From Patescibacteria group bacterium (GTDB lineage: Bacteria > Patescibacteriota > Microgenomatia > CAYGWK01), in contig JBMORX010000003.1 in assembly GCA_049322615.1 (NCBI GenBank), forward strand, positions 3,328 to 67,327: a stretch of DNA of 64,000 bases. The letters are read 5' to 3'. Positions within the stretch are counted from its first letter, which is position 1. The number at the start of each line of letters is the position of its first letter. This document shows, one piece after another, positions 1 to 64,000 of this stretch. The position numbers and the translations under genes are program-made. The notes below the pieces were generated by a model, which did not search any database, had not been told where the DNA came from, and saw only the letters and a list, made by a program, of their open reading frames with translations.

Positions 1-203
1 GAATAACAATTCCAAATTCTTTGTCAATAGGGACAATTGGTCGAAGCCCTGATTGGGGGAATTCCAGACTTACATCCAAGGAGTATCTCACCCCGCCCCA
101 TTGATTAAACCGATATCCCAACTCTTCTTTGATCACCGGACCAAAAATAAAAAGCGAAATTAAAATCCCCCCAATGATTAGAAAACTGCTAATTTTTCCC
201 ATC
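1..203 (-). CDS. Partial CDS (N-terminus only, runs off the window edge): small membrane protein with one TM helix
   Basis: The reverse-strand ATG at 201-203 opens a frame with no stop before position 1. It translates as MGKISSFLIIGGILISLFIFGPVIKEELGYRFNQWGG..., with a hydrophobic N-terminal helix. It is not in the ORF track because it is truncated by the window edge. Confidence 0.35.
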
Positions 204-212
204 GTCCCTGGA

Positions 213-242
213 GAGGTTTAACCTGGTACCAGGTTAAACCTC
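213..242. terminator. Perfect 30-bp palindrome GAGGTTTAACCTGGTACCAGGTTAAACCTC downstream of tsaB; likely a transcription terminator hairpin
   Basis: I read it directly. The reverse complement of the left 14 nt equals the right 14 nt, around a GGTACC centre. It lies 20 nt beyond the tsaB stop on the minus strand. Confidence 0.5.
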
Positions 243-262
243 ATTTTGAATGGAAATGTCTA

Positions 263-562
263 TCATTTATATTTCGGTTCAACTAGTTTACCTATCTTTT
301 GATTGTTAACCGAAACTTTCAGTGCCCAGGCTAAAGCATTGGCGACCGCCACTCCAACCCTAAGTCCCGTAAAAGAACCCGGTCCTGTTTCCACTTTAAT
401 TTCGGTTATGTCTTTTAAGGTTTTTTTATTTTTTTTAAGAATTTCTGAAATTAAAGTGAGAACTTGTTGCGATTTATCAACCCCAGTTGGTTTTTCCAAA
501 CGATCTTTATCTAACCCAACCACTGTTTTCCTGTTATCTGAAGTATCAATATATAGCCTCAT
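263..562 (-). CDS. tsaB: tRNA threonylcarbamoyladenosine biosynthesis protein TsaB (YeaZ-like), short form
   Basis: The N-terminus reads MRLYIDTS...VGL and there is a GPGSFTGLRVGVAVANALAWAL motif, matching the YeaZ/TsaB N-terminal Kae1-like fold. It sits directly downstream of tsaE. Confidence 0.7.
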   Translation of the reverse strand: MRLYIDTSDNRKTVVGLDKDRLEKPTGVDKSQQVLTLISEILKKNKKTLKDITEIKVETGPGSFTGLRVGVAVANALAWALKVSVNNQKIGKLVEPKYK

Positions 563-592
563 TTGTTTAAATGATTTAAATCATTTTAACAA
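560..592 (-). promoter_or_regulatory. Copy 1 of an identical 33-nt element (CATTTGTTTAAATGATTTAAATCATTTTAACAA) that includes the tsaB start codon and the 18-bp palindrome AAATGATTTAAATCATTT; promoter/operator candidate
   Basis: It is identical to 2163-2195 and 2641-2672. In gene orientation it reads TTGTTA-N17-TAAACA-AATG, which resembles a -35/-10 pair abutting the ATG (a leaderless start). Confidence 0.55.
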
Positions 593-1022
593 CCCTGATT
601 TTCCTGCTATCTTCTTTTAGATATTGAAAATAAATATCGATCCGCTCTTTTGGTAGGATTTTTTTAATTTTCTCCGCCCACTCAATAACAACAATATTGG
701 CAGGATTACTTAAAATTTCCTCAAGTCCTAAACCCTTTGCATCTCTTTGGCTTTCCACCCGATATAAATCTACGTGGTAAAATCTTCGCCCTTCGCCCTT
801 CTTTCTTTGCACTCGATATTCCCGTATCATCACAAATGTGGGCGAAATAACCCTTTTCTTAATACCTAAACCCTTAAGAACACCCTGAACAAAAGTGGTT
901 TTACCACTCCCCAACTCGCCATAAAGACAAATTATTGCTCTTTCTTTTAAATTATTTGCAATTTTTTCGCCCAGTTTTTGAGTTTGGCGGGCGCTTTTGG
1001 TAAGTATTTCCATATTCCCCAC
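576..1022 (-). CDS. tsaE: tRNA threonylcarbamoyladenosine biosynthesis ATPase TsaE (YjeE)
   Basis: It has the P-loop GELGSGKTTFVQG and the SPTF motif, and is about 150 aa. Confidence 0.8.
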   Translation of the reverse strand: MGNMEILTKSARQTQKLGEKIANNLKERAIICLYGELGSGKTTFVQGVLKGLGIKKRVISPTFVMIREYRVQRKKGEGRRFYHVDLYRVESQRDAKGLGLEEILSNPANIVVIEWAEKIKKILPKERIDIYFQYLKEDSRKIRVVKMI

Positions 1023-1414
1023 CAGGCAAGTAACGCCCCAAGGCTATCTATCAAAACATCTCTTGGAGTTCCTTCCCGACCCTGAGTAAAAGTTTGGTGA
1101 AATTCATCACTTGCCGCATAAAGAAAAGTCAATAAAAATGCCATAAAAGCAGCCTTTTTTTCAGGCAAGGAACTTAAGTTTTTAAGTCCGCGATACAAAA
1201 GAGTAAACAAAACCACATATTCAAAAATATGAATTGTTTTTTTAATGGCAAAATCTTGCCAATCAATATGAGAAGCCCGACCGGTCGGGAAACTGGAAAT
1301 AAAAAAAATTAGACCCATCCAGCCTAGTGGTGGAAGCCAAAATCTAGCCAAGAGGCGGAATTTCCTCATTTTTTCCATTATACCCCCTAATTTTAGGAAA
1401 TAAAAGAAAACCAC
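947..1414 (-). CDS. VanZ-like family membrane protein
   Basis: It has multiple TM segments and the motif ASDEFHQTFTQGREGTPRDVLIDSLG typical of VanZ. It overlaps tsaE by 76 nt in a different frame, so the true tsaE start may be internal. Confidence 0.55.
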   Translation of the reverse strand: MVFFYFLKLGGIMEKMRKFRLLARFWLPPLGWMGLIFFISSFPTGRASHIDWQDFAIKKTIHIFEYVVLFTLLYRGLKNLSSLPEKKAAFMAFLLTFLYAASDEFHQTFTQGREGTPRDVLIDSLGALLAWWGIWKYLPKAPAKLKNWAKKLQII

Positions 1415-2165
1415 CAGAAATCAACAAAAGCAGAGTTCCTGTGCCGATTAAAATTTTCGGCAAAAGATTTGAGGGATTTTTAGTTGTTTCTCCCAAAACT
1501 TCGGGAGTTGGCGGGGCTTCTTCCGCCGAAGGAGTTGCCTCCTCGCCCAAAATTTCCCCAGTTGGAGTAGGAATTAGAGTCGGGGTGGGAGTCGGCTTCT
1601 TCGTTGGAGTTGGAGTTGGAGTTGGCGTCGGCAGTGGCGTCGGCAGTGGCGTCGGAGTAGGAGTTGGCTCTGAAACCTCCTCTGGTTCTGGAGTCGGAGT
1701 GGGCACAACGCAGGAATTAGCGCCTCCTTTGGTTGGCACCTGACAAATGCCCCAGTCTCCACCATCAGGCATTCTTCCATAAGAAACACCGGTGCCAGGA
1801 TCCTTGGTATATTGATATTCATCGATAGTTGACCCATGATCATCTTTTAGATAAATTGTGTCGCTGCTTTTATTTAATCTGCTCCCTACCTCAAAAACCA
1901 AAAACCCCTTGGCGCTAATTGTGGCTTCCTTAATATCCACCATATTGGTAGTGGTACCTTCGTCATCTAATATCCAATTGTTTAAATTAATATCTTGACC
2001 AGTAGAATTGTAAAGCTCCACCCAATCTGGACCATCGGTTGGATTTGGCAATAGTTCATTAATGACCACCTGCGCTAAAACTTTTTCTGGTAAAAATAAA
2101 AAAATCGCCGAAGCGATTAAAAACGACAAGAAAATCTTAATTAAATAATTTTGTTTGGCAGACAT
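1344..2165 (-). CDS. Cell-surface protein with a lamin tail domain (LTD), a Pro/Thr-rich linker and a C-terminal TM anchor
   Basis: It has an N-terminal signal/TM segment. The LTD signature is VVINELLPNPTDGPDWVELYN...NLNNWILDD. A (PT)n linker follows, then a C-terminal hydrophobic segment and a basic tail. Confidence 0.6.
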   Translation of the reverse strand: MSAKQNYLIKIFLSFLIASAIFLFLPEKVLAQVVINELLPNPTDGPDWVELYNSTGQDINLNNWILDDEGTTTNMVDIKEATISAKGFLVFEVGSRLNKSSDTIYLKDDHGSTIDEYQYTKDPGTGVSYGRMPDGGDWGICQVPTKGGANSCVVPTPTPEPEEVSEPTPTPTPLPTPLPTPTPTPTPTKKPTPTPTLIPTPTGEILGEEATPSAEEAPPTPEVLGETTKNPSNLLPKILIGTGTLLLLISGGFLLFPKIRGYNGKNEEIPPLG

Positions 2166-2195
2166 TTGTTTAAATGATTTAAATCATTTTAACAA
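2163..2195 (-). promoter_or_regulatory. Copy 2 of the identical 33-nt palindrome-containing element, at the start codon of the LTD protein gene
   Basis: It is an exact match to 560-592. Confidence 0.55.
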
Positions 2196-2196
2196 A

Positions 2197-2643
2197 CTAG
2201 AATGGTTTTTCTTGGCGTTTTTTCTCAAGTTCCTGACGCAAATATCGCCAAGCGCCACTCCCCTTTCCACCTCTTCCCATCTCTCCACTTAAAGCCTCTC
2301 CAACCCTTAGAAGAAAATCCTTAACCGCCTCTTCCCGCAAAAGTTTTTTAATGATTCTTTGATATCCCTGTCCACCGTATTTTCTCATTAAATTCACCCT
2401 GGCAATAGTGGGCAGGCTTACTCGCAAAACTTTACTAATACTTCGAAAATCGTAATCCTTTTCCAGAAGAAAGGCGATAGTTAACCTTTTGGCAAGCATT
2501 ATTTGTTCAGTTGGTGTTAGAAAATCTTTAATAAACTGATTGGCTTCATCTTTTGTTTTAATTTCCACCAGACTTTTAAAGAAAATTTCAAGAATTCTTT
2601 CATAAACTGTATTAGAAATCGGATATTTAGATACTTGCGCCAT
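2197..2643 (-). CDS. TrpR/YerC-like helix-turn-helix DNA-binding protein; candidate binder of the adjacent palindrome
   Basis: The segment LTPTEQIMLAKRLTIAFLL...ISKVLRVSLPTIARV resembles the Trp-repressor-like YerC/YecD family. The gene is itself preceded by copy 3 of the palindrome. Confidence 0.45.
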   Translation of the reverse strand: MAQVSKYPISNTVYERILEIFFKSLVEIKTKDEANQFIKDFLTPTEQIMLAKRLTIAFLLEKDYDFRSISKVLRVSLPTIARVNLMRKYGGQGYQRIIKKLLREEAVKDFLLRVGEALSGEMGRGGKGSGAWRYLRQELEKKRQEKPF

Positions 2644-2672
2644 TTGTTTAAATGATTTAAATCATTTTAACA
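2641..2672 (-). promoter_or_regulatory. Copy 3 of the identical palindrome-containing element, at the start codon of the TrpR-like gene
   Basis: It is an exact match to copies 1 and 2 over 32 nt. Confidence 0.55.
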
Positions 2673-2674
2673 GA

Positions 2675-3820
2675 TTATTGAATGTGGAGATAAATAGTAA
2701 TTATTCCGTCTGGGTGGCCGATAGCGGCGAATTTAAGGGTGCTTACCCCGGAAATGCGAGGACTATCACAGGTTGTCGACCCGCGGATAATTTTCCCTTC
2801 TTTTGGCGCCCGAATTGTTAAATCATCACTTACCATATCAATTCCATCATGAATATTTCCCCCATACCATCCAAGTCTGGCGTAATAGGTCATCCCAAAA
2901 CCTTGGGTAATTTTCGGATTTAAGATCGGCCAATCCATTGAGCCCGAAAAGGGGAAAGGCCCATCCGGCTGATTATCCCAAGTCACAGGGATGGACCGAA
3001 GAAAAGTTGCTGGGTCTTGGGGATTTCCGTCTTTTAAAATAGCAAAATGAAGATGGGGACCGGTTGAACAATCAGGACCTCCAGAATTACCAAGCAAAGC
3101 AACCTGGTCTCCTTGAGCGATTGGTTCTCCCTTACCAGACTGCAATTCTTCAATTGCCTGGGCAATTGCCCGCTTGGTCGCCGCCTGCTCAGCTAAAGCC
3201 CGAGCAAGGAGGTCCTGATAAATTTTTTCTTGACTTTTAGTTTGCTCTAAAAGAAATTCCATTTCCTTTTGCTGTTTTGCTAAAGTTATTTTTTGTTCTT
3301 CCAATTTTTTCTTCAGCGCCTCGACCGCCTGTTTTTGCTCATCATAATTTGTTCTTGTTTCCTCCATCGAGAATAAAAGCTTTCGGTCATGGAGCTGCAT
3401 CACCTTCAAATATTTGAAGCGTTCAATAAACTCGGAAAATCTTTTTGAAGAAAAAAACAAAGCCAGGGGATCAAGCGAGCCTTTTTTATAAGTGGCGGCA
3501 ATTCTTTTGCCTAAAATCCCAGCCAGCGAATCTAAAGAAACCTCAAGTCGGGCAATTTTCTCTGTTAGAAGTTTAATTTGTTCTTCGGTTTGAGAGATTT
3601 TAGTGGTCGTAAGTTTTATTTGGGTCTTTCTTCTGGTGATTTCATTAGAAAGAGTTTGAGCTTTGCCCTGAAGCCTATGCAAGACTTCCTCGTAACAAGA
3701 AATCTTTGCCTGACCAGACTTTTCGGCACATTCGTCCTGATTCTGAGCAAAACTTAAGGAATGCTTAAAAAGACCAAAAATAAATAAAAAGGAAATAATT
3801 ATTCCTAACCATTTTTTCAT
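2675..3820 (-). CDS. M23 family peptidoglycan endopeptidase with an N-terminal coiled coil (EnvC-like FtsEX-associated murein hydrolase activator)
   Basis: It has a signal peptide and a long coiled coil. The C-terminal LytM motifs are GNSGGPDCSTGPHLHFAIL. It lies immediately downstream of ftsEX. Confidence 0.75.
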   Translation of the reverse strand: MKKWLGIIISFLFIFGLFKHSLSFAQNQDECAEKSGQAKISCYEEVLHRLQGKAQTLSNEITRRKTQIKLTTTKISQTEEQIKLLTEKIARLEVSLDSLAGILGKRIAATYKKGSLDPLALFFSSKRFSEFIERFKYLKVMQLHDRKLLFSMEETRTNYDEQKQAVEALKKKLEEQKITLAKQQKEMEFLLEQTKSQEKIYQDLLARALAEQAATKRAIAQAIEELQSGKGEPIAQGDQVALLGNSGGPDCSTGPHLHFAILKDGNPQDPATFLRSIPVTWDNQPDGPFPFSGSMDWPILNPKITQGFGMTYYARLGWYGGNIHDGIDMVSDDLTIRAPKEGKIIRGSTTCDSPRISGVSTLKFAAIGHPDGIITIYLHIQ

Positions 3821-4686
3821 TTAAGATAGCGTCTGGTTGCCAAAAGACTACCTAAGGTCCCGATTGCTGCCCCGCCAAAGACAAGAGCAGAAAGCAAAAC
3901 CAACATAAAAAGAGGGTCAACCGGTAGAATCGGAATTCCCGAAAGAAAAGAAACCAAAAGTGGGGTTGTGTAAAGAAGGAGAATATAAGTTATAATCCAG
4001 GCAAAGGTTCCCCCGACGACTCCGTAAAATACTCCTTCTAAGATAAAGGGGGCGCGAATATACCATGATGTTGCTCCAATTAGTTTTAAAATCTCAATTT
4101 CTTCCTTGCGGAGAGCAATTTTCATTCCAATAATGACTAAAATCACCAAAAGAGAAATAATACCCAGAGTAATCGTTAAACCTGCACCAATTCTTCGCAA
4201 AGCAGAAGTCCAAGCCGATAAAGAAGAGATAACATCCTCCTGGAAAATAACCTCTTCAACTTGAGGTTCGTTTTTGAGAATTTGCGCCACCTCGCCTAAA
4301 TCCGAAAGTTTAATCGCCGAAACCTCAAGCGAAGCCGGCAAAATATTGGCGGTTACCATTTCCAGAAGTAATGGGTCTTCTTTGTTTTGTTCCCGATAAA
4401 TTGCCAAAGCCTCCTCTTTTGAGACATATTTCATTTGGGAAACCTTAGCCGAAGCCTCAAGACGAGCTTTTAAGGCTTCAACCTGTTCTATTTTTGTCCC
4501 TTCCCTAAAAAAGGCAGTTACTTGAGGACGAGTCTCAAACCAGTTCAAAATCGCTTGAGAACCGGCCGCCAGCAAGATAAAAATGGCGGCGATGGTAAAA
4601 GTTAAGGTCATCACCAGGACTGCCGAAAGTGCCTGATAGGGCGACCTTCTTATATGTTGCCAGGCAACTTTAAAATGTTTCATCAT
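3817..4686 (-). CDS. ftsX: Cell division permease FtsX
   Basis: It has four TM helices and a periplasmic domain. It follows ftsE with a 4-nt overlap. Confidence 0.8.
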   Translation of the reverse strand: MMKHFKVAWQHIRRSPYQALSAVLVMTLTFTIAAIFILLAAGSQAILNWFETRPQVTAFFREGTKIEQVEALKARLEASAKVSQMKYVSKEEALAIYREQNKEDPLLLEMVTANILPASLEVSAIKLSDLGEVAQILKNEPQVEEVIFQEDVISSLSAWTSALRRIGAGLTITLGIISLLVILVIIGMKIALRKEEIEILKLIGATSWYIRAPFILEGVFYGVVGGTFAWIITYILLLYTTPLLVSFLSGIPILPVDPLFMLVLLSALVFGGAAIGTLGSLLATRRYLK

Positions 4687-5363
4687 ACTGGTTCGTATTT
4701 TCCTCCAGTTTGGTCTTTAATAACCTCTCCCTTGTCAAGTTTTATCACTCTTTCTTTCATTGAGTCAACAATATCAACATTATGAGTTGCCATCAAAACC
4801 GTTGTTCCCATTTTATTAATTTTTTTTAAGAGTTTAACAATTTGCCAGGAAGTTGAGGGATCAAGATTTCCTGTTGGCTCATCGGCAATTAAAATTTTTG
4901 GGTTTGAGACAACGGCTCTGGCTAAACAGGTTCGCTGAAGCTCCCCGCCTGCAAGCTGAAGCGGAAAAAGATTTTCCCGATCGGCAAGTCCGACTAATTC
5001 TAAAACTTCTCTTGTCTTTTTTTCAATTTCCTTTCTGTCTTTTTTGGTCACCTCCAAAGCCAAAGCGACATTTTCAAAAACTGTTCGATCTAGCAAAAGT
5101 TTGAAGTCCTGAAAAACCACGCCTATTTTTTGCCTCAATTTGGGAAGTTCTCCCGAAGATATTTCCGAAAGATTAGTTCCATCGATTTCGATTTTTCCTT
5201 CCGAAGGCAGGATTTCCTTAAGGATAAGTTTAACGATGGTTGTCTTTCCTGCTCCTGAAGGTCCGGTTATGAAGACAAACTCTCCAGGTTCAATCTCAAA
5301 TGAGACAGCTCGGAGAGCAACGATGTCACCAAACTTTTTAGTTACCTTTTCGAATTTTACCAT
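4683..5363 (-). CDS. ftsE: Cell division ATP-binding protein FtsE
   Basis: It has Walker A (GPSGAGKTT), an ABC signature region and Walker B (ILIADEPTGNLD). Confidence 0.85.
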   Translation of the reverse strand: MVKFEKVTKKFGDIVALRAVSFEIEPGEFVFITGPSGAGKTTIVKLILKEILPSEGKIEIDGTNLSEISSGELPKLRQKIGVVFQDFKLLLDRTVFENVALALEVTKKDRKEIEKKTREVLELVGLADRENLFPLQLAGGELQRTCLARAVVSNPKILIADEPTGNLDPSTSWQIVKLLKKINKMGTTVLMATHNVDIVDSMKERVIKLDKGEVIKDQTGGKYEPV

Positions 5364-5419
5364 TTTTTCTCATCCTCACTACTCGCCCCCGACCCACAAC
5401 TCACATCTCACCCTCATCC

Positions 5420-5839
5420 TTATTCTAAAATCTTTACCCTACCAACATCCATCAGCCAGCCTGCTTTCTGACCCTTAAAAGTTTCTCCCCAAACTTGGAC
5501 TTTTTTACCAACAAATTGGTCAAGATCAATAATTGAAGAGGTTAAATAAGCAGTTTGCGACGGTCCGCCTTCACGAATAAGTTTATGAGTTCCCTCACCA
5601 TCAATTCCATTTTTTTCAATTATTCCTGTAGCCGTATCTTTAAAGGTTTTAATATCAGGAGAGCCTACTTCTTTGCCTTTCTTAAGAGTTGGCGCAGTCA
5701 GAGCGCTACCAGGAATCACTCCTGGTTTGGCAAGGAAAAAACCAGTTAAAACTCCGGCTGCCATTATTCCCACCACCAAAAGGGCAGGGGCCAAAACTTG
5801 GCGAATGCTTTTCTTTTTTATTTCTTCAGTTTCTTCCAT
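5420..5839 (-). CDS. Hypothetical membrane-anchored protein
   Basis: There is a single N-terminal TM helix and no recognisable motif. Confidence 0.4.
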   Translation of the reverse strand: MEETEEIKKKSIRQVLAPALLVVGIMAAGVLTGFFLAKPGVIPGSALTAPTLKKGKEVGSPDIKTFKDTATGIIEKNGIDGEGTHKLIREGGPSQTAYLTSSIIDLDQFVGKKVQVWGETFKGQKAGWLMDVGRVKILE

Positions 5840-5919
5840 AACTCACCTCCTCTGCAAACGCGGAAACGCAGAACCCTTCGGGCGCAAAAACGCTAAATTT
5901 TTGCGTCTCTGCGGTTCCA

Positions 5920-6906
5920 CTATACCATACTTTTTAACTCTGCTTCAATAAATAAATCAAGTTCTCCGTCTAAAACTTTTTCCGGGTCAGACGTTTCCAC
6001 CTGTGTTCGCAAATCCTTAACCATTTTATAGGGATGCAAAACATAAGACCGAATCTGGTTTCCCCAACCGGTAACTTTTACTTCGCCCTTGAGTTTCTTC
6101 TCCTCTTCTTTAGCCCGAGCGGAAGCGAGGGCCCAGAGTTTGGCGCGCAAAAGCATTAAGGCGATTTTTCGGTTTTGTTCTTGGTAGCGCTGGGATTGAG
6201 AACAGACAACAATTCCCGTTGGTTTGTGGCGAAGCCTCACCGCCGAAGAAACTTTTTGGACATTTTGGCCACCTTGGGAGGAGGCGCGAAAAAACTCCCA
6301 AGATAAATCATTTTCAGAAATTGAGATTTCCGGTGCCTCTTCAATCTGGGGTAAAACCACGACTTGGGCAAACGAGGTTTGCCTAAGCCGGTCAGCATTA
6401 AAAGGCGATTGCCTGACTAACCTGTGAACTCCGGCCTCTCCTTTAAGATATCCATAGGCATAAGTGCCAGAAATAGTCATGGTCACACTTTTTATCCCTG
6501 CTTCTTCTCCAGGATTTAAGTCAACCACGTCCGTTTGCCAGTTTCTTTTTTCGGCGTATCGCAAATACATCCTCTGGAGGATTTCTGCCCAATCCATGGC
6601 TTCGGTCCCCCCTTGACCAGCATGAATTGACAAAATGGCATCGTTTTTATCATAAGGACCAGAAAGAAACGTTTTAAGTTCAAGATCGGCAAGCATTTTC
6701 TCATCCGGAGACAAATCAAGTGTTTCTAGATTCTCAATTGTCTTTTTCAATTCCGCCAGTTCTTGAGTTTTCTCCCTCGCCAAAGTTTGGTCCTGCCAAA
6801 ACTCCGGCTTTGCCATCTCTGCCCCTATTTCCGAAGCCCTCTTTTTCAAGGCTTCGATATCTAATTTTTCTTTAAGAACTTGAATTCTCTTTTTAAAGTC
6901 TTCCAT
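5920..6906 (-). CDS. prfB: Peptide chain release factor 2 (not frameshifted)
   Basis: It has the SPF tripeptide (SPFNADRLRQTS) and the GGQ motif (SSQGGQNVQKV). It aligns with E. coli RF2 from about residue 14, and the reading frame is continuous. Confidence 0.85.
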   Translation of the reverse strand: MEDFKKRIQVLKEKLDIEALKKRASEIGAEMAKPEFWQDQTLAREKTQELAELKKTIENLETLDLSPDEKMLADLELKTFLSGPYDKNDAILSIHAGQGGTEAMDWAEILQRMYLRYAEKRNWQTDVVDLNPGEEAGIKSVTMTISGTYAYGYLKGEAGVHRLVRQSPFNADRLRQTSFAQVVVLPQIEEAPEISISENDLSWEFFRASSQGGQNVQKVSSAVRLRHKPTGIVVCSQSQRYQEQNRKIALMLLRAKLWALASARAKEEEKKLKGEVKVTGWGNQIRSYVLHPYKMVKDLRTQVETSDPEKVLDGELDLFIEAELKSMV

Positions 6907-6992
6907 ATCAGTCTTTCTGGTTTATTCTAGCTTATTTAAGTATATCATAATTTCTGCCTCAAACCATCATCAACTTTACTATCAGTTTGTTC

Positions 6993-7008
6993 CAATGATT
7001 TAAATCAT
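6993..7008. promoter_or_regulatory. Degenerate fourth copy of the AATGATTTAAATCATT palindrome, upstream of prfB
   Basis: The sequence is CCAATGATTTAAATCATTGAATCATTT, which matches 16 of 18 positions of the core. It lies about 90 nt upstream of the prfB start. Confidence 0.4.
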
Positions 7009-7106
7009 TGAATCATTTAGGCACAGATTTTCACTTTTTAATTAATAACCTTGAAACTATAGGAGATCTTCTGTAAGTATGTTTTCTCGGGCAAATTTAA
7101 GGCGGA

Positions 7107-7454
7107 TTATTTTCCTGCTTCTTGAGAAGACCAGACAAGAAATAATCTCTTTTTGAAACTCCCTCGTTCCTCTCTTTTCGTAACCTGTTTTTCTTCTACC
7201 AATCTGAAGTCAATTCCGTAGAATTCAGAAATTGATTTAAGAAGTTCCAAAACATCAGCCATTTCGTTTAATAAATCTTCCCTGGGAGTAGTTAATAATT
7301 CACTTGCCTCCTCTGCTAATTTCTTTTTTAGCTCTCGCTCAAATTCTCTCTCTTCCATGACTCCTACTTCATACTGACCACCGCTAGCCTCAATAATTTC
7401 CGGAATTCTATCCCTAATCAGTTTATTATGAAGAAACTTCCTTTCCTGAGTCAT
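7107..7454 (-). CDS. MazG/HisE-like nucleoside triphosphate pyrophosphohydrolase (start moved to an internal Met)
   Basis: The motif pattern KLIRDRIPEII...EE.EL..KL.EE..EL...DLL.E.ADV matches the all-alpha NTP pyrophosphatase fold. The first 18 codons of the tracked ORF fall inside the 34-bp palindromic element and are probably not translated. Confidence 0.5.
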   Translation of the reverse strand: MTQERKFLHNKLIRDRIPEIIEASGGQYEVGVMEEREFERELKKKLAEEASELLTTPREDLLNEMADVLELLKSISEFYGIDFRLVEEKQVTKREERGSFKKRLFLVWSSQEAGK

Positions 7455-7491
7455 GGCGCGATTATACCACAAAAATTCACACACTAATTTC

Positions 7492-7525
7492 TTGACAAAA
7501 TCTGGCACGTGCGGAATTTTGTCAA
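7492..7525. repeat. Palindromic element copy a: TTGACAAAAT-CTGG-CACGTG-CGGA-ATTTTGTCAA
   Basis: I read it directly. The 10-bp arms are perfect inverted repeats around a CACGTG core. It lies in the divergent region between 7107-7454(-) and 7611-7901(+). Confidence 0.7.
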
Positions 7526-7610
7526 GGCGGAAGAGGTAAGAGGCAAATTCAAAAAAACGGGAAGAATTTGACTATTGATTTTTAATTTTTCTTTTTGTTA
7601 AGATTTCTTT

Positions 7611-7901
7611 ATGTTGACTAAGGCTGATTTGTCTCAAATCCGAAAAATTGTCAGAGAGGAGATAGAAACTGAATCAAAATCTCTTCAGGAAGAACTTCAA
7701 GGAGAAATCAAACTCTCGCGAATGGAGATTCAGAAAGATGTTCACCTACTTGCAAATAAAGTTAAGAACCTAGAGATGATAGCTAACAAAATTCAAAAGA
7801 GCATCAAGTCGGTTGTAAATTTCTTTGACAGAGAATATCTTCGGCTTCGGAAACAGGTTGAGCGCCTCGAAGAACACCTCAATCTTCCCTCGCTCCAGTA
7901 A
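7611..7901 (+). CDS. Small coiled-coil protein (paralog of 30976-31239)
   Basis: It is 96 aa with heptad-rich sequence. Its N-terminus MLTKADLSQIRKIVREEIE resembles MLTRKDLKEEIEIAV of the second gene. The upstream TTGACTATTGATTTTT is shared with the upstream region of 30976. Confidence 0.45.
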   Translation: MLTKADLSQIRKIVREEIETESKSLQEELQGEIKLSRMEIQKDVHLLANKVKNLEMIANKIQKSIKSVVNFFDREYLRLRKQVERLEEHLNLPSLQ

Positions 7902-7929
7902 AATCTAGTCAAAAACAAGGCCCAAATCG

Positions 7930-7963
7930 TTGACAAAATAGAACACGTGTCTTATTTTGTCAA
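7930..7963. repeat. Palindromic element copy b: TTGACAAAAT-AGAA-CACGTG-TCTT-ATTTTGTCAA
   Basis: It has perfect arms and sits in the convergent intergenic region. Confidence 0.7.
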
Positions 7964-8044
7964 AATACGCAAAAAGATGCTCGAGGGAAATTTTGTGTGG
8001 GTTTACATTGAGTTCACCGAACTGCAAATTTAAAAGCGGGAAGA

Positions 8045-8497
8045 TTATTTTGGACAGATAAGATTTTTAACCTTTTGGCTTTCTTCCGAAGGCAAAAGAA
8101 GGATATCTCCGATTACTTCTTGGGCGGTTTTGGGTTTGCGGGGAGAAACAATGGTTGAGACGCCTAAAATTTTGCTCAAATTATTTGCCCCAGAAATCAC
8201 CAACTCTCCAAACGCTTCTTGACGTTTTTCTGGAGAAAAAAGAGCCTGAATTTTTGCTTTATCAGCCATGGCGGCAATAATAATAAGGTCAAATAAAAGC
8301 ATTAAAATCACTCCTAGAAAAAATCCGAAAACCGCCCCTCGCATTGAGATTTTGAAAATATGTTCCCGAACATAAGCCAAAAGCAAAATAAAGAAAAAAG
8401 CGAAAAAAAGAATAATAATAAGTTTTATATAGGGCGAGTTGCCAAATTTTTGGTAAAAAGTAAAAAGTAAAAGATATGGGTCAAAGGGAATTTTCAT
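8045..8497 (-). CDS. Hypothetical membrane protein
   Basis: It has several TM helices and no recognisable motif. Confidence 0.45.
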   Translation of the reverse strand: MKIPFDPYLLLFTFYQKFGNSPYIKLIIILFFAFFFILLLAYVREHIFKISMRGAVFGFFLGVILMLLFDLIIIAAMADKAKIQALFSPEKRQEAFGELVISGANNLSKILGVSTIVSPRKPKTAQEVIGDILLLPSEESQKVKNLICPK

Positions 8498-8498
8498 T

Positions 8499-9104
8499 TT
8501 ATTCTATAATTTCCTCTCCTTCGTCGATAACAGAAGAGGTTGTTTTCTCCCCAGTTAATTGAAAACTTTGACTCACAATACTAAATGCCTGCTCCCAAAA
8601 ACCTTTCTCAGCAGGCGACTCCAGAAAATACAAAATTCCGCTGTCAAGCACAAGAATTAAATTTCGGGAGGGACTATCATATTTTAAAAGTCGTCCTTTC
8701 ATACCAGAAAGACTTACCTCTGAAGTGGTTATTAGCTTTCCTCCCTGGGGATAATCCTTGAGCCATTTATCAATATTAGAAAAGGTTGTGTCAGTAATTT
8801 TTAGGACTAACTTTTCTCCAGGCTTTTCCTTAGATGATAATTCCAAAGAAGAGTAAACACTTGGGTCATTGACATCCTTTTCCACAATTCCTAAGGTAGC
8901 TGGGTACTGAAAAGAAAATCCCGCCTCGTCCTCATATAAAAGAAGCTCTCCAGTTTTGATTTCTGCTGGAGCACTAACCTGGTTTGTTTCGGGAAGCGGC
9001 TTAACCAAAGTTTTAGTCTGCCTTAAATGAAAAAATGAAAGAGAAGCACCTAAAATAACCAAAATCAAAGCCCCAACTGCGAGAAAAATTTTCTTTTTTG
9101 ACAT
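8499..9104 (-). CDS. Hypothetical secreted/membrane-anchored protein
   Basis: There is an N-terminal TM/signal segment. The upstream TTATGATATACTTAAA motif is shared with the prfB upstream region. Confidence 0.45.
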   Translation of the reverse strand: MSKKKIFLAVGALILVILGASLSFFHLRQTKTLVKPLPETNQVSAPAEIKTGELLLYEDEAGFSFQYPATLGIVEKDVNDPSVYSSLELSSKEKPGEKLVLKITDTTFSNIDKWLKDYPQGGKLITTSEVSLSGMKGRLLKYDSPSRNLILVLDSGILYFLESPAEKGFWEQAFSIVSQSFQLTGEKTTSSVIDEGEEIIE

Positions 9105-9134
9105 AAGCCTTGTTTTAAGTATATCATAACCTTA

Positions 9135-9572
9135 ATGAAGCGGGTTGTTTTGTTCATTTTTGTTTTCATTTCCATCTTCTCGCTCTTTCACCTTCTCGCC
9201 TTAAGCGAAGCGTCCGCCAAAAAGAAAATCATCCGCCGAGGAGTGTCTTCGGTGGTTTCAGGAGGTTCCAGGCTTGTCATCAAACCCAAACTTCGGAGCG
9301 ACCGACGAGCTTTAATTGTCAATTTTTCAAATCTTGGAGTCGTTTCTTCGTTTTCTTACGAGTTAATTTACACCGCAAATAGCATCCCTCAAGGAGTCTC
9401 CGGAACAGTAACCCCAACCGGTGAACAAAGCACCCAAAGAGAACTTTTATTTGGAACCTGTTCAAAAAATGTCTGCCGATACCACCGCGGAATTTCGGGA
9501 ATGAAATTCGTCGTTACCTCAACCTTAAAATCAGGTCTCCGCGTCCGCAAAACCTTCAGGATAAAACCATAA
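9135..9572 (+). CDS. Hypothetical secreted protein
   Basis: It has a signal peptide and no motif. Confidence 0.4.
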   Translation: MKRVVLFIFVFISIFSLFHLLALSEASAKKKIIRRGVSSVVSGGSRLVIKPKLRSDRRALIVNFSNLGVVSSFSYELIYTANSIPQGVSGTVTPTGEQSTQRELLFGTCSKNVCRYHRGISGMKFVVTSTLKSGLRVRKTFRIKP

Positions 9573-9654
9573 ATTTGTTCTTTCCAATAGGTTATTAGTT
9601 TTCCTTCGACCTTTTTTACCTTACACTGCTTCATTTTCATCACCAAACACCCTC

Positions 9655-9688
9655 TTGACAAAATTTGGCACGTGCGGTAAATTGTCAA
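9655..9688. repeat. Palindromic element copy c: TTGACAAAAT-TTGG-CACGTG-CGGT-AAATTGTCAA
   Basis: There is one mismatch in the right arm. It lies immediately upstream of the winged-helix regulator gene. Confidence 0.65.
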
Positions 9689-9690
9689 TA

Positions 9691-10401
9691 ATGGAGGCAA
9701 AAAAGGGAAGAAGAATTAAAGATAGACAAAGTTTGTTGCTTCGCAATAAAAAACGCCGGACAGTCCAAACCACCTTGCCCTCTCAACCTACAATTAATGA
9801 AATCACAAAAATTCTTGGAAAACAAATCGATAAGGAAATTTTCTTGAAAAAATATGCCAGAGTCGCTGATGTTCTTCTCCTAGTTGGCATGGGGGTCTTT
9901 TTAGGCGCTTCTCTTGTAATCCCCAATCTTCCAAAGGCTCTCTTGCCTCTTTTCAAACCTAATGAAAAAGAAGCCTGGAGACGGTTCAATGTTCCCTATC
10001 TTAAAAGAACATTAAAAAGGTTAGAGGATGAAAAACTTGTGGAAGTTGATGAGGAAAATGGACTTCAGGTAGTAAAAATAACGGAAGCAGGAAAAATAAA
10101 AATCTTAAAATGCGCTTTAGACAAACTAAAAATAGAAAAACCGAAAATCTGGGATAGAACTTGGTGGTTAGTAAGTTATGATATTTCCCGAGATTTTGAA
10201 CATAAAAGAGATATCTTTAGGGATTATCTTAAAACCTGGGGCTTTTATCCTCTTCAGGAAAGCGTTTTCTTGCATGCTTATCCCTGCCTTAAACAAATTG
10301 AATTTTTAAGAGAATATTTAGGAGTGGGAGACTGCGTTCGTCTCTTCAGAGTTTCCCAAATCGAAAATGATCGCCTTTTTCGAGAATTCTTCGGGGTTTA
10401 A
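9691..10401 (+). CDS. Membrane-anchored winged-helix regulator with a C-terminal PaaX-like (Cas2-fold-like) domain
   Basis: There is a TM helix (VADVLLLVGMGVFLGASLVI) and a winged-helix-like segment (LKRLEDEKLVEVDEENGLQVVKITEAGK). The C-terminus reads WWLVSYDISRDFEHKRDIFRDYLKTWGFYPLQESVF, reminiscent of the PaaX C-terminal/Cas2-like motif. The start was moved to ATG 9691, because the tracked TTG start lies inside the palindromic element. Confidence 0.45.
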   Translation: MEAKKGRRIKDRQSLLLRNKKRRTVQTTLPSQPTINEITKILGKQIDKEIFLKKYARVADVLLLVGMGVFLGASLVIPNLPKALLPLFKPNEKEAWRRFNVPYLKRTLKRLEDEKLVEVDEENGLQVVKITEAGKIKILKCALDKLKIEKPKIWDRTWWLVSYDISRDFEHKRDIFRDYLKTWGFYPLQESVFLHAYPCLKQIEFLREYLGVGDCVRLFRVSQIENDRLFREFFGV

Positions 10402-10436
10402 ATTAAAATACCTAAGTTAAAAACCTTAAATAAATT

Positions 10437-10470
10437 TGGACAAAATCCAGCACGTGCGGAATTCTGTCAA
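10437..10470. repeat. Palindromic element copy d: TGGACAAAAT-CCAG-CACGTG-CGGA-ATTCTGTCAA
   Basis: It has two arm mismatches. Confidence 0.6.
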
Positions 10471-10639
10471 AATATTATACTGGTTTCTTATAAGAATCAA
10501 CCTTAAAATCAGAAGTAAAAGTCAGAAAAACTTTCAGGGTTAGAGTTTAATTTTAACTTCATTTTTCTTTCTGAGCTAATAAGCTAAGTAGTGTAGGTAT
10601 GGTGTAGCTTTAATAATTATTTATTTGATTATTTAGGGG

Positions 10640-10882
10640 CTAACTTTTTTCTTGTAGGCATGTTTCGAAACAAACATTTTTATTGAGAAAGGTTTCGCAT
10701 TGCCGAGTACAGTCTGCTTTCTCGAGCGCGCCCTTGGGGTTGACTGCTGCTAATAATGCTACTGCAAAAATTCCTATCATTGCAAAAACAATTGGAATTG
10801 TTATCAAAATCTTAACCCATGTAGCCCATTTGGTCCAAACCCACATCAAAATAAATCCAACGGGAAAAAAGAAAATAAGCAA
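10640..10882 (-). CDS. Small membrane protein with a Cys-rich C-terminus
   Basis: It is 80 aa with two TM helices and the tail CTRQCETFLNKNVCFETC. Confidence 0.35.
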   Translation of the reverse strand: MLIFFFPVGFILMWVWTKWATWVKILITIPIVFAMIGIFAVALLAAVNPKGALEKADCTRQCETFLNKNVCFETCLQEKS

Positions 10883-11064
10883 AAGAATGGTAACAATAGT
10901 CTTTGTATCTTCGGAGATGTCAGTTGGTTACACAGGAACTTGTTTCATTGGAGCTGTTTGTAGCGGAGAAGTTTGGACTGGAATATTGGGCAGTTGAGGT
11001 GAATTTTCCATCTATTTATAGAGTAAAGAAAACAAGAAACTCTTGTCAAGAGGGATTTGCTGAA

Positions 11065-11724
11065 TTAATCATTTTTATTCCTTGCTAACAAATAAACTTC
11101 TCCTTGTTGTTTCAGCAGCCGATACTCACCTGAATTTTGTAAATAAGAAAAATAGCTAAGGAGCAAGTCGCGTGACCCATCCGGATATAAATTATTACTA
11201 TCACCCAAAGGATCCAAATCAGCAACCAGATAATCCGGCTTTAGTTTAAAACAGCGCTTCATGTCCACCTTCCAAACAGTCGGATCGTCATGACAATTGG
11301 TCAAAAAGATTATTTTCTCCCGATGAGTCAGCTGTGGTCCTAAATTATTAGTGGCTGCCACGCTGGCACTCGCTGGAATCAAAGCTAAAATTGCCCGACT
11401 ATCTTTGGTTTTAGTTAAATCGTAAGAACCTCTCTTAGGCAAATCATTTAGAGCCGGGTTGGTCAATATCTGAACCAAAAGCACTCCAACCAAAAGTAAA
11501 CCAGTGGCTAATTTTTTTCTCAGCAAAAATTTTTTTTGAATTGCTTCTATCGCCCCAAAAGCCAAAATCGGAGCCAAAATTGAATTATACTGGAAAGCCA
11601 AACTCCAGCGAGTACCAATTGGTGTTCCAACAAACCGTTGGAAAAATTCCTCAAATAGAATAACAAAAATCCCAGGGGATAAAACTGGCAGAAAACCAAA
11701 AGCCAAAAAGGAAACAATCATCAC
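11065..11724 (-). CDS. C-terminal part of a DUF2079-like integral membrane protein (probably continuous with 11732-12475 through a frameshift)
   Basis: It follows the upstream ORF after a 7-nt gap in a different frame. A T8/A8 homopolymer at 11745-11752 lies in the last codons of the upstream ORF. Confidence 0.45.
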   Translation of the reverse strand: MMIVSFLAFGFLPVLSPGIFVILFEEFFQRFVGTPIGTRWSLAFQYNSILAPILAFGAIEAIQKKFLLRKKLATGLLLVGVLLVQILTNPALNDLPKRGSYDLTKTKDSRAILALIPASASVAATNNLGPQLTHREKIIFLTNCHDDPTVWKVDMKRCFKLKPDYLVADLDPLGDSNNLYPDGSRDLLLSYFSYLQNSGEYRLLKQQGEVYLLARNKND

Positions 11725-11731
11725 CCAAACT

Positions 11732-12475
11732 TTAGTGTAAGGATAAAAAAAACATCTTTATGGCTTCCCCTAAAGTCAGATCCTTTAAATGGCTTGGCAA
11801 ATAGGTAAAGGGCATTTTGCCAAAATAGGGAATGACGACAAATACGACCAATAAAAATAAAATTGCCGAGCCGAGAGAAATTAAAAGTCCCCGTTTAAAA
11901 TCGCGGTAGTGTATCATTAAAAAGGCTCCGAAAGCTACCGTCAAAAGAAATAAGTTCTCCTGAAGTCCCAAAAACAAGACCAAAACCAACCAAAATAGCC
12001 TATATTTTTTCTCTTCGTACAACCAAAACAACCACGCCAGCAAAGTGGTTGCCAGAACGATCGGATGGAAATCGAAAGCAACCGCATTTTGAATACCAAA
12101 AAAGGAAAGATAAGCAAAAGCAACCACTAAAGACAAGCAAATATCCCTCGTTTTTCTGAAGGCAAGAGAATAAATCGGATAAGCCCCTAAAGCAACAAAA
12201 AAAGCCTGAAACAAAAGTAACATAATCACATTATCCCAAACCCAATATAAGGGGGCTAATAAAAGCAGGGTTGGGGTAAAATGGTCACCCCAAGGATGGG
12301 CTTCTAAAATCGAGGAAAAAAGTGACTTACCGCGAGAGGCTAACCAAACGACCTGGTCATAAACACCCAAATCAAAAATAAAAGATCCAAAACGTAAATG
12401 ACGAACCACTGAATAAAGGCTGTAAACCAACCCAAAAACGATAATTAAAAACCAAATTCCATATTTTTTTACCAT
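11732..12475 (-). CDS. N-terminal part of a DUF2079-like multi-pass membrane protein
   Basis: It has motifs such as LGVYDQVVW, GDHFTPTLLLLAPLY and FDFHP and about 7 TM helices. Confidence 0.5.
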   Translation of the reverse strand: MVKKYGIWFLIIVFGLVYSLYSVVRHLRFGSFIFDLGVYDQVVWLASRGKSLFSSILEAHPWGDHFTPTLLLLAPLYWVWDNVIMLLLFQAFFVALGAYPIYSLAFRKTRDICLSLVVAFAYLSFFGIQNAVAFDFHPIVLATTLLAWLFWLYEEKKYRLFWLVLVLFLGLQENLFLLTVAFGAFLMIHYRDFKRGLLISLGSAILFLLVVFVVIPYFGKMPFTYLPSHLKDLTLGEAIKMFFLSLH

Positions 12476-12724
12476 ATATTGATATAACCCGAGAGTAAAG
12501 CCAAACCACCAATAAGTTCGCCCTGTTTACCCTGAGCGGTTCGGCTGAGCTCACCGTCGAATCCTTGCCGAAGGGCTTTTACCTCCGCCAAAAAATCCCC
12601 ATGCATGTCGTTGGGATGAAGAATGGTAAATTTTTTGTTTTCATCTCTTTTATTTTTTGGTATTTTATGGATAATTTTAGAATATCTTAGAAGAAATTGG
12701 AAGATATTGGAAATGTATCCCATT

Positions 12725-12758
12725 TGGACAAAATTGGGCAATGGCGCAATTTTGTCAA
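12725..12758. repeat. Palindromic element copy e: TGGACAAAAT-TGGG-CAATGG-CGCA-ATTTTGTCAA (degenerate core)
   Basis: The arms are conserved but the central CACGTG is replaced by CAATGG. Confidence 0.55.
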
Positions 12759-12913
12759 TTTTCTGGGAGAAAGATTTATAGCCCGACCTATTTTTTCATC
12801 ACTACATAGCGATGAAAATTTTCCGGTCCTCCAATCTTAGATCGGAATAGGTTCTCGCACTATCTTTTAGGTGTCCTATCTAGTTCACCTCTAAGGTGGA
12901 TTACGTTAGCACC

Positions 12914-13507
12914 TCAGATATTCAGCCTTAGATGTATGTCGCAGTGGAACGTGCCGTATCTTTCAAACTCGGCAATCTTTTCAAAACCAAGTTTTTCGTA
13001 AAAATGTATCGCCCTTTTATTAGAAACCTGTGTTTCCTGCCACAAGGTAATTTGTCGCAGTCCCAAAGACTTTGCCAGCTCTATTGTTTTTAACAGCATC
13101 ATAGTTCCTACCCCTTTATTTTGGTATCTATCAGCAATAACCGGAGCAATACAAACATCTCGACCTGGGACCAAATGAATTCCATAACCCTTAAAGCGCT
13201 CTACTTGGCTATCACGAAGTTGGAAAGATAAGATGTTATAGCCAATTATTTCTTCTTTAGAATTTAGCAACACCAAACGAAGCATTTCCTTATAATCAAG
13301 ATTTTCGCAAATGTTTTTTGCCTCTCCAAAAGTTAGAGGATGAGGACCATATCTTCTTCTTGTTTCCTTTGATAAACTATCTAGAAAAATTCCAAAAGAG
13401 GTAGAGTCATCTTTAAGTAATGGGCGAAAAATGATTTTTTCTCCGTCTTTTAAAACAAATCTACTTTCTATCAAATGAGGGTTATTAATTATTGCTTGCA
13501 AAGTCAT
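12914..13507 (-). CDS. GNAT family N-acetyltransferase
   Basis: It has the acetyl-CoA binding region QNKGVGTMML and the C-terminal motif KRAIHFYEKLGFEKI. Confidence 0.65.
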   Translation of the reverse strand: MTLQAIINNPHLIESRFVLKDGEKIIFRPLLKDDSTSFGIFLDSLSKETRRRYGPHPLTFGEAKNICENLDYKEMLRLVLLNSKEEIIGYNILSFQLRDSQVERFKGYGIHLVPGRDVCIAPVIADRYQNKGVGTMMLLKTIELAKSLGLRQITLWQETQVSNKRAIHFYEKLGFEKIAEFERYGTFHCDIHLRLNI

Positions 13508-13589
13508 TTATTTTCAAAAGTAAAAATATTCTTCTTTTTTTCTTTATCTATGGAGCTGGAGTATTTTCCCTTTGTGTAATCGTTAATTA

Positions 13590-13745
13590 CCTTTTCCCAA
13601 AATAATCTTCATATTCACTGATTTCGTCGTTAGTAAATTCACTAAAATCATAGGCATAAAGTTGTAACAAATTCTCAAGCAGTCTCCTCTTATCGTCCGG
13701 AGCTGGCTCTAGAGATATTTTAAATCCTTTATTTGAAGATTCCAT
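13590..13745 (-). CDS. Small acidic ORF (52 aa) not in the ORF track, between the 257-aa hypothetical gene and the GNAT gene
   Basis: My manual translation from the reverse-strand ATG at 13743-13745 gives MESSNKGFKISLEPAPDDKRRLLENLLQLYAYDFSEFTNDEISEYEDYFGKR, ending at the stop. It has the same orientation as its neighbours, with short gaps. Confidence 0.3.
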
Positions 13746-13769
13746 TTTATTTATATTAAAAAATTCTCA

Positions 13770-14543
13770 CTAATCAGGCTGCACCCGAAGAGTGTTTTGT
13801 GCCCCCACCTTCGCCATTCCACCTCCGAGGTGTAAAGCTGTAATTTCTTTTATCCCAATTTTAATATACTCATCAAAATTTTTTCTTTTTAAAAATGGTT
13901 CCTTTAGCTTTAATTGTAAATCAACCAACTCCGGATAATTATGGTCGGTATAGTAACCGCTAGTATCCCACGGCCAGAATTTTTGCAGTTTCGGTTCTAA
14001 ACCAGTCAGGGCCCAAGCGGCAATTTCTGCCAAAGCCCAAATCTGTCTATCTTTTAAACCACTACCAGAATAATAATTTCTATAAATTGAAAAATAATGC
14101 GCCAAAAGAATCTCGTGAGCGGTAATTCTTCTCTGGGTAAAAGGATTTTCTTTCCAGGTCCTCCCAATGACATTTCCATTCCAATTGCTAACTCCTTTAC
14201 AAAAATGAGTTACTACGCAAACATATTCGTCGTAAAACCAAGGTTTTGTCAACTCCGCAACAGTCTTTGAAAAATCATCAATTATCTCATCCCAAGATTC
14301 TTGATAAAGCCTTCTTAATTTCTCAATGTATGGTAAGCATCTCTCATAGGCTTGATTGACAACCTTGCCAAACTTTCCCTTTGCCAACTTTATTTCTTTT
14401 TTTGAACGAGCATCGTGTATTTTGGACGCCAATTCCTTGCTTATACCTGAACCGTTTAACCGACTCTCCCAATGCTCGCCCTGGAGGAGAGAAAAGAAAA
14501 CCCGAGAATCATAATCTTTGTTAACAACAAAGCGAATTTTCAT
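13770..14543 (-). CDS. Hypothetical protein (257 aa)
   Basis: I found no recognisable motif. It is the first gene of a three-gene minus-strand cluster ending with the GNAT gene. Confidence 0.45.
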   Translation of the reverse strand: MKIRFVVNKDYDSRVFFSLLQGEHWESRLNGSGISKELASKIHDARSKKEIKLAKGKFGKVVNQAYERCLPYIEKLRRLYQESWDEIIDDFSKTVAELTKPWFYDEYVCVVTHFCKGVSNWNGNVIGRTWKENPFTQRRITAHEILLAHYFSIYRNYYSGSGLKDRQIWALAEIAAWALTGLEPKLQKFWPWDTSGYYTDHNYPELVDLQLKLKEPFLKRKNFDEYIKIGIKEITALHLGGGMAKVGAQNTLRVQPD

Positions 14544-14689
14544 ATATTTGGCGACTTTTCTCTAATTTTATCTCTTAGCATTCATCCTGTGCCTACACCC
14601 CAGGGGTGTTTTACGCTTGCACCTGCGGATAGTGACATTTTTTCTACTTTTTACCAGAACCATCCTCCTGTCCTTACCTTTCGCCTTTT

Positions 14690-14711
14690 CATCCCGATTT
14701 AATCGGGGATG
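14690..14711. terminator. Hairpin CATCCCGAT-TTAA-ATCGGGGATG downstream of secA; member of a CCCGATTTAATCGGG hairpin family
   Basis: The inverted repeat was read directly. The same core is found at 28970-28988 and 49379-49395. Confidence 0.5.
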
Positions 14712-14754
14712 GCTCAAAGAGCAGACATAGGAGGACCTCGCTTCCGCTTTCTGA

Positions 14755-17442
14755 TTACCCATATTTGGGATAACAACAATGCTTATACTTTTTCGGCGTG
14801 CCATCTGGTTTAGTCGCTCCGCACGGGCATGGGTCATTCCGGCCGAGTTTTGCCTTCTTGACAGGAGTTACCCCTGTCAAGCCTGTCATGTCCGAGGTAT
14901 CAATATTTGTTTGAATATTCTGAGGTCCTTCGACACGCTCAGGATGAACTGGTCTCTGGGCGACCTGGATTCTAAAAATTCTTCTAACCACCTCATAATC
15001 AATTTGTTTAACTAATCTTTCAAACATCGAGAAAGCCTCATTTTTATATTCAACCAGAGGATCTCTCTGCCCATAACCTCGAAGGCCAATTCCCTCTCGC
15101 AGGTCATCTAAGGCATCCAGGTGGTCCATCCATAAATGGTCGATTGAGGAAAGATAGGCAAATTTTTCAATTTCCCGGGAAAGTTCCGGACCGACTTGTT
15201 TTTCTCTTGATTCGTACAAATCAGTTACCAGTTTAAATAAAAATTCATTTATTTTCTCTGGCAATTTTAAATTTTCAATTTGCAATTTTAAATTCGTTTG
15301 CGATTTATCATCAAACGGGACAATCTCACAAAATCCCCTAATAATATTTTCATACTCGGGCTCGGTGTAACCTTCTGGCGAATACATCGAAACTAAATTT
15401 TCAATATCATTTTTTATTTTCGTTATAATCTCCTCTTTCATATTTTCTCCAGATAAAACTTTCTTCCTTAGGGTATAAATTATTTCTCTTTGTTTATTAG
15501 CCACATCATCGTATTCAACCAGGTGTTTTCGGGCATCAAAATTAAATCCCTCAACTTTTACTTGGGCTTGCTCAATGGCTTTGGAGACCATCCCGTGCTC
15601 TAAAGGTTGGTCTTCGGGAAGTTTGAAGGCAGTCATAAGCTTGGAAACTTGCTCACCCCCAAAAATTCTCATTAGATCATCATCTAAAGCGACAAAAAAT
15701 CTTGAAGAACCAGGGTCTCCTTGGCGACCAGACCGTCCTCGTAACTGATTATCAATTCTGCGCGCCTCATGTCTTTCGGTACCGATAACATGGAGTCCGC
15801 CAAGTCTGACTACCTCATCATGTTCTTTCTGCCACTTCTTCTCCTCTTCTTCCCACTTCCCACTTCCCACTTCCCACTTCCCAAGTCTTTTTCCTCCTAA
15901 AACTATATCCACCCCTCTACCTGCCATATTTGTCGCCACCGTTACCGCTTTTTTCTTTCCCGCTTGACTGATAATTAATGCCTCTTTTTCATGATGTTTG
16001 GCGTTTAAAACCTGATGGGGAATTCCCTTATGAGATAAAAAATCAGAAACTATTTCATTTTTCTCAATTGAGGTTGTTCCTACTAAAACCGGCTGACCTC
16101 GCTTGTAACAATCTTCTATCTCCGATACCGTCGCCGCATATTTTGCCCGAGCAGTTTTATAGACAACATCAGGATTATCAATTCTAATCATCGGTTTATT
16201 GGTCGGAATAACCAAAACATCAAGATTATAGATTTTATGAAATTCCTCAGCTTCGGTGGCGGCTGTTCCCGTCATTCCCGCCAAAACTTCATACATCCGA
16301 AAGTAATTTTGAAAAGAAATTGTCGCCAAAGTTCGCGACTCCTGCTGAATCGCAACCCCCTCTTTTGCCTCAACTGCCTGATGTAACCCTTCTGACCAAC
16401 GCCTGCCAAACATTAATCTTCCGGTAAATTCATCAACAATCACAATTTCTCCATCGCGAACGACGTAATCTTTATCCCGATGAAATAAAGTCCTTGCTCG
16501 CAAAGCATTCTCGATGTGATGAATCGATTCAAAATCTTTCTCGTATAAATTATCTATCCCAAGCATTTTTTCAACCTTTTTAATTCCGTGGTCAGTTAAA
16601 TTAGCAGTTTTTAATTTTTCATCAACAGTGTAATCAGTATCGCCAGACAGCCGACTCACCAGCTGAGCAAAATCATAATATTTTTTCGTAGGTTCGGTGT
16701 CTGGAGCAGAGATAATTAAAGGAGTCCGCGCCTCATCAATTAAAATTGAATCAACCTCATCAACAATGGCAAAATAGTGTTCCCGCTGAACCATGTCTTT
16801 TAAAGAAGAAACCATATTGTCCCGAAGATAATCAAAACCAAATTCGTTATTTGTTCCGTAGGTAATATCTGCCTTGTAGGCTTCTTGGCGGCTACAAGGT
16901 TTAAGATGAGAAAGTCGCCAGTCGGTGGCGTTTTTGTCAGTAAAATTTGGGTCAAATAAAAACGCTTGCTCGTGGACAATACAGCCAACGGAGACTCCCA
17001 GTAAATTAAAAATTGGTCCATTCCAACCAGTATCCCGACGAGCCAAATAATCATTAACAGTGACAAGGTGGGCTCCTTTTTGCGCCAAAGCCCGAAGATA
17101 TAAAGCGGGAACCGCGGATAAAGTTTTTCCTTCTCCGGTTTTTTGCTCAGCAATTTTTCCGGAAAAAAGAGTCATCCCCGCCATAAGCTGAACGTCAAAA
17201 AGCCGAAGTCCTATGGCTCGCCGTCCTGCTTCCCGAACCAGGGCAAAGGCTTCAGGAAGGATATTTTCGAAAGTTTCTCCAGAAGAAATTCTTTCTTTAA
17301 AATTGGCTGTTTTAGCAGCAAAATCTTTATCTTTTAATTTTTTTGTCTCTTCCTCAAGAGAATTTATTTTTTCAACTAAAGGTTTTGCTCTTGAGAGTTC
17401 TTTTTCATTTGAATCAAAAATTTTAGAGAAAATCTTAAGCAT
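14755..17442 (-). CDS. secA: Preprotein translocase ATPase SecA
   Basis: It has the DEAD-like motor motifs (TGEGKTL, DEVDSILIDEARTPLIIS) and a C-terminal zinc-binding tail CPCGATKPDGTPKKYKHCC. Confidence 0.9.
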   Translation of the reverse strand: MLKIFSKIFDSNEKELSRAKPLVEKINSLEEETKKLKDKDFAAKTANFKERISSGETFENILPEAFALVREAGRRAIGLRLFDVQLMAGMTLFSGKIAEQKTGEGKTLSAVPALYLRALAQKGAHLVTVNDYLARRDTGWNGPIFNLLGVSVGCIVHEQAFLFDPNFTDKNATDWRLSHLKPCSRQEAYKADITYGTNNEFGFDYLRDNMVSSLKDMVQREHYFAIVDEVDSILIDEARTPLIISAPDTEPTKKYYDFAQLVSRLSGDTDYTVDEKLKTANLTDHGIKKVEKMLGIDNLYEKDFESIHHIENALRARTLFHRDKDYVVRDGEIVIVDEFTGRLMFGRRWSEGLHQAVEAKEGVAIQQESRTLATISFQNYFRMYEVLAGMTGTAATEAEEFHKIYNLDVLVIPTNKPMIRIDNPDVVYKTARAKYAATVSEIEDCYKRGQPVLVGTTSIEKNEIVSDFLSHKGIPHQVLNAKHHEKEALIISQAGKKKAVTVATNMAGRGVDIVLGGKRLGKWEVGSGKWEEEEKKWQKEHDEVVRLGGLHVIGTERHEARRIDNQLRGRSGRQGDPGSSRFFVALDDDLMRIFGGEQVSKLMTAFKLPEDQPLEHGMVSKAIEQAQVKVEGFNFDARKHLVEYDDVANKQREIIYTLRKKVLSGENMKEEIITKIKNDIENLVSMYSPEGYTEPEYENIIRGFCEIVPFDDKSQTNLKLQIENLKLPEKINEFLFKLVTDLYESREKQVGPELSREIEKFAYLSSIDHLWMDHLDALDDLREGIGLRGYGQRDPLVEYKNEAFSMFERLVKQIDYEVVRRIFRIQVAQRPVHPERVEGPQNIQTNIDTSDMTGLTGVTPVKKAKLGRNDPCPCGATKPDGTPKKYKHCCYPKYG

Positions 17443-17454
17443 GCCTTTAAATTT

Positions 17455-17471
17455 ATCGCGTTTAACGCGAT
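17455..17471. promoter_or_regulatory. Perfect 17-bp palindrome ATCGCGTTTAACGCGAT 13 nt upstream of the secA start codon
   Basis: I read it directly. It could form an RNA hairpin in the secA leader or act as an operator. Confidence 0.35.
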
Positions 17472-17656
17472 TATACCTCTTTAGCCACTAAAAAACCAGC
17501 GCTTTGAGGCTGATTTTTTAGGTTTGAAGATCTTCAATCTGCTTATCTTCTCTTCTTTCTTCTTTTGCGTGCCATGGACAGCTCACCTTCCTTTCATTTT
17601 CAATCATGAAATAATAATTTTGGTTTTGTCAAGAAAAATAACTTGCCTTAAAAATG

Positions 17657-18370
17657 CTATTTTGTATCAATATTTTGGCACAAAAACAATTTATTTGTTT
17701 CCACAATTTTAGCCTCAATTTTTGAGAAATATTTTTTTAATTTTTCCAAAAATTTATCGGTTTTTTCTTTTTTTTCTGAATAATATAATCGGTTAAAAAT
17801 TACTATTCCATCTGGAACGAGAATTTTTTTAATATTCTGAAGAAATTCATTATTCTCGGTTTCAGGCAAAACCTGGTCTCCTTTGTACAAATCCACAAGA
17901 ATCAATTGAAATCGTCTGCTACCATGACCTGCCTCGCCGCAAGGCGGGTATAAATCATTAGAGCAACTTCTTAACCAATTGATTGCGTCTTCATTAAGAA
18001 TTCTTAAATTCTTCGCTTCGCCAAGTCCGAAATATCTTTTCCCAAGTCTTATTATCTCCGGATCAATCTCGATCCCTAAAATCTTCGCCCTTCGCCCTTC
18101 GCCCTTCGCCAAAACCTTTGCCGCATTTCCTGCTCCTAATCCCAGAATTAAACAATTCCTAATTACTAATTTCCAATTACTAATTACTTTTATTGCCGCT
18201 TCCCAAATCTTCTCAACCGCTTCTCCTGATTGCGTCAGTCCCCCAACCACCAATCTTCTCTTGCCAAAAATATCCTCCAAAACCTGAATTTTCCCATTAA
18301 TGACCGACTCGGTTTCCTCCAAAACCACATATCCGCGAAAAAATTTTTGAAGAACTTTTTTTACTTCCAT
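17657..18370 (-). CDS. Class I SAM-dependent methyltransferase, spermidine synthase-like fold
   Basis: The segment ILGLGAGNAAKVL...ILGIEIDPEIIRLGKRYF is typical of the spermidine synthase/MTase family. It contains a CTTCGCC x4 heptamer repeat. Confidence 0.55.
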   Translation of the reverse strand: MEVKKVLQKFFRGYVVLEETESVINGKIQVLEDIFGKRRLVVGGLTQSGEAVEKIWEAAIKVISNWKLVIRNCLILGLGAGNAAKVLAKGEGRRAKILGIEIDPEIIRLGKRYFGLGEAKNLRILNEDAINWLRSCSNDLYPPCGEAGHGSRRFQLILVDLYKGDQVLPETENNEFLQNIKKILVPDGIVIFNRLYYSEKKEKTDKFLEKLKKYFSKIEAKIVETNKLFLCQNIDTK

Positions 18371-18407
18371 TTCTCTATTTGCTATTTACAATTTACTATT
18401 TACTATT

Positions 18408-20339
18408 CTATTGGTAGGCTTTTGCTTGAAGAGTAAAGAGCTGGGCATAAGTTCCTCCAAGTTTCATCAATTCTTGATGCGTTCCTTGTTCAATAATTTT
18501 TCCTTTCTCTAAAACGATAATTCTCTTCGCCCGCCGGACCGTGGAAAAACGATGGGAAATTAAAATGAGATTTTTTCCTTTTACCAACTGAGATATTTTC
18601 CCAAAAATTTCCTCTTCGGCTTTGGCATCAACATTCGAGGTTGGCTCATCCAAAACTAAAATCTCACTATCGCGCAAAAGAATCCTCGCTAACCCAATTC
18701 TTTGCCACTGACCAAACGAGGGTTCAACTCCTTTCTCAAAATCACGAGCTAGGGGATTTTCGTATTTTAATGGGAGTGAAGCAATATAGGGATGAATGGC
18801 GGTCTTTCGGGCAAAATCTTGAATTTCTGGAAGGTTTTCCACCTTCTCAATTTTTCCGTAACCAACTGACTCGCGGGCGGTAAAGGGATAGGTTTCAAAA
18901 TCTTGGAATAAAACTCCTAATTTTTGCCACCATTGGTCTCTTTTGAAATCTCTCAAATTCTTCCCATTAACCAAAATCTCTCCTCGCTGAGGGTCGTAAA
19001 ACCGGCATAAAAGTTTAATTAAGGTGCTCTTCCCTGCCCCATTTTCTCCAACAACCGCTAACCGATCACCAGAGGAGAGTTTCAAGTTGATCTCTTTAAG
19101 AACCCATGGTTGGGTGTTTGGGTACTTAAACCAGACATTTCTAAATTCAATATTTTCTATTTTGCGAGGAGGCTTATGGGTGCCTGAAACAAGCTTGGGC
19201 TTAAGATCTAAAAACCAAACTAAATCAGCAATATAAATATAATTTTCATAAAAATCTACAAGATTTCTCAACAAACCTGAAAAGCTGTAGCGAAACGAGT
19301 TCGTGGCGCTGATATAAAATTGCATTGAACCAACAGTAATCCTTTGAAGAATAGCTAAAATCACCAAATAAACTTCAAAGGCAAAATAAAAAATATTTTG
19401 CGGTAAGGAGGCTAACAGACCAGAACTTTCTTTCTCTTTCTGAATCGCTGTCTGACTTTCAAAAATTTCTTTCTGAAGTCCATAAATTCTTTGTAAAAAA
19501 TAAGGAGCCAGTCTTAAAATTCTCATTTCCAAATAGCTCCTGGCCCTGACAAGATACCAAGAAAGCCAGCCCCGAAGCCGGTATTTGGGACTGATCTGGT
19601 CGCTCCAAGCATATTCTTTTTTGACAAATTTAGCATCAATCCAAAATTGAGGAAAGACAAAAAGGACAATTATCACCACTACCCAAGGCCTAAAACTGAG
19701 CAAAATTAAAAAGGCAACCAGAAGACCAGAGAGGTTTTCAGGAATGCGGGTAAAAGACATCATTGATCCCCAGATTCTACCGTAAATTTCCCTCTCAAGT
19801 TTATTCAGTTTGTCCTTAAATTCTGGATTTTCCAGAGTTTCCACATCTAGAGAGGAATTTTGCTCAGCCAAAAGCAATTCCAAATGGGCATCAAAAACGC
19901 GAGAAAGATAAAATTGCAAAAAGGAAGAAACCCTACTCAAAAGATCTCTGGCGAATTCTAATATTGTTCGCAGTAAAATAAGCAAAACTAAGCCGGATAA
20001 AGCCTGTTGCCAAAGCGGATTGCCAATATTGGCAATCACTTTATCGATAATCAACTTGTTCAACCACGCAAGAGGGGCAAAGAAAACACCAGCAAGAATA
20101 TTCACCAACAAAATGGTAACTAAGAATCCCGGTTGAATTTTCCAGACAAGCTTTACAATCGTAGAAAATGTAAACCAAATCTGCCTAAATCTCCCAATGA
20201 CAACCTGTGGGGAGTAAGAAGATTTCATCCCTTTGATTTTATCCTTTCGGGGAGATCTTTTCAAAACCAGTATATTTTTGAAGAGTTTTTGGCACCAAAA
20301 CCGACCCGTCTTTTTGTTGATAGTTTTCCAAAATAGCAA
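18408..20339 (-). CDS. ABC transporter, fused permease/ATPase (exporter type)
   Basis: It has six N-terminal TM helices, then Walker A (GENGAGKSTLIKLL), a degenerate signature and Walker B (ILVLDEPTSNVD). The tracked start overlaps serS by 100 nt, so the true start is probably internal. Confidence 0.7.
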   Translation of the reverse strand: MLFWKTINKKTGRFWCQKLFKNILVLKRSPRKDKIKGMKSSYSPQVVIGRFRQIWFTFSTIVKLVWKIQPGFLVTILLVNILAGVFFAPLAWLNKLIIDKVIANIGNPLWQQALSGLVLLILLRTILEFARDLLSRVSSFLQFYLSRVFDAHLELLLAEQNSSLDVETLENPEFKDKLNKLEREIYGRIWGSMMSFTRIPENLSGLLVAFLILLSFRPWVVVIIVLFVFPQFWIDAKFVKKEYAWSDQISPKYRLRGWLSWYLVRARSYLEMRILRLAPYFLQRIYGLQKEIFESQTAIQKEKESSGLLASLPQNIFYFAFEVYLVILAILQRITVGSMQFYISATNSFRYSFSGLLRNLVDFYENYIYIADLVWFLDLKPKLVSGTHKPPRKIENIEFRNVWFKYPNTQPWVLKEINLKLSSGDRLAVVGENGAGKSTLIKLLCRFYDPQRGEILVNGKNLRDFKRDQWWQKLGVLFQDFETYPFTARESVGYGKIEKVENLPEIQDFARKTAIHPYIASLPLKYENPLARDFEKGVEPSFGQWQRIGLARILLRDSEILVLDEPTSNVDAKAEEEIFGKISQLVKGKNLILISHRFSTVRRAKRIIVLEKGKIIEQGTHQELMKLGGTYAQLFTLQAKAYQ

Positions 20340-21492
20340 TTAGAGTTCTACCAATGGCAAAAGCGGTTCCATTAAGGGTATGAACAAATTCTGTTGTCTG
20401 TTGTCTGTTGTCTGTTGTCTTATAACGAATATTTAATCTCCTTGCCTGAAAATCGGTGCAAGTCGAAGTCGAGTGGGTTTCGCGGTATTTCTCTTGCGAA
20501 GGAATCCAGCATTCAATATCATATTTTCTGGCGGCTGGAGCCCCTAAGTCTCCGGTGCACATTTTAACCACCCGATAAGGCACTTCAATTAATTGAACTA
20601 GCTTTTCTTCAAGTGAGAGGAGATATTCATGTTCTCTGTCGCCCTGATCGGGTTTGGTGAAAGAAAACATTTCCACCTTGTCAAACTGATGGACACGCAA
20701 AATTCCCCTGGTATCTTTGCCATAAGCACCGGCTTCTCTCCGAAAACAAGAGGAAAATCCCAGATAGCGCCTTGGTAAATCTTTTTCTTCAAATACTTCA
20801 CCCTGATGCATTGGACCAATCGATTGCTCCGAAGTTCCAACCAAAACCAATCCGTCGTTTTCCAAAATATACATATCCTCCTTGCCACCATGCTCTAAAT
20901 ATCCCATCCCTCTCATCGTCTCTTTCTTAATCATAACCGTGGGGACAACCGGAATAAACCCCTCTTTAACTAAAGTCTCAAAAGCCAGCTGAACAAGAGC
21001 GAATTCTAAAATTGCTCCTTCGTTTTTTAAATATCCAAATCTTGAGCCGGAAACTTTTCCCGCTCTTTTAACATCAATAATGTCTAACAATTCACCTAAT
21101 TCCAGGTGATCTTTTGGTTTAAAACCAAACTCTTTGGGTTCTCCCCAACTTCTAATGACTTTATTTTCGGATTCATCTTTACCGAACGAAACATCGGGCG
21201 CGGGAAAATTTGGGACTTGAAGCATTAACTCTTGAAATTCTTCTTCTGCTTTCCGCAATTCTTGTTCCACCAGCTTTAATCTCTCTTTAAGTTTTTTTGC
21301 TTCGGGAGTTCCTTTCCCAATTTTGGCTAATTTGTTCCGCTTGGCCCGAAGCATCTCCGCTTCCTCCTGAATTTCTCTTTTTTTCCTATCCGCTAACAGA
21401 ACTTTATCGACAATCTTTGAATCGTATCCTTTTGCAACAATTCCAACTTTTACTTTTTCCGGATTTTCCCTGATAAGATTAATATCTAACAT
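20239..21492 (-). CDS. serS: Seryl-tRNA synthetase
   Basis: It has an N-terminal coiled-coil arm and class II motifs (FRREAGAYGKDTRGILRVHQFDKVE, TLNGTAFAIGRTLIAILENYQ). Confidence 0.9.
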   Translation of the reverse strand: MLDINLIRENPEKVKVGIVAKGYDSKIVDKVLLADRKKREIQEEAEMLRAKRNKLAKIGKGTPEAKKLKERLKLVEQELRKAEEEFQELMLQVPNFPAPDVSFGKDESENKVIRSWGEPKEFGFKPKDHLELGELLDIIDVKRAGKVSGSRFGYLKNEGAILEFALVQLAFETLVKEGFIPVVPTVMIKKETMRGMGYLEHGGKEDMYILENDGLVLVGTSEQSIGPMHQGEVFEEKDLPRRYLGFSSCFRREAGAYGKDTRGILRVHQFDKVEMFSFTKPDQGDREHEYLLSLEEKLVQLIEVPYRVVKMCTGDLGAPAARKYDIECWIPSQEKYRETHSTSTCTDFQARRLNIRYKTTDNRQQTTEFVHTLNGTAFAIGRTLIAILENYQQKDGSVLVPKTLQKYTGFEKISPKG

Positions 21493-22055
21493 AGACCTAG
21501 TTCTCCACTAATTATTTGCATCGCCTCAAGTGTTATTTTAACAAATTCCGGCAGGGGAATCCCAAGTTTTTCTTCGCACATGGCGATTTGTTCTCTTTTA
21601 ACTGCCGCAGCAAAGGCTTTTTGAGGAAACTTTTTAACCACGGATTCCACCGAAACCGAAGATAATTTTTTATCTGGCATCACTAAGGCAACGGCGACAA
21701 TAAAACCAGTTAACTCATCACAACAATATAGCGACCATTCTAAATTATTTTTAGGCGCATTCTCGCCTGTGTGTCCGAAGTTATGCGACAAGACAGCCGA
21801 GATAATTTCTGAATCCGTTTCTCCAGCATTTTTCAACCACTCCACTGTCAATAAAGTGTGCTTTTCTGGATTATCTTTCGTTTTCTCGTAATCAGCGTCA
21901 TGGAGTAATCCCACCAATCCCCATTTTTCTTCATCCTCTCCAAATTTACGGGCTAAAGCCCTCATCGCCGATTCCACTGCATAACAATGTCTCCGCAGAT
22001 TCTGATTCCGCATATTGTTATGAAGAATTTCTAAGGCTTTTTCGCGAGAAATCAT
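21486..22055 (-). CDS. HD domain phosphohydrolase
   Basis: It has the H...HD motif (HCYAVESAMRALA...LLHDADY). Confidence 0.6.
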   Translation of the reverse strand: MISREKALEILHNNMRNQNLRRHCYAVESAMRALARKFGEDEEKWGLVGLLHDADYEKTKDNPEKHTLLTVEWLKNAGETDSEIISAVLSHNFGHTGENAPKNNLEWSLYCCDELTGFIVAVALVMPDKKLSSVSVESVVKKFPQKAFAAAVKREQIAMCEEKLGIPLPEFVKITLEAMQIISGELGLC

Positions 22056-22594
22056 TTTTTTCTCCTTTCTTCTAATCTTCTCCTAAATAATTTTTCGGTA
22101 TAACCGCCTTCTTTGACAAATTTTTCCTCCAGGGCTTTGATTTGTTTATTTAAAAGAAAACTCTGTTGATGGGCTAGGGTCAAAAGGAAGTTTGCCGCTT
22201 CTTCGGGGTCTTTGGGGAGTTTTGGGATATTCGGGGAATTTGGGGACTTTTTAAAATCCCAAAAGACCCTAAACGCCCTAAGTTCCCTAACTTTAGGATG
22301 ATTTTTGTCCAAAACAGCCAGTTTTCTTTGCCTTAAAAAATCCAAGAAATCTTCTATCAATTCTTCTAAAGATGCTAAAGAAACTCCAAGAAGTTTAATG
22401 TAACCTTTCAAACTTCTCTCCAGATAACCCTCGGCAATATTCTGTTTATGACTTCTGGCAGCCTGAACCATTTGTTCCCTGGTTCTTCGATATTCAAATC
22501 CAGGCATAAAATTCTCGCAAAATTCTCCGTTCAAATCATAAATCACCACTGCCATTTGATAAGTCTTAAGATATTTATAGCCAACTTCGGTCAT
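22052..22594 (-). CDS. Four-helix-bundle protein of the S23-rRNA-intervening-sequence/bAvd-like family with a C-terminal coiled-coil extension
   Basis: The N-terminal part (YKYLKTYQMAVVIYDL...NIAEGYLERSLKGYIKLLGVSLASLEEL) resembles the four-helix-bundle (Avd-like) family. No reverse transcriptase is nearby. Confidence 0.45.
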   Translation of the reverse strand: MTEVGYKYLKTYQMAVVIYDLNGEFCENFMPGFEYRRTREQMVQAARSHKQNIAEGYLERSLKGYIKLLGVSLASLEELIEDFLDFLRQRKLAVLDKNHPKVRELRAFRVFWDFKKSPNSPNIPKLPKDPEEAANFLLTLAHQQSFLLNKQIKALEEKFVKEGGYTEKLFRRRLEERRKK

Positions 22595-22606
22595 TTATTA
22601 AGAACC

Positions 22607-24097
22607 TCATTTTCCCGGTCTTAGCGTTGGAAATAAAATCACGTCGCGGATCGAAGGCATATCGGTTAAGATCATGACTAATCTGTCAATACAGGGTCCG
22701 ATTCCCGAAGTTGGCGGCATACCATACTCCATTGCCTCAATAAAATCTTGGTCAACCTGATGGGCCTCTTCATCTCCCAACCTTTCTTTTTTCCGTTCGT
22801 CTTTAAACCTTTCGGCAAGCTCAAGGGGGTCATTAAGCTCATTATAATTATTAGAACATTCCATGCCGGCGATATAATGTTCAACTCGCTCAACAAAACG
22901 CGGATCATCCGGAACTTTTTTCGCCAGCGGCGAAGTTTCAATTGGATAATTATAAACAAAGGTCGGTTGAATTAAACCCCTCTCCGCTTTTTCTTCAAAA
23001 ATAGTTGCCAAAATCAAGCCTATGGCACTTGCGGTGTATTTATTCAGTTCAATTTTTAAATCTTGGGCAATCTTTTTAGCCTTTTCTAGACTTTTAATTT
23101 TAGAAAAATCAATATTAGTCGCTTTTTTGACTGCCTCAACCATGGTAATTCTTTTCCAGGGAGCTTTAAAATCAATTTCTTTCCCTTGAAAAATGACTTT
23201 TGTGCCACCGGTCAATTCTTTGACCACATATTGCGTCATTTCTTCAATCAATTTCATATTTTCTTGATAATCAATATAGGCTTCCATCGTCTCCAAGATG
23301 GTAAACTCGGGATTGTGCTGACGGTCTATCCCCTCATTTCGAAACACCTTGTTGACTTCAAAAACTTTTTCAAAACCGCCAACAATCAGACGCTTTAGAT
23401 AAAGTTCAGTCGAAATCCGTAAATAAAGAGGAATCCCCAAAGCATTATGATAAGTTTTAAACGGTCTAGCCAGAGCGCCCCCATAAAGCGGATGAAGAAT
23501 CGGGGTTTCCACCTCATAATATCCTCTGTCGGTGAGAAATTTTCGATGAAGAGCAATTATCTTGGATCTTGTCTCAAAAACCTTTTTCACCTGGGGATTC
23601 ATAATTAAATCCAGGTATCTTTTGCGGTAGCGTTCCTCAACATCTTTTAATCCGTGCCATTTTGAGGGTAACGGACGAAGCGATTTTGTCAGAAGGGTAT
23701 ATTCTGAAACTTGAACTGTTATTTCCCCAGCTTGGGTCTTAAAAACTTCTCCCTCAACCCCTAAAAAATCTCCAATATCTAAAAGTTTTAAGAAATCATA
23801 TTTTTTTTCACCCAATTTGTCTCGCCTAAAAAATATTTGGATTTTTCCTGATTCATCCCTTAAGTCAGCAAAGATGGAACCGCCGTGTTCCCGCCAAGAA
23901 ACAATTCGGCCAGCAACTGAAACTTTCTTGTTTAGCATCTTTAGGGCTTGAGATGTTGTTTGTTCTCGCTGATAACGGGCAGGAAAAGGATCAATCCCTA
24001 AAGACTTTATTTTTTGAAGTTTTTCCAAACGGCTGGCTCTGATGTTTTCTAATCTTTTCGCCATACTAAAAGGAAGTTTACCACAAAGAGAAGCCAA
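22607..24097 (-). CDS. lysS: Lysyl-tRNA synthetase, class II
   Basis: It has an OB-fold anticodon-binding N-terminus and class II motifs (FRNEGIDRQHNPEFTILE, GIDRLVMILT). Confidence 0.9.
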   Translation of the reverse strand: MASLCGKLPFSMAKRLENIRASRLEKLQKIKSLGIDPFPARYQREQTTSQALKMLNKKVSVAGRIVSWREHGGSIFADLRDESGKIQIFFRRDKLGEKKYDFLKLLDIGDFLGVEGEVFKTQAGEITVQVSEYTLLTKSLRPLPSKWHGLKDVEERYRKRYLDLIMNPQVKKVFETRSKIIALHRKFLTDRGYYEVETPILHPLYGGALARPFKTYHNALGIPLYLRISTELYLKRLIVGGFEKVFEVNKVFRNEGIDRQHNPEFTILETMEAYIDYQENMKLIEEMTQYVVKELTGGTKVIFQGKEIDFKAPWKRITMVEAVKKATNIDFSKIKSLEKAKKIAQDLKIELNKYTASAIGLILATIFEEKAERGLIQPTFVYNYPIETSPLAKKVPDDPRFVERVEHYIAGMECSNNYNELNDPLELAERFKDERKKERLGDEEAHQVDQDFIEAMEYGMPPTSGIGPCIDRLVMILTDMPSIRDVILFPTLRPGK

Positions 24098-24111
24098 ACC
24101 TCAAGGAGAAT

Positions 24112-24579
24112 TCATTCAATCTCAAGGATAGTGTAGATTAATTTTCCCGCCGGGGCCTCAACTTCGACCTTGTCGCCAACTTTTTTGCCTAAAAGGGCGC
24201 GGCCAAGAGGTGATTCGTGAGAAATTTTCTGATTGAGCGGATCTGCTTCCCATTCACCAACCAAATGAAAAACTCCTTTTTTTCCATGAATTTCAACCGT
24301 CACCCTACAGCCAAGACCAACTTGCTTATGTCCACCTTTATCTTCGGAAATTAAAACTGCTTTTCCTAACACTTCCTCAAGCTCGGTAATTCGACCATCA
24401 ATAAAAGACAGGTCTTGCTTTGCCTGGGTATAATCACTATTTTCCACTAGTTCTCCGACGACTCGGGTAGCGGCTAGTCTTTCAACCGCTGTCGGTCGCC
24501 TCACCTTAGTTAAGGATTCGTATTCTTTTTTGAGATTTTCTAAACCCTCGCGGGTTAGATATACTTTGTCTTCGTCCAT
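24112..24579 (-). CDS. greA: Transcription elongation factor GreA (start moved to the internal Met MDEDKVYLTREG)
   Basis: It has a coiled-coil N-terminus and a C-terminal FKBP-like Gre domain. The upstream 86 codons of the tracked ORF run through a GC-rich non-coding hairpin and are unlikely to be coding. Confidence 0.7.
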   Translation of the reverse strand: MDEDKVYLTREGLENLKKEYESLTKVRRPTAVERLAATRVVGELVENSDYTQAKQDLSFIDGRITELEEVLGKAVLISEDKGGHKQVGLGCRVTVEIHGKKGVFHLVGEWEADPLNQKISHESPLGRALLGKKVGDKVEVEAPAGKLIYTILEIE

Positions 24580-24689
24580 AGTTCTTAAACAAAAAATCAC
24601 CTTTTGGGTGGATTTTGGGCAAAAGAAGTTTTTCTCTATTTCGGCATCATACAACGAAGAAAAAGGTTTGTCAAGGGGCGTAAAATCCG

Positions 24690-24850
24690 CCTTAGGCGGA
24701 TTAACGCCCCGCAGACCCCGTACACGCGCTCCTGCGACGCCCGCCTGCAACTGCGTAGCTGTTGGCGGGGGAGCAGGTAAGCGTTGTAGCGGGGTCAAAC
24801 CCTGGCGCACACTTCTAAAATCGCTCCGCAGCACCAAAGAAATCTTCCGG
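24690..24850. other. GC-rich (~65 percent) ~160-nt segment forming a long nested hairpin, between tRNA-Glu and greA; candidate structured RNA or remnant of foreign DNA
   Basis: There is a UCCGCC-UUA-GGCGGA hairpin. CGCCCCGC pairs with GCGGGGU, CGCGCUCCUGC with GCAGGUAAGCG, and GCCCGCC with GGCGGGG. The GC content contrasts sharply with the flanking sequence. Confidence 0.4.
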
Positions 24851-24968
24851 ACACAATTTCAAGCGGTCGCATAAATTTGTGTCCCTGTATCATTGTACTA
24901 TTACAATAGTACAAAACTGCGATAATCAAATCGCCAAACTCCAGGAGGTGAATAGGTTCACATCTAAG

Positions 24969-25041
24969 TGACCCTGCCCGGATTCGAACCGGGGTTTGTA
25001 GGATGAGAACCTACTATCCTAAGCCGCTAGATGACAGGGCC
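24969..25041 (-). tRNA. tRNA-Glu (anticodon CUC)
   Basis: I folded it manually. The acceptor is GGCCCUG/CAGGGUC, the anticodon stem is GUAGG/CCUAC with loop UUCUCAU, the T-arm is CCCGG-UUCGAAU-CCGGG, and the D-arm is AUCUAGCGGCUUAGGAU. CCA is not encoded. Confidence 0.8.
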
Positions 25042-25107
25042 ACGTCAAACTGAATTTTACCTCATTTTTCTTCTGAAGACAAGATTTGATGATATAATTT
25101 CCTTATC

Positions 25108-26190
25108 ATGACTTTTGATGAAAAACTTCCGGATCTATTTTTTGATGAGGAATTAAGAATAGATTTTAGCTTAACAGAACATGGGGAAGCGGCTGAGATT
25201 TTGAAAAAGAAAGGTTTTGGGGTAGTGTTGGCAATGAATATTGAGCAGGCACCAGAAGTATTTGCTAAAATTTTTAATACTTATACTTCTCATAATATTA
25301 AAGTTATTGGCTGGCCGCTGGTAGGAGATGATAAGGGATATTGGCCGAACAAAGAAAATTTTGATTATTTTTCTCAAAAGTTAATTAAGTATCTTAAAGA
25401 ACTTAAACAACAAGGAATAATCTTAGATTGGTTATGCCTGGATGTAGAACCAACACTTTTTTCTCAAAAGCAAATTATGGAAGTGCATTTTGGTTTTGTG
25501 AACTATTTTATCCGGGCAGTGCGGAGAGCCTTAACTTTAAAAGAGTTCTCAAGTTTTTATCAAAAAATCGGCTCATTGTTAGATAGTCTACATAGTCAAG
25601 GATGCAAAGTGATACTTGTTACTCCGCTTTTAGTAACCGACGATCTAGTATTTAAGGGCAGTGTTTGGCAGAAAGCAAACCATTCGGCAGTAATTTCTCC
25701 AGAAACACAAAAACTTTTACCATTCGATGCAATTCTTTTTATGCTTTTCCCAAGTGAATATGTTGATTACGCCCATTTATTATTTGGAAAGAAGATTGCC
25801 CAAAATTTATTCTTTAAAACTCTTGAAAGTTATGTGGTTGATACTTACTATTGGGCTAAAGAGCGAAATTTCGAGGGACAAATTTTCTTCCAAACAGGGC
25901 TCTTGGGGGAAACTGGTAAAAGAGGACGAGAGCCGATCTTTGAGAAACCAGAGGATTTTTACCCTTATGCTATTCAGTTAAATGCTCTAGCTCAAAAATT
26001 TGGCTTTGGCAGAGCTTACTATAGTTTAGAAGGAGTGACAAAAAATGGACAGCTCAAAGAGTGGCTAGAGGCCGTGCAAAGTAAAAATGAAACATTAGAA
26101 ATGGTAACTCATAGTAGCAAATTCACAAAACTTGTGCGCAAAATGATCTATAATCTCGCCTGCATTGCTTTAAGAGTGACTGGAAAGTAA
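25108..26190 (+). CDS. Hypothetical protein (360 aa), possibly TIM-barrel hydrolase-like
   Basis: There is no clear motif. It is one of the few plus-strand genes. Confidence 0.45.
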   Translation: MTFDEKLPDLFFDEELRIDFSLTEHGEAAEILKKKGFGVVLAMNIEQAPEVFAKIFNTYTSHNIKVIGWPLVGDDKGYWPNKENFDYFSQKLIKYLKELKQQGIILDWLCLDVEPTLFSQKQIMEVHFGFVNYFIRAVRRALTLKEFSSFYQKIGSLLDSLHSQGCKVILVTPLLVTDDLVFKGSVWQKANHSAVISPETQKLLPFDAILFMLFPSEYVDYAHLLFGKKIAQNLFFKTLESYVVDTYYWAKERNFEGQIFFQTGLLGETGKRGREPIFEKPEDFYPYAIQLNALAQKFGFGRAYYSLEGVTKNGQLKEWLEAVQSKNETLEMVTHSSKFTKLVRKMIYNLACIALRVTGK

Positions 26191-26207
26191 CACCTGAAAA
26201 CAAGATT

Positions 26208-28634
26208 TTAGGAGGGAAGATAAGCTGGGACAAAACCAGCAGGTTTTCTAGGCAAAGAGATTTTCTTTTCTTTTTGCTTAAGAAGGACGACTTTTAAAGC
26301 CTCCCCAAGTTCGGAGACAAAAACAAATTTAATATCTTTTTTAACCTTACTTGGAACATCTTCAAGATCCTTTTTATTTTCTTTCGGCAAAATCAAAACT
26401 TTGAGTCCTGCCCGGTGAGCGGCAATAACTTTTTCTTTAACTCCCCCAATCTCCAAAACCCTGCCCCGAAGAGTAATTTCTCCGGTCATGCCAACATCCC
26501 GACGGGTGGGAATTTTCGTCAAAGCCGAAACCAAAGCTGCCGCCATGGCTATCCCGGCTGATGGTCCGTCCTTGGGCACGGCTCCTTCAGGAACATGAAT
26601 GTGAACATCTAAATTCTTTGAGAAATTTTCTCGAAGACCCAAGGTTTCCCAATGACTTCTGGCAAAAGAAAAAGCTGCCTGAGCTGATTCCTTCATTACT
26701 TCTCCTAAATGTCCGGTTAAGACAAGATTGCCCTTCCCAGGCATCAAAGCCGCCTCAATGAAAAGAATCTCTCCCCCAGCCTCAGTCCAAGCCAGTCCAG
26801 TGGCCATCCCTACCTCATTTTTCTTCTCCGCCAAGGTTGAGGAATATTTCTGCGGACCTAAAAACTTTCGGGTCTCTAGCATATCAATCTCTTCTTTCAC
26901 TCTTTTTCCTTCTGCTTTTTTCTTTGCCACCTTTCGCAAGATTGTCGCGAGCATTCGCTCAAGTTCCCGAACCCCTGCCTCTCTGGTATAGCGGCGAATT
27001 ACCTCATAAAGTGCCCTAGAGGTAATTTTTATTTTCTCTAGACCATGGGCTTTAACCTGCTTTGGCCAAAGAAATTGCCTGCCAATATTAAATTTTTCTT
27101 CTTCGGTATAGCCGGGAAAGCTGATAACTTCAAGTCTATCTCGAAGGGCTGGAGGGACGGTGTCTAAAATATTACCAGTACAAATAAACATTACCTCAGA
27201 TAAATCAAATGGGACCTCAAGATAATGATCAGAGAACTCTTTATTTTGTTCAGGGTCTAAAGCCTCCAGGAGTGCAGCCGATGGGTCGCCCCGAAAATCA
27301 ATTCCGACTTTGTCAATTTCATCAAGCATAAAAACAGGATTTTTGGTCCCGGCGTTTCTCATTCCCTGAATTATTCTGCCCGGTAAAGCGCCAACATAAG
27401 TCCGCCTGTGTCCGCGAATTTCTGCTTCATCTCGAATTCCTCCCAAAGAAATCCGAATAAATTTTCGTCCTAACGCTTTAGCGATTGATTTTCCGATTGA
27501 AGTTTTTCCCACCCCCGGAGGTCCGATAAAACAAAGAATTGAGGGCGTCCCGACTTCCTCCCTCTGCGTTTTTGCGCCCGCAAGAGTTTTGCGTCTTTGC
27601 GTTTTCAGCTTCATCACCGCCAAGTACTCAACTACCCGTTCCTTTACTTTCTTTAAACCATAGTGATCTTGTTCTAAAATCTTGGCTGCTCGACTAATAC
27701 TAGTATTATTTGGGGTTGCTCGAGTCCAAGGCATAGAAGTTATCCAATCAAGCCAGTTTTCAATGTACGGTCGTTCAGGAGACATAGGAGGCATTTGGGC
27801 AAAACGAGAAAGTTCTTTCTCAACTTTTTTTCTCGCCTCCAAAGGCAAACGGGACTGGCGAATTTTTTGTTTGAATTCTCTAACTTGTTCGTCTTCCTCT
27901 CCGCCAAGTTCTCCAAGCTCTTTCTCAATTGTTTTCTTCCGCTCCCGCAAGACTGCTTCTTTCATCTCTTTTTCAAACCGGACTTGGGTTTTAGTGGCAA
28001 TTGAGCGTTCAAGTTCTAAAATTTTGATTTCATGGTTAAGATATTCAGCCACTTTATTAAGCCTCTGGGAAACAACCGCCAAGTCCAAAAGTCCTTGTTT
28101 TTCCTCAGTTTTTAAGTCTAAACTTGAAGCAATTTGGTCAGCCAACTCCGCCGGAGAAACCCCAGAGGAAAGTCTCATTAAAACCATAATATCGATTGGT
28201 TTCCCAAGATTAAAAGCCTTGCGATATTGATTAATTAAATGACTTGACAAAGCCTTAACTTCATCCGATTCCTCGATAATTTCCGGAACTTCACTTACCC
28301 TAACCAAAATAAAGGGGTCGGTTGAGATTACTTCCTCAAGCCTTATCCGACCTACTCCTCGGGCAATTGCCGTGACGCTTCCGTCTATCTCAAGGGTATT
28401 TTCTAAAACAACAAGGGTGCCAATTTGATAAAGATCTTCTTTTCCTGGCTCCACTACCCTTGGGTCTTTCTGGGTAAAGACTGCCAAAAGTCTTTCGGCT
28501 GAACCACTAAAAGCAGCCTTGACGGCACTGTTTGACCGTGGTCGACCAAAAGTAAGAGGGACCTCGGTGTAGGGAAAAACCACACTGTCTCGAAGAGCTA
28601 CTGCAGGAATAATTTTTTCTGATTGGTCTGTCAT
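26208..28634 (-). CDS. lon: ATP-dependent Lon protease
   Basis: It has the Lon N-terminal domain, AAA+ Walker A (GPPGVGKTS) and the C-terminal Ser-Lys protease domain ([20 protein letters not shown]). Confidence 0.9.
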
Positions 28635-28678
28635 AGTGAGTTTAGACTTCGGCTGAGCTCAGTCGAAGCCCCGAACCA

Positions 28679-28705
28679 TTAGCAGTCTATCACATTAATT
28701 GCTAA
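28679..28705. promoter_or_regulatory. CIRCE-like inverted repeat TTAGCA-N15-TGCTAA (TTAGCAGTC-N9-AATTGCTAA) in the lon leader; candidate HrcA operator
   Basis: It has the geometry of the CIRCE consensus TTAGCACTC-N9-GAGTGCTAA. The outer hexamers are perfect and the inner triplets diverge. It lies 45-70 nt upstream of the lon start. Confidence 0.5.
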
Positions 28706-28749
28706 AAAGCAATAGGTATTCGTAACACATCTAAATTCCGCCAGTCTCA

Positions 28750-28832
28750 CACGAATTTACACGAATCTGGCGACCACGTATCTTAGTTCTACCCCAAAAG
28801 GCAGTTTGGTCGCCTCACGAATTAACACGAAT
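28750..28832. promoter_or_regulatory. Two pairs of CACGAAT heptad direct repeats (CACGAAT-TTA-CACGAAT at 28750-28766, CACGAAT-TAA-CACGAAT at 28816-28832) in the lon upstream region
   Basis: I read them directly. The heptad-N3-heptad architecture resembles CtsR-type operators (GGTCAAA-NAN-GGTCAAA), but the sequence differs. Confidence 0.4.
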
Positions 28833-28969
28833 TTTGAGCCACCTTCAAGATGGTGAGGGCACAACTTTTGCGCCGAGTTTAATGTGACAGGGGACGTCTG
28901 ACGTCCCAGGCTTGCGCCATCCGAAAACAGCGCCACCAGACTCCTGGAATCTCTATCTAAGCAAGCCGT

Positions 28970-28988
28970 GTCCCGATTTAATCGGGAC
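28970..28988. terminator. Hairpin GTCCCGAT-TTA-ATCGGGAC downstream of the L,D-transpeptidase gene
   Basis: It is a perfect 8-bp inverted repeat with the same core as 14690 and 49379. Confidence 0.5.
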
Positions 28989-29035
28989 GTCATCTCTAAA
29001 CTCAAGCAACAAGTTCGTGCCCGAACCAAAACAAC

Positions 29036-29692
29036 TCATTCATGAATCACAATCCTTGTTCCGGGATTATCTCCAGTTGCCCTAATAGCGTTTAAAGCAT
29101 CAACCGAAGGGGTTGTCCAGTAAAAGAGTCTCTCTGCTACTGGTGTTGGCAAATTAACACATCCGTGACTCATTGTCCGACCAAAATTATTATGCCAATA
29201 GGTTCCATGAAGCCCAAAACCATTATGAAAATACATGATATAGGGAACATTGGGTAGATAATAATAACTATGGGTACCTTTTTCGCCTCCCTCCATTTTA
29301 GCGTACTTAAACTTGCTCCAGATGCGAAATTCACCGGTAATGGTTGGTGTCCAAGGTTTGCCCGAGGAAATCAAAGTCTCCAGAAAAAGATTATTTCCCT
29401 CCCAGGCGCGAAGTTTTTGTTCGGATAAATCAACCTCAATCCATTTTTCTACCCCGGTTTTCTCACCTAAAACTTTTCTCTCGCTTGGCGAAAGCTCCCA
29501 CCTGGCTAAAGGTGCTTGAATTTTCTTTCCTTCAAAATAGGCTTGGGTCTCCCCAAACTGAAATTCTCCAGTTCCTTGACAATAACAGCCAGGTTTCTCA
29601 AGCAGAAATTTCTGGCTTGAGAAAAATAAAACAAAAACAGCCATAAATAAGGCCGTCGGAAGAAGAATTAAGAAAAAATTTTTCTGTTGCAT
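29036..29692 (-). CDS. L,D-transpeptidase (YkuD family) with an N-terminal membrane anchor
   Basis: It has the catalytic motif SHGCVNLP and an N-terminal TM helix. Confidence 0.75.
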   Translation of the reverse strand: MQQKNFFLILLPTALFMAVFVLFFSSQKFLLEKPGCYCQGTGEFQFGETQAYFEGKKIQAPLARWELSPSERKVLGEKTGVEKWIEVDLSEQKLRAWEGNNLFLETLISSGKPWTPTITGEFRIWSKFKYAKMEGGEKGTHSYYYLPNVPYIMYFHNGFGLHGTYWHNNFGRTMSHGCVNLPTPVAERLFYWTTPSVDALNAIRATGDNPGTRIVIHE

Positions 29693-29773
29693 AAATCCAT
29701 ATTAACATGAAGAATTTTATCTTGACAAGAGGAGTTTTAGGAAATAATTAGGAAATAATAGGATTTTAAGCCA

Positions 29774-29826
29774 CAAAAAAAGCGCCGGGAAAAACGTAGC
29801 AAGTGTCTGCTACACCACGGCGCTCT
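29774..29826 (-). terminator. Rho-independent terminator for the small-ORF pair on the minus strand
   Basis: The minus-strand RNA reads AGCGCCG...(nested GUAGCA/UGCUAC)...CGGCGCU followed by UUUUUUU. Confidence 0.55.
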
Positions 29827-29871
29827 TCTTGCACCATTCGATTTGCGGAAAATTGACCGTATGTCTGCCTC

Positions 29872-30180
29872 CTACTTCTTGACTTCGATCACTTCGCCGT
29901 CTGGACCGGTGATGGTGAGCCTGCGGAGACGCGGATGGGTCTTGAAGTCATTGGCCTCGACGAACTCTTCCAGCGCCTCTCTGGTCATACCACGCACCAC
30001 GATTTCCTCGCTACCACCGTGCATCAACACGAACGCCACCTCCATGAACTCAGGGGGGCGGAAGTTCGCGTCAAGCCTGTAAGGCATCGAAGGGTCGTCG
30101 GCGATGTTTGTGCCGCCGGTTTGATAAATCAGCTTCAGACCAGGAATAACGTCGGACATCTTGTGCCTCCTGTTACTCAT
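29872..30180 (-). CDS. Hypothetical protein (102 aa) in the high-GC segment; second gene of a two-gene cassette
   Basis: The local GC content is about 58 percent. It overlaps the upstream ORF by 8 nt (ATGAGTAA-type overlap). I recognised no family. Confidence 0.4.
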   Translation of the reverse strand: MSNRRHKMSDVIPGLKLIYQTGGTNIADDPSMPYRLDANFRPPEFMEVAFVLMHGGSEEIVVRGMTREALEEFVEANDFKTHPRLRRLTITGPDGEVIEVKK

Positions 30181-30370
30181 TCTCGACTTCGCGCACGATT
30201 TCGAGTCCGTAGTGCTGTGTCAAGATGAACTTGACGAATCCCAACGCGTTTGCGTCGTGCACTCGGACTTCCCACGTTCCGTCAGCTTCCTGAACCGGCA
30301 ACCCCTGAGGGAGCGGCGCAACGAATGAGGCGGGTGTTTGAACAACCAGATGGTCGTCAATTCGCTTCAT
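30173..30370 (-). CDS. Hypothetical protein (65 aa) in the high-GC segment; first gene of the cassette
   Basis: It has the same orientation as, and overlaps, 29872-30180. The size and arrangement resemble a toxin-antitoxin pair, but the family is not recognised. Confidence 0.35.
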   Translation of the reverse strand: MKRIDDHLVVQTPASFVAPLPQGLPVQEADGTWEVRVHDANALGFVKFILTQHYGLEIVREVENE

Positions 30371-30838
30371 TACCTGCGGCGTGGTGTAACCACTACACTA
30401 CCAGGAGGAGCTTTGACGTAGAGCTGATACCACTTACCGAACATGTTTATTCTCCTTTCGATGAGATGATGGACAGATCGTCCAGCTTCCGAATGGATAG
30501 CGCTTTAGACACTAGCGGTAATGCCCAAAGTGCTACCCACTCGGTAAGGAGGTTATATTTATTTCTTCCGACCCGCCAAACGGGTCAGGAACGTTCGACG
30601 TTCCGCAAACTATTAAGGTGCAAGAACAATAAATTACCCTGAATTAAGCAAAAAATAGGTTGCTTTATACCTACCCTTACTTAAATCAATGCCAGAAGTA
30701 TACCATAGAAAAAACAAAAAGTCAATTATTATAGGGTTGGGTGCTGAATTTGGCTATTTTGGTTTTGGAATTTTGGCTTCATTCAGAAGGCGGAGAATTA
30801 GTAAGCGTCCCATCGATATCAAAAATTGCCAGATTCAT

Positions 30839-30912
30839 TGGCTGCCCAGCCTCGATTCGAACGAGGATTAGATGGTCCAGAGCCATCTGGCCTACCGTTA
30901 GCCGACCGGGCA
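30839..30912 (-). tRNA. tRNA-Gln (anticodon CUG), CCA encoded
   Basis: I folded it manually. The acceptor is UGCCCGG/CUGGGCA, the anticodon stem is GAUGG/CCAUC with loop CUCUGGA, the T-arm is CCUCG-UUCGAAU-CGAGG, the discriminator is G and the 3' end is CCA. Confidence 0.75.
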
Positions 30913-30975
30913 ATCAGGCTCAATTTTACCATTTACCACTTGACTAATCAATTTTTCCTATGTCAAAATACGATT

Positions 30976-31239
30976 ATGCTCACCAGAAAAGATTTAAAAG
31001 AGGAAATTGAAATTGCCGTTGCTCATATCAGTCAGGTGCTTACCAAGGCGCTTGCAACTTTGGCGACCAAAGAAGAACTCGCTAAAGTTGAAACGAGACT
31101 TGAGAATATTGAGACAGATGTTAGGGATATCAAAAGAGACGTCAGGGATTTGAAAGCGGACACGCCAACTGCTAAAGAATTTCAAAACCACGAAAAGAGA
31201 ATTACAAACTTAGAAAAACGGTCTTCACTTCTTAATTAG
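30976..31239 (+). CDS. Small coiled-coil protein (paralog of 7611-7901), start at the internal Met
   Basis: It reads MLTRKDLKEEIEIAV... with a heptad-rich tail. The tracked ORF begins inside the tRNA. A TTGACT-N18-CAAAAT promoter-like sequence abuts the ATG. Confidence 0.45.
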   Translation: MLTRKDLKEEIEIAVAHISQVLTKALATLATKEELAKVETRLENIETDVRDIKRDVRDLKADTPTAKEFQNHEKRITNLEKRSSLLN

Positions 31240-32514
31240 AGAAATTACTTCCCGGAGTCGTTTTAGGGTTTTTTCGCGACCGAGAATTTCGACTGAATCA
31301 GTAATTGGAGGAGTTATCTTCGAACCAGCAATGGCGACTCGGAAATTCATAAAAAATTCTCCGGTTTTCCAGCCTTTTTCTTTAACAAGTTCTTGGAGAA
31401 CTTGCTCCAGATTTTTCTTATCCCAGGTTTTTAGTTTTTCTAAAACTTCAAGTGCTAAAGACAACTGTCCTTTGGCATTTTTTTCAAAAAGTTTTTTCTC
31501 AACCTTTGGTTCTTTAAAGAAAAATCCAGCTAAGACAGAATAATCTGAAAGTTTATTTAATCTTTCTTTAACTAACAGGATAGTTTGATTAATTAAAGTG
31601 GGGCTTGCACCTTTCGGAGCAAATGGTTTAATTAATTGAAGTAGCTGGCTATCAGATTTTTTTCTGATATAAACACCGTTTAACCAATCAAGTTTTTGAA
31701 AATTAAAAATTGGGGCAGTGGTCACCACTCTTTCAAAACTAAAAAGTTTTATAAATTCCTCTAAAGAGAAGATATCTTTTTCTTCTGGATGAGACCAGCC
31801 TAAAAGGCTCAAGAAATTAATCAAGGCTTCGGGTAAATAGCCTTGCTCTTGATACCAAGATAAAGCAATTGGGTTTTCTCTTTTTGAGATTTTTGATCGA
31901 TCAGGATTTCTTAGAATTGGCATGTGGGCAAAAATTGGCGGTTTTTCACCTAATGCTTGATAGACCAGGAGCTGACGCGGAGTATTTGAAATATGTTCTT
32001 CGGCTCTGATAACATGGGAAATCTTCATCAGGAGATCATCAACCACACAAGCAAAATTATAAGTTGGAAACCCATCTGATTTTAACAAAACAAAATCCTC
32101 AATATTTTCATTTTTGAAAGAGATTTTTCCTCGAACCAAATCATCCCAAGAAATTTCGCCAGTTTTGGGGACCCGAAGACGAACCGCTCCTTCATCTTCA
32201 AAGGCAAGTTTTTTATTCAAAAGTTTCTGGCAAGTTTTTTGGTACAAAGAAAGACGCTCTGATTGGCGATACGGACCAAAAGGACCACCAATATCGGGTC
32301 CTTCATCATAGAGCAAACCTAGCCATTTTAGACCATCGAAAATTGCCTTCTCCGCTTCAGGAATATGGCGCTTAACATCAGTGTCTTCAATCCGGAGAAT
32401 AAACTTGCCTTTATTTTGGTGGGCAAAAGCAAAATTAAAAAGTGAAATATAAGCAGTCCCAACATGGGCAAAACCCGTTGGCGAAGGAGCAATTCTAACT
32501 CTAACTTTCTTCAT
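31225..32514 (-). CDS. gltX: Glutamyl-tRNA synthetase (short, probably non-discriminating type)
   Basis: It has the HIGH motif (PSPTGFAHVG) and the KMSKS-like KISKR motif. It lies near tRNA-Gln and tRNA-Glu. Confidence 0.85.
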   Translation of the reverse strand: MKKVRVRIAPSPTGFAHVGTAYISLFNFAFAHQNKGKFILRIEDTDVKRHIPEAEKAIFDGLKWLGLLYDEGPDIGGPFGPYRQSERLSLYQKTCQKLLNKKLAFEDEGAVRLRVPKTGEISWDDLVRGKISFKNENIEDFVLLKSDGFPTYNFACVVDDLLMKISHVIRAEEHISNTPRQLLVYQALGEKPPIFAHMPILRNPDRSKISKRENPIALSWYQEQGYLPEALINFLSLLGWSHPEEKDIFSLEEFIKLFSFERVVTTAPIFNFQKLDWLNGVYIRKKSDSQLLQLIKPFAPKGASPTLINQTILLVKERLNKLSDYSVLAGFFFKEPKVEKKLFEKNAKGQLSLALEVLEKLKTWDKKNLEQVLQELVKEKGWKTGEFFMNFRVAIAGSKITPPITDSVEILGREKTLKRLREVISLIKK

Positions 32515-32586
32515 TTCACCTTGATTTTAACACAAGGTAACTTTATACTCAAAATACAGGCCTATTCATCCTGAGCCTGTCGAAGA

Positions 32587-33639
32587 ATGGCTACTTTAAC
32601 GGAAACTGCCTACTATACTCGCAAAGGAATAAAATACGGCGCGATTGCTCTGGTAGTCTTTTTAGTCTTTCGGTTTATTTGGGGAATAACTTCTGCCTAT
32701 CTTCGGAAAATCCATCCTCCACCTCCCCCTCCGCCAACGGTTTCTTTTGGAAAATTGCCAAAGATTGATTTTCCCAAAAAAGAGGGCTTACCAACACTCT
32801 CTTTTAAACTTGAGACCATTCAGGGAGCTGTTCCAAAACTTGACAGTATCAGTAAGGTCTATTTTTCGGTCAAACCCGGAGCCACTCTTCTTTCTTTAGA
32901 CCGAGCCAAAGAAACTGCCAAAAAAATGGGGTTTTCCACCAATCCCCAAGCTCTTTCCTCAAAAACCTACCGCTTTCAAACTCAGACAACTCCTCCAACC
33001 AGCCTTGATATTGATATCATCACTTTAAACTTTAAACTTTATTATGATTTCTCAAGCGATCAAACCATTTTAACTGAAAAAAAGTTACCCTCAAATGACC
33101 AGGCAATATCTGAAGCAAAAAGTTTTCTTTCCTCTGCAGGGCTTCTTGCTCAAGATTTGTCTTTGGGCAAAGCCCAAGTCTCCTATCTTAAATATCAAGC
33201 TCCAAACCTTATGCCGGCAATTTCTCTATCCGAGGCTGACTTTGTCAAAGTGGGACTTTTTAGAGAAGATTTAGGAGGTCTCCCAATTTTACCCGAAAAC
33301 CCCAAAGAAGGTTCTATTACTTTCCTTTTTTCAGGGGCGCGAGCAAGAGAAAAAAGAATCGTTGAAATAAACTATAATTACAATAAAATTGAAAGAGAAA
33401 GTTTTGCTACCTATCCCCTAAAGTCTGCCCAAACAGCCTGGCAAGAGCTTCAAGGCGGGAAGGGATTTATTGCCTCTCTTGGAGAAAATACTGATGGTAA
33501 GATAACGGTCAGAAAAGTATATCTTGCCTATTTTGACTCTCCCCAACCCCAAAATTTTCTCCAGCCAATTTTTGTTTTCGAGGGAGACAGAGATTTTTTT
33601 GCTTATGTCTCCGCGGTTGATTCCAAATGGATCGAATAG
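32587..33639 (+). CDS. Hypothetical membrane-anchored protein with a poly-Pro stretch
   Basis: It has an N-terminal TM helix followed by PPPPPPPT. I found no motif. Confidence 0.45.
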   Translation: MATLTETAYYTRKGIKYGAIALVVFLVFRFIWGITSAYLRKIHPPPPPPPTVSFGKLPKIDFPKKEGLPTLSFKLETIQGAVPKLDSISKVYFSVKPGATLLSLDRAKETAKKMGFSTNPQALSSKTYRFQTQTTPPTSLDIDIITLNFKLYYDFSSDQTILTEKKLPSNDQAISEAKSFLSSAGLLAQDLSLGKAQVSYLKYQAPNLMPAISLSEADFVKVGLFREDLGGLPILPENPKEGSITFLFSGARAREKRIVEINYNYNKIERESFATYPLKSAQTAWQELQGGKGFIASLGENTDGKITVRKVYLAYFDSPQPQNFLQPIFVFEGDRDFFAYVSAVDSKWIE

Positions 33640-33642
33640 GCT

Positions 33643-34620
33643 TCAACCCGGTGTCTCCCAACTAAAGTTTCCAAAAACCCAATCAAGAAGTTTTTCTGTT
33701 TCTCCAAAACGATCCTGGCTCCCCAAAACAACAGTGATAACTTTTCTTCCGTCTCGCTCATCAATGCCAACAAGACATTCTCCAGCATTAATGGTCCAAC
33801 CAGTTTTAATCCCCTTAATCCCCGGAATTTTTCCCAAAAGCACATTAATATTACTCATTGGGTGACTAATTTTTGAGTCAGAAGAATAGACGACAACCTT
33901 ATCAGTGGCAACAATTCGGGCAAAAACTGGATTTTGGATGGCACTTTTTGCCAGTCTGGCTAAATCAGACGCTGAAGTATATTCTCCCTCCTCGTCTATT
34001 CCAGTTGGATTAACAAAATAAGTATTTGCAAGCTTTAAGCTCTTTGCTTTTTGGTTCATCTCCTCAATAAAATTAGTCCTACCTCCAGGATAGTTTGCCG
34101 CCAGGGTCTCTGCCGCATCATTGGCTGAAGCCACAAGTAGGGCATATAAAAGATTTTCGACTGTCATTTTTTCTCCTTTTTGAAGTTTAATATCCTGTCC
34201 CTCCCTAAAAACATCTGGGACCTCAAGAACTTGCTCTTGAGGATAATAGTCCAAGGAAACTAAAGCAGTCATTATTTTGGTGGTCGAAGCCGGCAGAAGT
34301 TTTAAATTTGGATTTTTCTCATACATGACTACCCAAGAAGGGAGATCAACGACAAGAGCAGATTTTGCCGAAAGAAGAGGCGCAGGAGCGCCGGTTCTGT
34401 TTTTTGGAATTGGGAAAGGTTGAGGAATAACAAAATGAGAGGCTTGAACTTTTGGATTTTGCCAAGAAAGCCTAAGGGTATCGTAATAACCCTGTCCTGG
34501 GAGTAAAAAGACCACAAAGAAGGTTAGAAGAAAATTAAATCCAGAAAGTTTTTTCTTCCACAAAAATAAAAAGAACTTTTTAAGATTTTTAATCTCTTTT
34601 AAAGTCTTTTTTTTAATCAT
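33643..34620 (-). CDS. D-alanyl-D-alanine carboxypeptidase (S11, PBP5/6-like)
   Basis: It has SxxK (ASTTKIMT), SxN (SANDAAE) and KTG (KTGWT) motifs and an N-terminal TM helix. Confidence 0.75.
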   Translation of the reverse strand: MIKKKTLKEIKNLKKFFLFLWKKKLSGFNFLLTFFVVFLLPGQGYYDTLRLSWQNPKVQASHFVIPQPFPIPKNRTGAPAPLLSAKSALVVDLPSWVVMYEKNPNLKLLPASTTKIMTALVSLDYYPQEQVLEVPDVFREGQDIKLQKGEKMTVENLLYALLVASANDAAETLAANYPGGRTNFIEEMNQKAKSLKLANTYFVNPTGIDEEGEYTSASDLARLAKSAIQNPVFARIVATDKVVVYSSDSKISHPMSNINVLLGKIPGIKGIKTGWTINAGECLVGIDERDGRKVITVVLGSQDRFGETEKLLDWVFGNFSWETPG

Positions 34621-34687
34621 TTCTTAAACCAGATCCTTATGTGTCTACCTGTCCCACACCCGGTGTGTGATAGCTTGACACATAAGG

Positions 34688-35155
34688 TTATATTGCAAAG
34701 TCACCTAAAGAGGGCTTAACTAAACAAAAATAATCTTGATATTTCATTCTGATAGATTTCGTATGAAGACCAGCATTAAAAACTATCTCCTGATTTCTTC
34801 CCAAAGATTTGTCAACATAAACTGGCAAATTATGTAAATTACCCAAAGGATGAACAGCGCCAATCTGGAGTCCCGTCAATTGCACCACTTCTTCAGGTGT
34901 TGCCATCCGTAAATCATCAATCTTTTCTACCTCTTTAAACCGTCCGATATCCACCTTTTTGTCCCCTGGTACCACAATCATTATTGGTTTGCCGTCGGCG
35001 ACAAAAATCAGGGCTTTGGCTCCTCCTTTAAGACTTGAGCCGCGAACCTTAGCCGCCTGCTCACTAGTATAAACCGGTTCGTGTTCAAAAAGATAATAGT
35101 TAATTTTATTAGCCTGAAGTAATCTAATAATCTCTTCAAAAACAACCTGGCTCAT
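34688..35155 (-). CDS. YbaK/ProX-type aminoacyl-tRNA deacylase domain protein
   Basis: It is about 155 aa and has a GAKALIFV...IGAVHPLG pattern typical of the YbaK deacylase fold. Confidence 0.55.
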   Translation of the reverse strand: MSQVVFEEIIRLLQANKINYYLFEHEPVYTSEQAAKVRGSSLKGGAKALIFVADGKPIMIVVPGDKKVDIGRFKEVEKIDDLRMATPEEVVQLTGLQIGAVHPLGNLHNLPVYVDKSLGRNQEIVFNAGLHTKSIRMKYQDYFCLVKPSLGDFAI

Positions 35156-35170
35156 CGCTGATTCATCCCC

Positions 35171-35188
35171 TGATACTCATATATCAAT
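35171..35188. promoter_or_regulatory. AT-rich inverted repeat TCATATAT-CA-ATATATGA between aspS and the ybaK-like gene
   Basis: I read it directly. It is related to the perfect palindrome at 43293-43316. Confidence 0.4.
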
Positions 35189-35194
35189 ATATGA

Positions 35195-36559
35195 TTATTT
35201 TTTGGTAATCTTAATTCCTAGATCCCTCAATTGTTCTTCGGAAACTTCAGAGGGGGCATCCATGACCGAGGTCTGACCGCTGGCATTTGCAGGAAAAGCA
35301 ATCAGTTCCCGTAGACTTTTTTCGCCAGTTACAGCCATTAATAACCGATCAATTCCCAGGGCAATCCCCCCATGAGGCGGAACCCCATATTCAAACGCCC
35401 GAAGGAGATGACCAAACTTTTTCTCGATTTCCTCATCCGAAAGCCCAAGGATTCTAAAAACTTTTCTTTGAATTTCCGGATTGGTAATTCGCAGACTACC
35501 ACCGCCCACCTCAAATCCGTTGCAAACCAAATCATGCTGCCAAGAACGAACTTTCATCGGTTCTTTATCTAGTAAAGGAATATCTTCGTCTTTTGGGGCA
35601 GTAAAAGGATGATGAGAGGGGGCAATTTCCCTCTCTGGCGTCTTTTCAAACAATGGAAAATCCAAAACCCAAGTAAAAGCAACAATACCTGGATCCTTTT
35701 TTTCTCGGAGATCAAATTTGTCATCACCAAATTTTTTCATTGCTTCTTTGTAACTAAATCGGGGAAATGGTTTTTGAAAAAGTTCTTTCTTAAAAATCTT
35801 CTCGGTCAACTCGGTAAAAAGCACTTCAATTAATTGAAGTATTTCCTCTTGGGTAACAAAAGACATCTCCAAATCAAGTTGAGTAAATTCACCATAGGCT
35901 CGATCAGCCCGCGGGTCTTCATCACGAAAACAGCGGGCAATCTGATAATATTTCTCAAAGCCTGAAACCATTAAAAGTTGTTTATATTGTTGAGGAGATT
36001 GAGGAAGAGCATAAAACTTACCAGGTTTGAGTCTTGAAGGAACAATAAAATCTCGAGCGCCTTCAGGAGTGGCTTTGGTTAAAATTGGCGTTTCAATTTC
36101 AATAAAACCTCGTTCATCAAGCCAGTCACGAATAAACTTAATTGTTTTGTGTCTAAGTTCTAAGTGTTTAACCAGACGTGGGCGGCGAAGATCTAAATAG
36201 CGATATTTTAGTCTTAGGTCTTCGTCAATATCTAACCCTTCGGTATCTATCGGAAAAGGCAACTCTTTCGCTTTGGCCAAAACCTTAATTTCTTCTACCT
36301 CTACTTCTATCTCGCCTGTTGGGATTTTAGGATTTATCATTTCCTTGGGTCGTTTTCTAATTGCTCCAGTAATTTCAATCACATCCTCGGCTCGCAAATC
36401 CCCAAGTTTCTGATCGCCAACTATCTGAACAATTCCAGATCTGTCCCGAAGATCAACAAAAACCAGTTTTCCATGGTCCCGTCGAGCTTGAACCCAACCA
36501 CAAAGGCGAGCTTTTTCGCCTATTTTTTTAATTGTTTCTTGAGTAAGTATTCTTTCCAT
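35195..36559 (-). CDS. aspS: Aspartyl-tRNA synthetase, archaeal/short type lacking the GAD insertion
   Basis: Motif 2 reads CFRDEDPRADRAYGEFTQLDLEMSF and matches the AspRS consensus. It has an OB-fold N-terminus and is 454 aa. Confidence 0.85.
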   Translation of the reverse strand: MERILTQETIKKIGEKARLCGWVQARRDHGKLVFVDLRDRSGIVQIVGDQKLGDLRAEDVIEITGAIRKRPKEMINPKIPTGEIEVEVEEIKVLAKAKELPFPIDTEGLDIDEDLRLKYRYLDLRRPRLVKHLELRHKTIKFIRDWLDERGFIEIETPILTKATPEGARDFIVPSRLKPGKFYALPQSPQQYKQLLMVSGFEKYYQIARCFRDEDPRADRAYGEFTQLDLEMSFVTQEEILQLIEVLFTELTEKIFKKELFQKPFPRFSYKEAMKKFGDDKFDLREKKDPGIVAFTWVLDFPLFEKTPEREIAPSHHPFTAPKDEDIPLLDKEPMKVRSWQHDLVCNGFEVGGGSLRITNPEIQRKVFRILGLSDEEIEKKFGHLLRAFEYGVPPHGGIALGIDRLLMAVTGEKSLRELIAFPANASGQTSVMDAPSEVSEEQLRDLGIKITKK

Positions 36560-36572
36560 GACTACATTATAC

Positions 36573-38066
36573 TCAAGAGGGGCGGTCTTTACTAGAACGA
36601 AAATGTTTCAAGATTTCTTTCTTGGCAACCCTGGTGACGACAAAAGAAAGCCAATCGCGCGATGGACCTTTCTTTTTTTCTGAAGTCAAAATCTCAACCA
36701 TATCTCCACTTTTAAGTTTTGAATCTAGGGAAACCATTTTCCCATTAACCTTTGCTCCCACTGCCTTGTCTCCAAGTTCAGTATGGACCGCATAAGCAAA
36801 ATCAATGGGGGAAGACTCGACCGGTAGATCAAAAACATCTCCATTTGGGGAAAAGACAAAAATCCGGTGGCGCAGAGCATCAAATTTTAAAGCATCTAAA
36901 AACTCGCTGGAGTCAACCATTTCTTTTTGCCAAGCCACAAGTTGTTTAACCCAGGAAAGTTTTTCATCAGGGGCAAAAACTCCGTCTCTAAGTCTTTTAC
37001 CCGAGACGCCAGCCGTTTTTAGATGTCCATAATACCAATGGGCGGCGATTCCATTTTCTGCCTCCTCGTGCATCTCGTAAGTTCTTATTTGAACCTCAAT
37101 AATTTTTCCTCCCGGTCCAAAAACTTTGGTATGAATTGAGCGATAACCATTTGGTTTGGGAACAGCAATGAAATCAGAAATCCCAACGAAGGGTACTGGT
37201 TTCCAAATTTTATGAACTACTCCTAAGGCAGCATAACAATCACGAACTGAATTCACCAAAATCCGAAGAGCAACAAGATCATGAATTTTTGTAATATCTT
37301 TATCAACTTCAGGACGGAGAAGTTTTCGCCATAAAGAATATAAGTGTTTAGCCCGACCCGAAACCTCGGCTTTTATTTTTTCTTTTTTTAATTCTTCAAG
37401 GATTGCTTTTCTGGCACCCTGGACGTATTCTTCTGCTTGGTGATAGTATGGGACGGAATAATTTCTAACCCAGGCAAAATCTTGGGGATAAACATAGGGA
37501 AAAGCTAAATCCTCAAGTCTTCCCTTTATCTCTCCAATCCCGAGTCTCTCCGCTAAAGGAGCATAAACCTCAAGTGTCTCCTTGGCAATTCTCTTTTGTT
37601 TCTCTTCTGGCAAGAAGGAAAGAGTCTGCATATTATGATAGCGATCCGCCAGCTTAATTAGAACAACCCGCAAATCGTGAGCCATCACCACAAGCATTTT
37701 TCTTAAATTCTCGACAAATTGTTCTTCAACTGAACCCCGAAGTTTTAACTCGCCAATTTTGGTCACCCCCCAAACCAACTCTGCCACCTGTTCTCCAAAT
37801 TCTTTTTTTACTTCTTCGAGGGTTTTTCCACCATCTTCAATCACATCATGCAAAAGCCCGGCAATAATTGAAGTTGTATCCAATTTCCAGTCAGCTAAAA
37901 TTTCCGCCACCGAAAGTAAATGATCTAAAACCGGCTCACCGGAAAGACGAACTTGGCCAAGATGGGCTTCAGAAACAAAAATAAAGGCTTTTTTTACCTT
38001 ATCAAGACCAGCTTCAGGATTATAGTTTTTTATTTTCTCAATTAATGTTTTAAATTCTTTCTCCAT
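36573..38066 (-). CDS. rel: RelA/SpoT family (p)ppGpp synthetase/hydrolase (short, HD + synthetase + TGS)
   Basis: It has an HD hydrolase motif (LLHDVIEDGG), the synthetase motif YRSIHTKVFGPGGKIIEVQIRT and a TGS-like C-terminus. Confidence 0.85.
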   Translation of the reverse strand: MEKEFKTLIEKIKNYNPEAGLDKVKKAFIFVSEAHLGQVRLSGEPVLDHLLSVAEILADWKLDTTSIIAGLLHDVIEDGGKTLEEVKKEFGEQVAELVWGVTKIGELKLRGSVEEQFVENLRKMLVVMAHDLRVVLIKLADRYHNMQTLSFLPEEKQKRIAKETLEVYAPLAERLGIGEIKGRLEDLAFPYVYPQDFAWVRNYSVPYYHQAEEYVQGARKAILEELKKEKIKAEVSGRAKHLYSLWRKLLRPEVDKDITKIHDLVALRILVNSVRDCYAALGVVHKIWKPVPFVGISDFIAVPKPNGYRSIHTKVFGPGGKIIEVQIRTYEMHEEAENGIAAHWYYGHLKTAGVSGKRLRDGVFAPDEKLSWVKQLVAWQKEMVDSSEFLDALKFDALRHRIFVFSPNGDVFDLPVESSPIDFAYAVHTELGDKAVGAKVNGKMVSLDSKLKSGDMVEILTSEKKKGPSRDWLSFVVTRVAKKEILKHFRSSKDRPS

Positions 38067-39732
38067 CGCTTGCCCTTAGATCCTTAATTTTAAGTTGTAA
38101 TCTTTTTTCGTTATTCCACTGGTCACAAGTGAGGGTGTAGACTAAATCAAGTTCTTCATCCGGTGAAAGTTCCTGGAAAATACTTCCCATTCCAAAACCA
38201 ATAGCGTCAAACGTAACAAGAGACAAGGGACAGGCAACACGGAGCTTCAGATGCTTACCATCACCGCCAACAACCTTAGCGTCCGTAATAGTTAGGTTTC
38301 GGCTTAAGAAAACTGGCTCAGGATTGGCAAAACCAAATGGCTCAAGTTTTTTTAAGTTTTCAAAAAGTTCAAGATTTATATCAGAAAAATCAAGTTCCAA
38401 ATCAATTTTTAAAACTGGGGTCAATTTTTCTTCATCGAGTTCTCTTTCAGTAAATTGAGAAAGTCTGGTTTTTAACTCCTCAATTCTGGCTGTTTCAACC
38501 GTAAAACCAGCGGCTAAAGCATGACCCCCGTGAGGACCTAAAATATCAGCGCAGATCCTGATCGCCTCAACAATATTAAAACCATTAATTGAACGGGCGG
38601 AAGCCCGAGAATATTTTTCTCCTTGAGCAACAATAATTGCCGGTCGGTAAAACTCATCTACCAATTTTCCTGCTATCAATCCGACAATCCCTTCCTCATA
38701 AGACTGGTGCGAAACAAAAATCAGTTTACCTTTTCCATCCTGGGTAAGCCACAAATCTCGAGCATGGATAGTCATCTGTTCAGTTAAGAGTTGACGTTCT
38801 CGGTTTTGCTGATCAATTTTTCGGGCTAAAAGCGCTGCCTTTTCTACGTCTTTAGTGCAGAGCAGTCTCAGCGACTCCATCGGGTCCTCTATCCGTCCGG
38901 CAGCATTAAGCCGTGGACCAATAATAAACCCGATTTCATAAGTGCCAATATTCTCGGGAATTATCCCAGCCGCTTTGTAGAGTTGCCGAAGACCCAATCT
39001 TTTTGTCTTTCTGACCTCCGATAATCCATGATAAACAAGGCAGCGGTTTACCCCGATGAGGGGCATGACATCTACCACTGTTCCAATGGTGACCAAATCA
39101 AGTCCGGGTTTACCCAGTCTTGTGGCTAAAAACCAAGAGACGCCAGACCCAGAAAGCTTAGTGGTGTGAACTATTGCCTTGGCTTTGGGAATTTTTGCTC
39201 CCAGTAAATGATGGTCGGTTACAATCACATCAATTCCAATTTTTTGAGCATGTTCTACCTGCTTTAGGGCAACAATCCCATGGTCTGCGGTTATTATCAA
39301 ACCAATTTTGTCTTTAGCAAATTCATCAATTCTTTCAATCCTCATTCCATAACCTTCTTCTCTTTTAGGAATAAATGGCATAACCTCTGCTCCGAGCTTA
39401 TGAAGTGTTTCCCAAAGAATTGCCGTGGCGCAAACTCCATCAGTATCGTAGTCTCCATAAATTATGATTTTTTCTTTTTTTGAGATTGCCATTTTAATCC
39501 GCTTGACAGCCCCAGCCACCTGTTTCGGATTGATTCCTAAATCTTTGGCAGTCAGTTTATAAGGGTCAGGAGGGTTTAAAAATTCTTTAACTTCTTTCTT
39601 GGTCTTTATCCCCCGATTCGCCAATAAAATCTTAACAATCTGGTCAATTTTGATTTTTGATTTTTGATTTTTGAGTTTATTTAATATCGTCCATTTCTTC
39701 ATGATATCCCGCTCAGCGGGATGTATAATCAC
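38050..39732 (-). CDS. recJ: Single-stranded-DNA-specific exonuclease RecJ
   Basis: It has the DHH motifs (YGDYDTDGVCATAIL, ITADHG), a DHHA1 domain and a C-terminal OB fold. Confidence 0.85.
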   Translation of the reverse strand: MIIHPAERDIMKKWTILNKLKNQKSKIKIDQIVKILLANRGIKTKKEVKEFLNPPDPYKLTAKDLGINPKQVAGAVKRIKMAISKKEKIIIYGDYDTDGVCATAILWETLHKLGAEVMPFIPKREEGYGMRIERIDEFAKDKIGLIITADHGIVALKQVEHAQKIGIDVIVTDHHLLGAKIPKAKAIVHTTKLSGSGVSWFLATRLGKPGLDLVTIGTVVDVMPLIGVNRCLVYHGLSEVRKTKRLGLRQLYKAAGIIPENIGTYEIGFIIGPRLNAAGRIEDPMESLRLLCTKDVEKAALLARKIDQQNRERQLLTEQMTIHARDLWLTQDGKGKLIFVSHQSYEEGIVGLIAGKLVDEFYRPAIIVAQGEKYSRASARSINGFNIVEAIRICADILGPHGGHALAAGFTVETARIEELKTRLSQFTERELDEEKLTPVLKIDLELDFSDINLELFENLKKLEPFGFANPEPVFLSRNLTITDAKVVGGDGKHLKLRVACPLSLVTFDAIGFGMGSIFQELSPDEELDLVYTLTCDQWNNEKRLQLKIKDLRASDGERI

Positions 39733-39758
39733 GCTTAGCGTGATATAATCATATCAGG

Positions 39759-41105
39759 ATGAAGCTTGAACTTCCAGAGTTTGTTTGCCAAATTTTAGAA
39801 AAATTTAAAGCCTGCGGCTTTGAAATTTATATTGTTGGTGGTTCGGTTAGAGATATACTTTTAGGCAGGGAAGTTATTGATTGGGACTTTACTACCAATG
39901 CCCCACCAGTACAAATTCTAGAAATTTTTCCTGATGGTTTTTATGACAATAAATTCGGGACGGTGGGAATTTCTCATCCCTCATCACCTTATCCTTATGA
40001 AATTACCACCTTTAGAAAAGAAGTTGGCTATTCAGATCGAAGACATCCTGACAAGGTAATTTGGGGAGACACTCTGGAAGAAGATTTAGGTAGACGAGAT
40101 TTTACAATTAATGCCATGGCTCTTCGCTATGCTCAGGGTAAACCTTCACTTATTGATTATTTTGACGGACAAAAAGATTTAAAAGCAAGACTTATTCGGG
40201 CAGTTGGAAATCCAAATAAAAGATTTTCCGAGGATGCCCTGCGTTTGATGCGGGCAATTCGACTTGCCACGGAGATTTCTTTTACCATCGAACCAAAAAC
40301 TTTCCAAGCCATAAAAGAAAATGCCACTTTAATTAATCAAATTGCTAAAGAGCGCGTTAGAGACGAGCTTTTCAAAATTCTCAAAAGCGATTTTCCTGCT
40401 GATGGATTCACTTTACTTTTGTCTTCAGGACTTCTGGAACAAATTATGCCAGAACTTCTCAAGGGTTACGGAGTGGAACAAGCAAAACATCATATCTATG
40501 ATGTTTGGACCCACTCACTTTTATCTTTAAAAAATTGTCCCAGCCCCGACCCTCTGGTTCGCCTGGCAACCCTACTTCATGATATTGGCAAACCAGTGGT
40601 TGCCAAAGGTTCAGGAGAAAAAAGAACTTTCTATAACCACGAGGTCGTCAGCGCTTCAATCGCCAGGAATATTGGTGCAAGGCTTCGCTTATCAAAAAAA
40701 CAAATAGGAAAACTAGTCATCCTTGTTCGCTGGCATCAATTTACGTGCGATGAGAGACAAACTGATTCGGCGATTAGGCGTTTTATCAGAAATGTTGGCA
40801 AAGAAAATTTACAAGATATGCTTGACCTTCGGGTTGGCGACAGGCTTGGGGGCGGCGCTCGAGAAACCTCTTGGAGACTAGAAGAATTTAAAAAAAGACT
40901 TTTAGAAGTTCAAAAACAACCGTTCTCTGTCACTGATTTAAAAGTTAATGGCAATGATGTCATGGAAATTTTAAAGATAGGTCCAGGACCAAGGGTTGGA
41001 AAAATTCTCGAAGCCCTTTTTGCTGAAGTGGTTGAAGATATGAAAAGAAACGAAAGAAAATGTCTTTTGAAACGTATCAGAGAAATCGGTAAAACCCTAG
41101 TTTAA
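39759..41105 (+). CDS. cca: CCA-adding tRNA nucleotidyltransferase with an HD domain
   Basis: It has the Pol-beta head motif GGSVRDILLGREVIDWDFTT and an HD domain (LLHDIGKP). Confidence 0.8.
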   Translation: MKLELPEFVCQILEKFKACGFEIYIVGGSVRDILLGREVIDWDFTTNAPPVQILEIFPDGFYDNKFGTVGISHPSSPYPYEITTFRKEVGYSDRRHPDKVIWGDTLEEDLGRRDFTINAMALRYAQGKPSLIDYFDGQKDLKARLIRAVGNPNKRFSEDALRLMRAIRLATEISFTIEPKTFQAIKENATLINQIAKERVRDELFKILKSDFPADGFTLLLSSGLLEQIMPELLKGYGVEQAKHHIYDVWTHSLLSLKNCPSPDPLVRLATLLHDIGKPVVAKGSGEKRTFYNHEVVSASIARNIGARLRLSKKQIGKLVILVRWHQFTCDERQTDSAIRRFIRNVGKENLQDMLDLRVGDRLGGGARETSWRLEEFKKRLLEVQKQPFSVTDLKVNGNDVMEILKIGPGPRVGKILEALFAEVVEDMKRNERKCLLKRIREIGKTLV

Positions 41106-41369
41106 TTAATTAAACTACAATTTCTTTCCGCTATCATGATATAAATCAATAGAGCAAGCCGCTACAATTTCCGCGATTCCCGATACAGTAGCGGAATGGG
41201 TATTGCTAAAAAGGTAGTTAAATATTACAATCAGGAAAGAATTAATAGCAACCATGGTTGCTCACCTTTTGAATCCTTAAGAGAAACTTTTACAAAAATA
41301 AATAACTGTTCTAGCTTAAAAAGAACCAAAAGTGGTTCAGAAAAAGGGTTTCAGTTCCAATTAAGTAGC

Positions 41370-42326
41370 ATGGATAATATAGATTTAGCTAAAAAAATTC
41401 TAGCTCGACACAAAATCACTTCGACTACCTTAGTTCCCTTAACAGGCGGTCAGGTAAATTTAATTTATAAAATCGACAACGGATACATCCTAAGAATTGG
41501 TAGAGATAAAGATTCATCTCGAAGATTACAGCATGAGTTCGACTTATTTAAATCACTTAAAGACAAGATACCTGTTCCGGAAATTTGTAACACTGGCGAG
41601 TTTGATGGAAACACATATCAAATTCAAAAACTCATTCCGGGGATTTTGCTGTCTAGGATTTGGAGGGAATTGACTTCTAAAGTGAAAGAATTGTTAGTAA
41701 AAGAAATAGTTACCTATCTCAAAATACTTCATCAAATTACTTTTGATAATTACGGATTGCAATATTCTGGCGAAAAATATACAAGATGGGTTGAGTTTTG
41801 GGAAGACAAGATTCGGCTGCTAAAAGTAGAGCTATCTTCTATTCAGACCTATCTACCAGAAGATATTTTAAATCTTGTTTTTAAACACTTTGAAACGAAC
41901 AAACATCTGCTTGGTGATGGAAAACCAGTTTTTATCCACGGAGATTTTTGGCCAGGAAATATCCTCGTCCACAAAAACAAAGTAAGCGGCTTTCTTGATT
42001 TTGAATTCGCAAGCCAAGCACCAAAAGAATACGAATTACTCTCTATCGAACGGTTTTGTTTGTATCCCAACGATTACGAAGACGAGGGAAAATATACTTC
42101 AACCGACTTCATAGATTTTGCTGTGCTATTCAAAAAATACTACCCCGAAATACTAGAAATCAAAAATTTAAGAAAAAGGCTAGACCTTTATCAAATGATT
42201 AGATGCATAGAATCCCACATAGGATACCTGGAGCGGCATTTATTATCACCAGAAAAATATTTTCCAATAAATCCAGTCGCTAAAATTACAAATTTTTTGT
42301 ACCAAGAGGGTGCACGAATTTTCTAA
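41370..42326 (+). CDS. Phosphotransferase enzyme family (APH/choline-kinase-like) protein, start moved to the internal Met MDNIDL
   Basis: It has the Brenner motif HGDFWPGNILV and the FLDFEFA motif. Confidence 0.6.
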   Translation: MDNIDLAKKILARHKITSTTLVPLTGGQVNLIYKIDNGYILRIGRDKDSSRRLQHEFDLFKSLKDKIPVPEICNTGEFDGNTYQIQKLIPGILLSRIWRELTSKVKELLVKEIVTYLKILHQITFDNYGLQYSGEKYTRWVEFWEDKIRLLKVELSSIQTYLPEDILNLVFKHFETNKHLLGDGKPVFIHGDFWPGNILVHKNKVSGFLDFEFASQAPKEYELLSIERFCLYPNDYEDEGKYTSTDFIDFAVLFKKYYPEILEIKNLRKRLDLYQMIRCIESHIGYLERHLLSPEKYFPINPVAKITNFLYQEGARIF

Positions 42327-42395
42327 TACTTAATTCTAATCTGGTTCAATGCTCTTACAATACGGTATCGTAATGAGGCTGCGATCCGGTAAAAT

Positions 42396-43229
42396 TTAAA
42401 TTTCGCGCTTCTTTAATTTTTTTTCTATTTTTTCTGCAACTTCAAAATAAATTTCCGAACTATACATAGATCTTTTGTCTAGAAACTCAGGGCTAATTTT
42501 TGCTTCTCGAATAATTTTTCTTGCCTGGTTTTTGGTTAATTTTTGCTGGTAAAGTTTAGCAAAAATTTTAATGACTGCTTCTCGCAAAGCATTTTTCACT
42601 AAGGCTGGCTCATGTTCATAAAGATATTGACGAATAAAACGGCCAATGTCTCCAACCGAAAGAGACTCTTTGAGTCTGGTAATCTTTATAACCACGGCAT
42701 TACTATCTGAAACAGGATAAAAAGCGGTTTTTGGGATATCAAAAACTTTTTCAATCTTATAAAAGGCGCTAAAAATCGGTGACTCAAGAATTTTAAAAAG
42801 AAATTTTTTCGGAATAACAAAAACGATCATTTTAAATGGAGTATGGGTAAACTTGTGCATCATTGGCTCACAAAGACTGTAAGGAAGATTAGAAATCAAT
42901 TTATCGAAAGATATTTTGGGCCGATGGGGTCCGCCCAAAATTTTCCAGGCATCTCCGTAGACAACTTTAACATAACGAGGAAGTTTATCAAGAATTGGTT
43001 TAAATCTCTTATCTATCTCAATCGCCAAAACATTGTTGGTGTATTTTGCTAGCTCTCGAGTAATCAAACCAAGTCCCGCGCCAATTTCGACCACCTGCTC
43101 GTTTGGTTGAATTTCGGCGATTTCAACAATCTTTTCAAGAATATCTTGGTCAACCAGAAAAAATTGATCTTTAAGAGGATCTGGCTTGATTTTATATTGA
43201 GTTAAAAGTTTTCCTATTTCCTCTTCCAT
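42396..43229 (-). CDS. rsmA: 16S rRNA (adenine1518/1519-N6)-dimethyltransferase RsmA/KsgA
   Basis: It has SAM motif I (VVEIGAGLGLITREL) and the NLPY motif. Confidence 0.85.
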   Translation of the reverse strand: MEEEIGKLLTQYKIKPDPLKDQFFLVDQDILEKIVEIAEIQPNEQVVEIGAGLGLITRELAKYTNNVLAIEIDKRFKPILDKLPRYVKVVYGDAWKILGGPHRPKISFDKLISNLPYSLCEPMMHKFTHTPFKMIVFVIPKKFLFKILESPIFSAFYKIEKVFDIPKTAFYPVSDSNAVVIKITRLKESLSVGDIGRFIRQYLYEHEPALVKNALREAVIKIFAKLYQQKLTKNQARKIIREAKISPEFLDKRSMYSSEIYFEVAEKIEKKLKKREI

Positions 43230-43292
43230 AGGATAATTTTAGTATTCTTCAAGGCGGTGTAAGCGATTTAAATCATTAGAACAAGCCGCGCA

Positions 43293-43316
43293 TCATATAT
43301 TAATATATGATGCATA
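43293..43316. promoter_or_regulatory. Perfect 24-bp palindrome GCATCATATATTAATATATGATGC upstream of rsmA
   Basis: I read it directly. An adjacent GATTTAAATCA half-copy of the tsaB-type palindrome lies at 43277-43287. Confidence 0.45.
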
Positions 43317-43338
43317 AAGAGGTAATGAAAATCATATT

Positions 43339-43599
43339 TTAGACCTGAGGTTTCTGATAACTCTCAAAGGCAGCAGCCGCTGTCGGATTAACGCCCCTTA
43401 AAAGCTCTAAAACTTTGTTTCTGATTTCTAACGAATGAATAATCCCGTTTTGAGCCGCACCTTGAGCCCAAGACTCAACTTGAACGGTAATGCTTTCTGC
43501 CTCTGCAGCACTTGCTCCAGATTTGAGCAAACCCGCTGATATTTTATTGCGATCAAAAGGCTCGAGACTTCCGTCCTTCTTTTGAACTTGCAAATTCAT
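43339..43599 (-). CDS. ATP-cone domain protein (86 aa)
   Basis: The N-terminus KKDGSLEPFDRNKI matches the ATP-cone consensus (V.KRDG..E.FD..KI). Confidence 0.5.
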   Translation of the reverse strand: MNLQVQKKDGSLEPFDRNKISAGLLKSGASAAEAESITVQVESWAQGAAQNGIIHSLEIRNKVLELLRGVNPTAAAAFESYQKPQV

Positions 43600-44495
43600 T
43601 TTCTCACCCCCTTTCTTCTTTCTTCAATTTGATTCCAGATGACTAACAAGGGGGCGGCGGTGAAGGTTGAAGAATAAGTTCCGGAGATGGTGCCGATTAA
43701 CAAAGCGGCAACAAACCACTTAATAGTTACCCCTCCTAAAAGTAAAAGAGCAATTAACATAAAAATAATAGTTAGGGAGTTATTCAAAGACCGCGAGAGG
43801 GTCTCGGTGACGGCTTTGTTAACTAAATCCACAAATGCTGTTTGGGGCAATCTTTTTTGCGATTCCCGAATTCGGTCATAAACAACGACCGTATCATGAA
43901 CCGAGAAAGAAAGAATCGTCAACATGGCGGTCACAAATAAAGTATCAATTTCAACGTTCAAGAAATGTCCCAAAAGAGAAAAACTTCCCAATAAAACAAA
44001 GGAGTCATGAAACATTGCCAAAATGGCGCAAATTCCAAACTTAGGGTCTTTGAAAGCCCAGGCAACATAACCTAGAATAAATCCAGCAGCCAAGATTATG
44101 GCAATCAAAGTTTTTACTAAGAGTTCTCGTCCCAAAATCGGACCAACGGTTTCAAAGCGAAGTTCTTGGGGCATTTCTTCAAATTTCTCCGCCAAGGCGG
44201 CTTTGATGGTTGAAACATCGTCTTTGGTGATTGGTTTTAAGCGGATTAAAACAGTTTTGTTGCCGGAAATTTGAACTGAAGAAACATCAAAATTTTTATT
44301 TTTTATCGTCTCCTCAATTGCTAAATTGCTAAATTGCTCAATTGCTGGCTTCTCGAATTTCAATTCGAGTAAAGAACCGCCGGTGAAATCAATTGAGGGT
44401 TTAAGACCAAAGAGGATAAGAGAAAAAATTCCCGGCACCAAAACCAGGGCGGATAAAAGAAAATACAGCCATTTAAATTTCATAAAATTCAACAT
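43596..44495 (-). CDS. secF: Protein-export membrane protein SecF
   Basis: It has six TM helices and the SecD/F family topology. It lies downstream of secD. Confidence 0.85.
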   Translation of the reverse strand: MLNFMKFKWLYFLLSALVLVPGIFSLILFGLKPSIDFTGGSLLELKFEKPAIEQFSNLAIEETIKNKNFDVSSVQISGNKTVLIRLKPITKDDVSTIKAALAEKFEEMPQELRFETVGPILGRELLVKTLIAIILAAGFILGYVAWAFKDPKFGICAILAMFHDSFVLLGSFSLLGHFLNVEIDTLFVTAMLTILSFSVHDTVVVYDRIRESQKRLPQTAFVDLVNKAVTETLSRSLNNSLTIIFMLIALLLLGGVTIKWFVAALLIGTISGTYSSTFTAAPLLVIWNQIEERRKGVRK

Positions 44496-44525
44496 CCGAA
44501 TACTCCCGAATTTAAATAATCCGAA

Positions 44526-45863
44526 TTAATCCGAATTTTTACCTCGATAAAGTGCTCTCAATAGTGTTCTTGTCACCACGATACCCGTAAACAGGGAAAT
44601 AAATATCCCCAAACTTAAAGTTAAAGCAAATCCCCGGACCATGCCCGAGACATTTAAGAAATTCCAATTAAAAGGATTAAATAAAATAAAACAGGTAATT
44701 AAAGTACAAATATTGGCATCCCGAATTGAATCCCAAGCCCGACCAAAACCAAGTTCTAACGCTTGCTGCCAGGGTTTGCCTGAGCGAATTTCTTCTTTCA
44801 TTCTTTCAAAAATTAAAATATTTGCGTCAACTGCCATCCCGACGGAAAGGATAAATCCGGCAATTCCAGGCAAAGTTAAAGTTACCGGAATAAGTTTATA
44901 TAAAGCCAGCGTTATTAAACCATAAATTATTAAAGCCAAATCTGCTAAAAACCCAAGTTTTCCATAATATGCCCACATAAAACCAACAACCATTAAAAGT
45001 CCAACTAAACCTGCCCTCATACTTCTTTGAACCGACTCGACTCCCAGAGTAGCGCCAACATTTCGTTGTTCAATAATTTTGATGGGGACGGGAAGAGCTC
45101 CAGCATTAAGCTTAATTGATAAATCGCGGGCGCCATCAACGGTAAAATTTCCTCTAATAATAGCATCGCCTGAAGTAATTGCCTCCTCAACTACTGGAGT
45201 TGAAATTGGTCTACCATCAAGATAAATAGCCACGATTTTGCCAACATTTCTCAAGGTTATATCAGCAAACTTTTTCGCTCCCTCGGATGAGAACTCTAGA
45301 CTAACGATCGGTTGCCCTGTATTTTGGTCAAATCTAACCTGAGAGCGTTTTAAATCTTTGCCAGTTAAATCAGTGGGCTTAAAACCAGCTGCGGGTGTTG
45401 CCTCTTTCTGTTCCCAAAATTCAAGTTGAGCTGTCGTTCCGATTAAATCAATAGCACGATTGATATCCTTGACTCCCGGCAGTTCAACAACTAAACGATA
45501 GTCTTCACCCCTCTTTGAGGTTTGGACCGTTGCTTCAGTTACCCCAAAGAAATTAACCCGACGTTCGATATTATTCTTGGCTGCCTCTATCGCCGAATCT
45601 CTATCTTCTGGGCTAATTTTTTTTATCTCAGCTTGAAAAACCAAATGTGTTCCCCCGGCTAAATCCAGTCCTTGTTTAAGGTGAAGTTCTCGCTTTATTT
45701 TTAAATTACCCAAGGAAAAATCAAGGTCCGGACCAGAAATTTTCGTGTCAACGGAAAATTTTCTCCAAGAGAATTTAATTGGAAAATCTTTGGGGAGATC
45801 GATAATAAACGAGATAATGGTCAAAAAAATGATAAATAAGAGGAGCAGTCTTTTTTGTTTCAT
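44526..45863 (-). CDS. secD: Protein-export membrane protein SecD
   Basis: It has a large periplasmic loop and six TM helices, with the conserved C-terminal RND-like core. Confidence 0.85.
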   Translation of the reverse strand: MKQKRLLLLFIIFLTIISFIIDLPKDFPIKFSWRKFSVDTKISGPDLDFSLGNLKIKRELHLKQGLDLAGGTHLVFQAEIKKISPEDRDSAIEAAKNNIERRVNFFGVTEATVQTSKRGEDYRLVVELPGVKDINRAIDLIGTTAQLEFWEQKEATPAAGFKPTDLTGKDLKRSQVRFDQNTGQPIVSLEFSSEGAKKFADITLRNVGKIVAIYLDGRPISTPVVEEAITSGDAIIRGNFTVDGARDLSIKLNAGALPVPIKIIEQRNVGATLGVESVQRSMRAGLVGLLMVVGFMWAYYGKLGFLADLALIIYGLITLALYKLIPVTLTLPGIAGFILSVGMAVDANILIFERMKEEIRSGKPWQQALELGFGRAWDSIRDANICTLITCFILFNPFNWNFLNVSGMVRGFALTLSLGIFISLFTGIVVTRTLLRALYRGKNSD

Positions 45864-46093
45864 CTTTTCTTACGATGGAGGAAATTTTCTGAAAGTGGAA
45901 GTTGTTTTACTCCTGAGAAAAAATAAGTTATTCTCCCTCTGTCTTTTTCAAGTCTAGTCTTGACCGGATCACCAATCCTAATCCCTAAATCACGAACAAA
46001 CTCGGCAGGAATGGTTAAAGCAGCAGAATTTCCGGTTTTAATTACTTTTTGGGCCATAATCTTTTTAAGAAACAAGTTCGACTTCTTCGCCAA
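45860..46093 (-). CDS. AbrB/SpoVT (MazE-like) swapped-hairpin DNA-binding protein
   Basis: The segment KVIKTGNSAALTIPAEFVRDLGIRIGDPV matches the SpoVT/AbrB domain. Confidence 0.55.
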   Translation of the reverse strand: MAKKSNLFLKKIMAQKVIKTGNSAALTIPAEFVRDLGIRIGDPVKTRLEKDRGRITYFFSGVKQLPLSENFLHRKKR

Positions 46094-46643
46094 TAATCAT
46101 TACCTTAGAGGCAGAAAGAATTCCCATTAAAAATGGATCTCGACGCTCCCGTCTAAAAGCAAATTCTTCATTCGTCATTACCGTGTAATTTATTTCCTGG
46201 TCCCTTTTGGTCTCCTCGGCTTTAATTAGGGCCGCCAACTCTGGTAAAACGATTTCTCCGACCACCAAAATGTCAACTTCATTTTTCTGGCGGGGGATTC
46301 TTTTAACAAATTTTCCAGAAAAGGCAACAAAGATGATTTTGCCAATTTTTTGTCTATTTTTAAGAATTTCCTGCCCCAGTCCGCAAGTTTTGCTAACCAA
46401 GTTCAACAGTTCGTTATAAAACAAATAATCTTTTCTAAACCAGTAATAAAGCCGATTGCCTCTCGGTTCCTTTTTCACCATTCCACAATTCTCCATATGC
46501 TCAAGTTCTCTCCTTACGGCATTTATTTCCTCATCGGTTCGACGGACCAATTCTCGAACATGATACATCTCCCTCGGATCAGAAAGAAAAGTTTCCAAAA
46601 GTTTTACCCTAACCTTTGAAATCAAAAGATCACGAAGTTCCAT
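46065..46643 (-). CDS. Winged-helix (ArsR-like) regulator fused to a minimal nucleotidyltransferase-like domain
   Basis: It has an N-terminal wHTH (VRVKLLETFLSDPREMYHVRELVRRTD...) and a C-terminal GS...EVD pattern (AFSGKFVKRIPRQKNEVDILVVG) like minimal nucleotidyltransferases (MNTs). Confidence 0.45.
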   Translation of the reverse strand: MELRDLLISKVRVKLLETFLSDPREMYHVRELVRRTDEEINAVRRELEHMENCGMVKKEPRGNRLYYWFRKDYLFYNELLNLVSKTCGLGQEILKNRQKIGKIIFVAFSGKFVKRIPRQKNEVDILVVGEIVLPELAALIKAEETKRDQEINYTVMTNEEFAFRRERRDPFLMGILSASKVMIIGEEVELVS

Positions 46644-46755
46644 ACTTGCAACACAGAAAGCACAGAAACCCTATTTTTCTTCCGTGCTTCTGATATAATT
46701 CAGTGTTCTCTGTGTTTACGGGGCAGGTATTCAAAACACAAAGGACACAGATGAT

Positions 46756-47937
46756 TTAATAACTCACCTCGCTTCCTGTGGGCAGAATTTCAATCCAAAT
46801 TTGTCCCCGATTAAGTTTTATTTCTTTACCTTTCGTGTCTTTAAAAACCATTCTCTCTTTGCGGTCTTTTTTATTCCAAGTCCCCTCTAAAACTTGACCA
46901 TCCTGAAAGATAAGCACTTTACCCGAACCTTTTGTGCCATATAGAAGATGAAGATTCCCCTCATAGCCATCGTTGGCTCTTGACTCTTTCATAAAAGCAA
47001 GGACTACTACCTTTCCTCGAATCTCGCTCTCATCATTTCTATCTTTCTGGGCTAACCCGCCATTAATTCTTTTATAATCATTTGCTGTCTGGTCGTATTC
47101 CCATTTAACATCATAATCCGAATATCCTTTCCAGAAAGAAAATGTCGGACTTTTTGTCCCCCTTTCGCCTTCTTTGCTATCTTCTTTAAATTGCCATTTA
47201 AGAAAATTTTTATCCCAAGGAACACTTGCTTCGTCGACATTCGTCAAATTTCTTTTTTCCGCCACGATAAAAAGCTTATCGCTCGTCGAATACATCGTGT
47301 GTTCCGTCGCCACCGGATGGTCAAGCCGCTCGTAATCTCGCCAAAAAGTAGGAAAACCAATTGAAAATTGATTTAAATCATTTCCTTTTTTAAGCCAACC
47401 ATAGTCGCCAATTTGCCCTAAAGCATTGGCTCTCCCGGGGGTATTGGCACCACCAACATGAGCATAGAGGGGAAAATCTCCATATTCTGAAGCAAAATCA
47501 AGAAAATAAGTTCGAGCCGAGCGGACTGGACCGATTTGAACATCAAAAGCCGAGACACCACAGTAAAAAATTGCTAAAAATCGGGTAATTCCTCCTTCGG
47601 AGACTGCCTCATAGACAATATCGGCTCGAGAAACCCCTGATTGAGGACGAGAGTCTTGATGATTTTCAATCATGACGCTCAATGGTCGGCGCTTACTCCA
47701 GATATCTTTTTCTGCTTTGGTATATTTTTGACCATTTAGAGGACATTCTTCGGTCTTAGGAGCCGATAAATCAACCCTAAATTTACTCTCTCCTGAAGGT
47801 AAGGGAGAAACTATCAAAGGACCGGGAACTTTAAGGTAAGAAAAAGTGGCATAAGAGATACCAGTCGTTAAAAGATAAAGACCAAGTCCGGCTAAAGTTA
47901 AAAGTATTATTTTTTTCTTTTCTCTAATTTTTTCCAT
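46756..47937 (-). CDS. DUF3048 (YerB-like) putative lipoprotein
   Basis: It has an N-terminal TM/signal segment and motifs such as IENHQDSRPQSG, ADIVYE and EGGITRFLAIF. Confidence 0.55.
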   Translation of the reverse strand: MEKIREKKKIILLTLAGLGLYLLTTGISYATFSYLKVPGPLIVSPLPSGESKFRVDLSAPKTEECPLNGQKYTKAEKDIWSKRRPLSVMIENHQDSRPQSGVSRADIVYEAVSEGGITRFLAIFYCGVSAFDVQIGPVRSARTYFLDFASEYGDFPLYAHVGGANTPGRANALGQIGDYGWLKKGNDLNQFSIGFPTFWRDYERLDHPVATEHTMYSTSDKLFIVAEKRNLTNVDEASVPWDKNFLKWQFKEDSKEGERGTKSPTFSFWKGYSDYDVKWEYDQTANDYKRINGGLAQKDRNDESEIRGKVVVLAFMKESRANDGYEGNLHLLYGTKGSGKVLIFQDGQVLEGTWNKKDRKERMVFKDTKGKEIKLNRGQIWIEILPTGSEVSY

Positions 47938-47967
47938 ATTTCTGCGTCTCCACGGTATTTCTGCGCT

Positions 47968-48435
47968 TCAGCGCTTTTGGGCTTTTTCTATCGCCTCTTT
48001 TTCCTCTTTAGAAAACTCGTATCCAACAGGCTTGCCGTTTTTGACTGGTTTGGCATAAATTCTTGTCTGGTCCCGGCTGTGCAAACTTGAAATAATAATC
48101 CCGTTATCGTGCCCATCCAAAACTGCTAAAGTGAAACTTTGACTTCCGCCGGTATCAGAAAATGGATTAAATCTGACTAAACCTGTCTTTTGAACATGAA
48201 ACCTTCCATCTTTTTCTATTTCGTCGGCTCTTTTTATAATTCCATCAATTCTTTTTTCGGTAATCTTTTCTTCTTTTAAAATTTTTTCCAGAATTGAGCC
48301 TAAATCCTCTTTAGTTGTCCCTGTCGTCAGTCTCCGGTAATGGAAAACTGCCCGGAAAAGAAAAAAAGACAAAGCCCCAAGCCAAACAAAAATTGCTCCT
48401 AACAAAATTAAGGACAACTGTTGATTGAGTAACAT
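47968..48435 (-). CDS. Hypothetical membrane-anchored protein (DUF4446-like)
   Basis: It has an N-terminal TM helix. The family assignment is tentative. Confidence 0.4.
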   Translation of the reverse strand: MLLNQQLSLILLGAIFVWLGALSFFLFRAVFHYRRLTTGTTKEDLGSILEKILKEEKITEKRIDGIIKRADEIEKDGRFHVQKTGLVRFNPFSDTGGSQSFTLAVLDGHDNGIIISSLHSRDQTRIYAKPVKNGKPVGYEFSKEEKEAIEKAQKR

Positions 48436-48493
48436 TTTACCACATTATTTTATCCCGGTTCCACACCTTGTGTCAACCCCGTATAATGCTTGC

Positions 48494-48598
48494 TTGCTCC
48501 CGTGGTCTACGTCCACGCGTCGCAAGAGCGCATATACGGGGCAAGCCCCTCAAATAAAATGAAGCCTCCCCGCCCATGGAAGGGCGGGGTTTCTCTTT
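48494..48598 (+). ncRNA. Candidate small structured RNA with a TATAAT -10 box (48482-48487) and a strong intrinsic terminator (CCCCGCCC-AUGGAA-GGGCGGGG + UUUCUCUUU)
   Basis: The segment is GC-rich relative to the genome. A 5' helix pairs GCUUGCUCCCGU with ACGGGGCAAGC. The terminator stem is at 48568-48589 and the U-tract at 48590-48598. No ORF is present. Confidence 0.45.
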
Positions 48599-48607
48599 CG
48601 AGAAAGG

Positions 48608-48624
48608 TCCCGACTAAGTCGGGA
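48608..48624. other. Hairpin TCCCGAC-TAA-GTCGGGA (variant of the CCCGATTTAATCGGG family)
   Basis: It is a 7-bp inverted repeat that I read directly. Confidence 0.4.
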
Positions 48625-48697
48625 AGGCTGCGATTCTTGCTTCATTCATCTCCGCCCACAGAGGGGCAGAGTATTCTGAAGCGCGAAATAAAATCTC

Positions 48698-48731
48698 TTA
48701 CCGAAATTAGACACGTGTACAATTTTGTCAA
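48698..48731. repeat. Sixth, half-degenerate copy of the 34-bp palindromic element (CACGTG-TACA-ATTTTGTCAA; left arm decayed)
   Basis: The right arm and the CACGTG core are intact. The left arm matches only the AAAT part. Confidence 0.45.
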
Positions 48732-48766
48732 CAGGGGTTTTGAAAAAACTTGATGCCTGTGGTATT

Positions 48767-48809
48767 ATTCGGATACATTCGGATAATTTTCATTCGGATG
48801 AATTCGGAT
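48767..48809 (+). repeat. Four direct repeats of ATTCGGAT phased at 10, 15 and 10 bp (iteron-like or tandem regulator-binding sites)
   Basis: The copies are at 48767, 48777, 48792 and 48802, so spacing is about one helical turn. Confidence 0.5.
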
Positions 48810-48869
48810 GTCCAGAAAAACTCGCCAGGAAAAAATTATTGCCGACCTCCGCCGAAGACTGGAAGCAAC

Positions 48870-49015
48870 CAGAAATAGAAGTGAGGGTGAGAAGTGGGAC
48901 GTGGGTCGAGAAGTGAGGGTGAGTCGTGAGGAATTAAAAAACTCCCCGCCCCAATTTCCCATCTCTCAACCCACTTCTCACTTCCCATCCTCACCCTCAA
49001 TCTCTACTTCTTACA
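48870..49015. repeat. Long imperfect inverted repeat built from GAAGTGAGGGTGAG/GTGGG modules (left arm 48870-48925, right arm 48945-49015)
   Basis: A direct repeat AGAAGTGAGGGTGAG occurs at 48876 and 48912. The complement modules CTCACCCTCA, CACTTCTCACTTCCC and CCCACTTCTC lie in the right arm. The ORFs through this region are probably spurious. Confidence 0.45.
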
Positions 49016-49235
49016 TTAAAAAAGACTTGACAAAAACCTTTCTCTTGACAATACTTGCAATTAGCCTTGAGCTTGTGCTATACTTCCTAACTAGGATAGG
49101 CAAGATTTAAAAACTTTACTCTGCCCGACTAGAATTATAATCGTAGCTTAGGCAATGGCGAAAAAGGAGGCTTGCCTCTCCGAAGCTCGCCTACGCCAAA
49201 GGCTACGGCGAGCGAAGGGAGGTGAGAAAGATTTA

Positions 49236-49379
49236 TGGCAACCATGTACTGTGTTAAGTGCCGCGCCAAGAAAGACGTCGCCAACCCACAGAGAGTGACG
49301 ATGAAAAATGGCAAGCCGGCAATGAAAGCCTCTTGTCCAGATTGTGGCACAACCATGTTCAAGATTGGTGCCGCGTAAT
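49236..49379 (+). CDS. Small zinc-ribbon protein (47 aa, CxxC...CxxC)
   Basis: It reads MATMYCVKCRAKKDVANPQRVTMKNGKPAMKASCPDCGTTMFKIGAA. A GGAGG SD lies 9 nt upstream and a hairpin follows. It is not in the ORF track because it is under 60 aa. Confidence 0.5.
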
Positions 49380-49395
49380 CCCGATTAAATCGGGA
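49379..49395 (+). terminator. Hairpin TCCCGAT-TAA-ATCGGGA directly after the zinc-ribbon gene stop
   Basis: It has the same core as 14690 and 28970. Here it is clearly at a gene 3' end. Confidence 0.5.
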
Positions 49396-49470
49396 AACGC
49401 GGCTAAAACGTTAAATCTTTCAAGATTTTTTACGTTTTGCCGCGTAATCCTGCCTAAACACCAACTCTCT

Positions 49471-49519
49471 TTGACAGTTCGTCACGACTTTTATGGAACT
49501 ATCGTTACGAAACTGTCAA
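49471..49519. repeat. Palindromic element variant TTGACAGTTCGTCACGA-N13-TCGTTACGAAACTGTCAA (TTGACA/TGTCAA termini as in the 34-bp family)
   Basis: The arms are imperfect 17-bp inverted repeats. A further hairpin lies at 49399-49448 (CGCGGCTAAAACGT / ACGTTTTGCCGCG). Confidence 0.4.
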
Positions 49520-49565
49520 CCTCGCCGAAGCCTATGGCGAAGGCGGGTTAGTATCAAAGAGAATT

Positions 49566-49599
49566 AAAAAACCCCGTTCTATTTCTGGAGCGGGGTTTT
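49566..49599. terminator. Bidirectional intrinsic terminator AAAAAACCCCG-N13-CGGGGTTTT
   Basis: The GC stem is flanked by an A-run and a T-run, so it can serve the plus-strand zinc-ribbon locus and the minus-strand ZIP gene. Confidence 0.6.
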
Positions 49600-49619
49600 G
49601 GTGAGATAAAATTTAAAAA

Positions 49620-50363
49620 TCAGCTAATAAATTTTAACCCAAGCATTATGCCGATTCCGGCAAGCAAACCGAGGAGTTGGACGAGGGATTTTTGGGGTCT
49701 TGTTTCTTTATGAAGCTCGGGAATTAAATCGGTTGAGGCAATATAAATAAATCCACCGGCAGTAAAAGGAATAAGACTTTCAGAAAACCCAGAAATTCTT
49801 GGGCCAAAACTTAAGACAAAGATTGTTCCCAAAATCGCCATTAGGGATGAGAGAAAATTAAAGATTATGGCTTTTTTCTTGCTAAATCCTCCATGGATTA
49901 AAACACCAAAATCCCCAATCTCTTGAGGAATTTCATGAAAGATAACCGCAATCGAAGTTGCTATTCCCAAGGAAAGACTGACAACAAAAGTTGCCCCAAT
50001 AATCACTCCATCAATAAAATTATGGAGTCCATCACCTATCAAATTCATAAAAACCACGGGGTGGGGATGATCTTTTGAGGTTGGAATATGACAATGGCGC
50101 CAGGCAATAAATTTTTCCAAAATAAAAAATGTTAAGATTCCTACCAGAATCGCTAGATTTGTTTCCAGATTTAATCCTTGGTTTTCCGCAACTTCTGGCA
50201 AAAGATGAATAAAAGTATCTCCTAAAAGTCCACCGGCGGCAAAAGAAACTAAAATTAAAAGCGCTTTTTCCGTTCTTTTTTCTCCAACCACTATACTCAA
50301 AACCCCAACCAAAGAAATTAAACTAACAATCACAACTGATGTGATTGAGTAAAACCAAACCAT
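49620..50363 (-). CDS. ZIP family metal (zinc) transporter
   Basis: It has eight TM helices and the HEIPQEIGDFGVL motif of ZupT-like ZIP proteins. Confidence 0.8.
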   Translation of the reverse strand: MVWFYSITSVVIVSLISLVGVLSIVVGEKRTEKALLILVSFAAGGLLGDTFIHLLPEVAENQGLNLETNLAILVGILTFFILEKFIAWRHCHIPTSKDHPHPVVFMNLIGDGLHNFIDGVIIGATFVVSLSLGIATSIAVIFHEIPQEIGDFGVLIHGGFSKKKAIIFNFLSSLMAILGTIFVLSFGPRISGFSESLIPFTAGGFIYIASTDLIPELHKETRPQKSLVQLLGLLAGIGIMLGLKFIS

Positions 50364-50365
50364 TT

Positions 50366-50797
50366 TTAAACTTGCTCCTCTTCGACAGGTGGCGCAGATG
50401 CTGGCGGCGTCTCGGTTGTCGGCGGTTGAGTCGACGGTACTCTGGTTGGTTGGGTTGGTTCCGTTGGTGTTCCGGTTGGTGGCGGTGCCCCAGGAAGCGG
50501 CGTTTCCGGAATTGGGGGAACTTGAGTCTCTTCAACTGAAGTCTGAGGTGTTACCTGGGTTGGCGTCTGCCAGGCAGGCATTGTCCTCATGTGCTGATCA
50601 ACTTCGGCTGCTATCTCCTCGCGAGTTTTTCCCGGAGACTGTTGCATTTGAAAATTAATCATTCCTTCTCGGACTTCTTCTTTTGATTTAAGATTACCGC
50701 TTGGGTCAGTACAATATTTACAATAAGGATTCTCTACTCTTGCACCACCATGATCGGCATCAGTTGCCATCGGCATCCCGCATGATTGACAATTCAT
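50366..50797 (-). CDS. Zinc-ribbon domain protein with a Pro/Thr-rich C-terminal tail
   Basis: The N-terminal ribbon is MNCQSCGMPM...NPYCKYC, followed by a low-complexity P/T/Q tail. It is co-oriented and adjacent to the ZIP transporter gene. Confidence 0.6.
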   Translation of the reverse strand: MNCQSCGMPMATDADHGGARVENPYCKYCTDPSGNLKSKEEVREGMINFQMQQSPGKTREEIAAEVDQHMRTMPAWQTPTQVTPQTSVEETQVPPIPETPLPGAPPPTGTPTEPTQPTRVPSTQPPTTETPPASAPPVEEEQV

Positions 50798-50960
50798 ATT
50801 ATCTTGTCACCTCCTTTCGTCTCAGTGCCTTCTAGAGTAAGAAATTCTGTTTCCGAATGCACCCCCTAATCACAGAAGGCACTGAATTTACCTAAGAGCA
50901 CTGAAATCTCTGTGCTCTCAGTGATTCCATCCTCCCATTCGGTTTTTTCTAAAACTAGTA
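50798..50960 (-). promoter_or_regulatory. Structured leader of the zinc-ribbon/ZIP operon: extended -10 promoter (TGTTATACT), two hairpins and mutually exclusive pairings, strong SD
   Basis: A 12-bp inverted repeat TCAGTGCCTTCT/AGAAGGCACTGA lies at 50822-50833 and 50873-50884. A 7-bp AGAGCAC/GTGCTCT hairpin lies at 50887-50910. An outer pairing CCGAATG/CATTCGG encloses the first arm, and the SD AGGAGGTGA precedes the ATG. Confidence 0.45.
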
Positions 50961-51013
50961 TAACATTTTTTCAACTTTCCTGTTTAGGTCCCTTCGCTAA
51001 CGCTCAGGGTAAA

Positions 51014-52555
51014 CTAATCCGTACCCTTCGGACGGTATTGTAAGGCTTCAGCAATGTGGTTTGGGCTTATTTCTTTTTCACCAGCCAAATCAGCAATAGT
51101 TCGAGAAACTTTAATAACCCTGAAGAAACTTCTGGCGGTTAAATTCATCTGAATAGTTGCCTGACGAAGTAAAGTCAAACATTCTGAAGACAGCCTACAA
51201 AAACGCTTAACATCCTTTGTTGTCATTTCTCCATTACAGATAATTTTTGTTCCCTTGAATCTTTTAGTCTGTAAATCTCTCGCTCTTTGGACCCGCCTTT
51301 TTATTATTTTTGAGGTTTCTGCGTTTTCCACCGATTTCTGCGTTTCTGCGGTTGCAAGCTTATCTACCTTCACTGCCGGCACCTCCAAATGTAAATCAAT
51401 TCTGTCTATTATTGGTCCAGAAATTCTTTTTTTGTAACGCTGGACCTGACCTGGAAGACAAGTGCAGGGCTTGACCGGATCGCCTAAATATCCACAGGGG
51501 CAAGGGTTTGAGGCGGCGACCATAATAAATTTTGCCGGAAAGGTTAAAGTCCCGGCTGCCCGAGAAACAGTCACAATCCCATCTTCCATCGGCTGCCTCA
51601 GAGCCTCTAAAACATGACGGGGAAATTCGGGAAATTCGTCCAAGAACAAAACACCCCGATGAGCCAGAGAAATTTCTCCAGGGGCAGGATGGCTTCCTCC
51701 ACCAATTAAGCCAATTCTTGAAGTCGTATGATGAGGTGAACGAAAAGGTCGATATTTCACAACCGACTCGCCTGGGGGCAAATTTCCGGTAACTGAATAA
51801 ATTTTTGTCACTTCAAATGCTTCCTCTTCGGTTAAATCAGGCAAAATCCCAGGCAGAGCCCGGGCTAACATCGTTTTCCCCGCTCCTGGTGGACCAATCA
51901 TCACAACATTATGTCCTCCGGAAGCAGCAATTTCCAAAGCCCGTTTAACATGCTCCTGTCCCCGAACATCAGCCATATCAAATTCAACCAAAACATTGGA
52001 AGTGATTTTTGAAAAAGGAGTATGGGGAATTGGCTTTATTTCCTCTCCGCCTTGAAGATGATAGAAAAGTTGTAAAAGGGAGGAGACTGGATAAATTTTA
52101 AGACCTTTGATAACCGAGGCTTCCCTGCTATTTATTTGCGGCAAAAAAATTCTTTTAAACTTTTTTTCTTTTGCCAAAATTGCCATCGCCAAAACACCGT
52201 TGGTATGGCGGAGAGAGCCGTCAAGGGAGAGTTCACCTAAAACTAGAGCATCTTTTAAATCCGCTTTTAACTGCCCGGAGGCAACCAAGATTCCTAAAGC
52301 AATTGGCAAATCATAAGAAGGACCAACTTTTGGTAAATCCGCTGGAGCAAGGTTGACAGTGATACGGCGCGGCGGAAAATCTGCCCCAGAATTTTTCAAA
52401 GCCGAACGAACTCTCTCCTTGGCTTCCTCAACGGCTTTATCTGGAAGTCCGACGATGGTAAAAGAAGGCAGACCTTGGGAGGCAATATCAACTTCAACCT
52501 CAATTGGAACAGAATCAAGTCCTACGGTCGCGCCAGAAAAAACCCGGGCAAGCAT
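51014..52555 (-). CDS. comM: YifB/ComM family Mg-chelatase-like AAA+ ATPase
   Basis: It has an N-terminal Lon-like domain, Walker A (GPPGAGKTM) and sensor motifs. Its first 26 codons are duplicated at 59408-59484 and partly at 60756-60783. Confidence 0.85.
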   Translation of the reverse strand: MLARVFSGATVGLDSVPIEVEVDIASQGLPSFTIVGLPDKAVEEAKERVRSALKNSGADFPPRRITVNLAPADLPKVGPSYDLPIALGILVASGQLKADLKDALVLGELSLDGSLRHTNGVLAMAILAKEKKFKRIFLPQINSREASVIKGLKIYPVSSLLQLFYHLQGGEEIKPIPHTPFSKITSNVLVEFDMADVRGQEHVKRALEIAASGGHNVVMIGPPGAGKTMLARALPGILPDLTEEEAFEVTKIYSVTGNLPPGESVVKYRPFRSPHHTTSRIGLIGGGSHPAPGEISLAHRGVLFLDEFPEFPRHVLEALRQPMEDGIVTVSRAAGTLTFPAKFIMVAASNPCPCGYLGDPVKPCTCLPGQVQRYKKRISGPIIDRIDLHLEVPAVKVDKLATAETQKSVENAETSKIIKRRVQRARDLQTKRFKGTKIICNGEMTTKDVKRFCRLSSECLTLLRQATIQMNLTARSFFRVIKVSRTIADLAGEKEISPNHIAEALQYRPKGTD

Positions 52556-52609
52556 ATACTAATTCTACCAGATCCGAGAACTACTTTTCAGAAGAAAACG
52601 GACAGTACT

Positions 52610-53620
52610 TTATGCAAAATCTTTTTTTAGAGTCTTAAAATACATTTGTTTTTCTGCCATTTCCGGATGCTCTTTAATTATTTTTTTAGCGCTAGCAACG
52701 ATACGTTTTATGCCTTCTTCTACCGACACTTTTGGTTTAAATCCAAGCACCTTCTCTACCCTACTATTGTCTGACAATAGCCTTCTTGCATAAATGTCGA
52801 TTGGTACTGAGACATAAATTGGCTTAAGATTTGTCTCAAGCTCCTCATTAATCAGTTGAATAATTTTATTAAAACTAGTTTCTACCCCAGTACCGACGTT
52901 GAGTGGCTGAGAAGAAATATCTTTTCCCAAAGCAAGGCAAAACATTTCTGCGGCATCATCCACATAAATAAGGTCTCTAGTTTGGTTGCCATCCCCCCAT
53001 ACAACAGGTCTTTTCCCAGAAACCATGGCCCACGCGAACAGCGAGGTGACATTAGCACAGCCTCCTTTAGTATCTTCTTCCTCACCGTAAACACTAAAAG
53101 GTCTCATCGCAACTGATTTTATGCCGCAGGAAGCGTCGTACTGATTACCAATCTCCTCATTAACCTTTTTTGAAAGCGCTTTTAAATCTGGAGGGTTAAT
53201 TACCATGTCTTCATGGTAAGGTAGTTTGTTTCCTTCATACACGGCACTTGTACTTGCATGGACAATTTTTTTTATACCATGTTTCTTCATCGCCTCAAGT
53301 ATGTTTAAGAAACTTTGGATAGTATTAATAGTGCTTTCTCGCGGATTCCCCTTATACATTAAAAATGACGACGGAGCTGCCAGGTGAATAACGCCGTTAG
53401 TTTTTGAGACTAAATCATCAACGAACTTGTAATCACGAAGATCGCCTTGGATAAAAGAAAAATTCGGACTGTTGACTTGAAAAAAAGATTGTGTTTTCTT
53501 TAAGTCTGTCGCTAGGATAACGTATCTATCCCTTCTCAAGAGGTTTCTTACAACGGCTTTTCCGATTAATCCAGAGGCCCCGGTAACTAAAATTTTTTTC
53601 ATGAATATAGATTTTAGCAC
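52610..53620 (-). CDS. NAD-dependent epimerase/dehydratase (extended SDR)
   Basis: It has the Rossmann motif KILVTGASGLIGKAV and YxxxK catalytic residues. Confidence 0.8.
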   Translation of the reverse strand: MLKSIFMKKILVTGASGLIGKAVVRNLLRRDRYVILATDLKKTQSFFQVNSPNFSFIQGDLRDYKFVDDLVSKTNGVIHLAAPSSFLMYKGNPRESTINTIQSFLNILEAMKKHGIKKIVHASTSAVYEGNKLPYHEDMVINPPDLKALSKKVNEEIGNQYDASCGIKSVAMRPFSVYGEEEDTKGGCANVTSLFAWAMVSGKRPVVWGDGNQTRDLIYVDDAAEMFCLALGKDISSQPLNVGTGVETSFNKIIQLINEELETNLKPIYVSVPIDIYARRLLSDNSRVEKVLGFKPKVSVEEGIKRIVASAKKIIKEHPEMAEKQMYFKTLKKDFA

Positions 53621-53648
53621 GAATTGATTGTAGAATAAACATTAACCC

Positions 53649-54830
53649 TTGAAAGTGAAAATGAAAATTTGTATTCTAACCCATGATTTTCCTCCGGTTA
53701 TAGGAGGAGCACAAACACACCAATATAACGAGGCAAAAAAGTTAAGCGAATTTGGCCATAAAGTTCAAGTAATAACAGGAACGCCTACACCTGATTTAAA
53801 AGATATAGACTATTCTAAGGAAAATTTCAATTTAATTCGCCTAGAAGGACTAAAAGAATTTTCAAAGGGTAAGATTGGTATAAAAGAGATTATTCCTTCA
53901 TTATTCAAAACTGTAAAAGAATTCAATCCCGACATAATCCATGCACACGGCTATATTCCTTTTTTAGGGGTCTGTTTTTTTATAAAAAGCATAAGGGCAA
54001 AAGTCTTTTTTACCTATCATGCAACTCCCAAACTAGAGTACAAAAGAGCTGCTGGCGTATTTGATGATTTCGAATTAGATAAATCCTTTGGGGAATTTAT
54101 TTTTCAATACTGTCCGTATGAGAAACTAATTGCTTGTAGCCGTTATTATTACAGCTGGGCAAAGAGCTGCGGCGCCCCTCCTTCCAAATTAAAGCTAGTT
54201 TATTACGGAGTTGACTTCGATAAATTTTTATCGGCAACCCCCCTGGAAAGAAAAAGAATAGGCTTTTCTAAAGATGACTTCATTATTTGTTCACCTGGGA
54301 GAATGATTCCAAGCAAGGGAGTAGTCGATTTAATTGAATTATTGGTATTTCTACCCCCAAATTTTAAATTATTTTTACCCACCAGTATTTCTTATACGAA
54401 ACCAGAGTTTAAAGAACAGATAATGAATCTCGTTAAAAGGCGAGCTTTGGAAAATAGGATCAATATTTTGGCTGACACTTTTAATGTATTTGATATGCCT
54501 GCGGCATACAAAATGTCAGACTTAGTGGTATTAGCATCTCACGTCGAGGGCTTAGGGTTGGTACTGATTGAAGGAATTGCTGCCAAGAAACCCGTTATCG
54601 GAACTGCGGTCCCTGGAATAACTGAAGTGGTGAATGACGGCAGAACCGGTTTACTAGCTCAACCACACAATCCCAAATCATTGGCTAACGCGATAATGAA
54701 GCTTTATAAGGACAGAACTTTACGCAAGCAACTTATAGAAGGCGCTTATTTATTCGCCCGAAAAAAATTCGATCTTACCGCCCAGACTAAAAAAATCGAG
54801 AAATTATTCCTAGATTCTCTTAAAAAGTGA
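53649..54830 (+). CDS. Glycosyltransferase family 4 (GT-B)
   Basis: It has the C-terminal EX7E-type motif region EGLGLVLIEGIAAKKPVIGTAVPGITEVV. Confidence 0.8.
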   Translation: MKVKMKICILTHDFPPVIGGAQTHQYNEAKKLSEFGHKVQVITGTPTPDLKDIDYSKENFNLIRLEGLKEFSKGKIGIKEIIPSLFKTVKEFNPDIIHAHGYIPFLGVCFFIKSIRAKVFFTYHATPKLEYKRAAGVFDDFELDKSFGEFIFQYCPYEKLIACSRYYYSWAKSCGAPPSKLKLVYYGVDFDKFLSATPLERKRIGFSKDDFIICSPGRMIPSKGVVDLIELLVFLPPNFKLFLPTSISYTKPEFKEQIMNLVKRRALENRINILADTFNVFDMPAAYKMSDLVVLASHVEGLGLVLIEGIAAKKPVIGTAVPGITEVVNDGRTGLLAQPHNPKSLANAIMKLYKDRTLRKQLIEGAYLFARKKFDLTAQTKKIEKLFLDSLKK

Positions 54831-55871
54831 TTGCGGGAAATTAAACGTTATGCCCTCGGGTTTTAATGCTATTGTCTCTATTCCCGTAGTTTCAGTCACA
54901 TATTTCTCATACGCATTAGAAAATGCATTATCTGTCAAATCAAGAAGACCAAGATGACTAATGAAACATTTTTTAACTTTTGAATCTTTAAGAATATCTA
55001 TAACGTCGTAGCCGGTTAAGTGAAATTTTGAGTGTTTCGTAAAAATAAAATCGTTAACATTGCAAATTAAAATATCGACGTCTCTGTAAGTTTTTTTTAA
55101 ATAATCATGTTTCTTTAAGATTCGGGAAAAAATTCCTTCGTAATCATCTGTTCCACTTTTCACGATTTGGCCTGTTTTAGTCTGAAATACCTTTGTGTAG
55201 CCAGTGTCGGTTATATAGCCAATTTTTAAGTTTTGATAATTAAGGACAAAGCCTTGGGTTCCTTTAATGCTGTGAAACATCGGAATGGGAGTCAGGGTAG
55301 CCCCATTAACCTCAATGGGGATAAGTGATTTACTTACGATACTTCGGACGTTTTTTATCCCTTTGCCAGAAATGTTACTGAAATAGTCACTCACTGCTTT
55401 TTCCTTAAATACTTCCTTTGGAGCAATAAGGGTAACTATTTTGGGATTTCCTGGATAAAGCATATTTTCTAAAGCCACATTAGCACCAGCATAATGATCT
55501 AAATGACTATGAGAAATAAACAAAGTATTTGCCTCAAGAGGGTTTATACCAGAAGCAAAGGTTCGAGTCTCAAATTCTGCTCCTGGGTCGACAACCATAA
55601 CTAGTTTATCTAAATAGATAACAAAGCCTATATATTTCCAGGGAGCGGTCCTGGCGTAGAGATTTGATTTTGAATAATGAAAGCAGGGGAAAACAATCTT
55701 TCTTTGGTGTGAGGGATAAATCGCTTCCCTTTTTATTTTCTCGGCAGCTTCCCTTTTTAGCCGCCTGAGTTTTTTAGAAAGTTTGATAAGTGTTTGCTCG
55801 CGAATAAGCATATCTTGTGCTATAATTTTCTCTCGTTGGTAATTAGAATTCGTTGCTAAAAATATTATCAT
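54810..55871 (-). CDS. MBL-fold metallo-hydrolase
   Basis: It has the HxHxDH motif (FISHSHLDHYAG). Confidence 0.7.
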   Translation of the reverse strand: MIIFLATNSNYQREKIIAQDMLIREQTLIKLSKKLRRLKREAAEKIKREAIYPSHQRKIVFPCFHYSKSNLYARTAPWKYIGFVIYLDKLVMVVDPGAEFETRTFASGINPLEANTLFISHSHLDHYAGANVALENMLYPGNPKIVTLIAPKEVFKEKAVSDYFSNISGKGIKNVRSIVSKSLIPIEVNGATLTPIPMFHSIKGTQGFVLNYQNLKIGYITDTGYTKVFQTKTGQIVKSGTDDYEGIFSRILKKHDYLKKTYRDVDILICNVNDFIFTKHSKFHLTGYDVIDILKDSKVKKCFISHLGLLDLTDNAFSNAYEKYVTETTGIETIALKPEGITFNFPQSLFKRI

Positions 55872-55900
55872 TTCTGATTGTTAATTACCAGCAGTCAAAC

Positions 55901-56917
55901 ATGGAAAGATTTAGAGAACTACGGCCACTTCCTGAGGGAATTTGGTCTTATGACACCATAGCGTTTAAAGGCCATATTGGTTCAGTCCGTGAGCTTTTGT
56001 TAGTGGTAACAGAGTCAGGCAAAGAGATTGTACCTACAACTCTTGAGTATCGTCAAAATCCTTATGGCGATAGACAAAGTCGTCTCTTTGAGGGAAGGTT
56101 TTCTAAAGAATTTGTTGACTACGGTAAAGTTGGCTTTTATAACAAAGGAGAAAAACAAGATTTTGAAGAGTATATTCTCTGGGACGAACAGGCGAATATT
56201 TCGATTTTAGCTTTACCTTTAGATCCGAAAACAAGAGTTTTTTCTGCTAAGGAAGCCCTAGAGAGATTTTTGGATTACAGTTTACCCCAAACTATTATTC
56301 TTAAAAAGTTTGTTGAATTTTTTCCTGATAAAGATTTAGGGTTGTTAGGTTCATGCGCGAATCTTTTTAATCAGCCCTCTTCTGACCTGGACCTCTTCGT
56401 TTACGGAGGAAGAAGTTTTGAAGAAGTAGCAAAGGCGCTTAGAGATAGTCATGTTAGGGCTCATTTGGGAATTAGACCCTTGCCTGAAGAAATTCAAAAT
56501 AAAAGCGCCGAAAATTACAGTAAGAGGTTTGGAATATCTTTTGAAAGAGCGAAAAGGATAGTCCTTTTAAGGAACCGTTATTTAGTCGAAATAGGTGGTC
56601 AAAACGGAATTAAGGTTTCTATTACAGGATGCTTTGACAAAAAAGAATATCAACTTCAAACAGTTTTGGGATCAAGAAAGATAAGAAAGGTCCAGGAAGA
56701 AGGTTTGGCTGTAGAAACCCATAATTCTGCCTCACTTCCGAGAGAATACATCGTGGAAATAGTTGGGCAGCAAGTTAGGGTTATTGCCATGCAGGAAGTT
56801 TTAAAGATGATGGTCGAAACCGGTGATAAAGTTGAACTCAGAGGAACTCTTCGGGAAAAAGACGGCGTGGAATTTATTTCTCTCGAAGACTATGAAGACA
56901 TCATTATTGCATTATAA
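55901..56917 (+). CDS. Pol-beta superfamily nucleotidyltransferase domain protein (start at the internal ATG 55901)
   Basis: The GS-x(9-13)-DxD pattern is LGSCANLFNQPSSDLDLFVYG. Confidence 0.5.
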   Translation: MERFRELRPLPEGIWSYDTIAFKGHIGSVRELLLVVTESGKEIVPTTLEYRQNPYGDRQSRLFEGRFSKEFVDYGKVGFYNKGEKQDFEEYILWDEQANISILALPLDPKTRVFSAKEALERFLDYSLPQTIILKKFVEFFPDKDLGLLGSCANLFNQPSSDLDLFVYGGRSFEEVAKALRDSHVRAHLGIRPLPEEIQNKSAENYSKRFGISFERAKRIVLLRNRYLVEIGGQNGIKVSITGCFDKKEYQLQTVLGSRKIRKVQEEGLAVETHNSASLPREYIVEIVGQQVRVIAMQEVLKMMVETGDKVELRGTLREKDGVEFISLEDYEDIIIAL

Positions 56918-57184
56918 AGAAATTTCGGCTAGATACGGAAAATTAAATCAAAAGGGCGAAAAATCTTGCTAACGCCATACTTGGTTATCGCCACAGTCTT
57001 AAAAGAGGGGGCGTTAAGGTCCCTAAAAAGTTCCAAGTAAAAATAGCAAAACTAGATAATAGCTTTGGTGTAAAGGTTTCAGAAACTTTTTACCCTGTAA
57101 CTCTTGAAAGAGTTATCCCAAAATGTCCGAAAAAACAATTCTTATAAATTATCAGATTAGTCTTCGAAAGTACAGAAAAATAGT

Positions 57185-57493
57185 TTGACTAAAAATAATT
57201 GGCCTGTATTTTTACTGTCCACAGATCTCTGGGAGAAAAACCTAAGATCAAATTCTCTCAAAAAAATAATCAATGTCATAAGTCTTTTAAAAGAGTCTGA
57301 TAGAGATCTTCTTCGACTGGCACTTCTAATCACATATTATTCTGAGGCTAACGCTGGAAGAAACGGGATCAAAAAAGAAAAAGCCTTTGGGGTCTATAAA
57401 AAATTTAAACCGGTAGCAACTTTTCCCGAAATGAAAAAGTTTATTATCCAAAGATTAAACGAGACTTTTAAGCCAGCTTTTAATAGAGTCTAA
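57185..57493 (+). CDS. Hypothetical small protein (TTG start in the track)
   Basis: It is an ORF only, with no motif. Confidence is low. Confidence 0.3.
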   Translation: MTKNNWPVFLLSTDLWEKNLRSNSLKKIINVISLLKESDRDLLRLALLITYYSEANAGRNGIKKEKAFGVYKKFKPVATFPEMKKFIIQRLNETFKPAFNRV

Positions 57494-58126
57494 AGATTGA
57501 ACAAGAACCTCATCTTCTTCAAGCGCGCTATCTAATATTTTTGTGCTTGCGCTTTCCTTAATATCTGAGATTATCAATTTTTCGAGTTTAATCAACTTTT
57601 TGACTTGCCTTAAAGTCGTCTCCCTATAACGTAGTGGATGGGTTGTAGATCTATTTAATCTTTCTTTAAGCTCTTCTGCTTTAGGAGATTTTAAAAAAAT
57701 AAAAAAAGAATGGTTATCAAGATCTAAATATTGTGGCATTAATTGAACGCCATCGATAATATAGTCTACCCCATCTTTGCGAGAAATCTTGAGTATATAG
57801 TCGACAATGGAGCAAATCTTCTCTGCCTGTTTGAAAAAAAGAGGAAACTCATCAGTGTCTTTATCTAATTGATTAATTCCGCGAAGACTAGAATCCATGG
57901 GTTCAAGAAATCTTAGCGTCTTCGTTATCACTCCTACCGAAGTTCTTTGTTTTATACCTAACCTAAATGAAAGATTATATGACAAAGAAGTTTTACCGAC
58001 ACCAAAAACTCCTCCTATTAATATGGAAATTGGGAAATTAATTTTCTCTTTTAATTTTTTGATTTCTTTTGCTTCGCCCGCTAAATTCACGAGGTTTATT
58101 ATATAATATAGGGTTAAAGATGACAA
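57455..58126 (-). CDS. P-loop NTPase, 2-phosphoglycerate-kinase-like
   Basis: Walker A reads LIGGVFGVGKTSLSYNLSFRLGI, resembling the 2-PGK/ATP-binding family. Confidence 0.45.
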   Translation of the reverse strand: MSSLTLYYIINLVNLAGEAKEIKKLKEKINFPISILIGGVFGVGKTSLSYNLSFRLGIKQRTSVGVITKTLRFLEPMDSSLRGINQLDKDTDEFPLFFKQAEKICSIVDYILKISRKDGVDYIIDGVQLMPQYLDLDNHSFFIFLKSPKAEELKERLNRSTTHPLRYRETTLRQVKKLIKLEKLIISDIKESASTKILDSALEEDEVLVQSLDSIKSWLKSLV

Positions 58127-59310
58127 AAAGGGTTAACGGGTATCCGTTGAATTATTTAAAAAATCCCACATGCAGATATTTTAATGGATACCATCCATGC
58201 CCAATTGCTATAAAATATCACACGGCTTGTCCTTGCGCCCATCACAAACCAATTGGCAAGAAGCTCCTTGTGATAGAAATGGGAGGAATTGGGAGCGTCT
58301 TGAGGACTACTGTCGTCACCAAGAATTTTAAAAGAATATATACTCCGTCGCATATTACATTTTTAACCCATAAGGATGGGATAGAAGTTCTTAAATATTC
58401 TCCCAGCGTAGACATGGCTCTTGCTTATAAGATAGAAAACTGTGTCACTCTCCTTGCGGAGACTTTCGATTTTATTTATAACTTTGAGGTTGATCCAGCT
58501 GCCTGTAGCCTCTGTAGTTTAATCCAGGCGAAGAAAAAATATGGGTTTAAGTGGAACAAAAATGCCCTACCGGGGCTGGCGCATCCTGAATCTGCCGATT
58601 TATTTCGATTTCAGGTTGATAACCAAATAAGGACTAAAAACCAAAAATCAATCCAACAACTTCTTATAGAAGCTGTAGGAATGGAATGGCAGGAACAGGA
58701 GTTTGATATACAACTCGAGAGGGAAGATAGGGCTTTCGCTAACAATTTTTTCCAAGGACACAAATTAGACAATCTAAGGGTAGTCGGACTCAATCTTGGT
58801 TCAAAGAAAATACATGCCAAGAAAAGATGGCCCATCGAATATTTTATCGATTTGACAAAAAGATTAAACGACATTGATAAAGTAAAACCCATTTTGTTAG
58901 GGGGTCCGGAGGAAATAGAAATCTATAGCTATGCGAAGTCAAGATTAAAATCAATCGGAATCATTGGAAATGAGTGTAAAAATACTATTGGGGAGTTTCT
59001 AGCTCTTATCTCTCGCTGTGAGGTTATAGTAAGCGCCACTACCTTTGGATTACTAGCAGCCACAGGACTAGGTGTAAAAACTGTTGCTATTTGTTCTCCA
59101 AAACCAATATCAGAAGTCTATACGTATGGCAAGGGTATAAAGGTTGCTTATTCACCAACTTATGATCCAGAATATAGTACAAAAATTAAAAACTTAACTC
59201 TGGGAGAAGAATTAAAAATTGGGCTAAAAGAGATTCCTGTAGAAATGGTCTTAGAAGCGGTTATAGACAGCTTAAAAAATGATTTTAGTAATCCAACCAG
59301 ATTTGTTTAA
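58120..59310 (+). CDS. Glycosyltransferase family 9 (heptosyltransferase-like), start at ATG 58120
   Basis: It is GT-B with a C-terminal half containing LGGPEEIE...TTFGLLAATGLGVKTVAI. TATAAT lies 12 nt upstream. Confidence 0.55.
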   Translation: MTKRVNGYPLNYLKNPTCRYFNGYHPCPIAIKYHTACPCAHHKPIGKKLLVIEMGGIGSVLRTTVVTKNFKRIYTPSHITFLTHKDGIEVLKYSPSVDMALAYKIENCVTLLAETFDFIYNFEVDPAACSLCSLIQAKKKYGFKWNKNALPGLAHPESADLFRFQVDNQIRTKNQKSIQQLLIEAVGMEWQEQEFDIQLEREDRAFANNFFQGHKLDNLRVVGLNLGSKKIHAKKRWPIEYFIDLTKRLNDIDKVKPILLGGPEEIEIYSYAKSRLKSIGIIGNECKNTIGEFLALISRCEVIVSATTFGLLAATGLGVKTVAICSPKPISEVYTYGKGIKVAYSPTYDPEYSTKIKNLTLGEELKIGLKEIPVEMVLEAVIDSLKNDFSNPTRFV

Positions 59311-59407
59311 GAGTGCTTCTTGATAAAAACCAATTTTATTTCAATCTTGCATTAATCTCAAATTTTGGCATTGAGTTCCTGCCTTTGCAAAAGGAGGAAG
59401 CCCGGCC

Positions 59408-59484
59408 GAGGCAATATCAACTTCAACCTCAATTGGGACAGAATCAAGTCCGACGGTCGCGCCAGAAAAAACCCGGGCAAGCAT
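59408..59484. repeat. Direct repeat of the comM 5' end (77 nt, 75/77 identical to 52479-52555; weaker similarity extends about 25 nt further upstream)
   Basis: I aligned it by eye. GAGGCAATATCAACTTCAACCTCAATTGG(A/G)ACAGAATCAAGTCC(T/G)ACGGTCGCGCCAGAAAAAACCCGGGCAAGCAT encodes [26 protein letters not shown] on the minus strand. Confidence 0.75.
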
Positions 59485-59524
59485 TAGATTAATATTAGCA
59501 GAAAAACTGGTATAATTTAATTCT

Positions 59525-59872
59525 GTGAATCAAAGATATGGTGGAGTGATTTGGACAAATCACGCAATCCAACGGCTTTATGAACGCCGGATTACTCAAT
59601 CGGATGCCTGGTACTCTTTTCAACATCCGGACGGACAATTGTCAGGCACCACTCCTGGTTCCTTCCGCTACTACAAAGATTATGGACCCCAAAGAATTGA
59701 GGTGGTGGCTACCCGAAACGAGAAGAAAGAGTGGGTTATCCTTTCCTGTTGGTCAAAAATAATGGGCACTGGCCAATCTATCTTTCCTAAATCAGAAAAT
59801 ATTTTCTGGGCGCTCGTCAAAAGAATCTTCAGAAAAATTTGGCTGGTAATTTGGAAGAAAAATAAGGCTTAA
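59525..59872 (+). CDS. Hypothetical protein, DUF4258-like (possible toxin-like domain)
   Basis: The N-terminus [20 protein letters not shown] resembles the DUF4258 consensus (H.A.ER..ERGI...). Confidence 0.35.
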
Positions 59873-60720
59873 AAAGACTTCTTCAGCTCTAAAATTGCTG
59901 TCCCCCTCTTCTTATTTTCATGCACAATGGGAGTAAAATCTAACATTCGAAAACCAAACAGGAAAGTCTGAGATGCCTTCTTAGTACGACCAAACTCTTC
60001 CCTTGAAGGTGGTATCATTTCATCTATTAACTTAGCTAAAAGCGCTTTTCCACTTTCTAGTGGCTCCTCTCTAGCTGAACCAATCGGCTGAAAGTAAGAA
60101 CCCCCTGGCTTAAGGACTCTATTGACCTCAATGATAAATCTAATAAGATCTTCTCGCGATAAAAAACACACCAAAGCATTACTCGTAACCAAATCAAACG
60201 CGTTCTCTTTAAATGGAAGTCGAGCAGCTTCTCCGGCGACAAAACCTACTTTTGACTTTTGAATCCGCTCCCTGGCAATCCCTAAAAGAAATGGAAGCAA
60301 ATCTAAACCAACGAAGCTTTTACAATGCTTAGTAATTTTTCGGGTAACATTTCCTGTTCCGCAACCAATATCTAATCCTCTATCCCACTCTTTCTTCCCA
60401 ATCTCCTCGCCTAAAGCTACAATATCATCTTTATATCGCCTGCCAACAATTATGTCATACCAGAGATCGCCAGTGGAGCATTTTTCCACGACTAGTCTAT
60501 AATAATCCTCCAGTCTTTTTGCCTCCTTCATCTTCTTAAACAAACCCTCCATCTCTGTTAAGGCGACTCTACCAAAGAAACCCTTTTGAGATTTTTCTGT
60601 CCCCTCTTCCTGACGGGCAAGATTAAGGACTTGACCTTGGATTTCGGGATCGTGGGGATTTTGTTCTATAGCAGAACTCAAATCTAAATATCGTTGTCGG
60701 ATTTCTTTCTGCTCCTCCAT
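59869..60720 (-). CDS. Class I SAM-dependent methyltransferase with an N-terminal extension
   Basis: It has motif I LDIGCGTGNVT and post I/II motifs. Confidence 0.7.
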   Translation of the reverse strand: MEEQKEIRQRYLDLSSAIEQNPHDPEIQGQVLNLARQEEGTEKSQKGFFGRVALTEMEGLFKKMKEAKRLEDYYRLVVEKCSTGDLWYDIIVGRRYKDDIVALGEEIGKKEWDRGLDIGCGTGNVTRKITKHCKSFVGLDLLPFLLGIARERIQKSKVGFVAGEAARLPFKENAFDLVTSNALVCFLSREDLIRFIIEVNRVLKPGGSYFQPIGSAREEPLESGKALLAKLIDEMIPPSREEFGRTKKASQTFLFGFRMLDFTPIVHENKKRGTAILELKKSF

Positions 60721-60755
60721 TCCGACTCAATTATAACACCACAGGCGGCAAACCA

Positions 60756-60783
60756 TCGCGCCAGAAAAAACCCGGGCAAGCAT
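60756..60783. repeat. Third, 28-nt partial copy of the comM 5' end (TCGCGCCAGAAAAAACCCGGGCAAGCAT)
   Basis: It is an exact match to the first 28 nt of the comM coding 5' end in minus-strand sense. Confidence 0.7.
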
Positions 60784-60816
60784 TAAAATTATTCTGGCAT
60801 ATCTAAGAACTAGTTT

Positions 60817-61533
60817 TCAAGAAGAGCGATGTACCTTGTGCCATAAATGGCGCAGTTTTGCTCGCAATCTTCCCCAAAAGGTAATTTCTCCTCCCTCAAG
60901 GGGGACGCGGATCTCAACATAAAATCGGGAAAGTGAGCGGAGAATTAATTTAAAAAGTTCATCTTTGCCTTCAGTTTTTCCTCGAAGAATATGATGATGA
61001 CAGCCAATAGCGACTGTCTGAACCGGTAAAAACAACTGGATATCCGCCAGACCTTCGACAGTTAATTCTTTTTCTTTAGATTCTATCTCCATCGCTGCCT
61101 TTCGGGCTTCAAGTTTATCCGAAGAATATTCGTCATAGCGCATTTGAATTAATTTCTTCCAATCTTCAAGATATCTTTTCTCGATTCCTAAATCTTTTAG
61201 ATAATCTAGATGGGCTTTAGGGATTTCGTCTTTGACAATTAGAAAATACTCTTTCAATTCTTGCTCACCATGAAGATCAGGTGCCTCAAGGGTAAGCATC
61301 AAAAGAACAAGATAAGAAACTACTAGTTCATTGAAAATTCGATCCTGCTCTGTTTTGTCCAACTTCTCAAATTCAGCAAACTCGCGGAATTTTTTATCTC
61401 GAAAGAGCTTAAAGGCTTGGTTGCTAGCCGCCTGAACCAAAGTGGCGCAAAATACCGAGGTCACCCTAGAAATAGGCGGAGGATTCTTCAACTTCCAATT
61501 TTTAAGTTTTTTTAACTCTTCTTCTAAATTCAT
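60817..61533 (-). CDS. Hypothetical protein (238 aa)
   Basis: I found no motif. Confidence 0.4.
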   Translation of the reverse strand: MNLEEELKKLKNWKLKNPPPISRVTSVFCATLVQAASNQAFKLFRDKKFREFAEFEKLDKTEQDRIFNELVVSYLVLLMLTLEAPDLHGEQELKEYFLIVKDEIPKAHLDYLKDLGIEKRYLEDWKKLIQMRYDEYSSDKLEARKAAMEIESKEKELTVEGLADIQLFLPVQTVAIGCHHHILRGKTEGKDELFKLILRSLSRFYVEIRVPLEGGEITFWGRLRAKLRHLWHKVHRSS

Positions 61534-61582
61534 CGACTCCTATTTTATCCCAAATTTCTTTCGAAGAAAACTTTTGTTAACA

Positions 61583-61837
61583 TCAACCTCTATAAATTTC
61601 TTTCCTATGACCAACACGAAGTATGATAATTTTTCTGTCTTCAACATCAAAAATAACTCGGTAATCTCCTATCCGAAAACGATAACCACCCAGTTGAGGC
61701 AAAATTAATTTTTTAGCATAAAAAAACGGCTTTTCGGCAAGCCGCTTAAGACCCTTGGCTAATTTCTTTTGAGCAACCCGATCGAGTTTTTTGATATCTC
61801 GATAAGCGTTTTTGGTATAAATTAACTCATACACCAT
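61583..61837 (-). CDS. Type II toxin, RelE/ParE family
   Basis: It is 84 aa. The C-terminus GGYRFRIGDYRVIFDVEDRKIIILRVGHRKEIY is typical of RelE/ParE. Confidence 0.75.
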   Translation of the reverse strand: MVYELIYTKNAYRDIKKLDRVAQKKLAKGLKRLAEKPFFYAKKLILPQLGGYRFRIGDYRVIFDVEDRKIIILRVGHRKEIYRG

Positions 61838-61840
61838 TAA

Positions 61841-62092
61841 TTAGAGTTTACCAAAAACTTCCTTGTGAGTGTAATATTTGCCCTTTTTATATTGTTGGCG
61901 CGCTTCTTTTATGCTTTTTAAATATTTTGGGCTTGCCAAAGCCAAAAGGTTTTCAAAAAAGTCAAGGTTAACCAAAGCAGAGACTGGACTATCTTTTTTA
62001 GTCACCAAAAGATATTCGCGTTTTTTGGCAACTTCTTCTAAAACATCAGCTAGATTGTTTCTTAAAGTAGTAATTGGAACTGTCTGAATCAT
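61841..62092 (-). CDS. Type II antitoxin, Phd/YefM family
   Basis: It is 83 aa. TTLRNNLADVLEEVAKKREYLLVTKKDSPVSALV matches the Phd/YefM fold. It lies 3 nt upstream of the toxin gene. Confidence 0.75.
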   Translation of the reverse strand: MIQTVPITTLRNNLADVLEEVAKKREYLLVTKKDSPVSALVNLDFFENLLALASPKYLKSIKEARQQYKKGKYYTHKEVFGKL

Positions 62093-62150
62093 ATGTACGT
62101 TTTAAGTGTACAATAATTTTGTGATATTGTCAAGAGGAATTCCTCGAGAA
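62093..62150 (-). promoter_or_regulatory. Operator/promoter region of the Phd/YefM-RelE operon with two GTACA motifs abutting the ATG and a 12-bp palindrome GAGGAATTCCTC
   Basis: The minus-strand sequence reads TTGTACAC-TTAAAAC-GTACAT-ATG. YefM-type operators use TGTACA cores (established for E. coli yefM). The palindrome at 62139-62150 was read directly. Confidence 0.45.
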
Positions 62151-62177
62151 GGTTCAAATTAATTCCGGTAGAGTTGG

Positions 62178-62861
62178 GTTATTCTTCAATAATGATCTCA
62201 AGTTCTTCACCATATTGTTTGATGACCTGCTGACGTAATTCCTCACGCTTATCTGGTGGTAAACCAAAGGCTGCTACAACATAATCCCAATCTCGCTTTC
62301 TTATAAAATCTCTTTGAATCTTCCCATCACACTCATCGCATAGTGAAATGTCATTGATTGGTCCCCATTATCGCACGATTGGCACTTTCCGTAGTCTAAC
62401 TCTCGATTTTCAGTCTTTTCAACCATTTTCTTTTCTTCTTTAAGCGTTATAAATCCTTCATTTAGTAGGTAGTTATAGACTCTAACTTTAAGTTCTCGCT
62501 CCTTTGGTTTGTGTTTGCTTAGAAGTTGAGAAATATCGTGGAGAACTTCATTTTTCTCCCATCTACCATCCTGGATCTCAAGTAAAATATCTTTAATTCT
62601 CGAAGAACCTACAAAGTGTCTATTTCCACCCAACTCGAGAAACCCATACTCTATAATCGCCCCTAAATGGGCCTCTGTAAAGATTTCTTCATAAGGATAC
62701 TGGAGGATCTCACATAAAGATTTAACATCTGACATTGTTAGATGCCTGGCGTATTTTTCAAAATATTCTCTATTTCTTCGCGATAAAACTGGCGGCGCCT
62801 TAAAGTCTACGGCTCCTTCTAGAAGCATTTCTTCTGTTAAAACCCTTTTTTCCTCTTTCAT
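62178..62861 (-). pseudogene. Hypothetical protein whose C-terminal zinc-ribbon is split by a frameshift (tracked ORF 62301-62861 plus an open continuation to 62178 in another frame)
   Basis: Frame A ends ...YGKCQSCDNGDQSMTFHYAMSVMGRFKEIL*. A second frame gives ...SLCDECDGKIQRDFIRKRDWDYVVAAFGLPPDKREELRQQVIKQYGEELEIIIEE* with no start codon. The two CxxC pairs of one ribbon fall on either side of the shift. Confidence 0.4.
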
Positions 62862-62942
62862 TCTAATTTTTCCTCCTTTTAAAACTTAAGATATAATCCT
62901 GCTTTATCAATTAAAATTGCCGTCCTTCCGGGCAGCAAAGAT

Positions 62943-62970
62943 ATTATAGCACTTCGGGTTTAATTTTCAA
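62943..62970 (-). promoter_or_regulatory. Near-consensus sigma70 promoter TTGAAA-N16-TATAAT for the 62301-62861 gene
   Basis: The minus-strand sequence reads cagtTTGAAAattaaacccgaagtgcTATAATatc. Confidence 0.5.
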
Positions 62971-63022
62971 ACTGCAGGGTGAAAACCCAGGATAGTCCTG
63001 GTAGTCCTGGAACTGCCTGAAA

Positions 63023-63955
63023 CTAAACTCTTATGGACCAATTTTTCTTAACTGCTCTTAATTTGGCGCTGTCGGCGCGGGGATTTTGGGCGATTTCTTC
63101 CGGAGTTGCCATGACTGGTTTTTTGGTGAGAATTTCAACCAAGCCAGATTTCTGCCATTCCAAAAACTGGTGCTTAACAATTCTATCCTCAAGTGAATGA
63201 AAAGAGATAACCACTAACCTGCCTCCAGGTTTTAAAGCACCCAGCGCTTGGGGCAGAGCTTCTTCTAAAGCGGGTAACTCTTGATTGACTTCCATCCTTA
63301 AAGCCCGAAAAATTTTTGATGCCCAGTGCCCTTTGCGGGAAAATCGATAATCAGGAGGGGTGGCTCGGCGAATTAAATCCAGCAGTTCTCCGCAGGTTTC
63401 TATCTTTTTTCTATCCCTAACTTTTATAATTTCTCTGGCAATTTTTCCCCCAAAAGGTTCCTCACCTAGTTTAAAAAATATTTCTCTTAATTTTTTCTCG
63501 GGATAAAAATTGACAATATCATAAGCAGAAAATTGCTGGGCCGGGTTCATTCGCATATCCAAGGGAGCGTCCATCCCTTTTTCTCCGAAAGAAAATCCCC
63601 GCTCTGGTGTCTCGAGTTGATAACTGGAGACACCCAAATCGAAAAGAATCCCATCTACCCCCATAACCCCTAAATTCCCCAGAATATTCTTTAAATTTAT
63701 AAAATTATCATTTATAAAAATTACCTGGTCTTTAAATCTGCTTAAGTTTTTTTGACTTTCGGCAATCGCCTCTGGGTCGCAATCAATGCCAATAAGTTTT
63801 CCATTTTTGCCTATTTTTTCCAAAATTTTTTCGGCGTGTCCTCCGCCCCCTAAAGTTGCATCAACAAAAATTTCGCCAGGTTTTGGGTCTAAAAATTTTA
63901 GGGTTTCTTTTGGTAAAACTGGAATATGGAAAGTTTTTTCTTCCATTAATGACAC
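63023..63955 (-). CDS. rsmH: 16S rRNA (cytosine1402-N4)-methyltransferase RsmH (MraW)
   Basis: The N-terminus is HIPVLPKETLKFLDPKPGEIFVDATLGGGGHAEKIL and it is about 310 aa. Confidence 0.85.
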   Translation of the reverse strand: MSLMEEKTFHIPVLPKETLKFLDPKPGEIFVDATLGGGGHAEKILEKIGKNGKLIGIDCDPEAIAESQKNLSRFKDQVIFINDNFINLKNILGNLGVMGVDGILFDLGVSSYQLETPERGFSFGEKGMDAPLDMRMNPAQQFSAYDIVNFYPEKKLREIFFKLGEEPFGGKIAREIIKVRDRKKIETCGELLDLIRRATPPDYRFSRKGHWASKIFRALRMEVNQELPALEEALPQALGALKPGGRLVVISFHSLEDRIVKHQFLEWQKSGLVEILTKKPVMATPEEIAQNPRADSAKLRAVKKNWSIRV

Positions 63956-64000
63956 TTTAATTAATTAAACTAGAAGAACTATTATTCCTAAAACCAAACA

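Follow-up and report, generated by a model that had tools for sequence, protein, structure and literature searches.

The 1.2-kb locus at 48436-49610 of the window (the whole 64-kb stretch of Patescibacteria DNA analyzed here) raises the question of what kind of unit could hold so many promoter-like, hairpin and repeat features. Candidate-phyla-radiation bacteria have tiny, tightly packed genomes that are usually described as repeat-poor. The initial annotation, made from the sequence alone, described the locus as gene-poor and without protein genes, and read it as a promoter-driven small RNA (sRNA) plus iterons, offering a regulatory RNA locus, a replication or partition site, or the scar of a mobile element as explanations. 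The listed elements are present, most of them within 1-2 nt of where they had been placed, but the reading as a promoter-driven sRNA plus iterons fails. Very probably the locus is a conserved bicistronic operon, in which a small membrane-protein gene is followed by a DUF5679 zinc-ribbon gene, and whose spacers and one coding linker are filled with repeats. This assessment covers the explanation as a whole, i.e., the operon together with dispersed palindromic repeats of the REP/MITE/RPE kind. Of the three readings offered, the scar of a mobile element is the nearest to the evidence, as the locus is a patchwork of insertions when set against its orthologous loci.

The supposed lack of protein genes was contradicted by a 100-aa ORF on the forward strand (48808-49110), which has 30 homologues and contains the inverted repeat that had been noted there. 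The encoded small membrane protein consists of a basic N-terminal motif, a variable linker and a C-terminal transmembrane helix, and its best homologue was found at E = 5.5e-38, leaving out the identical NCBI record P0001 (9e-57). Both termini are conserved in the family (KTRQEKIIADLRRKL and YIKKDLTKTFxLxILAISLELVLYF), and the DNA changes between homologues of the gene sit at synonymous positions. The 47-aa zinc-ribbon gene (CxxC...CxxC) of the initial annotation is real, with true coordinates of 49235-49378 on the forward strand, one base away from those first given. It matched DUF5679 (Pfam PF18930, E = 5e-16) with 59 bits against a cut-off of 27, over model positions 1-40 of 40 and the whole protein length. 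We know of no function for this family. The left neighbour is a divergent DUF4446 gene on the reverse strand (47968-48435; Pfam PF14584, E = 2.7e-34). On the right, the bidirectional terminator that had been proposed to close the locus was found at 49568-49599, between the operon and a convergent ZIP transporter gene; this intrinsic terminator is conserved in L022, L026, L058, and L060. We propose that the operon would be transcribed from its own promoter, with the DUF4446 gene divergent, and would end at the shared bidirectional terminator.

Comparison of orthologous loci revealed a common gene order in relatives, namely DUF4446, a gap of 80-100 nt, the 100-aa gene, a gap of 25-70 nt, DUF5679, and the terminator. 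This order was kept in L022, L023, L026, L058, L059, and L060, and also in L029, but with an insert of its own ahead of DUF5679. The DUF5679 gene lies downstream of the 100-aa gene in L022, L023, L024, L026, L029, L058, L059, and L060, and DUF4446 occupies the equivalent position in L022, L023, L026, L029, L059, and L060. DUF5679 and the 100-aa membrane protein are a conserved gene pair, an observation from this work that links two families without known function. The module is compact in relatives and enlarged here through lineage-specific insertions. The gene-poor look derives from each non-coding gap having taken up additional hairpin-forming DNA. Specifically, the 263-nt block between the divergent -35 boxes combines a unique GC-rich stem with one copy of a structured repeat (element R) and a promoter-type palindrome of 34 bp in degenerate form, and further local hairpin-forming insertions flank the DUF5679 gene on both sides. 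The repeats are probably palindromic elements of the REP/MITE/RPE kind, either selfish or partly domesticated, and some protein may read their hairpins or repeated units. Any local effect would be a by-product: the GC hairpin with its T-run could insulate the divergent promoters, the operon could have gained a new 5' leader, and the DUF5679 ribosome-binding site could be partly masked.

At the left edge of the inserted block, a promoter-like site was predicted for DUF4446 (TTGACA-18-TAAAAT, 11/12 matches; 48447-48476, reverse strand), and the TGTCAA...ATTTTA arrangement beside the DUF4446 start is kept in relatives. The insertion opens with the unique GC-rich segment (48477-48555, forward strand), which contains a branched stem (48492-48546) and the TATAAT box already recognized at 48482 (48482-48487); a -35 hexamer, TCCACA, lies 16 nt upstream of this box, making the site promoter-like (10/12). 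Searches with blastn, nhmmer, and a covariance model retrieved no homologue of 48477-48555 in about 0.5 Mb of fetched relatives, and the equivalent place in L022 measures merely 11 nt. At the other end of the block, the 34-bp palindromic element at 48698-48731 was confirmed as a degenerate copy of the pattern TTGACAAAAT-N4-CACGTG-N4-ATTTTGTCAA, full copies of which occur in the window at 7492, 7930, and 9655 with flanks that share no similarity. It is followed by a predicted promoter-like site for the operon (TTGAAA-17-TATTAT with an upstream TG; 48740-48768, forward strand), which matches TTGACT-17-TATTCT of L022 in position.

Between the GC-rich segment and the 34-bp palindrome lies element R (48556-48699, forward strand), one copy of a dispersed structured repeat of ~145 nt that was delineated from DNA copies, an embedded peptide, and covariation. 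Its predicted fold is a three-hairpin junction plus a long hairpin, and it includes both the hairpin reported as part of a terminator (48568-48589) and the "family hairpin" (48608-48624). The window holds one copy. Further DNA copies were found at L061:3041-3187, L062:4061-4207, and L063:2765-2911, and the translation of the element (MKPPRPWKGG...LKREIK) is embedded in at least eight ORFs with unrelated flanks. Three sequence types share 46 pairs, of which 8 carry compensatory double changes, and the covariance-model score was 162.8 bits. Elsewhere, element R is placed in 5' leaders and in frame inside genes. It lies in frame at aa 240-285 of a GT2 glycosyltransferase (P0036), and at aa 90-135 of P0037 it splits a DUF498 domain, which matches in two stretches, the best of them (residues 4-89, profile positions 1-81 of 109) ending just ahead of the element. 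Both properties expected of an RPE-like repeat were found for element R, i.e., in-frame insertion in otherwise intact conserved genes and a conserved secondary structure. It has no terminal inverted repeats, and a 9-nt flanking repeat (AAATAAAAT) was seen at the window copy only. An Rfam search with the L061 copy yielded nothing.

A second dispersed element spans 43 nt at the start of the operon (48767-48809, forward strand). The four ATTCGGAT direct repeats reported there are all exact (48767, 48777, 48792, and 48802; spacing 10/15/10), and the 8-mer occurs 9 times in the window against 3.2 expected. The -10 box is overlapped by the first unit, and the start codon of the 100-aa gene lies within the last (ATTCGGATG). 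By its position between the -10 box and the ATG, this half-copy would give an otherwise near-leaderless mRNA a leader of ~35 nt. With a CsrA-type regulated leader in mind (several GGA motifs, one of them at the ribosome-binding site), the units were inspected by eye: each contains GGA, and the last is immediately next to the ATG; in palindromic copies the motifs would be hidden in a duplex. The element is absent at the orthologous site in L022, L023, L029, L059, and L060, and L026 and L058 have two degenerate units there. A second 43-nt copy with the identical 10/15/10 layout, one of two in the window, fills the secD/secF junction (44494-44536, reverse strand); the stop codon of secD, the ATG of secF, and a GGGAG ribosome-binding site all come from this copy. 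At this junction L023 has an ATGA overlap as opposed to the 41-nt insert here, and L047 a full 8-unit palindrome. Metagenomes were searched with a pattern of 22 specified bases, which recovered 27 loci, or 26 after setting aside L054 as an apparent chance match. These represent about 19 unique contexts, among them secD/F, L18/S5, HU, L31, tatD, and recF, and the element is in frame within recF in L034 and L035. Full 8-unit palindromes occur in L031, L040, L047, and L048; they are nearly perfect and accordingly end in inverted repeats. Visual inspection of five copies (L040, L047, L048, and the two in the window) showed no target-site duplication. Judged by these comparisons, the multiple unrelated contexts and the existence of filled and empty orthologous sites (empty, e.g., in L022 and L023) identify the ATTCGGAT element as a dispersed repeat. 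The reading as an iteron site is not supported, since the array recurs at secD/secF and at 26 other loci. Given conserved units and free spacers, it can still reasonably be described as a tandem array of binding sites.

The insertions on either side of the DUF5679 gene differ from these families. Between the two operon genes, an inserted hairpin (49171-49226, forward strand) has a 3' arm that pairs with the DUF5679 ribosome-binding site GGGAGGTGA (49217-49225); it is absent in L022, L023, L026, L058, L059, and L060, and L029 carries a different insert at this place. The hairpins reported downstream of the zinc-ribbon gene were recovered as well: 49365-49612 folds with z = -8.3, and comparison with L022 and L060 indicated lineage-specific hairpin insertions past the stop codon (49379-49551, forward strand). 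A 69-nt insert is bounded by a 13-nt direct repeat (TGCCGCGTAATCC, at 49369 and 49438), and another of ~77 nt (49475-49551) interrupts the ancestral palindrome CTCTTTGA|TATCAAAGAG. A 97-aa ORF that translates this 3' region (49258-49551) has no homologue. No further copies of 49111-49234 or 49379-49560 were detected by blastn, nhmmer, or a covariance model in the ~0.5 Mb of fetched loci, and the 3' hairpins look like local events and not like a dispersed family.

The inverted repeat of ~145 bp in the initial annotation exists, at about 48878-49003 on the forward strand, but it is coding and lies inside the variable linker of the 100-aa gene. It forms a long imperfect hairpin with a purine-rich left arm (GAAGTGAGGG modules) and a pyrimidine-rich right arm. 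Folding z-scores of the 159-nt linker were -5.1 here, -3.4 in L022, -2.7 in L023, and -1.9 in L029. The aligned sequences indicate that close relatives keep this inverted repeat as a hairpin through compensatory changes.

Two alternatives would assign the locus as a whole to another class. One is an sRNA gene, in which the TATAAT at 48482 drives a ~105-nt transcript ending at 48568-48599, or in which element R is a multicopy structured RNA acting in trans. The 10/12 promoter-like site, a hairpin of 8 G-C pairs followed by a T-rich run, the folding z-scores (-2.95 for the 111-nt segment and -4.9 for the 211-nt segment), and the element R secondary structure kept by compensatory changes across three sequence types are in its favor. 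The GC hairpin at 48568-48589 and the TTTCTCTTTC that follows it do fit a terminator pattern, yet the T-run is the 5' arm of the second hairpin of the repeat, in which it forms a stem with GAGAAA; this pairing is kept by covariation, with compensatory changes in other copies. The ~105-nt RNA does not hold as a unit: a dispersed repeat that continues to 48699 contributes its 3' part, and the putative promoter and first stem are outside element R and without a homologue. Moreover, element R copies lie in frame within genes that look intact and whose expression an efficient terminator would abolish. Known RNA families were not matched either. Rfam at the gathering threshold found one tRNA only (at 24969) in the whole window, its E-value mode, applied to 48300-49750, returned spurious miRNA-hairpin hits to the coding inverted repeat and fragments below threshold, and ARAGORN found neither tRNA nor tmRNA. 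With no Rfam match, a segment missing in every relative that carries the operon, and a terminator half that is a copy of a dispersed repeat also found within genes, we consider an sRNA gene improbable, although a short transcript from 48477-48555 with its TATAAT box may be made. A replication origin, terminus, or partition site composed of iterons and an inverted repeat is more improbable by far. Only the appearance suggests it, with a long inverted repeat and direct repeats spaced by roughly one helical turn; yet the former is coding sequence, and the latter, the "iterons", form a dispersed element. DnaA boxes (at most one mismatch) are lacking between 41932 and 51488, i.e., for several kb, and their number in the window (13 against 14.6 expected) is at chance level. 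Cumulative GC skew passes through the locus without a turn, giving no sign of the switch that an origin or terminus could show. The neighbours are DUF4446, the ZIP transporter, and other housekeeping genes, with no adjacent dnaA, rep, or par.

Other alternatives concern what single repeats do within the repeat-filled operon. It is conceivable, and we say so tentatively, that selection maintains the linker hairpin as an RNA structure, e.g., as an RNase III site, to pause translation, or to tune the ratio of the two proteins, and that the hairpin is not a relic or inserted palindrome whose arms evolve in concert. In eight sequences, the outer 16 pairs were 81% paired, compared with 34-45% in slid controls, double changes occurred at 9 of these 16 pairs, and the covariation score was reached by none of 500 shuffles. 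Pairing is kept by differing sequences in two subgroups (GAGAAGTGGG/CCCACTTCTC versus GGGTTATGAG/CTCATAACTC). However, these eight sequences are related, z is about 0 in more distant homologues, which have no linker hairpin, and template switching between the arms would equally preserve the pairing. The heptamer modules of the linker also occur as plain tandem repeats in other genes here, e.g., (TGGGAAG)x5 in an 895-aa ORF that we take, from its motifs, to be SecA. A working cis-regulatory module seems rather doubtful for the ATTCGGAT array; its 8-mers would bind a sequence-specific protein, on DNA or on the mRNA leader, that controls the transcription or translation start directly downstream (here of the membrane-protein/DUF5679 operon and of secF). 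The fourth unit, unforced by the search pattern, is 89% identical to the consensus as against a modal frequency of 45% at NN spacers, whereas units 1-3 had to be exact and their apparent conservation is thereby inflated. In recF orthologues, 31 of 32 unit positions match but only 5 of 11 spacer positions. For roughly half of the unique loci, no more than 0-10 nt separate the last unit from a start codon (ATTCGGATG at both window copies and at L047 secF; the HU, L31, S5, and tatD genes), and the unit closest to the ATG is often altered to a Shine-Dalgarno-like ATTAGGAT or ATTCGGGAG. Conversely, half-copies are also antisense, at gene 3' ends, or within ORFs (L032, L034, L035, L049, and L057), close relatives express the same genes without the array, and no candidate binding protein was identified. 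A further point for the module is that P2-like phages have the same 8-mer pair, at 10-bp spacing and with inverted partners, in their divergent late-promoter region between terminase and scaffold genes, where the Ogr activator site of P2 is located; this match may be coincidental and passed on within a single phage lineage.

Since the units are far better conserved than the spacers, some protein probably recognizes them. Their strong conservation at orthologous sites suggests a protein that reads the units, and their retention across lineages with SecD/SecF only about 60% identical fits host function better than neutral junk. It is a quite unlikely extension of this idea that the 43-nt module is a domesticated protein-binding platform at gene starts in a Patescibacteria clade, which takes the place of translational coupling or of leaderless initiation in this operon and at secF, S5, L31, and HU, and which shares its recognition code with the late-promoter region of P2-like phages. 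If true, such a shared code, with ATTCGGAT pairs at 10-bp spacing and partners in inverted orientation, would suggest a single widespread family of DNA-binding proteins whose specificity is fixed. Prompted by the phage motif, we also considered the DUF5679 zinc ribbon as kin of Ogr-type activators; it has no match to Pfam Ogr_Delta, and relatives without the array still have DUF5679.

The repeats belong to a known kind, i.e., they are REP/MITE/RPE-like. Rickettsia palindromic elements (RPEs) are short structured or palindromic dispersed repeats, both intergenic and in frame within conserved genes that they do not destroy (PMC10969869). Like RPEs (~45-150 nt), element R resides in the GT2 glycosyltransferase and DUF498 genes and the ATTCGGAT element in recF, but the host (Patescibacteria/Microgenomates) belongs to a phylum unrelated to Rickettsia and there is no sequence similarity. 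Where RPEs have a single long palindrome, the ATTCGGAT element has 8-mer units at fixed spacing. REP/BIME repeats occupy short intercistronic gaps of operons as full or partial copies and form hairpins in the transcript. Similarly to these and to the ERIC repeats of enterobacteria, the repeats here are found at the secD/secF and L18/S5 gaps in full and partial copies, and element R has two similar GC hairpins in direct orientation, as in BIME. On the other hand, they also lie in frame inside genes, where REPs are not normally found, and no RAYT transposase is linked to them. Correia elements and other bacterial MITEs are small, non-coding palindromes that often lie directly ahead of genes, to which they can contribute promoter or ribosome-binding signals (PMC10969869). 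The repeats described here resemble MITEs in these respects and in their variable presence between orthologous sites; they differ in showing no target-site duplication and in having no known parent insertion sequence, and element R has no terminal inverted repeats. The ATTCGGAT element resembles tandem operator or iteron arrays in that its direct repeats follow each other at about one helical turn and come with inverted partners, with conserved units and free spacers; unlike in such arrays, copies are scattered, including in coding regions, with no adjacent rep gene and no known binding protein. P2-like phages, of Vibrio and others, carry an identical 8-mer pair in their P-O late-promoter region; P2 itself contains no ATTCGGAT.

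At least two of the repeat families were without a match in Rfam or in the searched literature and seem undescribed; literature searches on the ATTCGGAT motif, DUF5679, and CPR repeat elements retrieved nothing relevant. In-frame insertion of repeats in conserved genes is best known from Rickettsia. Here, the repeats have spread into operon junctions and 5' leaders, and in frame into recF, a glycosyltransferase, and DUF498. Such elements generate spurious ORFs, false calls of an "sRNA plus terminator", and assembly breaks. An 87-aa ORF at 48490-48753 was rejected as a gene, having no Pfam match and, as its sole conserved part, the repeat that is embedded in unrelated proteins. Among Logan contigs of the same sample, one ends at 48594 and another begins at 48630, both within element R.

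An ordinary operon carrying apparently undescribed repeats of a known kind occupies the interval 48436-49619. Its flanking genes, both on the minus strand, encode a DUF4446 protein (47968-48435) and a ZIP transporter (49620-50363). The G+C content of the window is 39.6%, and the nearest database proteins to those of the window come from Patescibacteria/Microgenomates MAGs. All the elements named in the initial annotation exist in the sequence, including the downstream hairpins and the bidirectional terminator. A TATAAT box (48482-48487) is accompanied by a weak -35 hexamer, and a hairpin of eight G-C pairs is followed by a T-run (48568-48599). The 47-aa CxxC...CxxC gene also exists but lies at 49235-49378, and it matched Pfam DUF5679 (E = 5e-16). 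The description of the locus as gene-poor overlooked a 100-aa ORF (48808-49110), within which the long, imperfect inverted repeat is located; what was called gene-poor is in fact a conserved operon. For the 100-aa ORF 30 homologues were retrieved. Their common features are the motif KTRQEKIIADLRRKL at the N-terminus and, beyond a variable linker, a hydrophobic helix at the C-terminus (YIKKDLTKTFxLxILAISLELVLYF). In the conserved parts of the gene the DNA changes among homologues are mostly synonymous. A weak match of the N-terminus to the HeH motif (E = 0.023) hints that the protein binds nucleic acid at the membrane.

The same order was retrieved from eight related contigs: DUF4446 on the minus strand, a gap of 80-100 nt, the 100-aa gene, a second gap of 25-70 nt, DUF5679 and a hairpin terminator. 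The gap before DUF5679 is longer in locus L029, owing to an insert of its own. The 100-aa and DUF5679 zinc-ribbon genes (48808-49378 in the window; fetched loci L022-L030 and L058-L060) form a conserved pair by DUF4446 and DUF3048 in Microgenomates. Since the -10 box of the relatives lies just ~8-25 nt from the start codon of the 100-aa gene, we infer that their operon mRNA is leaderless or almost so. The module is ~650 nt longer in the window than in these relatives, with extra DNA in every gap: 263 nt (48477-48739) between a divergent pair of -35 boxes, against 11 nt in L022; ~40 nt from the -10 box to the ATG of the 100-aa gene; ~80 nt upstream of the DUF5679 ribosome-binding site; and ~150 nt downstream of its stop codon. 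A replication origin or partition site, another of the initial proposals, is rejected, since no DnaA box with up to one mismatch was found for several kb around the locus, the GC skew does not turn there, and no rep or par gene lies beside it.

The inverted repeat falls within the stretch that codes for the linker of the 100-aa protein, with a purine-rich left arm specifying E/K/R/G/V and a pyrimidine-rich right arm specifying P/S/T/H/F. Compared with shuffled sequences, the linker folds with z = -5.1 in the window and -3.4, -2.7, -1.9, and -1.6 in close relatives, and in distant homologues it folds no better than shuffles. When eight sequences were aligned, pairing across the 16 outer pairs was 81% (34-45% in slid controls), nine pairs showed double changes, and no shuffle attained the observed covariation score. 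The folding, together with the pairing and covariation in this alignment, indicates that the hairpin is maintained inside a subclade. Either selection on an RNA or DNA structure or concerted evolution of the two arms would account for this maintenance. The modules of the repeat (GAAGTGGG/CCCACTTC and GGCGAAG/CTTCGCC) are heptamers that also occur as perfect tandem runs in other genes of the window. Perfect or near-perfect heptamer or octamer runs were located in or beside long ORFs at 15849-15883, 18083-18110, 18154-18188, 18375-18407, 20390-20420, 39648-39678, and 44316-44346. Among them, (CTTCCCA)x5 is translated as GKWEVGSGKWE within a variable loop of an 895-aa ORF (14755-17442) that we take, from its motifs, to be SecA-like; others are (CTTCGCC)x4, (AATTACT)x5, (TCTGTTG)x4.4, and, in secF, (AATTGCTA)x3.9. 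These runs are similar to the cyanobacterial STRR heptamer repeats.

The initial annotation also proposed a promoter-driven structured RNA ending in a strong terminator. Rfam assigned no known family to this segment at either gathering or E-value thresholds, ARAGORN gave no match, and the segment was found in none of the relatives. A spurious 87-aa ORF across the segment was translated and queried against protein collections, and the stretch MKPPRPWKGGVS...LRFLLHSSPP...ILKREIK was recovered from at least eight otherwise unrelated ORFs. These include the N-terminal extension of a DUF2905 protein (in truth the 5' leader of the gene), a GT2 glycosyltransferase with the stretch in frame at aa 240-285 (protein P0036), and a DUF498 protein with it at aa 90-135 (P0037). 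In the latter, DUF498 matched in two stretches, and the repeat starts directly past the best one (residues 4-89; profile positions 1-81 of 109). DNA copies in the fetched loci L061, L062, and L063/L064 could be aligned to 48556-48699, which a covariance model identified as the sole copy in the window. We refer to this dispersed repeat of ~145 nt as element R. Its copies share a fold consisting of a three-hairpin junction and a long hairpin, with 46 pairs, 8 of which show compensatory double changes across three sequence types. The supposed terminator is hairpin 1 of element R, the T-run behind it forms the 5' arm of hairpin 2, and the "family hairpin" at 48608 is hairpin 3. The Logan contigs from the same sample stop at 48594 and start at 48630, within element R, as expected of a repeat. 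A small RNA reading is confined, weakly, to 48477-48555, the stretch with the TATAAT box and branched stem; no homologue of this stretch was found in any searched sequence.

Four exact ATTCGGAT units, likened at first to iterons, stand at 48767-48809, and a second four-unit array with identical 10/15/10 spacing occupies the secD/secF gap (44494-44536, minus strand). In both copies the last unit, ATTCGGATG, holds the start codon. As secD and secF of locus L023 overlap by ATGA and its SecF start is orthologous to that of the window, the secD/secF array is an insertion. Among the operon-bearing relatives none carries the element at the operon site, where L026 and L058 have two degenerate units. 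Metagenome contigs scanned for a pattern in which 22 bases were specified yielded 27 loci, against about one expected by chance by our own estimate (L054 is an apparent chance match), and the 16 unique arrays whose central spacer is 7 nt gave the consensus ATTCGGAT-NN-ATTCGGAT-WATTTTC-ATTCGGAT-NN-ATTCGGAT. At several loci four inverted units immediately 5' of the array create a ~90-nt palindrome. One such palindrome lies at the secD/secF junction of L047, where ATTCGGATG is again the secF start, and others lie between the L18 and S5 genes and between miaA and a transporter gene. Half-copies were detected in the 5' leaders of HU and L31 genes and, antisense, adjoining stop codons, and a more complex multi-unit array precedes tatD in L037. 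A half-copy is also in frame in recF of two different metagenome genomes (L034 and L035), adding 11-16 residues after the HRDDF motif. The array behaves as a dispersed palindromic repeat. The two recF inserts read RIRINPNKSNPNKSEW and SIRIIPNGNNPNLSESNGSEL, at a site corresponding to a short strand that precedes the conserved GSxGxQR motif of RecF. Arrays in L039, L050, and L051 are flanked by runs similar to the heptamer runs of the window, (AGTAAAT)n and (TAGCAATT)-like.

The units are far more conserved than the spacers, the dinucleotide spacers being close to random. The fourth unit, unconstrained by the search pattern, had 89% identity to the consensus; the recF orthologues agree at 31/32 unit versus 5/11 spacer positions, and the secD/secF copies of the window and L047 at 26/32 versus 5/11 (hand count), with SecD and SecF just 57-61% identical. 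This pattern argues that something, a mobilising enzyme or a host protein, reads the 8-mers, although ongoing homogenisation among copies could also account for it. When viral contigs were scanned, ATTCGGAT-NN-ATTCGGAT was matched at 111 loci (L065-L175), and ~75 of the 112 matches fell into four groups of P2-like prophages (G+C 0.41-0.63). There, inverted units follow 7-18 nt beyond the pair, with the same 8-mer and spacing as in the CPR element (e.g., L068:3881-3915, L070:6038-6083, and L099:1302-1346), and the motif occurred once in each fetched stretch examined. In L068, a Vibrio P2-like prophage by its phage-record matches, and in L070, it occupies the divergent promoter region separating terminase and scaffold genes. 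Phage P2 has an annotated late activator (Ogr) site in this region, and P2 itself is without the motif. The likeness may be one coincidence passed down within a single phage lineage, or it may point to a common recognition code. Immediately 5' of secD, 45860-46643 encodes two proteins, one winged-helix-like (192 aa) and one of AbrB/MazE type (77 aa), the second overlapping secD, an arrangement kept in L023, L029, and L059; both are possible candidate DNA-binding proteins for the nearby repeats.

The repeats occur in multiple unrelated contexts, at orthologous sites either filled or empty, with conserved structure, and in frame within genes. No target-site duplication was seen by eye at five copies of the ATTCGGAT element, and the literature searched contained no description of these elements and no link of CPR bacteria to such repeats. 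The closest known counterparts are the Rickettsia palindromic elements, which likewise insert in frame into conserved genes (PMC10969869). Next come the REP/BIME and ERIC families, and Correia-like MITEs (PMC10969869).

Other hairpins fill the remaining gaps. One, at 49171-49226, engages the DUF5679 ribosome-binding site (GGGAGGTGA) by base pairing; it is missing in six relatives and replaced by a different insert in L029. Past the DUF5679 stop, where conservation is limited to the final terminator, an inserted 69-nt hairpin stands between direct repeats of 13 nt that duplicate the end of the gene, and a second insert of ~77 nt interrupts the palindrome CTCTTTGA|TATCAAAGAG, which is unbroken in L060; a search for copies of these inserts elsewhere found none. 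The 17-nt hairpin TCCCGAYTAARTCGGGA has four copies in the window versus 0.03 expected: three (14692-14708, 28971-28987, and 49379-49395) lie 0-50 nt past stop codons and have no T-run, and the fourth (48608-48624) is hairpin 3 of element R. Non-coding stretches of ~200-400 nt with GC-rich hairpins between same-strand genes (28640-29035 and 14560-14755), in which Rfam matched nothing at the gathering threshold, could represent either divergent housekeeping RNAs or additional clusters of repeats. Finally, a degenerate copy of the palindrome TTGACAAAAT-N4-CACGTG-N4-ATTTTGTCAA lies immediately 3' of element R (48698-48731). The perfect 34-bp form has three full copies with unrelated flanks inside 2.2 kb (7492-7525, 7930-7963, and 9655-9688). 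Either half supplies a -35 box and the opposite half a TATTTT -10 box, giving TTGACA-17-TATTTT on each strand, so that the palindrome could be a compact bidirectional promoter or operator.

Follow-up and report, generated by a model that had tools for sequence, protein, structure and literature searches.

The zinc-ribbon/ZIP operon and its leader

The window, i.e., the whole 64,000-nucleotide stretch of Patescibacteria DNA that was analysed, carries an operon for a Zn_ribbon_2 protein (ZR) and a ZIP-family metal transporter, which is preceded by a long 5′ leader. Reading of the reverse complement of positions 50760-51060 places both the operon and the leader on the minus strand. The two gene assignments made in the original prediction, a zinc-ribbon protein and a ZIP transporter, were confirmed by Pfam (PF12674 and PF02535). 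For comparison, relatives were gathered by a genome scan with the ZIP protein, by a metagenome scan and a protein search with the Zn-ribbon domain, and by contig look-ups of the closest relatives. This gave 125 loci in all (L numbers below), including 24 ZR loci and 80 ZIP loci. Within the Patescibacteria, the source of the window is placed with Microgenomates/Shapirobacteria-like lineages. The features of the operon and of its leader, which we term W-type, are given here in the order of transcription.

51014..52555, minus strand: comM/YifB-type Mg-chelatase-like ATPase gene, upstream of the leader (Pfam; synteny kept in relatives)
50981..50986, minus strand: −35-like hexamer TAAACA (consensus scan; 18-nt spacing to the −10)
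50957..50965, minus strand: extended −10, TGTTATACT (consensus scan)
50798..50956, minus strand: W-type 5′ leader, about 160 nt between −10 and ATG (MFE; orthologs at L114 940-1110 and L115 638-810)
50936..50942, minus strand: 5′ arm of the outer helix, CCGAAUG (inverted repeat I6, 7/7)
50909..50926, minus strand: segment A, box 1, the tandem hexamer box CACUGAGAGCACAGA (CACWGA-N3-CACWGA pattern)
50892..50921, minus strand: hairpin 1 (A:B), 10 bp, CUGAGAGCAC/GUGCUCUUAG, with arms at 50912-50921 and 50892-50901 (repeat finder, fold)
50868..50886, minus strand: segment C, box 2, inverted (repeat finder and box pattern)
50874-50885, minus strand: 12-mer UCAGUGCCUUCU inside segment C (perfect inverted repeat with D)
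50861..50868, minus strand: G-run UAGGGGGU, a mimic of the Shine-Dalgarno (SD) sequence (paired with AUUUCUUA in both the window MFE and the consensus fold)
50853..50859, minus strand: 3′ arm of the outer helix, CAUUCGG (inverted repeat, 7/7)
50838..50845, minus strand: pyrimidine-rich, anti-SD-like tract AUUUCUUA (the L114 equivalent ACUUCU pairs with the SD GGAGGU in the MFE)
50822..50833, minus strand: segment D, AGAAGGCACUGA, a degenerate box 3 and perfect complement of the 12-mer in C (inverted repeat I2, 12/12)
50807..50815, minus strand: SD, AGGAGGUGA (direct reading)
50797, minus strand: ATG of the Zn_ribbon_2 gene (direct reading)
50366..50797, minus strand: Zn_ribbon_2 gene (PF12674, E 3.5e-11; 143 aa with a Pro/Thr-rich tail)
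49620..50363, minus strand: ZIP-family metal transporter gene (PF02535, E 3.2e-51; 247 aa)

From 5′ to 3′, the leader runs from TGTTATACT through CCGAAUG, a purine tract (GGGAGGAUGG), A (AAUCACUGAGAGCACAGA), B (UUCAGUGCUCUUAG), C (UUCAGUGCCUUCUGUGAUU), the G-run (UAGGGGGU), CAUUCGG, a pyrimidine tract (AUUUCUUACUCU), D (AGAAGGCACUGAG) and the SD (AGGAGGUGA) to the ATG. The elements named in the original prediction, namely the CCGAAUG/CAUUCGG pair, the GAGAGCAC hairpin, the perfect 12-mer pair and the strong SD, are all present on the minus strand, and the extended −10 promoter that it proposed was also recovered at 50957-50965 by the consensus scan. Furthermore, the repeat finder revealed two additional pairings, A:C (18 nt, 78% complementary) and B:D (7 nt). 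Perfect 12-nt inverted repeats with a loop of at most 100 nt are not unique in the window, which contains 5 of them compared with a mean of 1.5 in dinucleotide shuffles; that the one in the leader is real is shown by its presence in the orthologs too.

The terminator scan of the leader detected no intrinsic terminator or U-tract after C:D. A leader peptide was rejected as a candidate, as the AUG...UGA frame, 6 codons long, is cut short in L115 and lacks a preceding SD. A Zur box at the −10 (AAATGTTATA) was likewise rejected, since its likeness is limited to a half-site seen by eye and its palindromic partner is conserved in no variant.

Two observations concern the neighbouring genes. Directly 3′ of the ZIP gene and convergent with it, positions 49235-49378 (plus strand) encode a DUF5679 protein of 47 aa with two CxxC pairs (zinc-ribbon-like), and therefore two small zinc-ribbon proteins adjoin the zinc importer at this locus; the same DUF5679/ZIP arrangement occurs in L113. 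At the other side of the operon, the 3′ end of comM (50987-51022, minus strand) is unlike that of most relatives. It carries an extra segment of ~35 nt, GGTACGGATTAGTTTACCCTGAGCGTTAGCGAAGGG, which lies 5′ of the promoter, contains a small hairpin and brings the ORF to an early end. A segment resembling this insert, GTTTACCCTGA..GAAGGGACCTAGACA, is present in L090.

Folding, conservation and distribution of the leader

The 161-nt leader has an MFE of −46.9 kcal/mol (z = −4.3), which was matched by none of 200 shuffles, and it is conserved in two orthologous contigs, so that the claim of a structured leader holds. In the predicted fold, A:B and an extended C:D each form a local hairpin. The duplex energy in the leader is −23.5 kcal/mol for C:D and −14.8 kcal/mol for A:C, and the combination of A:B and C:D is preferred over A:C by more than 20 kcal/mol. 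For the outer helix, the predicted equilibrium probability is about 0, and forcing it would cost +8.4 kcal/mol in the window, +6.1 kcal/mol in L114 and +11.7 kcal/mol in L115. The outer helix and the 12-mer helix had been proposed to be mutually exclusive. However, the two share no nucleotides and cross each other, which corresponds to a pseudoknot topology.

The C:D core is predicted with a probability of about 1 in the window and in L115, and of 0.21 in L114. The mean P(unpaired) of the SD amounts to 0.79, 0.27 and 0.45 in the window, L114 and L115, respectively; in the window, the AUG reaches 0.95 and the stable hairpins sit 5′ of the SD. Anti-SD:SD pairing appears in the MFE of L114 only, and the window MFE pairs the anti-SD-like tract with the G-run. 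Because the predicted folds and the SD accessibility differ between the orthologs, no single regulatory conformation is established. A two-state scheme can nonetheless be drawn from these models, albeit without covariation support, in which C:D together with G-run:anti-SD would leave the SD open and C:G-run together with anti-SD:SD would close it. With SD-like, anti-SD-like and SD tracts all present, control of translation in cis by the leader is plausible.

The 108-nt core of the leader is 85-92% identical among the window, L114 and L115. This is far above the 69-70% identity at the third codon positions of ZR, and the core is therefore under purifying selection and not junk. The conserved stretches include unpaired ones. 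In the outer helix, the orthologs show three substitutions, all of which give G.U pairs. In hairpin A:B, one pair is compensatory, two changes affect one side only and lead to or from G.U (including one from a wobble to a Watson-Crick pair), and one change gives a mismatch. Throughout the stems of the leader, substitutions to sense-strand G.U are commoner than those to A.C. In both L114 and L115, the 12-mer helix has one C.A mismatch without compensation, and the perfect 12-mer pairing that had been proposed as the switch is thus broken in both W orthologs. The covariation analysis, which comprises three sequences only, gave 96.7% of cells paired and only 1 pair in which both partners had changed, which was equalled by 172 of 500 column shuffles. 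Among the three W leaders, covariation is therefore not above that of the shuffles.

The close relatives, whose ZR proteins are 79-88% identical, all share the promoter AAATGTTATACT and the SD. This promoter, or AAAGTT(T)ATACT in L090 and L091, precedes every variant of the leader, even in L091 with its different upstream context. What lies between promoter and SD is polymorphic among lineages, and three types of leader were observed. A short unstructured leader of 26-43 nt occurs in L081, L090, L112 and L116; that of L081 contains the D-like sequence CACAGAAGCACTGGAG. The H-type leader of ~100 nt contains an 80-nt hairpin (CCCGCCUAAUC...GAUUUUAGGCGGG) and is found in L001, L082-L088, L113, L121 and L124, and in a diverged form in L091. 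The W-type leader of ~160 nt is confined, among the 125 loci, to the window, L114 and L115, the latter two being metagenomic contigs. In a neighbour-joining tree of ZR, the three W contigs group together, and L081 with its short leader is nested in the H clade. The complementary 12-mers had been expected in orthologous leaders; in at least 10 orthologous operons with the same promoter and SD, the W leader as a whole is absent. A blastn-short search of the window and the first 80 loci returned no other copy of the leader, apart from a promoter match in L001, and a pattern scan of viral contigs gave 0 matches. The contigs with the comM homologs P0030 and P0038 contain no ZR operon, and thus no additional W leaders were obtained from them.

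The leader slot is accordingly plastic in evolution, as it holds no structure, an 80-nt covarying hairpin or a 125-nt box module, depending on the lineage. The locus thus offers a natural experiment on the contribution of structured leaders.

These data bear on the possibility that the leader is a riboswitch responding to a ligand (a metal, specifically Zn2+) or an RNA thermometer, either of which would shift the mRNA between SD-open and SD-closed states. The conservation of the leader including its unpaired stretches would fit such a device, as would the SD mimic, anti-SD and SD tracts, with the SD hidden in the L114 MFE and free in the window MFE, and the zinc-uptake context of the genes. 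In addition, the phrase 'zinc riboswitch' or its variants had no match among about 8 million papers searched, so such a switch would be new; the matches for riboswitch together with zupT concern the ZTP/pfl riboswitch. Nevertheless, we regard this explanation as improbable, and a zinc-specific sensor as less probable still. The 12-mer complementarity is lost, the occupancy of the outer helix is about zero, covariation remains at the level of shuffles and Rfam offers no match. Furthermore, the W leader is limited to three contigs of one lineage, and sister lineages use the same promoter with short unstructured leaders. A thermometer is disfavoured by the open SD in the window MFE (P(unpaired) 0.79); unlike in ROSE or fourU elements, both SD and AUG are mostly unpaired in the window. 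Moreover, buffering keeps free Zn2+ in the cytosol at levels far below those at which RNA typically binds metals.

With gathering thresholds, an Rfam scan of the whole window returned one tRNA only. A cmscan of 50600-51200 at E ≤ 10 yielded only chance-level matches to SNORA5, ctRNA_p42d and SNORD15; the czcD (NiCo) and yybP-ykoY covariance models, against which the original prediction suggested a comparison, gave no match in this interval at that threshold. E-value scans of 46500-49300 and of L001 2400-2700 gave nothing relevant.

A second copy, the box motif and interpretation of the module

The window was also searched with two models, an nhmmer profile of the W leader and R1, a covariance model of the W leader core. 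Both detect a paralogous copy of the module, referred to as copy 2.

46647..46752, plus strand: paralogous copy of the module (nhmmer E 3e-4 for 46650-46724; R1 match over the full length, 24 bits, E 0.0017)
48808-49110, plus strand: small membrane-protein gene (100-aa ORF), between the two copies

Copy 2 occupies the whole 112-nt spacer that separates a DUF3048 gene from the gene of a 192-aa wHTH protein; as the minus strand encodes both genes, copy 2 is antisense to them. The wHTH protein is 100% identical to the one with the NCBI locus tag ACOZBZ_01545. It folds as two hairpins. L125, which stems from the sample that also yielded L115, contains an ortholog of copy 2 that is 91% identical (96% over the first 104 columns), whereas the flanking genes are 63-64% identical at their third codon positions. 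Since leader and copy 2 are both conserved, the W lineage possesses two selected, inverted paralogs. In H-type relatives copy 2 is absent and the spacer measures 18 nt. All five copies keep the potential for A:B, A:C and C:D, with duplex energies of −14.5 to −17.7 kcal/mol for A:C and −17.4 to −23.5 kcal/mol for C:D. Between leader and copy 2, hairpin 1 shows two compensatory pairs in a by-eye reading of fold and alignment, i.e., not as a count by a tool. The unpaired blocks common to both paralogs are AATTCAGTG, TCTGTG-TTA-GGGG (in RNA, AAUUCAGUG and UCUGUG-UUA-GGGG) and G-AUUC. They are shared despite the opposite strands of the two copies relative to their genes, and would thus be no less compatible with recognition of double-stranded DNA than with a role in RNA.

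The 4.2-kb block between the two copies contains ZR, ZIP, DUF5679, the small membrane-protein gene, DUF4446 and DUF3048. Further repeats were noticed within it. Four tandem ATTCGGAT repeats (48763-48806, plus strand) lie between an extended −10, TGTGGTATTAT, and the ATG of the small membrane-protein gene; their CATTCGG heptamer is identical to the 3′ arm of the outer helix of the ZR leader, and they are absent from the homologous spacer of L113. Within the variable middle of the 100-aa ORF, positions 48883-48992 (plus strand) form a near-perfect hairpin of ~110 nt, which includes one perfect 12-nt inverted repeat out of the five in the window and has only spurious miRNA-precursor matches in Rfam. 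Finally, the 370-nt spacer between DUF4446 and the small membrane-protein gene includes a GC-rich, hairpin-dense stretch at 48550-48680 (plus strand; CCCCGCCC..GGGCGGGG, GTCCCGACTAAGTCGGGA). A search of this stretch for Rfam matches at E ≤ 5 found none, and its assignment to RNase P or another known RNA is therefore unsupported.

The CACWGA-N3-CACWGA box occurs 5 times in the 64-kb window against 0.34 expected, a number reached by none of 100 shuffles. All five boxes are inside the two copies, three of them in copy 2, and each copy has the layout → ← →, the third box of the leader being degenerate. Elsewhere among the 125 loci, the motif was found only in L114, L115 and L125. The complementarity of A with C and of C with D follows from the orientation of box 2, which is inverted relative to boxes 1 and 3. 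Alternative pairing is hence a by-product of the box architecture and is, on its own, no evidence for a ligand switch. The original prediction had taken alternative pairing next to the SD as a hallmark of riboswitches and RNA thermometers; the SD-like, anti-SD-like and SD tracts are indeed there, but the pairings follow from the boxes. The locus may serve as a warning that alternative pairings generated by repeats should not be read as riboswitch hallmarks.

An array of DNA operators is one possible meaning of such boxes. Spaced about one helical turn apart, they would be sites downstream of the promoter at which a transcription factor blocks transcription of ZR/ZIP, the wHTH protein beside copy 2 or a metalloregulator being the candidates. 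The boxes are strongly over-represented and confined to the two copies, and the same blocks are kept in both despite their opposite orientation to local transcription. In addition, copy 2 abuts the start of the wHTH gene, whose homologs are named ArsR or MarR family by one source, and the short leader of L081 keeps one box between promoter and SD. On the other hand, the wHTH gene is widespread in genomes without boxes, where its spacer measures 18 nt, and the boxes of the leader lie at +30 to +140 downstream of the −10 and not over the promoter. The compensatory changes in hairpin 1 between the paralogs, which were read by eye, and the preference of the leader stems for sense-strand G.U over A.C point to selection on pairing. 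We consider operators an unlikely alternative.

Equally, the module could be a selfish or neutral palindromic insertion without a role in the operon, of the REP, REPIN, BOX or MITE kind or derived from an inverted duplication by template switching. Both sites of the module are empty or differently filled in close relatives, and such presence/absence, together with the occurrence in either orientation and the modular boxes, is what an insertion would leave. C can be viewed as an inverted copy of the D-like native leader segment seen in L081, and a Y1 transposase with REP-like hairpins adjoins comM in L121 and L123. However, both copies are far more conserved than the flanking synonymous sites, and the window contains only two copies in 64 kb, both local. 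By comparison with the short leaders, the module ends at about 50950 and about 50834. Direct reading against these leaders revealed no terminal inverted repeat (TIR) or target-site duplication (TSD) at the ends, the inverted repeats being internal, which rules out a MITE. A tblastn search with the Y1_Tnp protein of L121 found no Y1 transposase in the 64-kb window. An insertion devoid of any role thus seems rather unlikely as well.

The explanation that we tentatively prefer, with a confidence that stays short of even, is that the leader is a lineage-specific, selected palindromic module whose effect in cis is on the structure of the mRNA, or which serves as a platform for binding. It starts from what was observed directly, i.e., the anatomy, the orthologs, the paralog, the selection and the polymorphism of the leader slot. 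An element of ~125 nt would have been inserted or built up between promoter and SD in one small clade of Microgenomates-type Patescibacteria. It consists of three 15-nt boxes (→ ← →) plus segment B, which is complementary to box 1, a layout from which the RNA should therefore fold as the A:B and C:D hairpins. The alternative pairings A:C, B:D and C with the G-run are inevitable from this design, which also includes SD-like and anti-SD-like tracts. As a 5′-UTR structure, the leader would act post-transcriptionally, on mRNA stability or processing and on the access of ribosomes, the latter because the G-run, the anti-SD-like tract and the SD would compete with one another. The boxes may also offer a platform for a factor that recognises them.

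Most likely, the W leader is not an aptamer for a small molecule or for zinc, and as a sensor it is only a candidate and unproven. Nothing that we found supports the metal-responsive, possibly zinc-sensing RNA that had been proposed, given its narrow range, the lost 12-mer, the lack of covariation and the antisense paralog. An antisense paralog in an unrelated spacer would be unexpected for a zinc aptamer. Whereas riboswitches are recognised by an aptamer shared across diverse organisms and by a sense orientation upstream of one gene class, the W module occurs in three contigs of one lineage, and its copy 2 is antisense between the DUF3048 and wHTH genes. The NiCo/czcD (RF02683) and yybP-ykoY (RF00080) riboswitches resemble the W leader in being structured leaders of metal-transport operons with SD-competing purine/pyrimidine tracts. 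In contrast to these, the W leader has a narrow phylogenetic range and no covariation support, precedes an importer rather than an exporter, and has a paralog outside the context of metal genes and in antisense. Attenuator leaders such as trp and pyrBI (1:2/3:4 versus 2:3) share with it an arrangement of four segments, which pair as A:B and C:D or as A:C. Unlike these, the W leader has no conserved leader peptide, as the short AUG frame is not conserved, and no terminator-like site with a U-tract, and its A:C pairing is much disfavoured.

Modular palindromic repeats are known from bacterial intergenic regions, such as REP/BIME and the REPIN doublets of proteobacteria, BOX of Streptococcus pneumoniae, ERIC and the Correia elements. 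When co-transcribed with their neighbours, these repeats are known to alter mRNA stability, processing or translation. REP/BOX-type repeats are similar to the W module in that short alternating boxes give adjacent hairpins over about 100-150 nt, and in that they are intergenic, occur in either orientation and are present or absent between close relatives. The W module differs from them in having only two copies, 4 kb apart, in 64 kb, in having no Y1/RAYT gene in the window and no TIR or TSD, and in that both copies are under purifying selection, one of them placed exactly between the conserved promoter and SD of a zinc-uptake operon. We assign the W element to the broad class of modular palindromic intergenic/leader elements, as a member not described before.

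A far bolder version would make the module a new type of cis-regulatory RNA switch for the import of zinc in Patescibacteria. Box 2 would pair alternately with boxes 1 and 3, coupled to the G-run, anti-SD and SD, with a metal ion or a box-binding protein (for example, the co-encoded Zn-ribbon protein) as the trigger; the H-type hairpin would then be an analogous, independent solution at the same site. We consider this highly improbable. Literature searches for cis-acting elements of metal uptake in Patescibacteria found nothing, and if the preferred palindromic module does modulate ZIP expression, it would be among the first such elements described in these ultrasmall bacteria.

The H-type hairpin of sister lineages

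The H-type leader is built around an 80-nt hairpin with conserved internal loops, in which 7 pairs are changed on both sides, a result reached by none of 500 shuffles. It was located in the following loci.

L001 2504-2585; L082; L084-L088: H-type hairpin
L091 1408-1488; L093 745-826; L095 1903-1984: H-type hairpin
L060 851-932; L113 (two copies): H-type hairpin
L121 2492-2573; L124 1111-1192: H-type hairpin

The hairpin adjoins Zn_ribbon_2 genes, either 5′ of ZR→ZIP operons or 3′ of ZIP→ZR operons. The second copy in L113 is inverted and lies upstream of the promoter of a gene homologous to the small membrane-protein gene of the window (48808-49110). No match to the H-type was found in Rfam. 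The hairpin may be a repeat element, or a site to which the Zn-ribbon protein binds.

Homology between the W and H leaders was rejected, as their local alignment score equals the shuffle mean and R2, the covariance model of the H-type, has no match on the W leader. Both lie in the same slot of the operon, flanked by a common promoter and SD, both have extra copies elsewhere, including inverted ones, and both end a few nucleotides 5′ of the SD, which stays uncovered. In contrast to the W module, the H-type is a single long hairpin with internal loops, a wider distribution and strong covariation, and it may be the more promising RNA motif of the two.

A match of R2 (30.8 bits, E 6e-6) is also present in the window at 14658-14741 (plus strand); it lies in a spacer bordered by secA and a 257-aa gene and is antisense to these two genes. 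The genome of the window therefore has an H-like hairpin elsewhere, despite its W-type ZR leader. In the H-type relatives L121 and L123, the Y1 (IS200/RAYT-type) transposase gene that adjoins comM spans positions 174-848 (minus strand) and is flanked on both sides (about 125-160 and 865-895) by the hairpin GGTTCCACCTTTGTCAAGGTGGAACC, an arrangement that is REP/RAYT-like.

Follow-up and report, generated by a model that had tools for sequence, protein, structure and literature searches.

Displaced comM starts and variable cargo upstream of comM in a Microgenomates genome

The start of the comM gene occurs three times in the 64-kb stretch of DNA analyzed here (referred to as the window): once at the head of an intact gene and twice more upstream, beside unrelated cargo genes. 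The additional copies are best explained as insertion scars at a hotspot located at the comM start, with joints made by an enzyme that acts in trans and prefers this site, followed by later swaps of the cargo between scars. A probability of about 0.5 is assigned to this reading. In this clade of Microgenomates (CPR), the DNA between rsmH and comM is hypervariable and acts as a hotspot of gene exchange.

Copies of the comM start in the window

The comM (yifB) gene (positions 51014-52555, minus strand) is the target whose start recurs. Its identity is supported by Pfam matches to the N-terminal ChlI domain (1.7e-47), the Mg_chelatase AAA+ core (2.8e-93) and the Mg_chelatase_C domain (5.2e-30), all of which were found. 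Homologs of the encoded protein are numerous (7,999 at E<=1e-100) with the nearest at 89% amino acid identity, and a database look-up of the exact ComM sequence returned no match on record. The first 28 nt of the gene, ATGCTTGCCCGGGTTTTTTCTGGCGCGA on the minus strand, have three exact occurrences with 0 mismatches at positions 52528-52555 (c1, the functional comM start), 59457-59484 (c2) and 60756-60783 (c3). None of 100 shuffled sequences matched this 28-mer, even with three mismatches allowed. A preliminary description of this DNA had reported the recurrence of the first 28 nt at 60756-60783, the direct orientation of the copies and an identity of 75/77 between c1 and c2, and all three statements were reproduced: the three copies are direct repeats, and the only two mismatches in the first 77 nt of c1 and c2 are located at nt 33 and 48, both of them synonymous. 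The full alignment of c1 and c2 spans 96 nt with 91% identity, and c2 represents a 'SAG' allele type from which c1 differs. Between c1 and c3, the core is identical (28/28), the upstream flank, a promoter of approximately 45 nt before the ATG, is 70% identical and the downstream flank is 55% identical. A run of 28 matches at a background identity of 65-72% has a probability of 6e-6 to 1e-4.

The c2 scar (59350-59484, minus strand) is the ancestral comM start in situ. It consists of comM nt 1-111 (59374-59484) and a 25-nt junction (59350-59373), and the extension of the comM homology to about nt 111 can be seen clearly in its better-preserved ortholog in L161, the closest relative among the compared loci (designated by L numbers). 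The reading frame of the c2 scar is open for 47 codons, and the 28-nt c3 scar (minus strand) retains an open mini-ORF of 18 codons. Inverted repeats were not found at the boundaries, and DNA folding of the comM-start copies gave z-scores between -1.0 and +1.0 and no hairpins.

Each copy is preceded by a promoter region. The promoter predicted to drive comM today, termed U_a' (52556-52600, minus strand), was assigned by a promoter scan as CTGAAA-18-TG-TAGAAT and ends 6 nt ahead of the comM ATG, and its transcript is probably leaderless or near-leaderless. It is of the native comM type, with the architecture that native promoters have in L169 and L170. The same scan identified a native-type comM promoter joined to c3, U_a (60784-60828, minus strand; TTGAAA-18-TG-CAGAAT), which ends 7 nt ahead of the c3 ATG and is 70% identical to U_a'. 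The 40-nt region adjoining c2, U_b (59485-59524), is a divergent DUF4258/comM intergenic promoter region that is 89% identical over 45 nt to its DUF4258-comM counterpart in L166 and is also homologous to that of L175. On the plus strand it carries a scanned TG-TATAAT promoter facing the DUF4258 gene. U_b is the ancestral promoter of comM.

Cargo and flanking genes

Cargo 1 (52601-59349, approximately 6.7 kb) was annotated with Pfam, NCBIfam and PADLOC and has a GC content of 0.365 versus 0.396 in the 64 kb window. It encodes an SDR epimerase (52610-53620, minus strand), a GT4 glycosyltransferase (53649-54830, plus), an MBL protein (54810-55871, minus), a Pol-beta nucleotidyltransferase (55853-56917, plus), an open reading frame (57185-57493, plus), a P-loop kinase (57455-58126, minus) and a GT9 glycosyltransferase (58069-59310, plus). 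The nearest SDR homolog (72%) is located away from comM in the arrangement MBL-SDR-YchF-GT2-rpsF-ssb, and L161 carries unrelated genes at the position of cargo 1. As c2 sits where relatives have an uninterrupted comM start, the 6.9 kb glycosyltransferase block is a real insertion that came with its own promoter and 5' end.

A second segment, reaching from c2 to c3, had been proposed to be a discrete island. This proposal did not hold, since the segment contains the conserved neighbor of comM and a methyltransferase gene that has its own promoter and is found elsewhere in L182. The DUF4258-like gene (59525-59872, plus strand; Pfam 1.7e-4) is the divergent upstream neighbor of comM, conserved in five lineages, with homologs at the same position in L081 (75%), L166 (87.5%), L169 (78%) and L175. 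The SAM-dependent methyltransferase gene (59869-60720, minus strand; Pfam Methyltransf_11, 9e-23) is preceded by an extended -10 promoter, TGTTATAAT, at 60727-60735, 17 nt past c3, and a 61% homolog with the same promoter occupies an unrelated locus in L182. The gene content proposed for both segments (SDR, GT4, MBL, nucleotidyltransferase, kinase, GT9, DUF4258 and methyltransferase) was borne out by Pfam.

Further upstream, a block common to the window and L161 (60817-62092) comprises a 238-aa gene with no assigned function (60817-61533; 72% identity to L161) and the Pfam-assigned ParE/RelE toxin (61583-61837; 87%) and Phd antitoxin (61841-62092; 95%), all on the minus strand. A further 22-nt comM-start copy precedes the 238-aa gene in L161, and the window has no copy at this position. 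The rsmH (mraW) gene (63023-63955, minus strand; Pfam Methyltransf_5, 6e-104) belongs to the backbone and delimits the variable interval on its left.

The preliminary description had also found no integrase or transposase in either segment, and broader searches of the 64 kb window agree. Pfam revealed no integrase or recombinase among all cargo ORFs and no recombinase in 30 further window ORFs, and phmmer searches with XerD and resolvase seeds returned no match among window ORFs of at least 60 aa.

The rsmH-comM interval in related genomes

Related Microgenomates genomes share the backbone RsmH-[variable]-comM, with RsmH placed before the variable region in L166 and L171-176, and the gene content of the interval differs in every lineage examined. 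The preliminary description had suggested that an insertion-free site should be sought in relatives. Such a site is present at the genus level in L175 and L176, where a DUF4258 gene on the minus strand, a 38-nt U_b promoter and comM follow each other with a single junction. Neither a closely related strain, a within-species empty site nor an excised circle was found, and the exact 28-nt core had 0 matches in viral and metagenome contigs. The proposal that the extra copies are comM 5' ends displaced by insertions at the comM start is supported, as is the accompanying proposal that a replacement promoter and 5' end came in with each insertion. The comM gene remains intact with 513 aa and three domains.

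Repeats of the comM start beside cassettes were detected in five further lineages (L082, L106, L166, L161 and L060), and of the 156 loci offering 400 nt or more of upstream sequence, 6 showed such copies. This architecture has thus recurred independently in other lineages. In L082, a 21-nt exact repeat flanks a 625-nt Fic/Doc cassette. A 21-nt repeat in L106 flanks a YafQ-type toxin-antitoxin cassette, and there the -35 and -10 elements and the 21-nt core are conserved with the spacer replaced. The L166 copy (25 nt) flanks a Y1 element, and this insert begins within a 3' fragment of rsmH; the repeat in L060 is 237 nt long. Breakpoints in comM were mapped to nt 19, 21, 22, 25, 25, 28, 111 and about 195. 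The probability that at least 5 of 7 fall within one 10-nt bin is 8e-6, with the bin chosen after the data had been seen. The breakpoints in the cluster spread over nt 19-28 and are not confined to one nucleotide, and the left ends of the inserts have no common sequence, so that a classical attP arm cannot be discerned. All copies bear promoters of native comM types.

Comparison with L161, whose comM is 79% identical at the nucleotide level, allowed the age of the scars to be assessed. The orthologs of c2 (L161 3045-3180, with the same junction) and c3 (L161 copy B at 1660) show that both scars and their junctions are common to the two genomes, and the cargo between the scars is unrelated. The scars are therefore old, and the earlier suggestion of recent events, which had been based on high repeat identity, is not sustained; this identity reflects a homogenized or constrained core. 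L161 carries three extra comM-start copies. Of the 15 differences that separate scar from gene in L161, 14 are synonymous and lie at third positions, and scar and gene were therefore separate functional alleles. Across the copies of the window and L161, sites 24 and 42 group by genome and sites 48 and 109 by type of copy, a signal of only four informative sites which hints that the first ~45 nt may have been homogenized between copies.

Origin of the scars

In the preferred reading, incoming foreign DNA would be joined just past the first 19-28 nt of comM (once past ~111 nt), bringing along a comM promoter of native type and a 5' end of its own and displacing the earlier promoter and start upstream as a dead stub. 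The joint would be made by an enzyme acting in trans with a preference for the comM start, and exchange is proposed to fall within the ~20-nt core, which would account for a perfect core between diverged flanks. Once scars are present, the cargo between them could be swapped by ordinary homologous recombination with scar and comM as anchors, and each scar may remain a working promoter that transcribes into the adjacent cargo. The clustering of breakpoints at nt 19-28 favors a putative site-preferring enzyme of this kind. Against it stand the spread of the breakpoints within the cluster and the lack of a visible attP arm. A candidate enzyme co-occurring with every case was not found, none of the cassettes has a linked recombinase, and no cognate integrase or intact element was detected in 182 loci. 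Native comM promoters and the chromosomal neighbor DUF4258 make the incoming DNA look like the chromosome of a related lineage, and the lack of a recombinase, the rsmH fragment in L166 and the native promoters favor this origin over a dedicated element. The same three observations weigh against the SXT-like integrase mechanism proposed in the preliminary description.

Homology-driven exchange without any site-specific enzyme is a strong, though less probable, alternative. Natural transformation would bring in comM together with donor upstream DNA from related lineages. RecA would act within comM at one end, and an illegitimate or short-homology joint would form at the other, either by homology-facilitated illegitimate recombination or by Campbell-type entry of a circularized fragment. 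Recombination of this type has been described for naturally competent bacteria (PMC3240628). It would fit the native comM promoter type on every copy, the cassettes lacking a recombinase, the native DUF4258-U_b-comM arrangement, the L166 insert starting in a fragment of rsmH, a gene natively upstream of comM, and the synonymous differences in L161, which indicate that two functional alleles met. That the conserved scars enclose different cargo in the window and in L161 is also what a double crossover produces. However, RecA-dependent entry should favor long homology and hence long stubs, whereas the breakpoints of five or six independent events cluster at nt 19-28 and a perfect core lies between diverged flanks. 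A sliding-window comparison detected no mosaic in comM, with relatives too distant for this to be decisive. A very improbable model has two separate islands, 52556-59407 and 59485-60755, entering recently in tandem through an integrase of the SXT/prfC or dusA type that acts in trans or has since been lost. Direct repeats of a 5' end with comM restored agree with it, as do the integrase-bearing island targeting comM in Acidithiobacillus ferrooxidans (PMC10322971) and the 5'-end targeting of dusA islands (PMC4482086), but the scars common to L161 are not recent, the second segment holds a conserved chromosomal neighbor, and neither an integrase nor a remnant is present in the segments, the window or the small L082 and L106 cassettes.

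It is also unlikely that a RAYT-like Y1 (HUH) transposase nicks single-stranded DNA near the comM start and thereby mobilizes cassettes or creates a fragile site. In four lineages (the L161 group, L166, L084 and L177), a hairpin-flanked Y1_Tnp gene precedes the comM ATG by 45-60 nt, with a REP-associated tyrosine transposase as the top NCBIfam match, and L161 and L166 share 96-100% identity over the ~815-nt unit but 64-85% in its flanks, which points to a mobile unit preferring the comM site. Against this, the window contains neither the Y1 gene nor its hairpin, the cassettes of L082 and L106 also lack Y1, the comM-start copies show no hairpin folding, and the Y1 unit of L166 is itself nested inside a cassette. 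Insertion of the IS200/IS605 type is not known to make long direct repeats such as those seen here. An assembly artefact or chimeric contig creating false repeats is hardly credible: the source is a metagenome-assembled genome, but orthologous scars with the same junctions exist in the independent ENA assembly L161, analogous structures occur in several other assemblies, and the copies, in contrast to those of a collapsed duplication, have different lengths and flanks.

Several known systems resemble the comM locus in part. AbaR/Tn6022-type elements in Acinetobacter are Tn7-like transposons that interrupt comM and leave a short target duplication. The 95-kb iMGE6 of A. ferrooxidans also targets comM and has an integrase, RitABC and a 14-bp repeat (PMC10322971). 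Unlike both, the window has an intact comM and no transposition or integration genes; TnsABC/TniABC-type domains are absent, and the repeats are direct and 28-111 nt long. SXT/R391 at the prfC 5' end and dusA-specific islands have their own tyrosine integrase beside att, and excised circles were shown (PMC4482086, PMC8409611). They likewise hit the 5' end of a housekeeping gene, supply a replacement 5' end (with SXT also a promoter) and leave a displaced fragment or direct repeat at the far junction, and the window shares the direct repeats (28 nt) and the restored gene. The comM-start cassettes differ from them in lacking an integrase, in inserts down to 0.6 kb, in native comM promoters and in stacked scars. 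Cis-mobilizable elements (CIMEs) of streptococci are segments without a recombinase, the enzyme being supplied in trans. Islands built by tycheposons in Prochlorococcus lie at tRNA genes, and intact integrase-bearing elements are known (bioRxiv 10.1101/2020.12.28.424599). Both form hotspot arrays of cargo between partial target copies, with many trans-dependent segments without a recombinase, and the repeats flanking the cargo of the window would fit this pattern in structure; their target is the tRNA 3' end, whereas here it is the promoter and start of a protein gene, and no intact element was found. Integron cassette arrays and CALINs are similar in their small promoter-proximal cassettes, often toxin-antitoxin pairs, stacked without a recombinase at one site, but the comM locus has no attC hairpins and no IntI, and what is repeated is the promoter and start of comM itself. 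In the orphan toxin/immunity arrays downstream of rhs/cdiA, new acquisitions displace toxin-gene 3' ends. There, too, the displaced end persists as a stub with a conserved piece, and recombination at conserved sequence drives exchange, but what is displaced at comM is the 5' end, with its promoter, of a housekeeping competence gene. A bolder and rather doubtful idea is that the comM start in Microgenomates/CPR is a dedicated cassette-capture site with integron-like logic, consisting of the gene's own promoter and first ~20 nt, at which a recombinase or nuclease encoded elsewhere, possibly a RAYT-like Y1 HUH enzyme, would stack toxin-antitoxin, defense and surface-glycan cassettes under comM promoter copies.

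CPR bacteria (Patescibacteria) have tiny genomes, and their acquisition of accessory genes is poorly understood. The comM locus is a recurrent, well-delimited exchange hotspot where a competence gene begins, and its stacked promoter-bearing scars record successive acquisitions. Repeated comM starts provide a practical marker for locating variable cargo such as toxin-antitoxin, methyltransferase and glycosylation genes. If the joints are made by a trans-acting enzyme, the locus would be a cassette platform of a previously undescribed kind; if they are made by natural transformation, it would be a clear trace, in uncultured bacteria, of island turnover driven by transformation.

Copies of the comM start and gene content of the window

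The first 28 nucleotides of comM (ATGCTTGCCCGGGTTTTTTCTGGCGCGA) occur exactly three times in the window, at the start of the functional gene (c1, 52528-52555) and at two upstream scars (c2, 59457-59484, and c3, 60756-60783). All three copies lie on the minus strand and match exactly, which bears out the three repeats of the comM start claimed in the preliminary description. In shuffled sequence (n=100), no match to the 28-mer was obtained with up to three mismatches permitted. The reading frame stays open for 47 codons at c2 and for 18 codons at c3. The alignment of c1 and c2 spans 96 nt with 91% identity, and the first 77 nt contain only two differences (nt 33 and nt 48), both of which are synonymous. 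Comparison of c1 and c3 revealed a core with 28 of 28 identical positions amid flanks that are 70% (approximately 45 nt upstream) and 55% identical; the probability of 28 consecutive matches at this background identity is 6e-6 to 1e-4. A profile search of the window did not identify diverged comM-start copies beyond these three. A 26-nt match inside the nucleotidyltransferase gene (56646-56671) was judged to be due to chance. Homology of c3 past nt 28 (TGTTATAATTGAG) was rejected as an extension of the copy; this sequence belongs to the methyltransferase's own promoter (TGTTATAAT), which also precedes a 61% homologue at the unrelated locus L182. DNA folding of the copies yielded no hairpin, and no Rfam family was matched, the sole hit being a miRNA below threshold. 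Third-codon-position entropy over 36 orthologues was not unusually low in codons 2-8, which rules out the core as a clade-wide conserved DNA element. The exact 28-mer gave no hits in viral and metagenome contigs.

A promoter scan predicted extended -10 promoters that end 6-7 nt before the ATG of c1 (CTGAAA-18-TG-TAGAAT) and c3 (TTGAAA-18-TG-CAGAAT), from which a leaderless or near-leaderless transcript would originate. Alignment of the copies to the comM promoters of related genomes distinguished two native types. The U_a type precedes c1, c3, copy B of L161 (one of three extra comM-start copies, A to C, in the closest relative) and the functional genes of the relatives L169 and L170. The U_b type precedes c2, copies A and C of L161, the distal copy of L166 and the functional genes of L167 and L175.

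Domain annotation of the window ORFs agreed with the gene content described previously. The comM gene is intact and encodes ChlI, Mg_chelatase and Mg_chelatase_C domains. The interval between c1 and c2 (cargo 1) encodes an SDR epimerase, a GT4 glycosyltransferase, an MBL hydrolase, a Pol-beta nucleotidyltransferase, a P-loop kinase and a GT9 glycosyltransferase, and the interval between c2 and c3 contains a DUF4258-like gene and a SAM methyltransferase gene. Past c3 follow a 238-aa gene, a ParE/Phd toxin-antitoxin pair, a 186-aa gene and rsmH, so that c3 lies within a block, running from the 186-aa ORF to the methyltransferase gene, that separates rsmH from DUF4258. The only look-up hit for the 186-aa ORF was a 1-kb contig. 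The sole PADLOC match in the cargo was that of the methyltransferase (59869-60720) to mad2 of methylation-associated defence (1.4e-18, methyltransferase domain). No mad2 partner genes are present, and this is probably a generic methyltransferase domain match.

Several other features of the window were recorded. A 32-nt palindrome (GACAAAATnnnGCACGTGCnnAATTTTGTCAA) is present in six copies (7494-7525, 7932-7963, 9657-9688, 10439-10470, 12727-12758 and 48700-48731), two of which bracket an ORF for a PaaX_M-like regulator (9655-10401); these palindromes look like candidate operator sites of one regulon. A second palindrome of approximately 37 nt (CATTTGTTTAAATGATTTAAATCATTTTAACAA) has four intergenic copies (560-596, 2163-2199, 2641-2677 and 6986-7009), two of which flank a Trp_repressor-like ORF (2197-2643). 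A DUF2079 membrane protein is encoded in two adjacent ORFs (11065-11724, profile positions 248-423, and 11732-12475, profile positions 3-201), which could reflect a frameshift, a pseudogene or a sequencing error. A 360-aa ORF without Pfam match (25108-26190) adjoins tRNA-Glu (24968-25041) and lies within a kilobase of locally low GC content (0.353).

The RsmH-comM interval in related genomes

The best ComM matches belong to Microgenomates/Patescibacteria and reach identities of 76% (GTDB species set), 81% (JGI metagenomes) and 89% (a large protein collection); a look-up of the exact ComM sequence returned no record. The clade shares a backbone of MiaA, AI-2E transporter, BacA, RsmH, a variable interval, comM, a Zn-ribbon protein, DUF4446, DUF3048 and SecDF. 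The gene set between RsmH and comM differs in every lineage and includes DinB, PPDK and a P-type ATPase (L171-174), an RRM protein, a cytidylate-kinase-like protein and DUF4258 (L175), DUF4258 and a Y1 transposase (L166), a Y1 transposase (L177), DUF4258 and a 230-aa gene (L081 and L169) or a single 56-aa ORF (L170). The stretch of L081 that separates the AI-2E transporter gene from BacA (294-720) includes GGAAAGTCC-type sequence and has the look of a putative RNase P RNA.

In L175, L166, L081, L169 and the window, comM lies directly beside or close to a DUF4258 gene that points away from it. The arrangement in L175 is uninterrupted, with the DUF4258 start followed by 38 nt of U_b-type promoter and full-length comM. 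In the window, the comM sequence behind DUF4258 and the U_b promoter breaks off after 111 nt; a junction, 6.7 kb of cargo, a U_a-type promoter and the full comM gene come next. This identifies c2 as the ancestral comM start and confirms cargo 1 (GC content of 0.365 versus 0.396 for the window) as an insertion. The uninterrupted site with a single junction that was predicted earlier is thus found at the genus level. The preliminary description had also proposed a discrete second element at 59485-60755, which has to be abandoned as this segment holds the ancestral neighbour DUF4258 and the ancestral comM promoter.

The closest relative, L161 (ComM 89% identical in amino acids and 79% in nucleotides), displays the order Phd, ParE, copy A, 238-aa gene, copy B, radical SAM gene, copy C, five small genes, Y1 transposase and comM. 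Identities to the window are 95% for Phd, 87% for ParE and 72% for the 238-aa gene. Copy C is orthologous to c2, with the promoter tail, comM up to nt 111 and a 25-nt junction in common before similarity stops. Copy B is orthologous to c3, follows directly after the 238-aa gene and loses similarity at the end of the core. As orthologous scars enclose different genes, c2 and c3 either predate the split between the window and L161 or were exchanged between these lineages, and the genes between them were replaced later. The presence of these orthologues with other cargo contradicts the earlier view that 97% repeat identity indicates a recent insertion. Copy C differs from the functional start of L161 at 15 positions, 14 of which are synonymous third-position changes, so the stub and the present comM start existed as separate functional alleles before they came to lie in one genome. 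The stubs, L161 and L167 have SAG at codons 26-28, whereas the functional gene of the window, L166, L170 and L081 have SQG. Informative sites across four sequences agree within a genome at nt 24 and nt 42 and by copy type at nt 48 and nt 109, a small hint that the first approximately 45 nt may be homogenised within a genome. Sliding-window comparison of comM with seven relatives showed no detectable mosaic, at a distance from the nearest relative (79% nucleotide identity) too great for this to be decisive.

Direct repeats of the comM start upstream of the gene were sought at 156 comM loci, each with 400 nt or more of sequence in this region. In L082 (ComM 75%), a 21-nt exact repeat flanks a Fic/Doc cassette of 625 nt that overlaps the comM ATG with its stop codon. 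In L106 (58%), a 21-nt exact repeat flanks a 640-nt operon of an antitoxin and a YafQ-type toxin, with conserved -35 and -10 elements and a replaced spacer. L166 carries a 25-nt copy, and L161 has the three extra copies A to C. The right-hand ends of the stubs lie at nt 19, 21, 22, 25, 25, 28, 111 and approximately 195. The probability that at least five of seven independent events fall into one 10-nt bin between nt 14 and nt 200 is approximately 8e-6, for a bin picked after the data were seen. In an Anaerolineae MAG (L060), the comM promoter and start recur as a 237-nt direct repeat (7714-7950 and 9941-10177, 97%) around a single 538-aa cysteine-rich gene without Pfam match; the anatomy is alike, but the phylum is another one and the repeat is much longer.

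Search for recombinases and the Y1 transposase unit

Domain searches of the cargo ORFs did not detect integrase, resolvase or transposase domains, phmmer searches of every window ORF of 60 aa or more with XerD and resolvase seeds gave no match, and Pfam searches of 30 further window ORFs yielded housekeeping families only. In four related lineages, a hairpin-flanked Y1 (HUH) transposase gene (221-224 aa) is located 45-60 nt upstream of the comM ATG (the L161 group, with L161 5658-6475; L166, 6595-7412; L084, 1-860; L177, 48-840), with the opposite orientation and a different hairpin in L177. Its best NCBIfam match is the REP-associated tyrosine transposase. L161 and L166 share 96-100% identity over the unit of approximately 815 nt but 64-85% in its flanks, so that the unit appears to be mobile with a preference for the spot upstream of comM. 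A blastn comparison did not bear out a resemblance of the c1 promoter to the left flank of the Y1 element. The L166 unit is nested in a cassette whose first part, just after the distal comM-start copy, is a second copy of an rsmH 3' fragment (EEILENPRADSAKLRAIEKI*, 6300-6385); the full rsmH gene lies 400 nt upstream. A REP-like sequence (CCTGGAAaGTGTAtTAGCTTGaCACCT) flanks the L177 Y1 gene (48-95 and 795-840) and is also found upstream of the methyltransferase homologue in L182 (approximately 3290-3330), which suggests a putative dispersed REP family in these genomes.

Possible mechanisms and related systems

The reading given the greatest weight, with a probability of about one half, is that an enzyme encoded elsewhere would recombine at the comM start as its preferred site and that cargo would later be replaced by ordinary double crossover between scar and comM. 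The tight cluster of breakpoints, the perfect core amid diverged flanks (window and L106) and the small, self-contained cargo, which is like toxin-antitoxin cassettes, argue for a site-preferring enzyme. Homology-driven exchange after DNA uptake is a less probable but serious alternative, consistent with a native comM promoter type on every copy, differences between scar and gene that resemble those of two functional alleles, an insert (L166) that begins within rsmH, natively the upstream gene, a chromosomal DUF4258 and cassettes that all lack a recombinase. It was ranked below the site-preferring enzyme because RecA-dependent entry should favour long stubs and the opposite is seen. A process mediated by the Y1 transposase is unlikely, although the unit inserts close to the comM start, as the Y1 gene and its hairpin are missing from the window and the Y1 gene is missing from the L082 and L106 cassettes; the transposase is regarded as a lead and not as the agent. 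A classical integrase island that has decayed is considered slightly less probable still, and an artefact of assembly is very improbable.

SXT at prfC is an island that targets the 5' end of a gene, and comM is a known target of Tn7-like AbaR elements. Gene 5' ends are also targeted by dusA-specific integrase islands (PMC4482086), and recombinase-bearing islands target comM (PMC10322971). Tycheposons create hotspots by repeated integration that leaves partial target copies (bioRxiv 10.1101/2020.12.28.424599). The window shares the logic of the SXT/prfC and dusA islands and resembles tycheposon-type hotspots. However, a recombinase or transposase in cis defines the SXT, dusA, tycheposon, comM-island and AbaR families, and none was found in the window; the comM-start copies also lack an attC-type structure. 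A full-text literature search on comM hotspots in Patescibacteria returned nothing specific. In formal terms, the closest counterpart is an array of cis-mobilisable segments without recombinase or, in mirror image, the orphan-module arrays of rhs/cdi.
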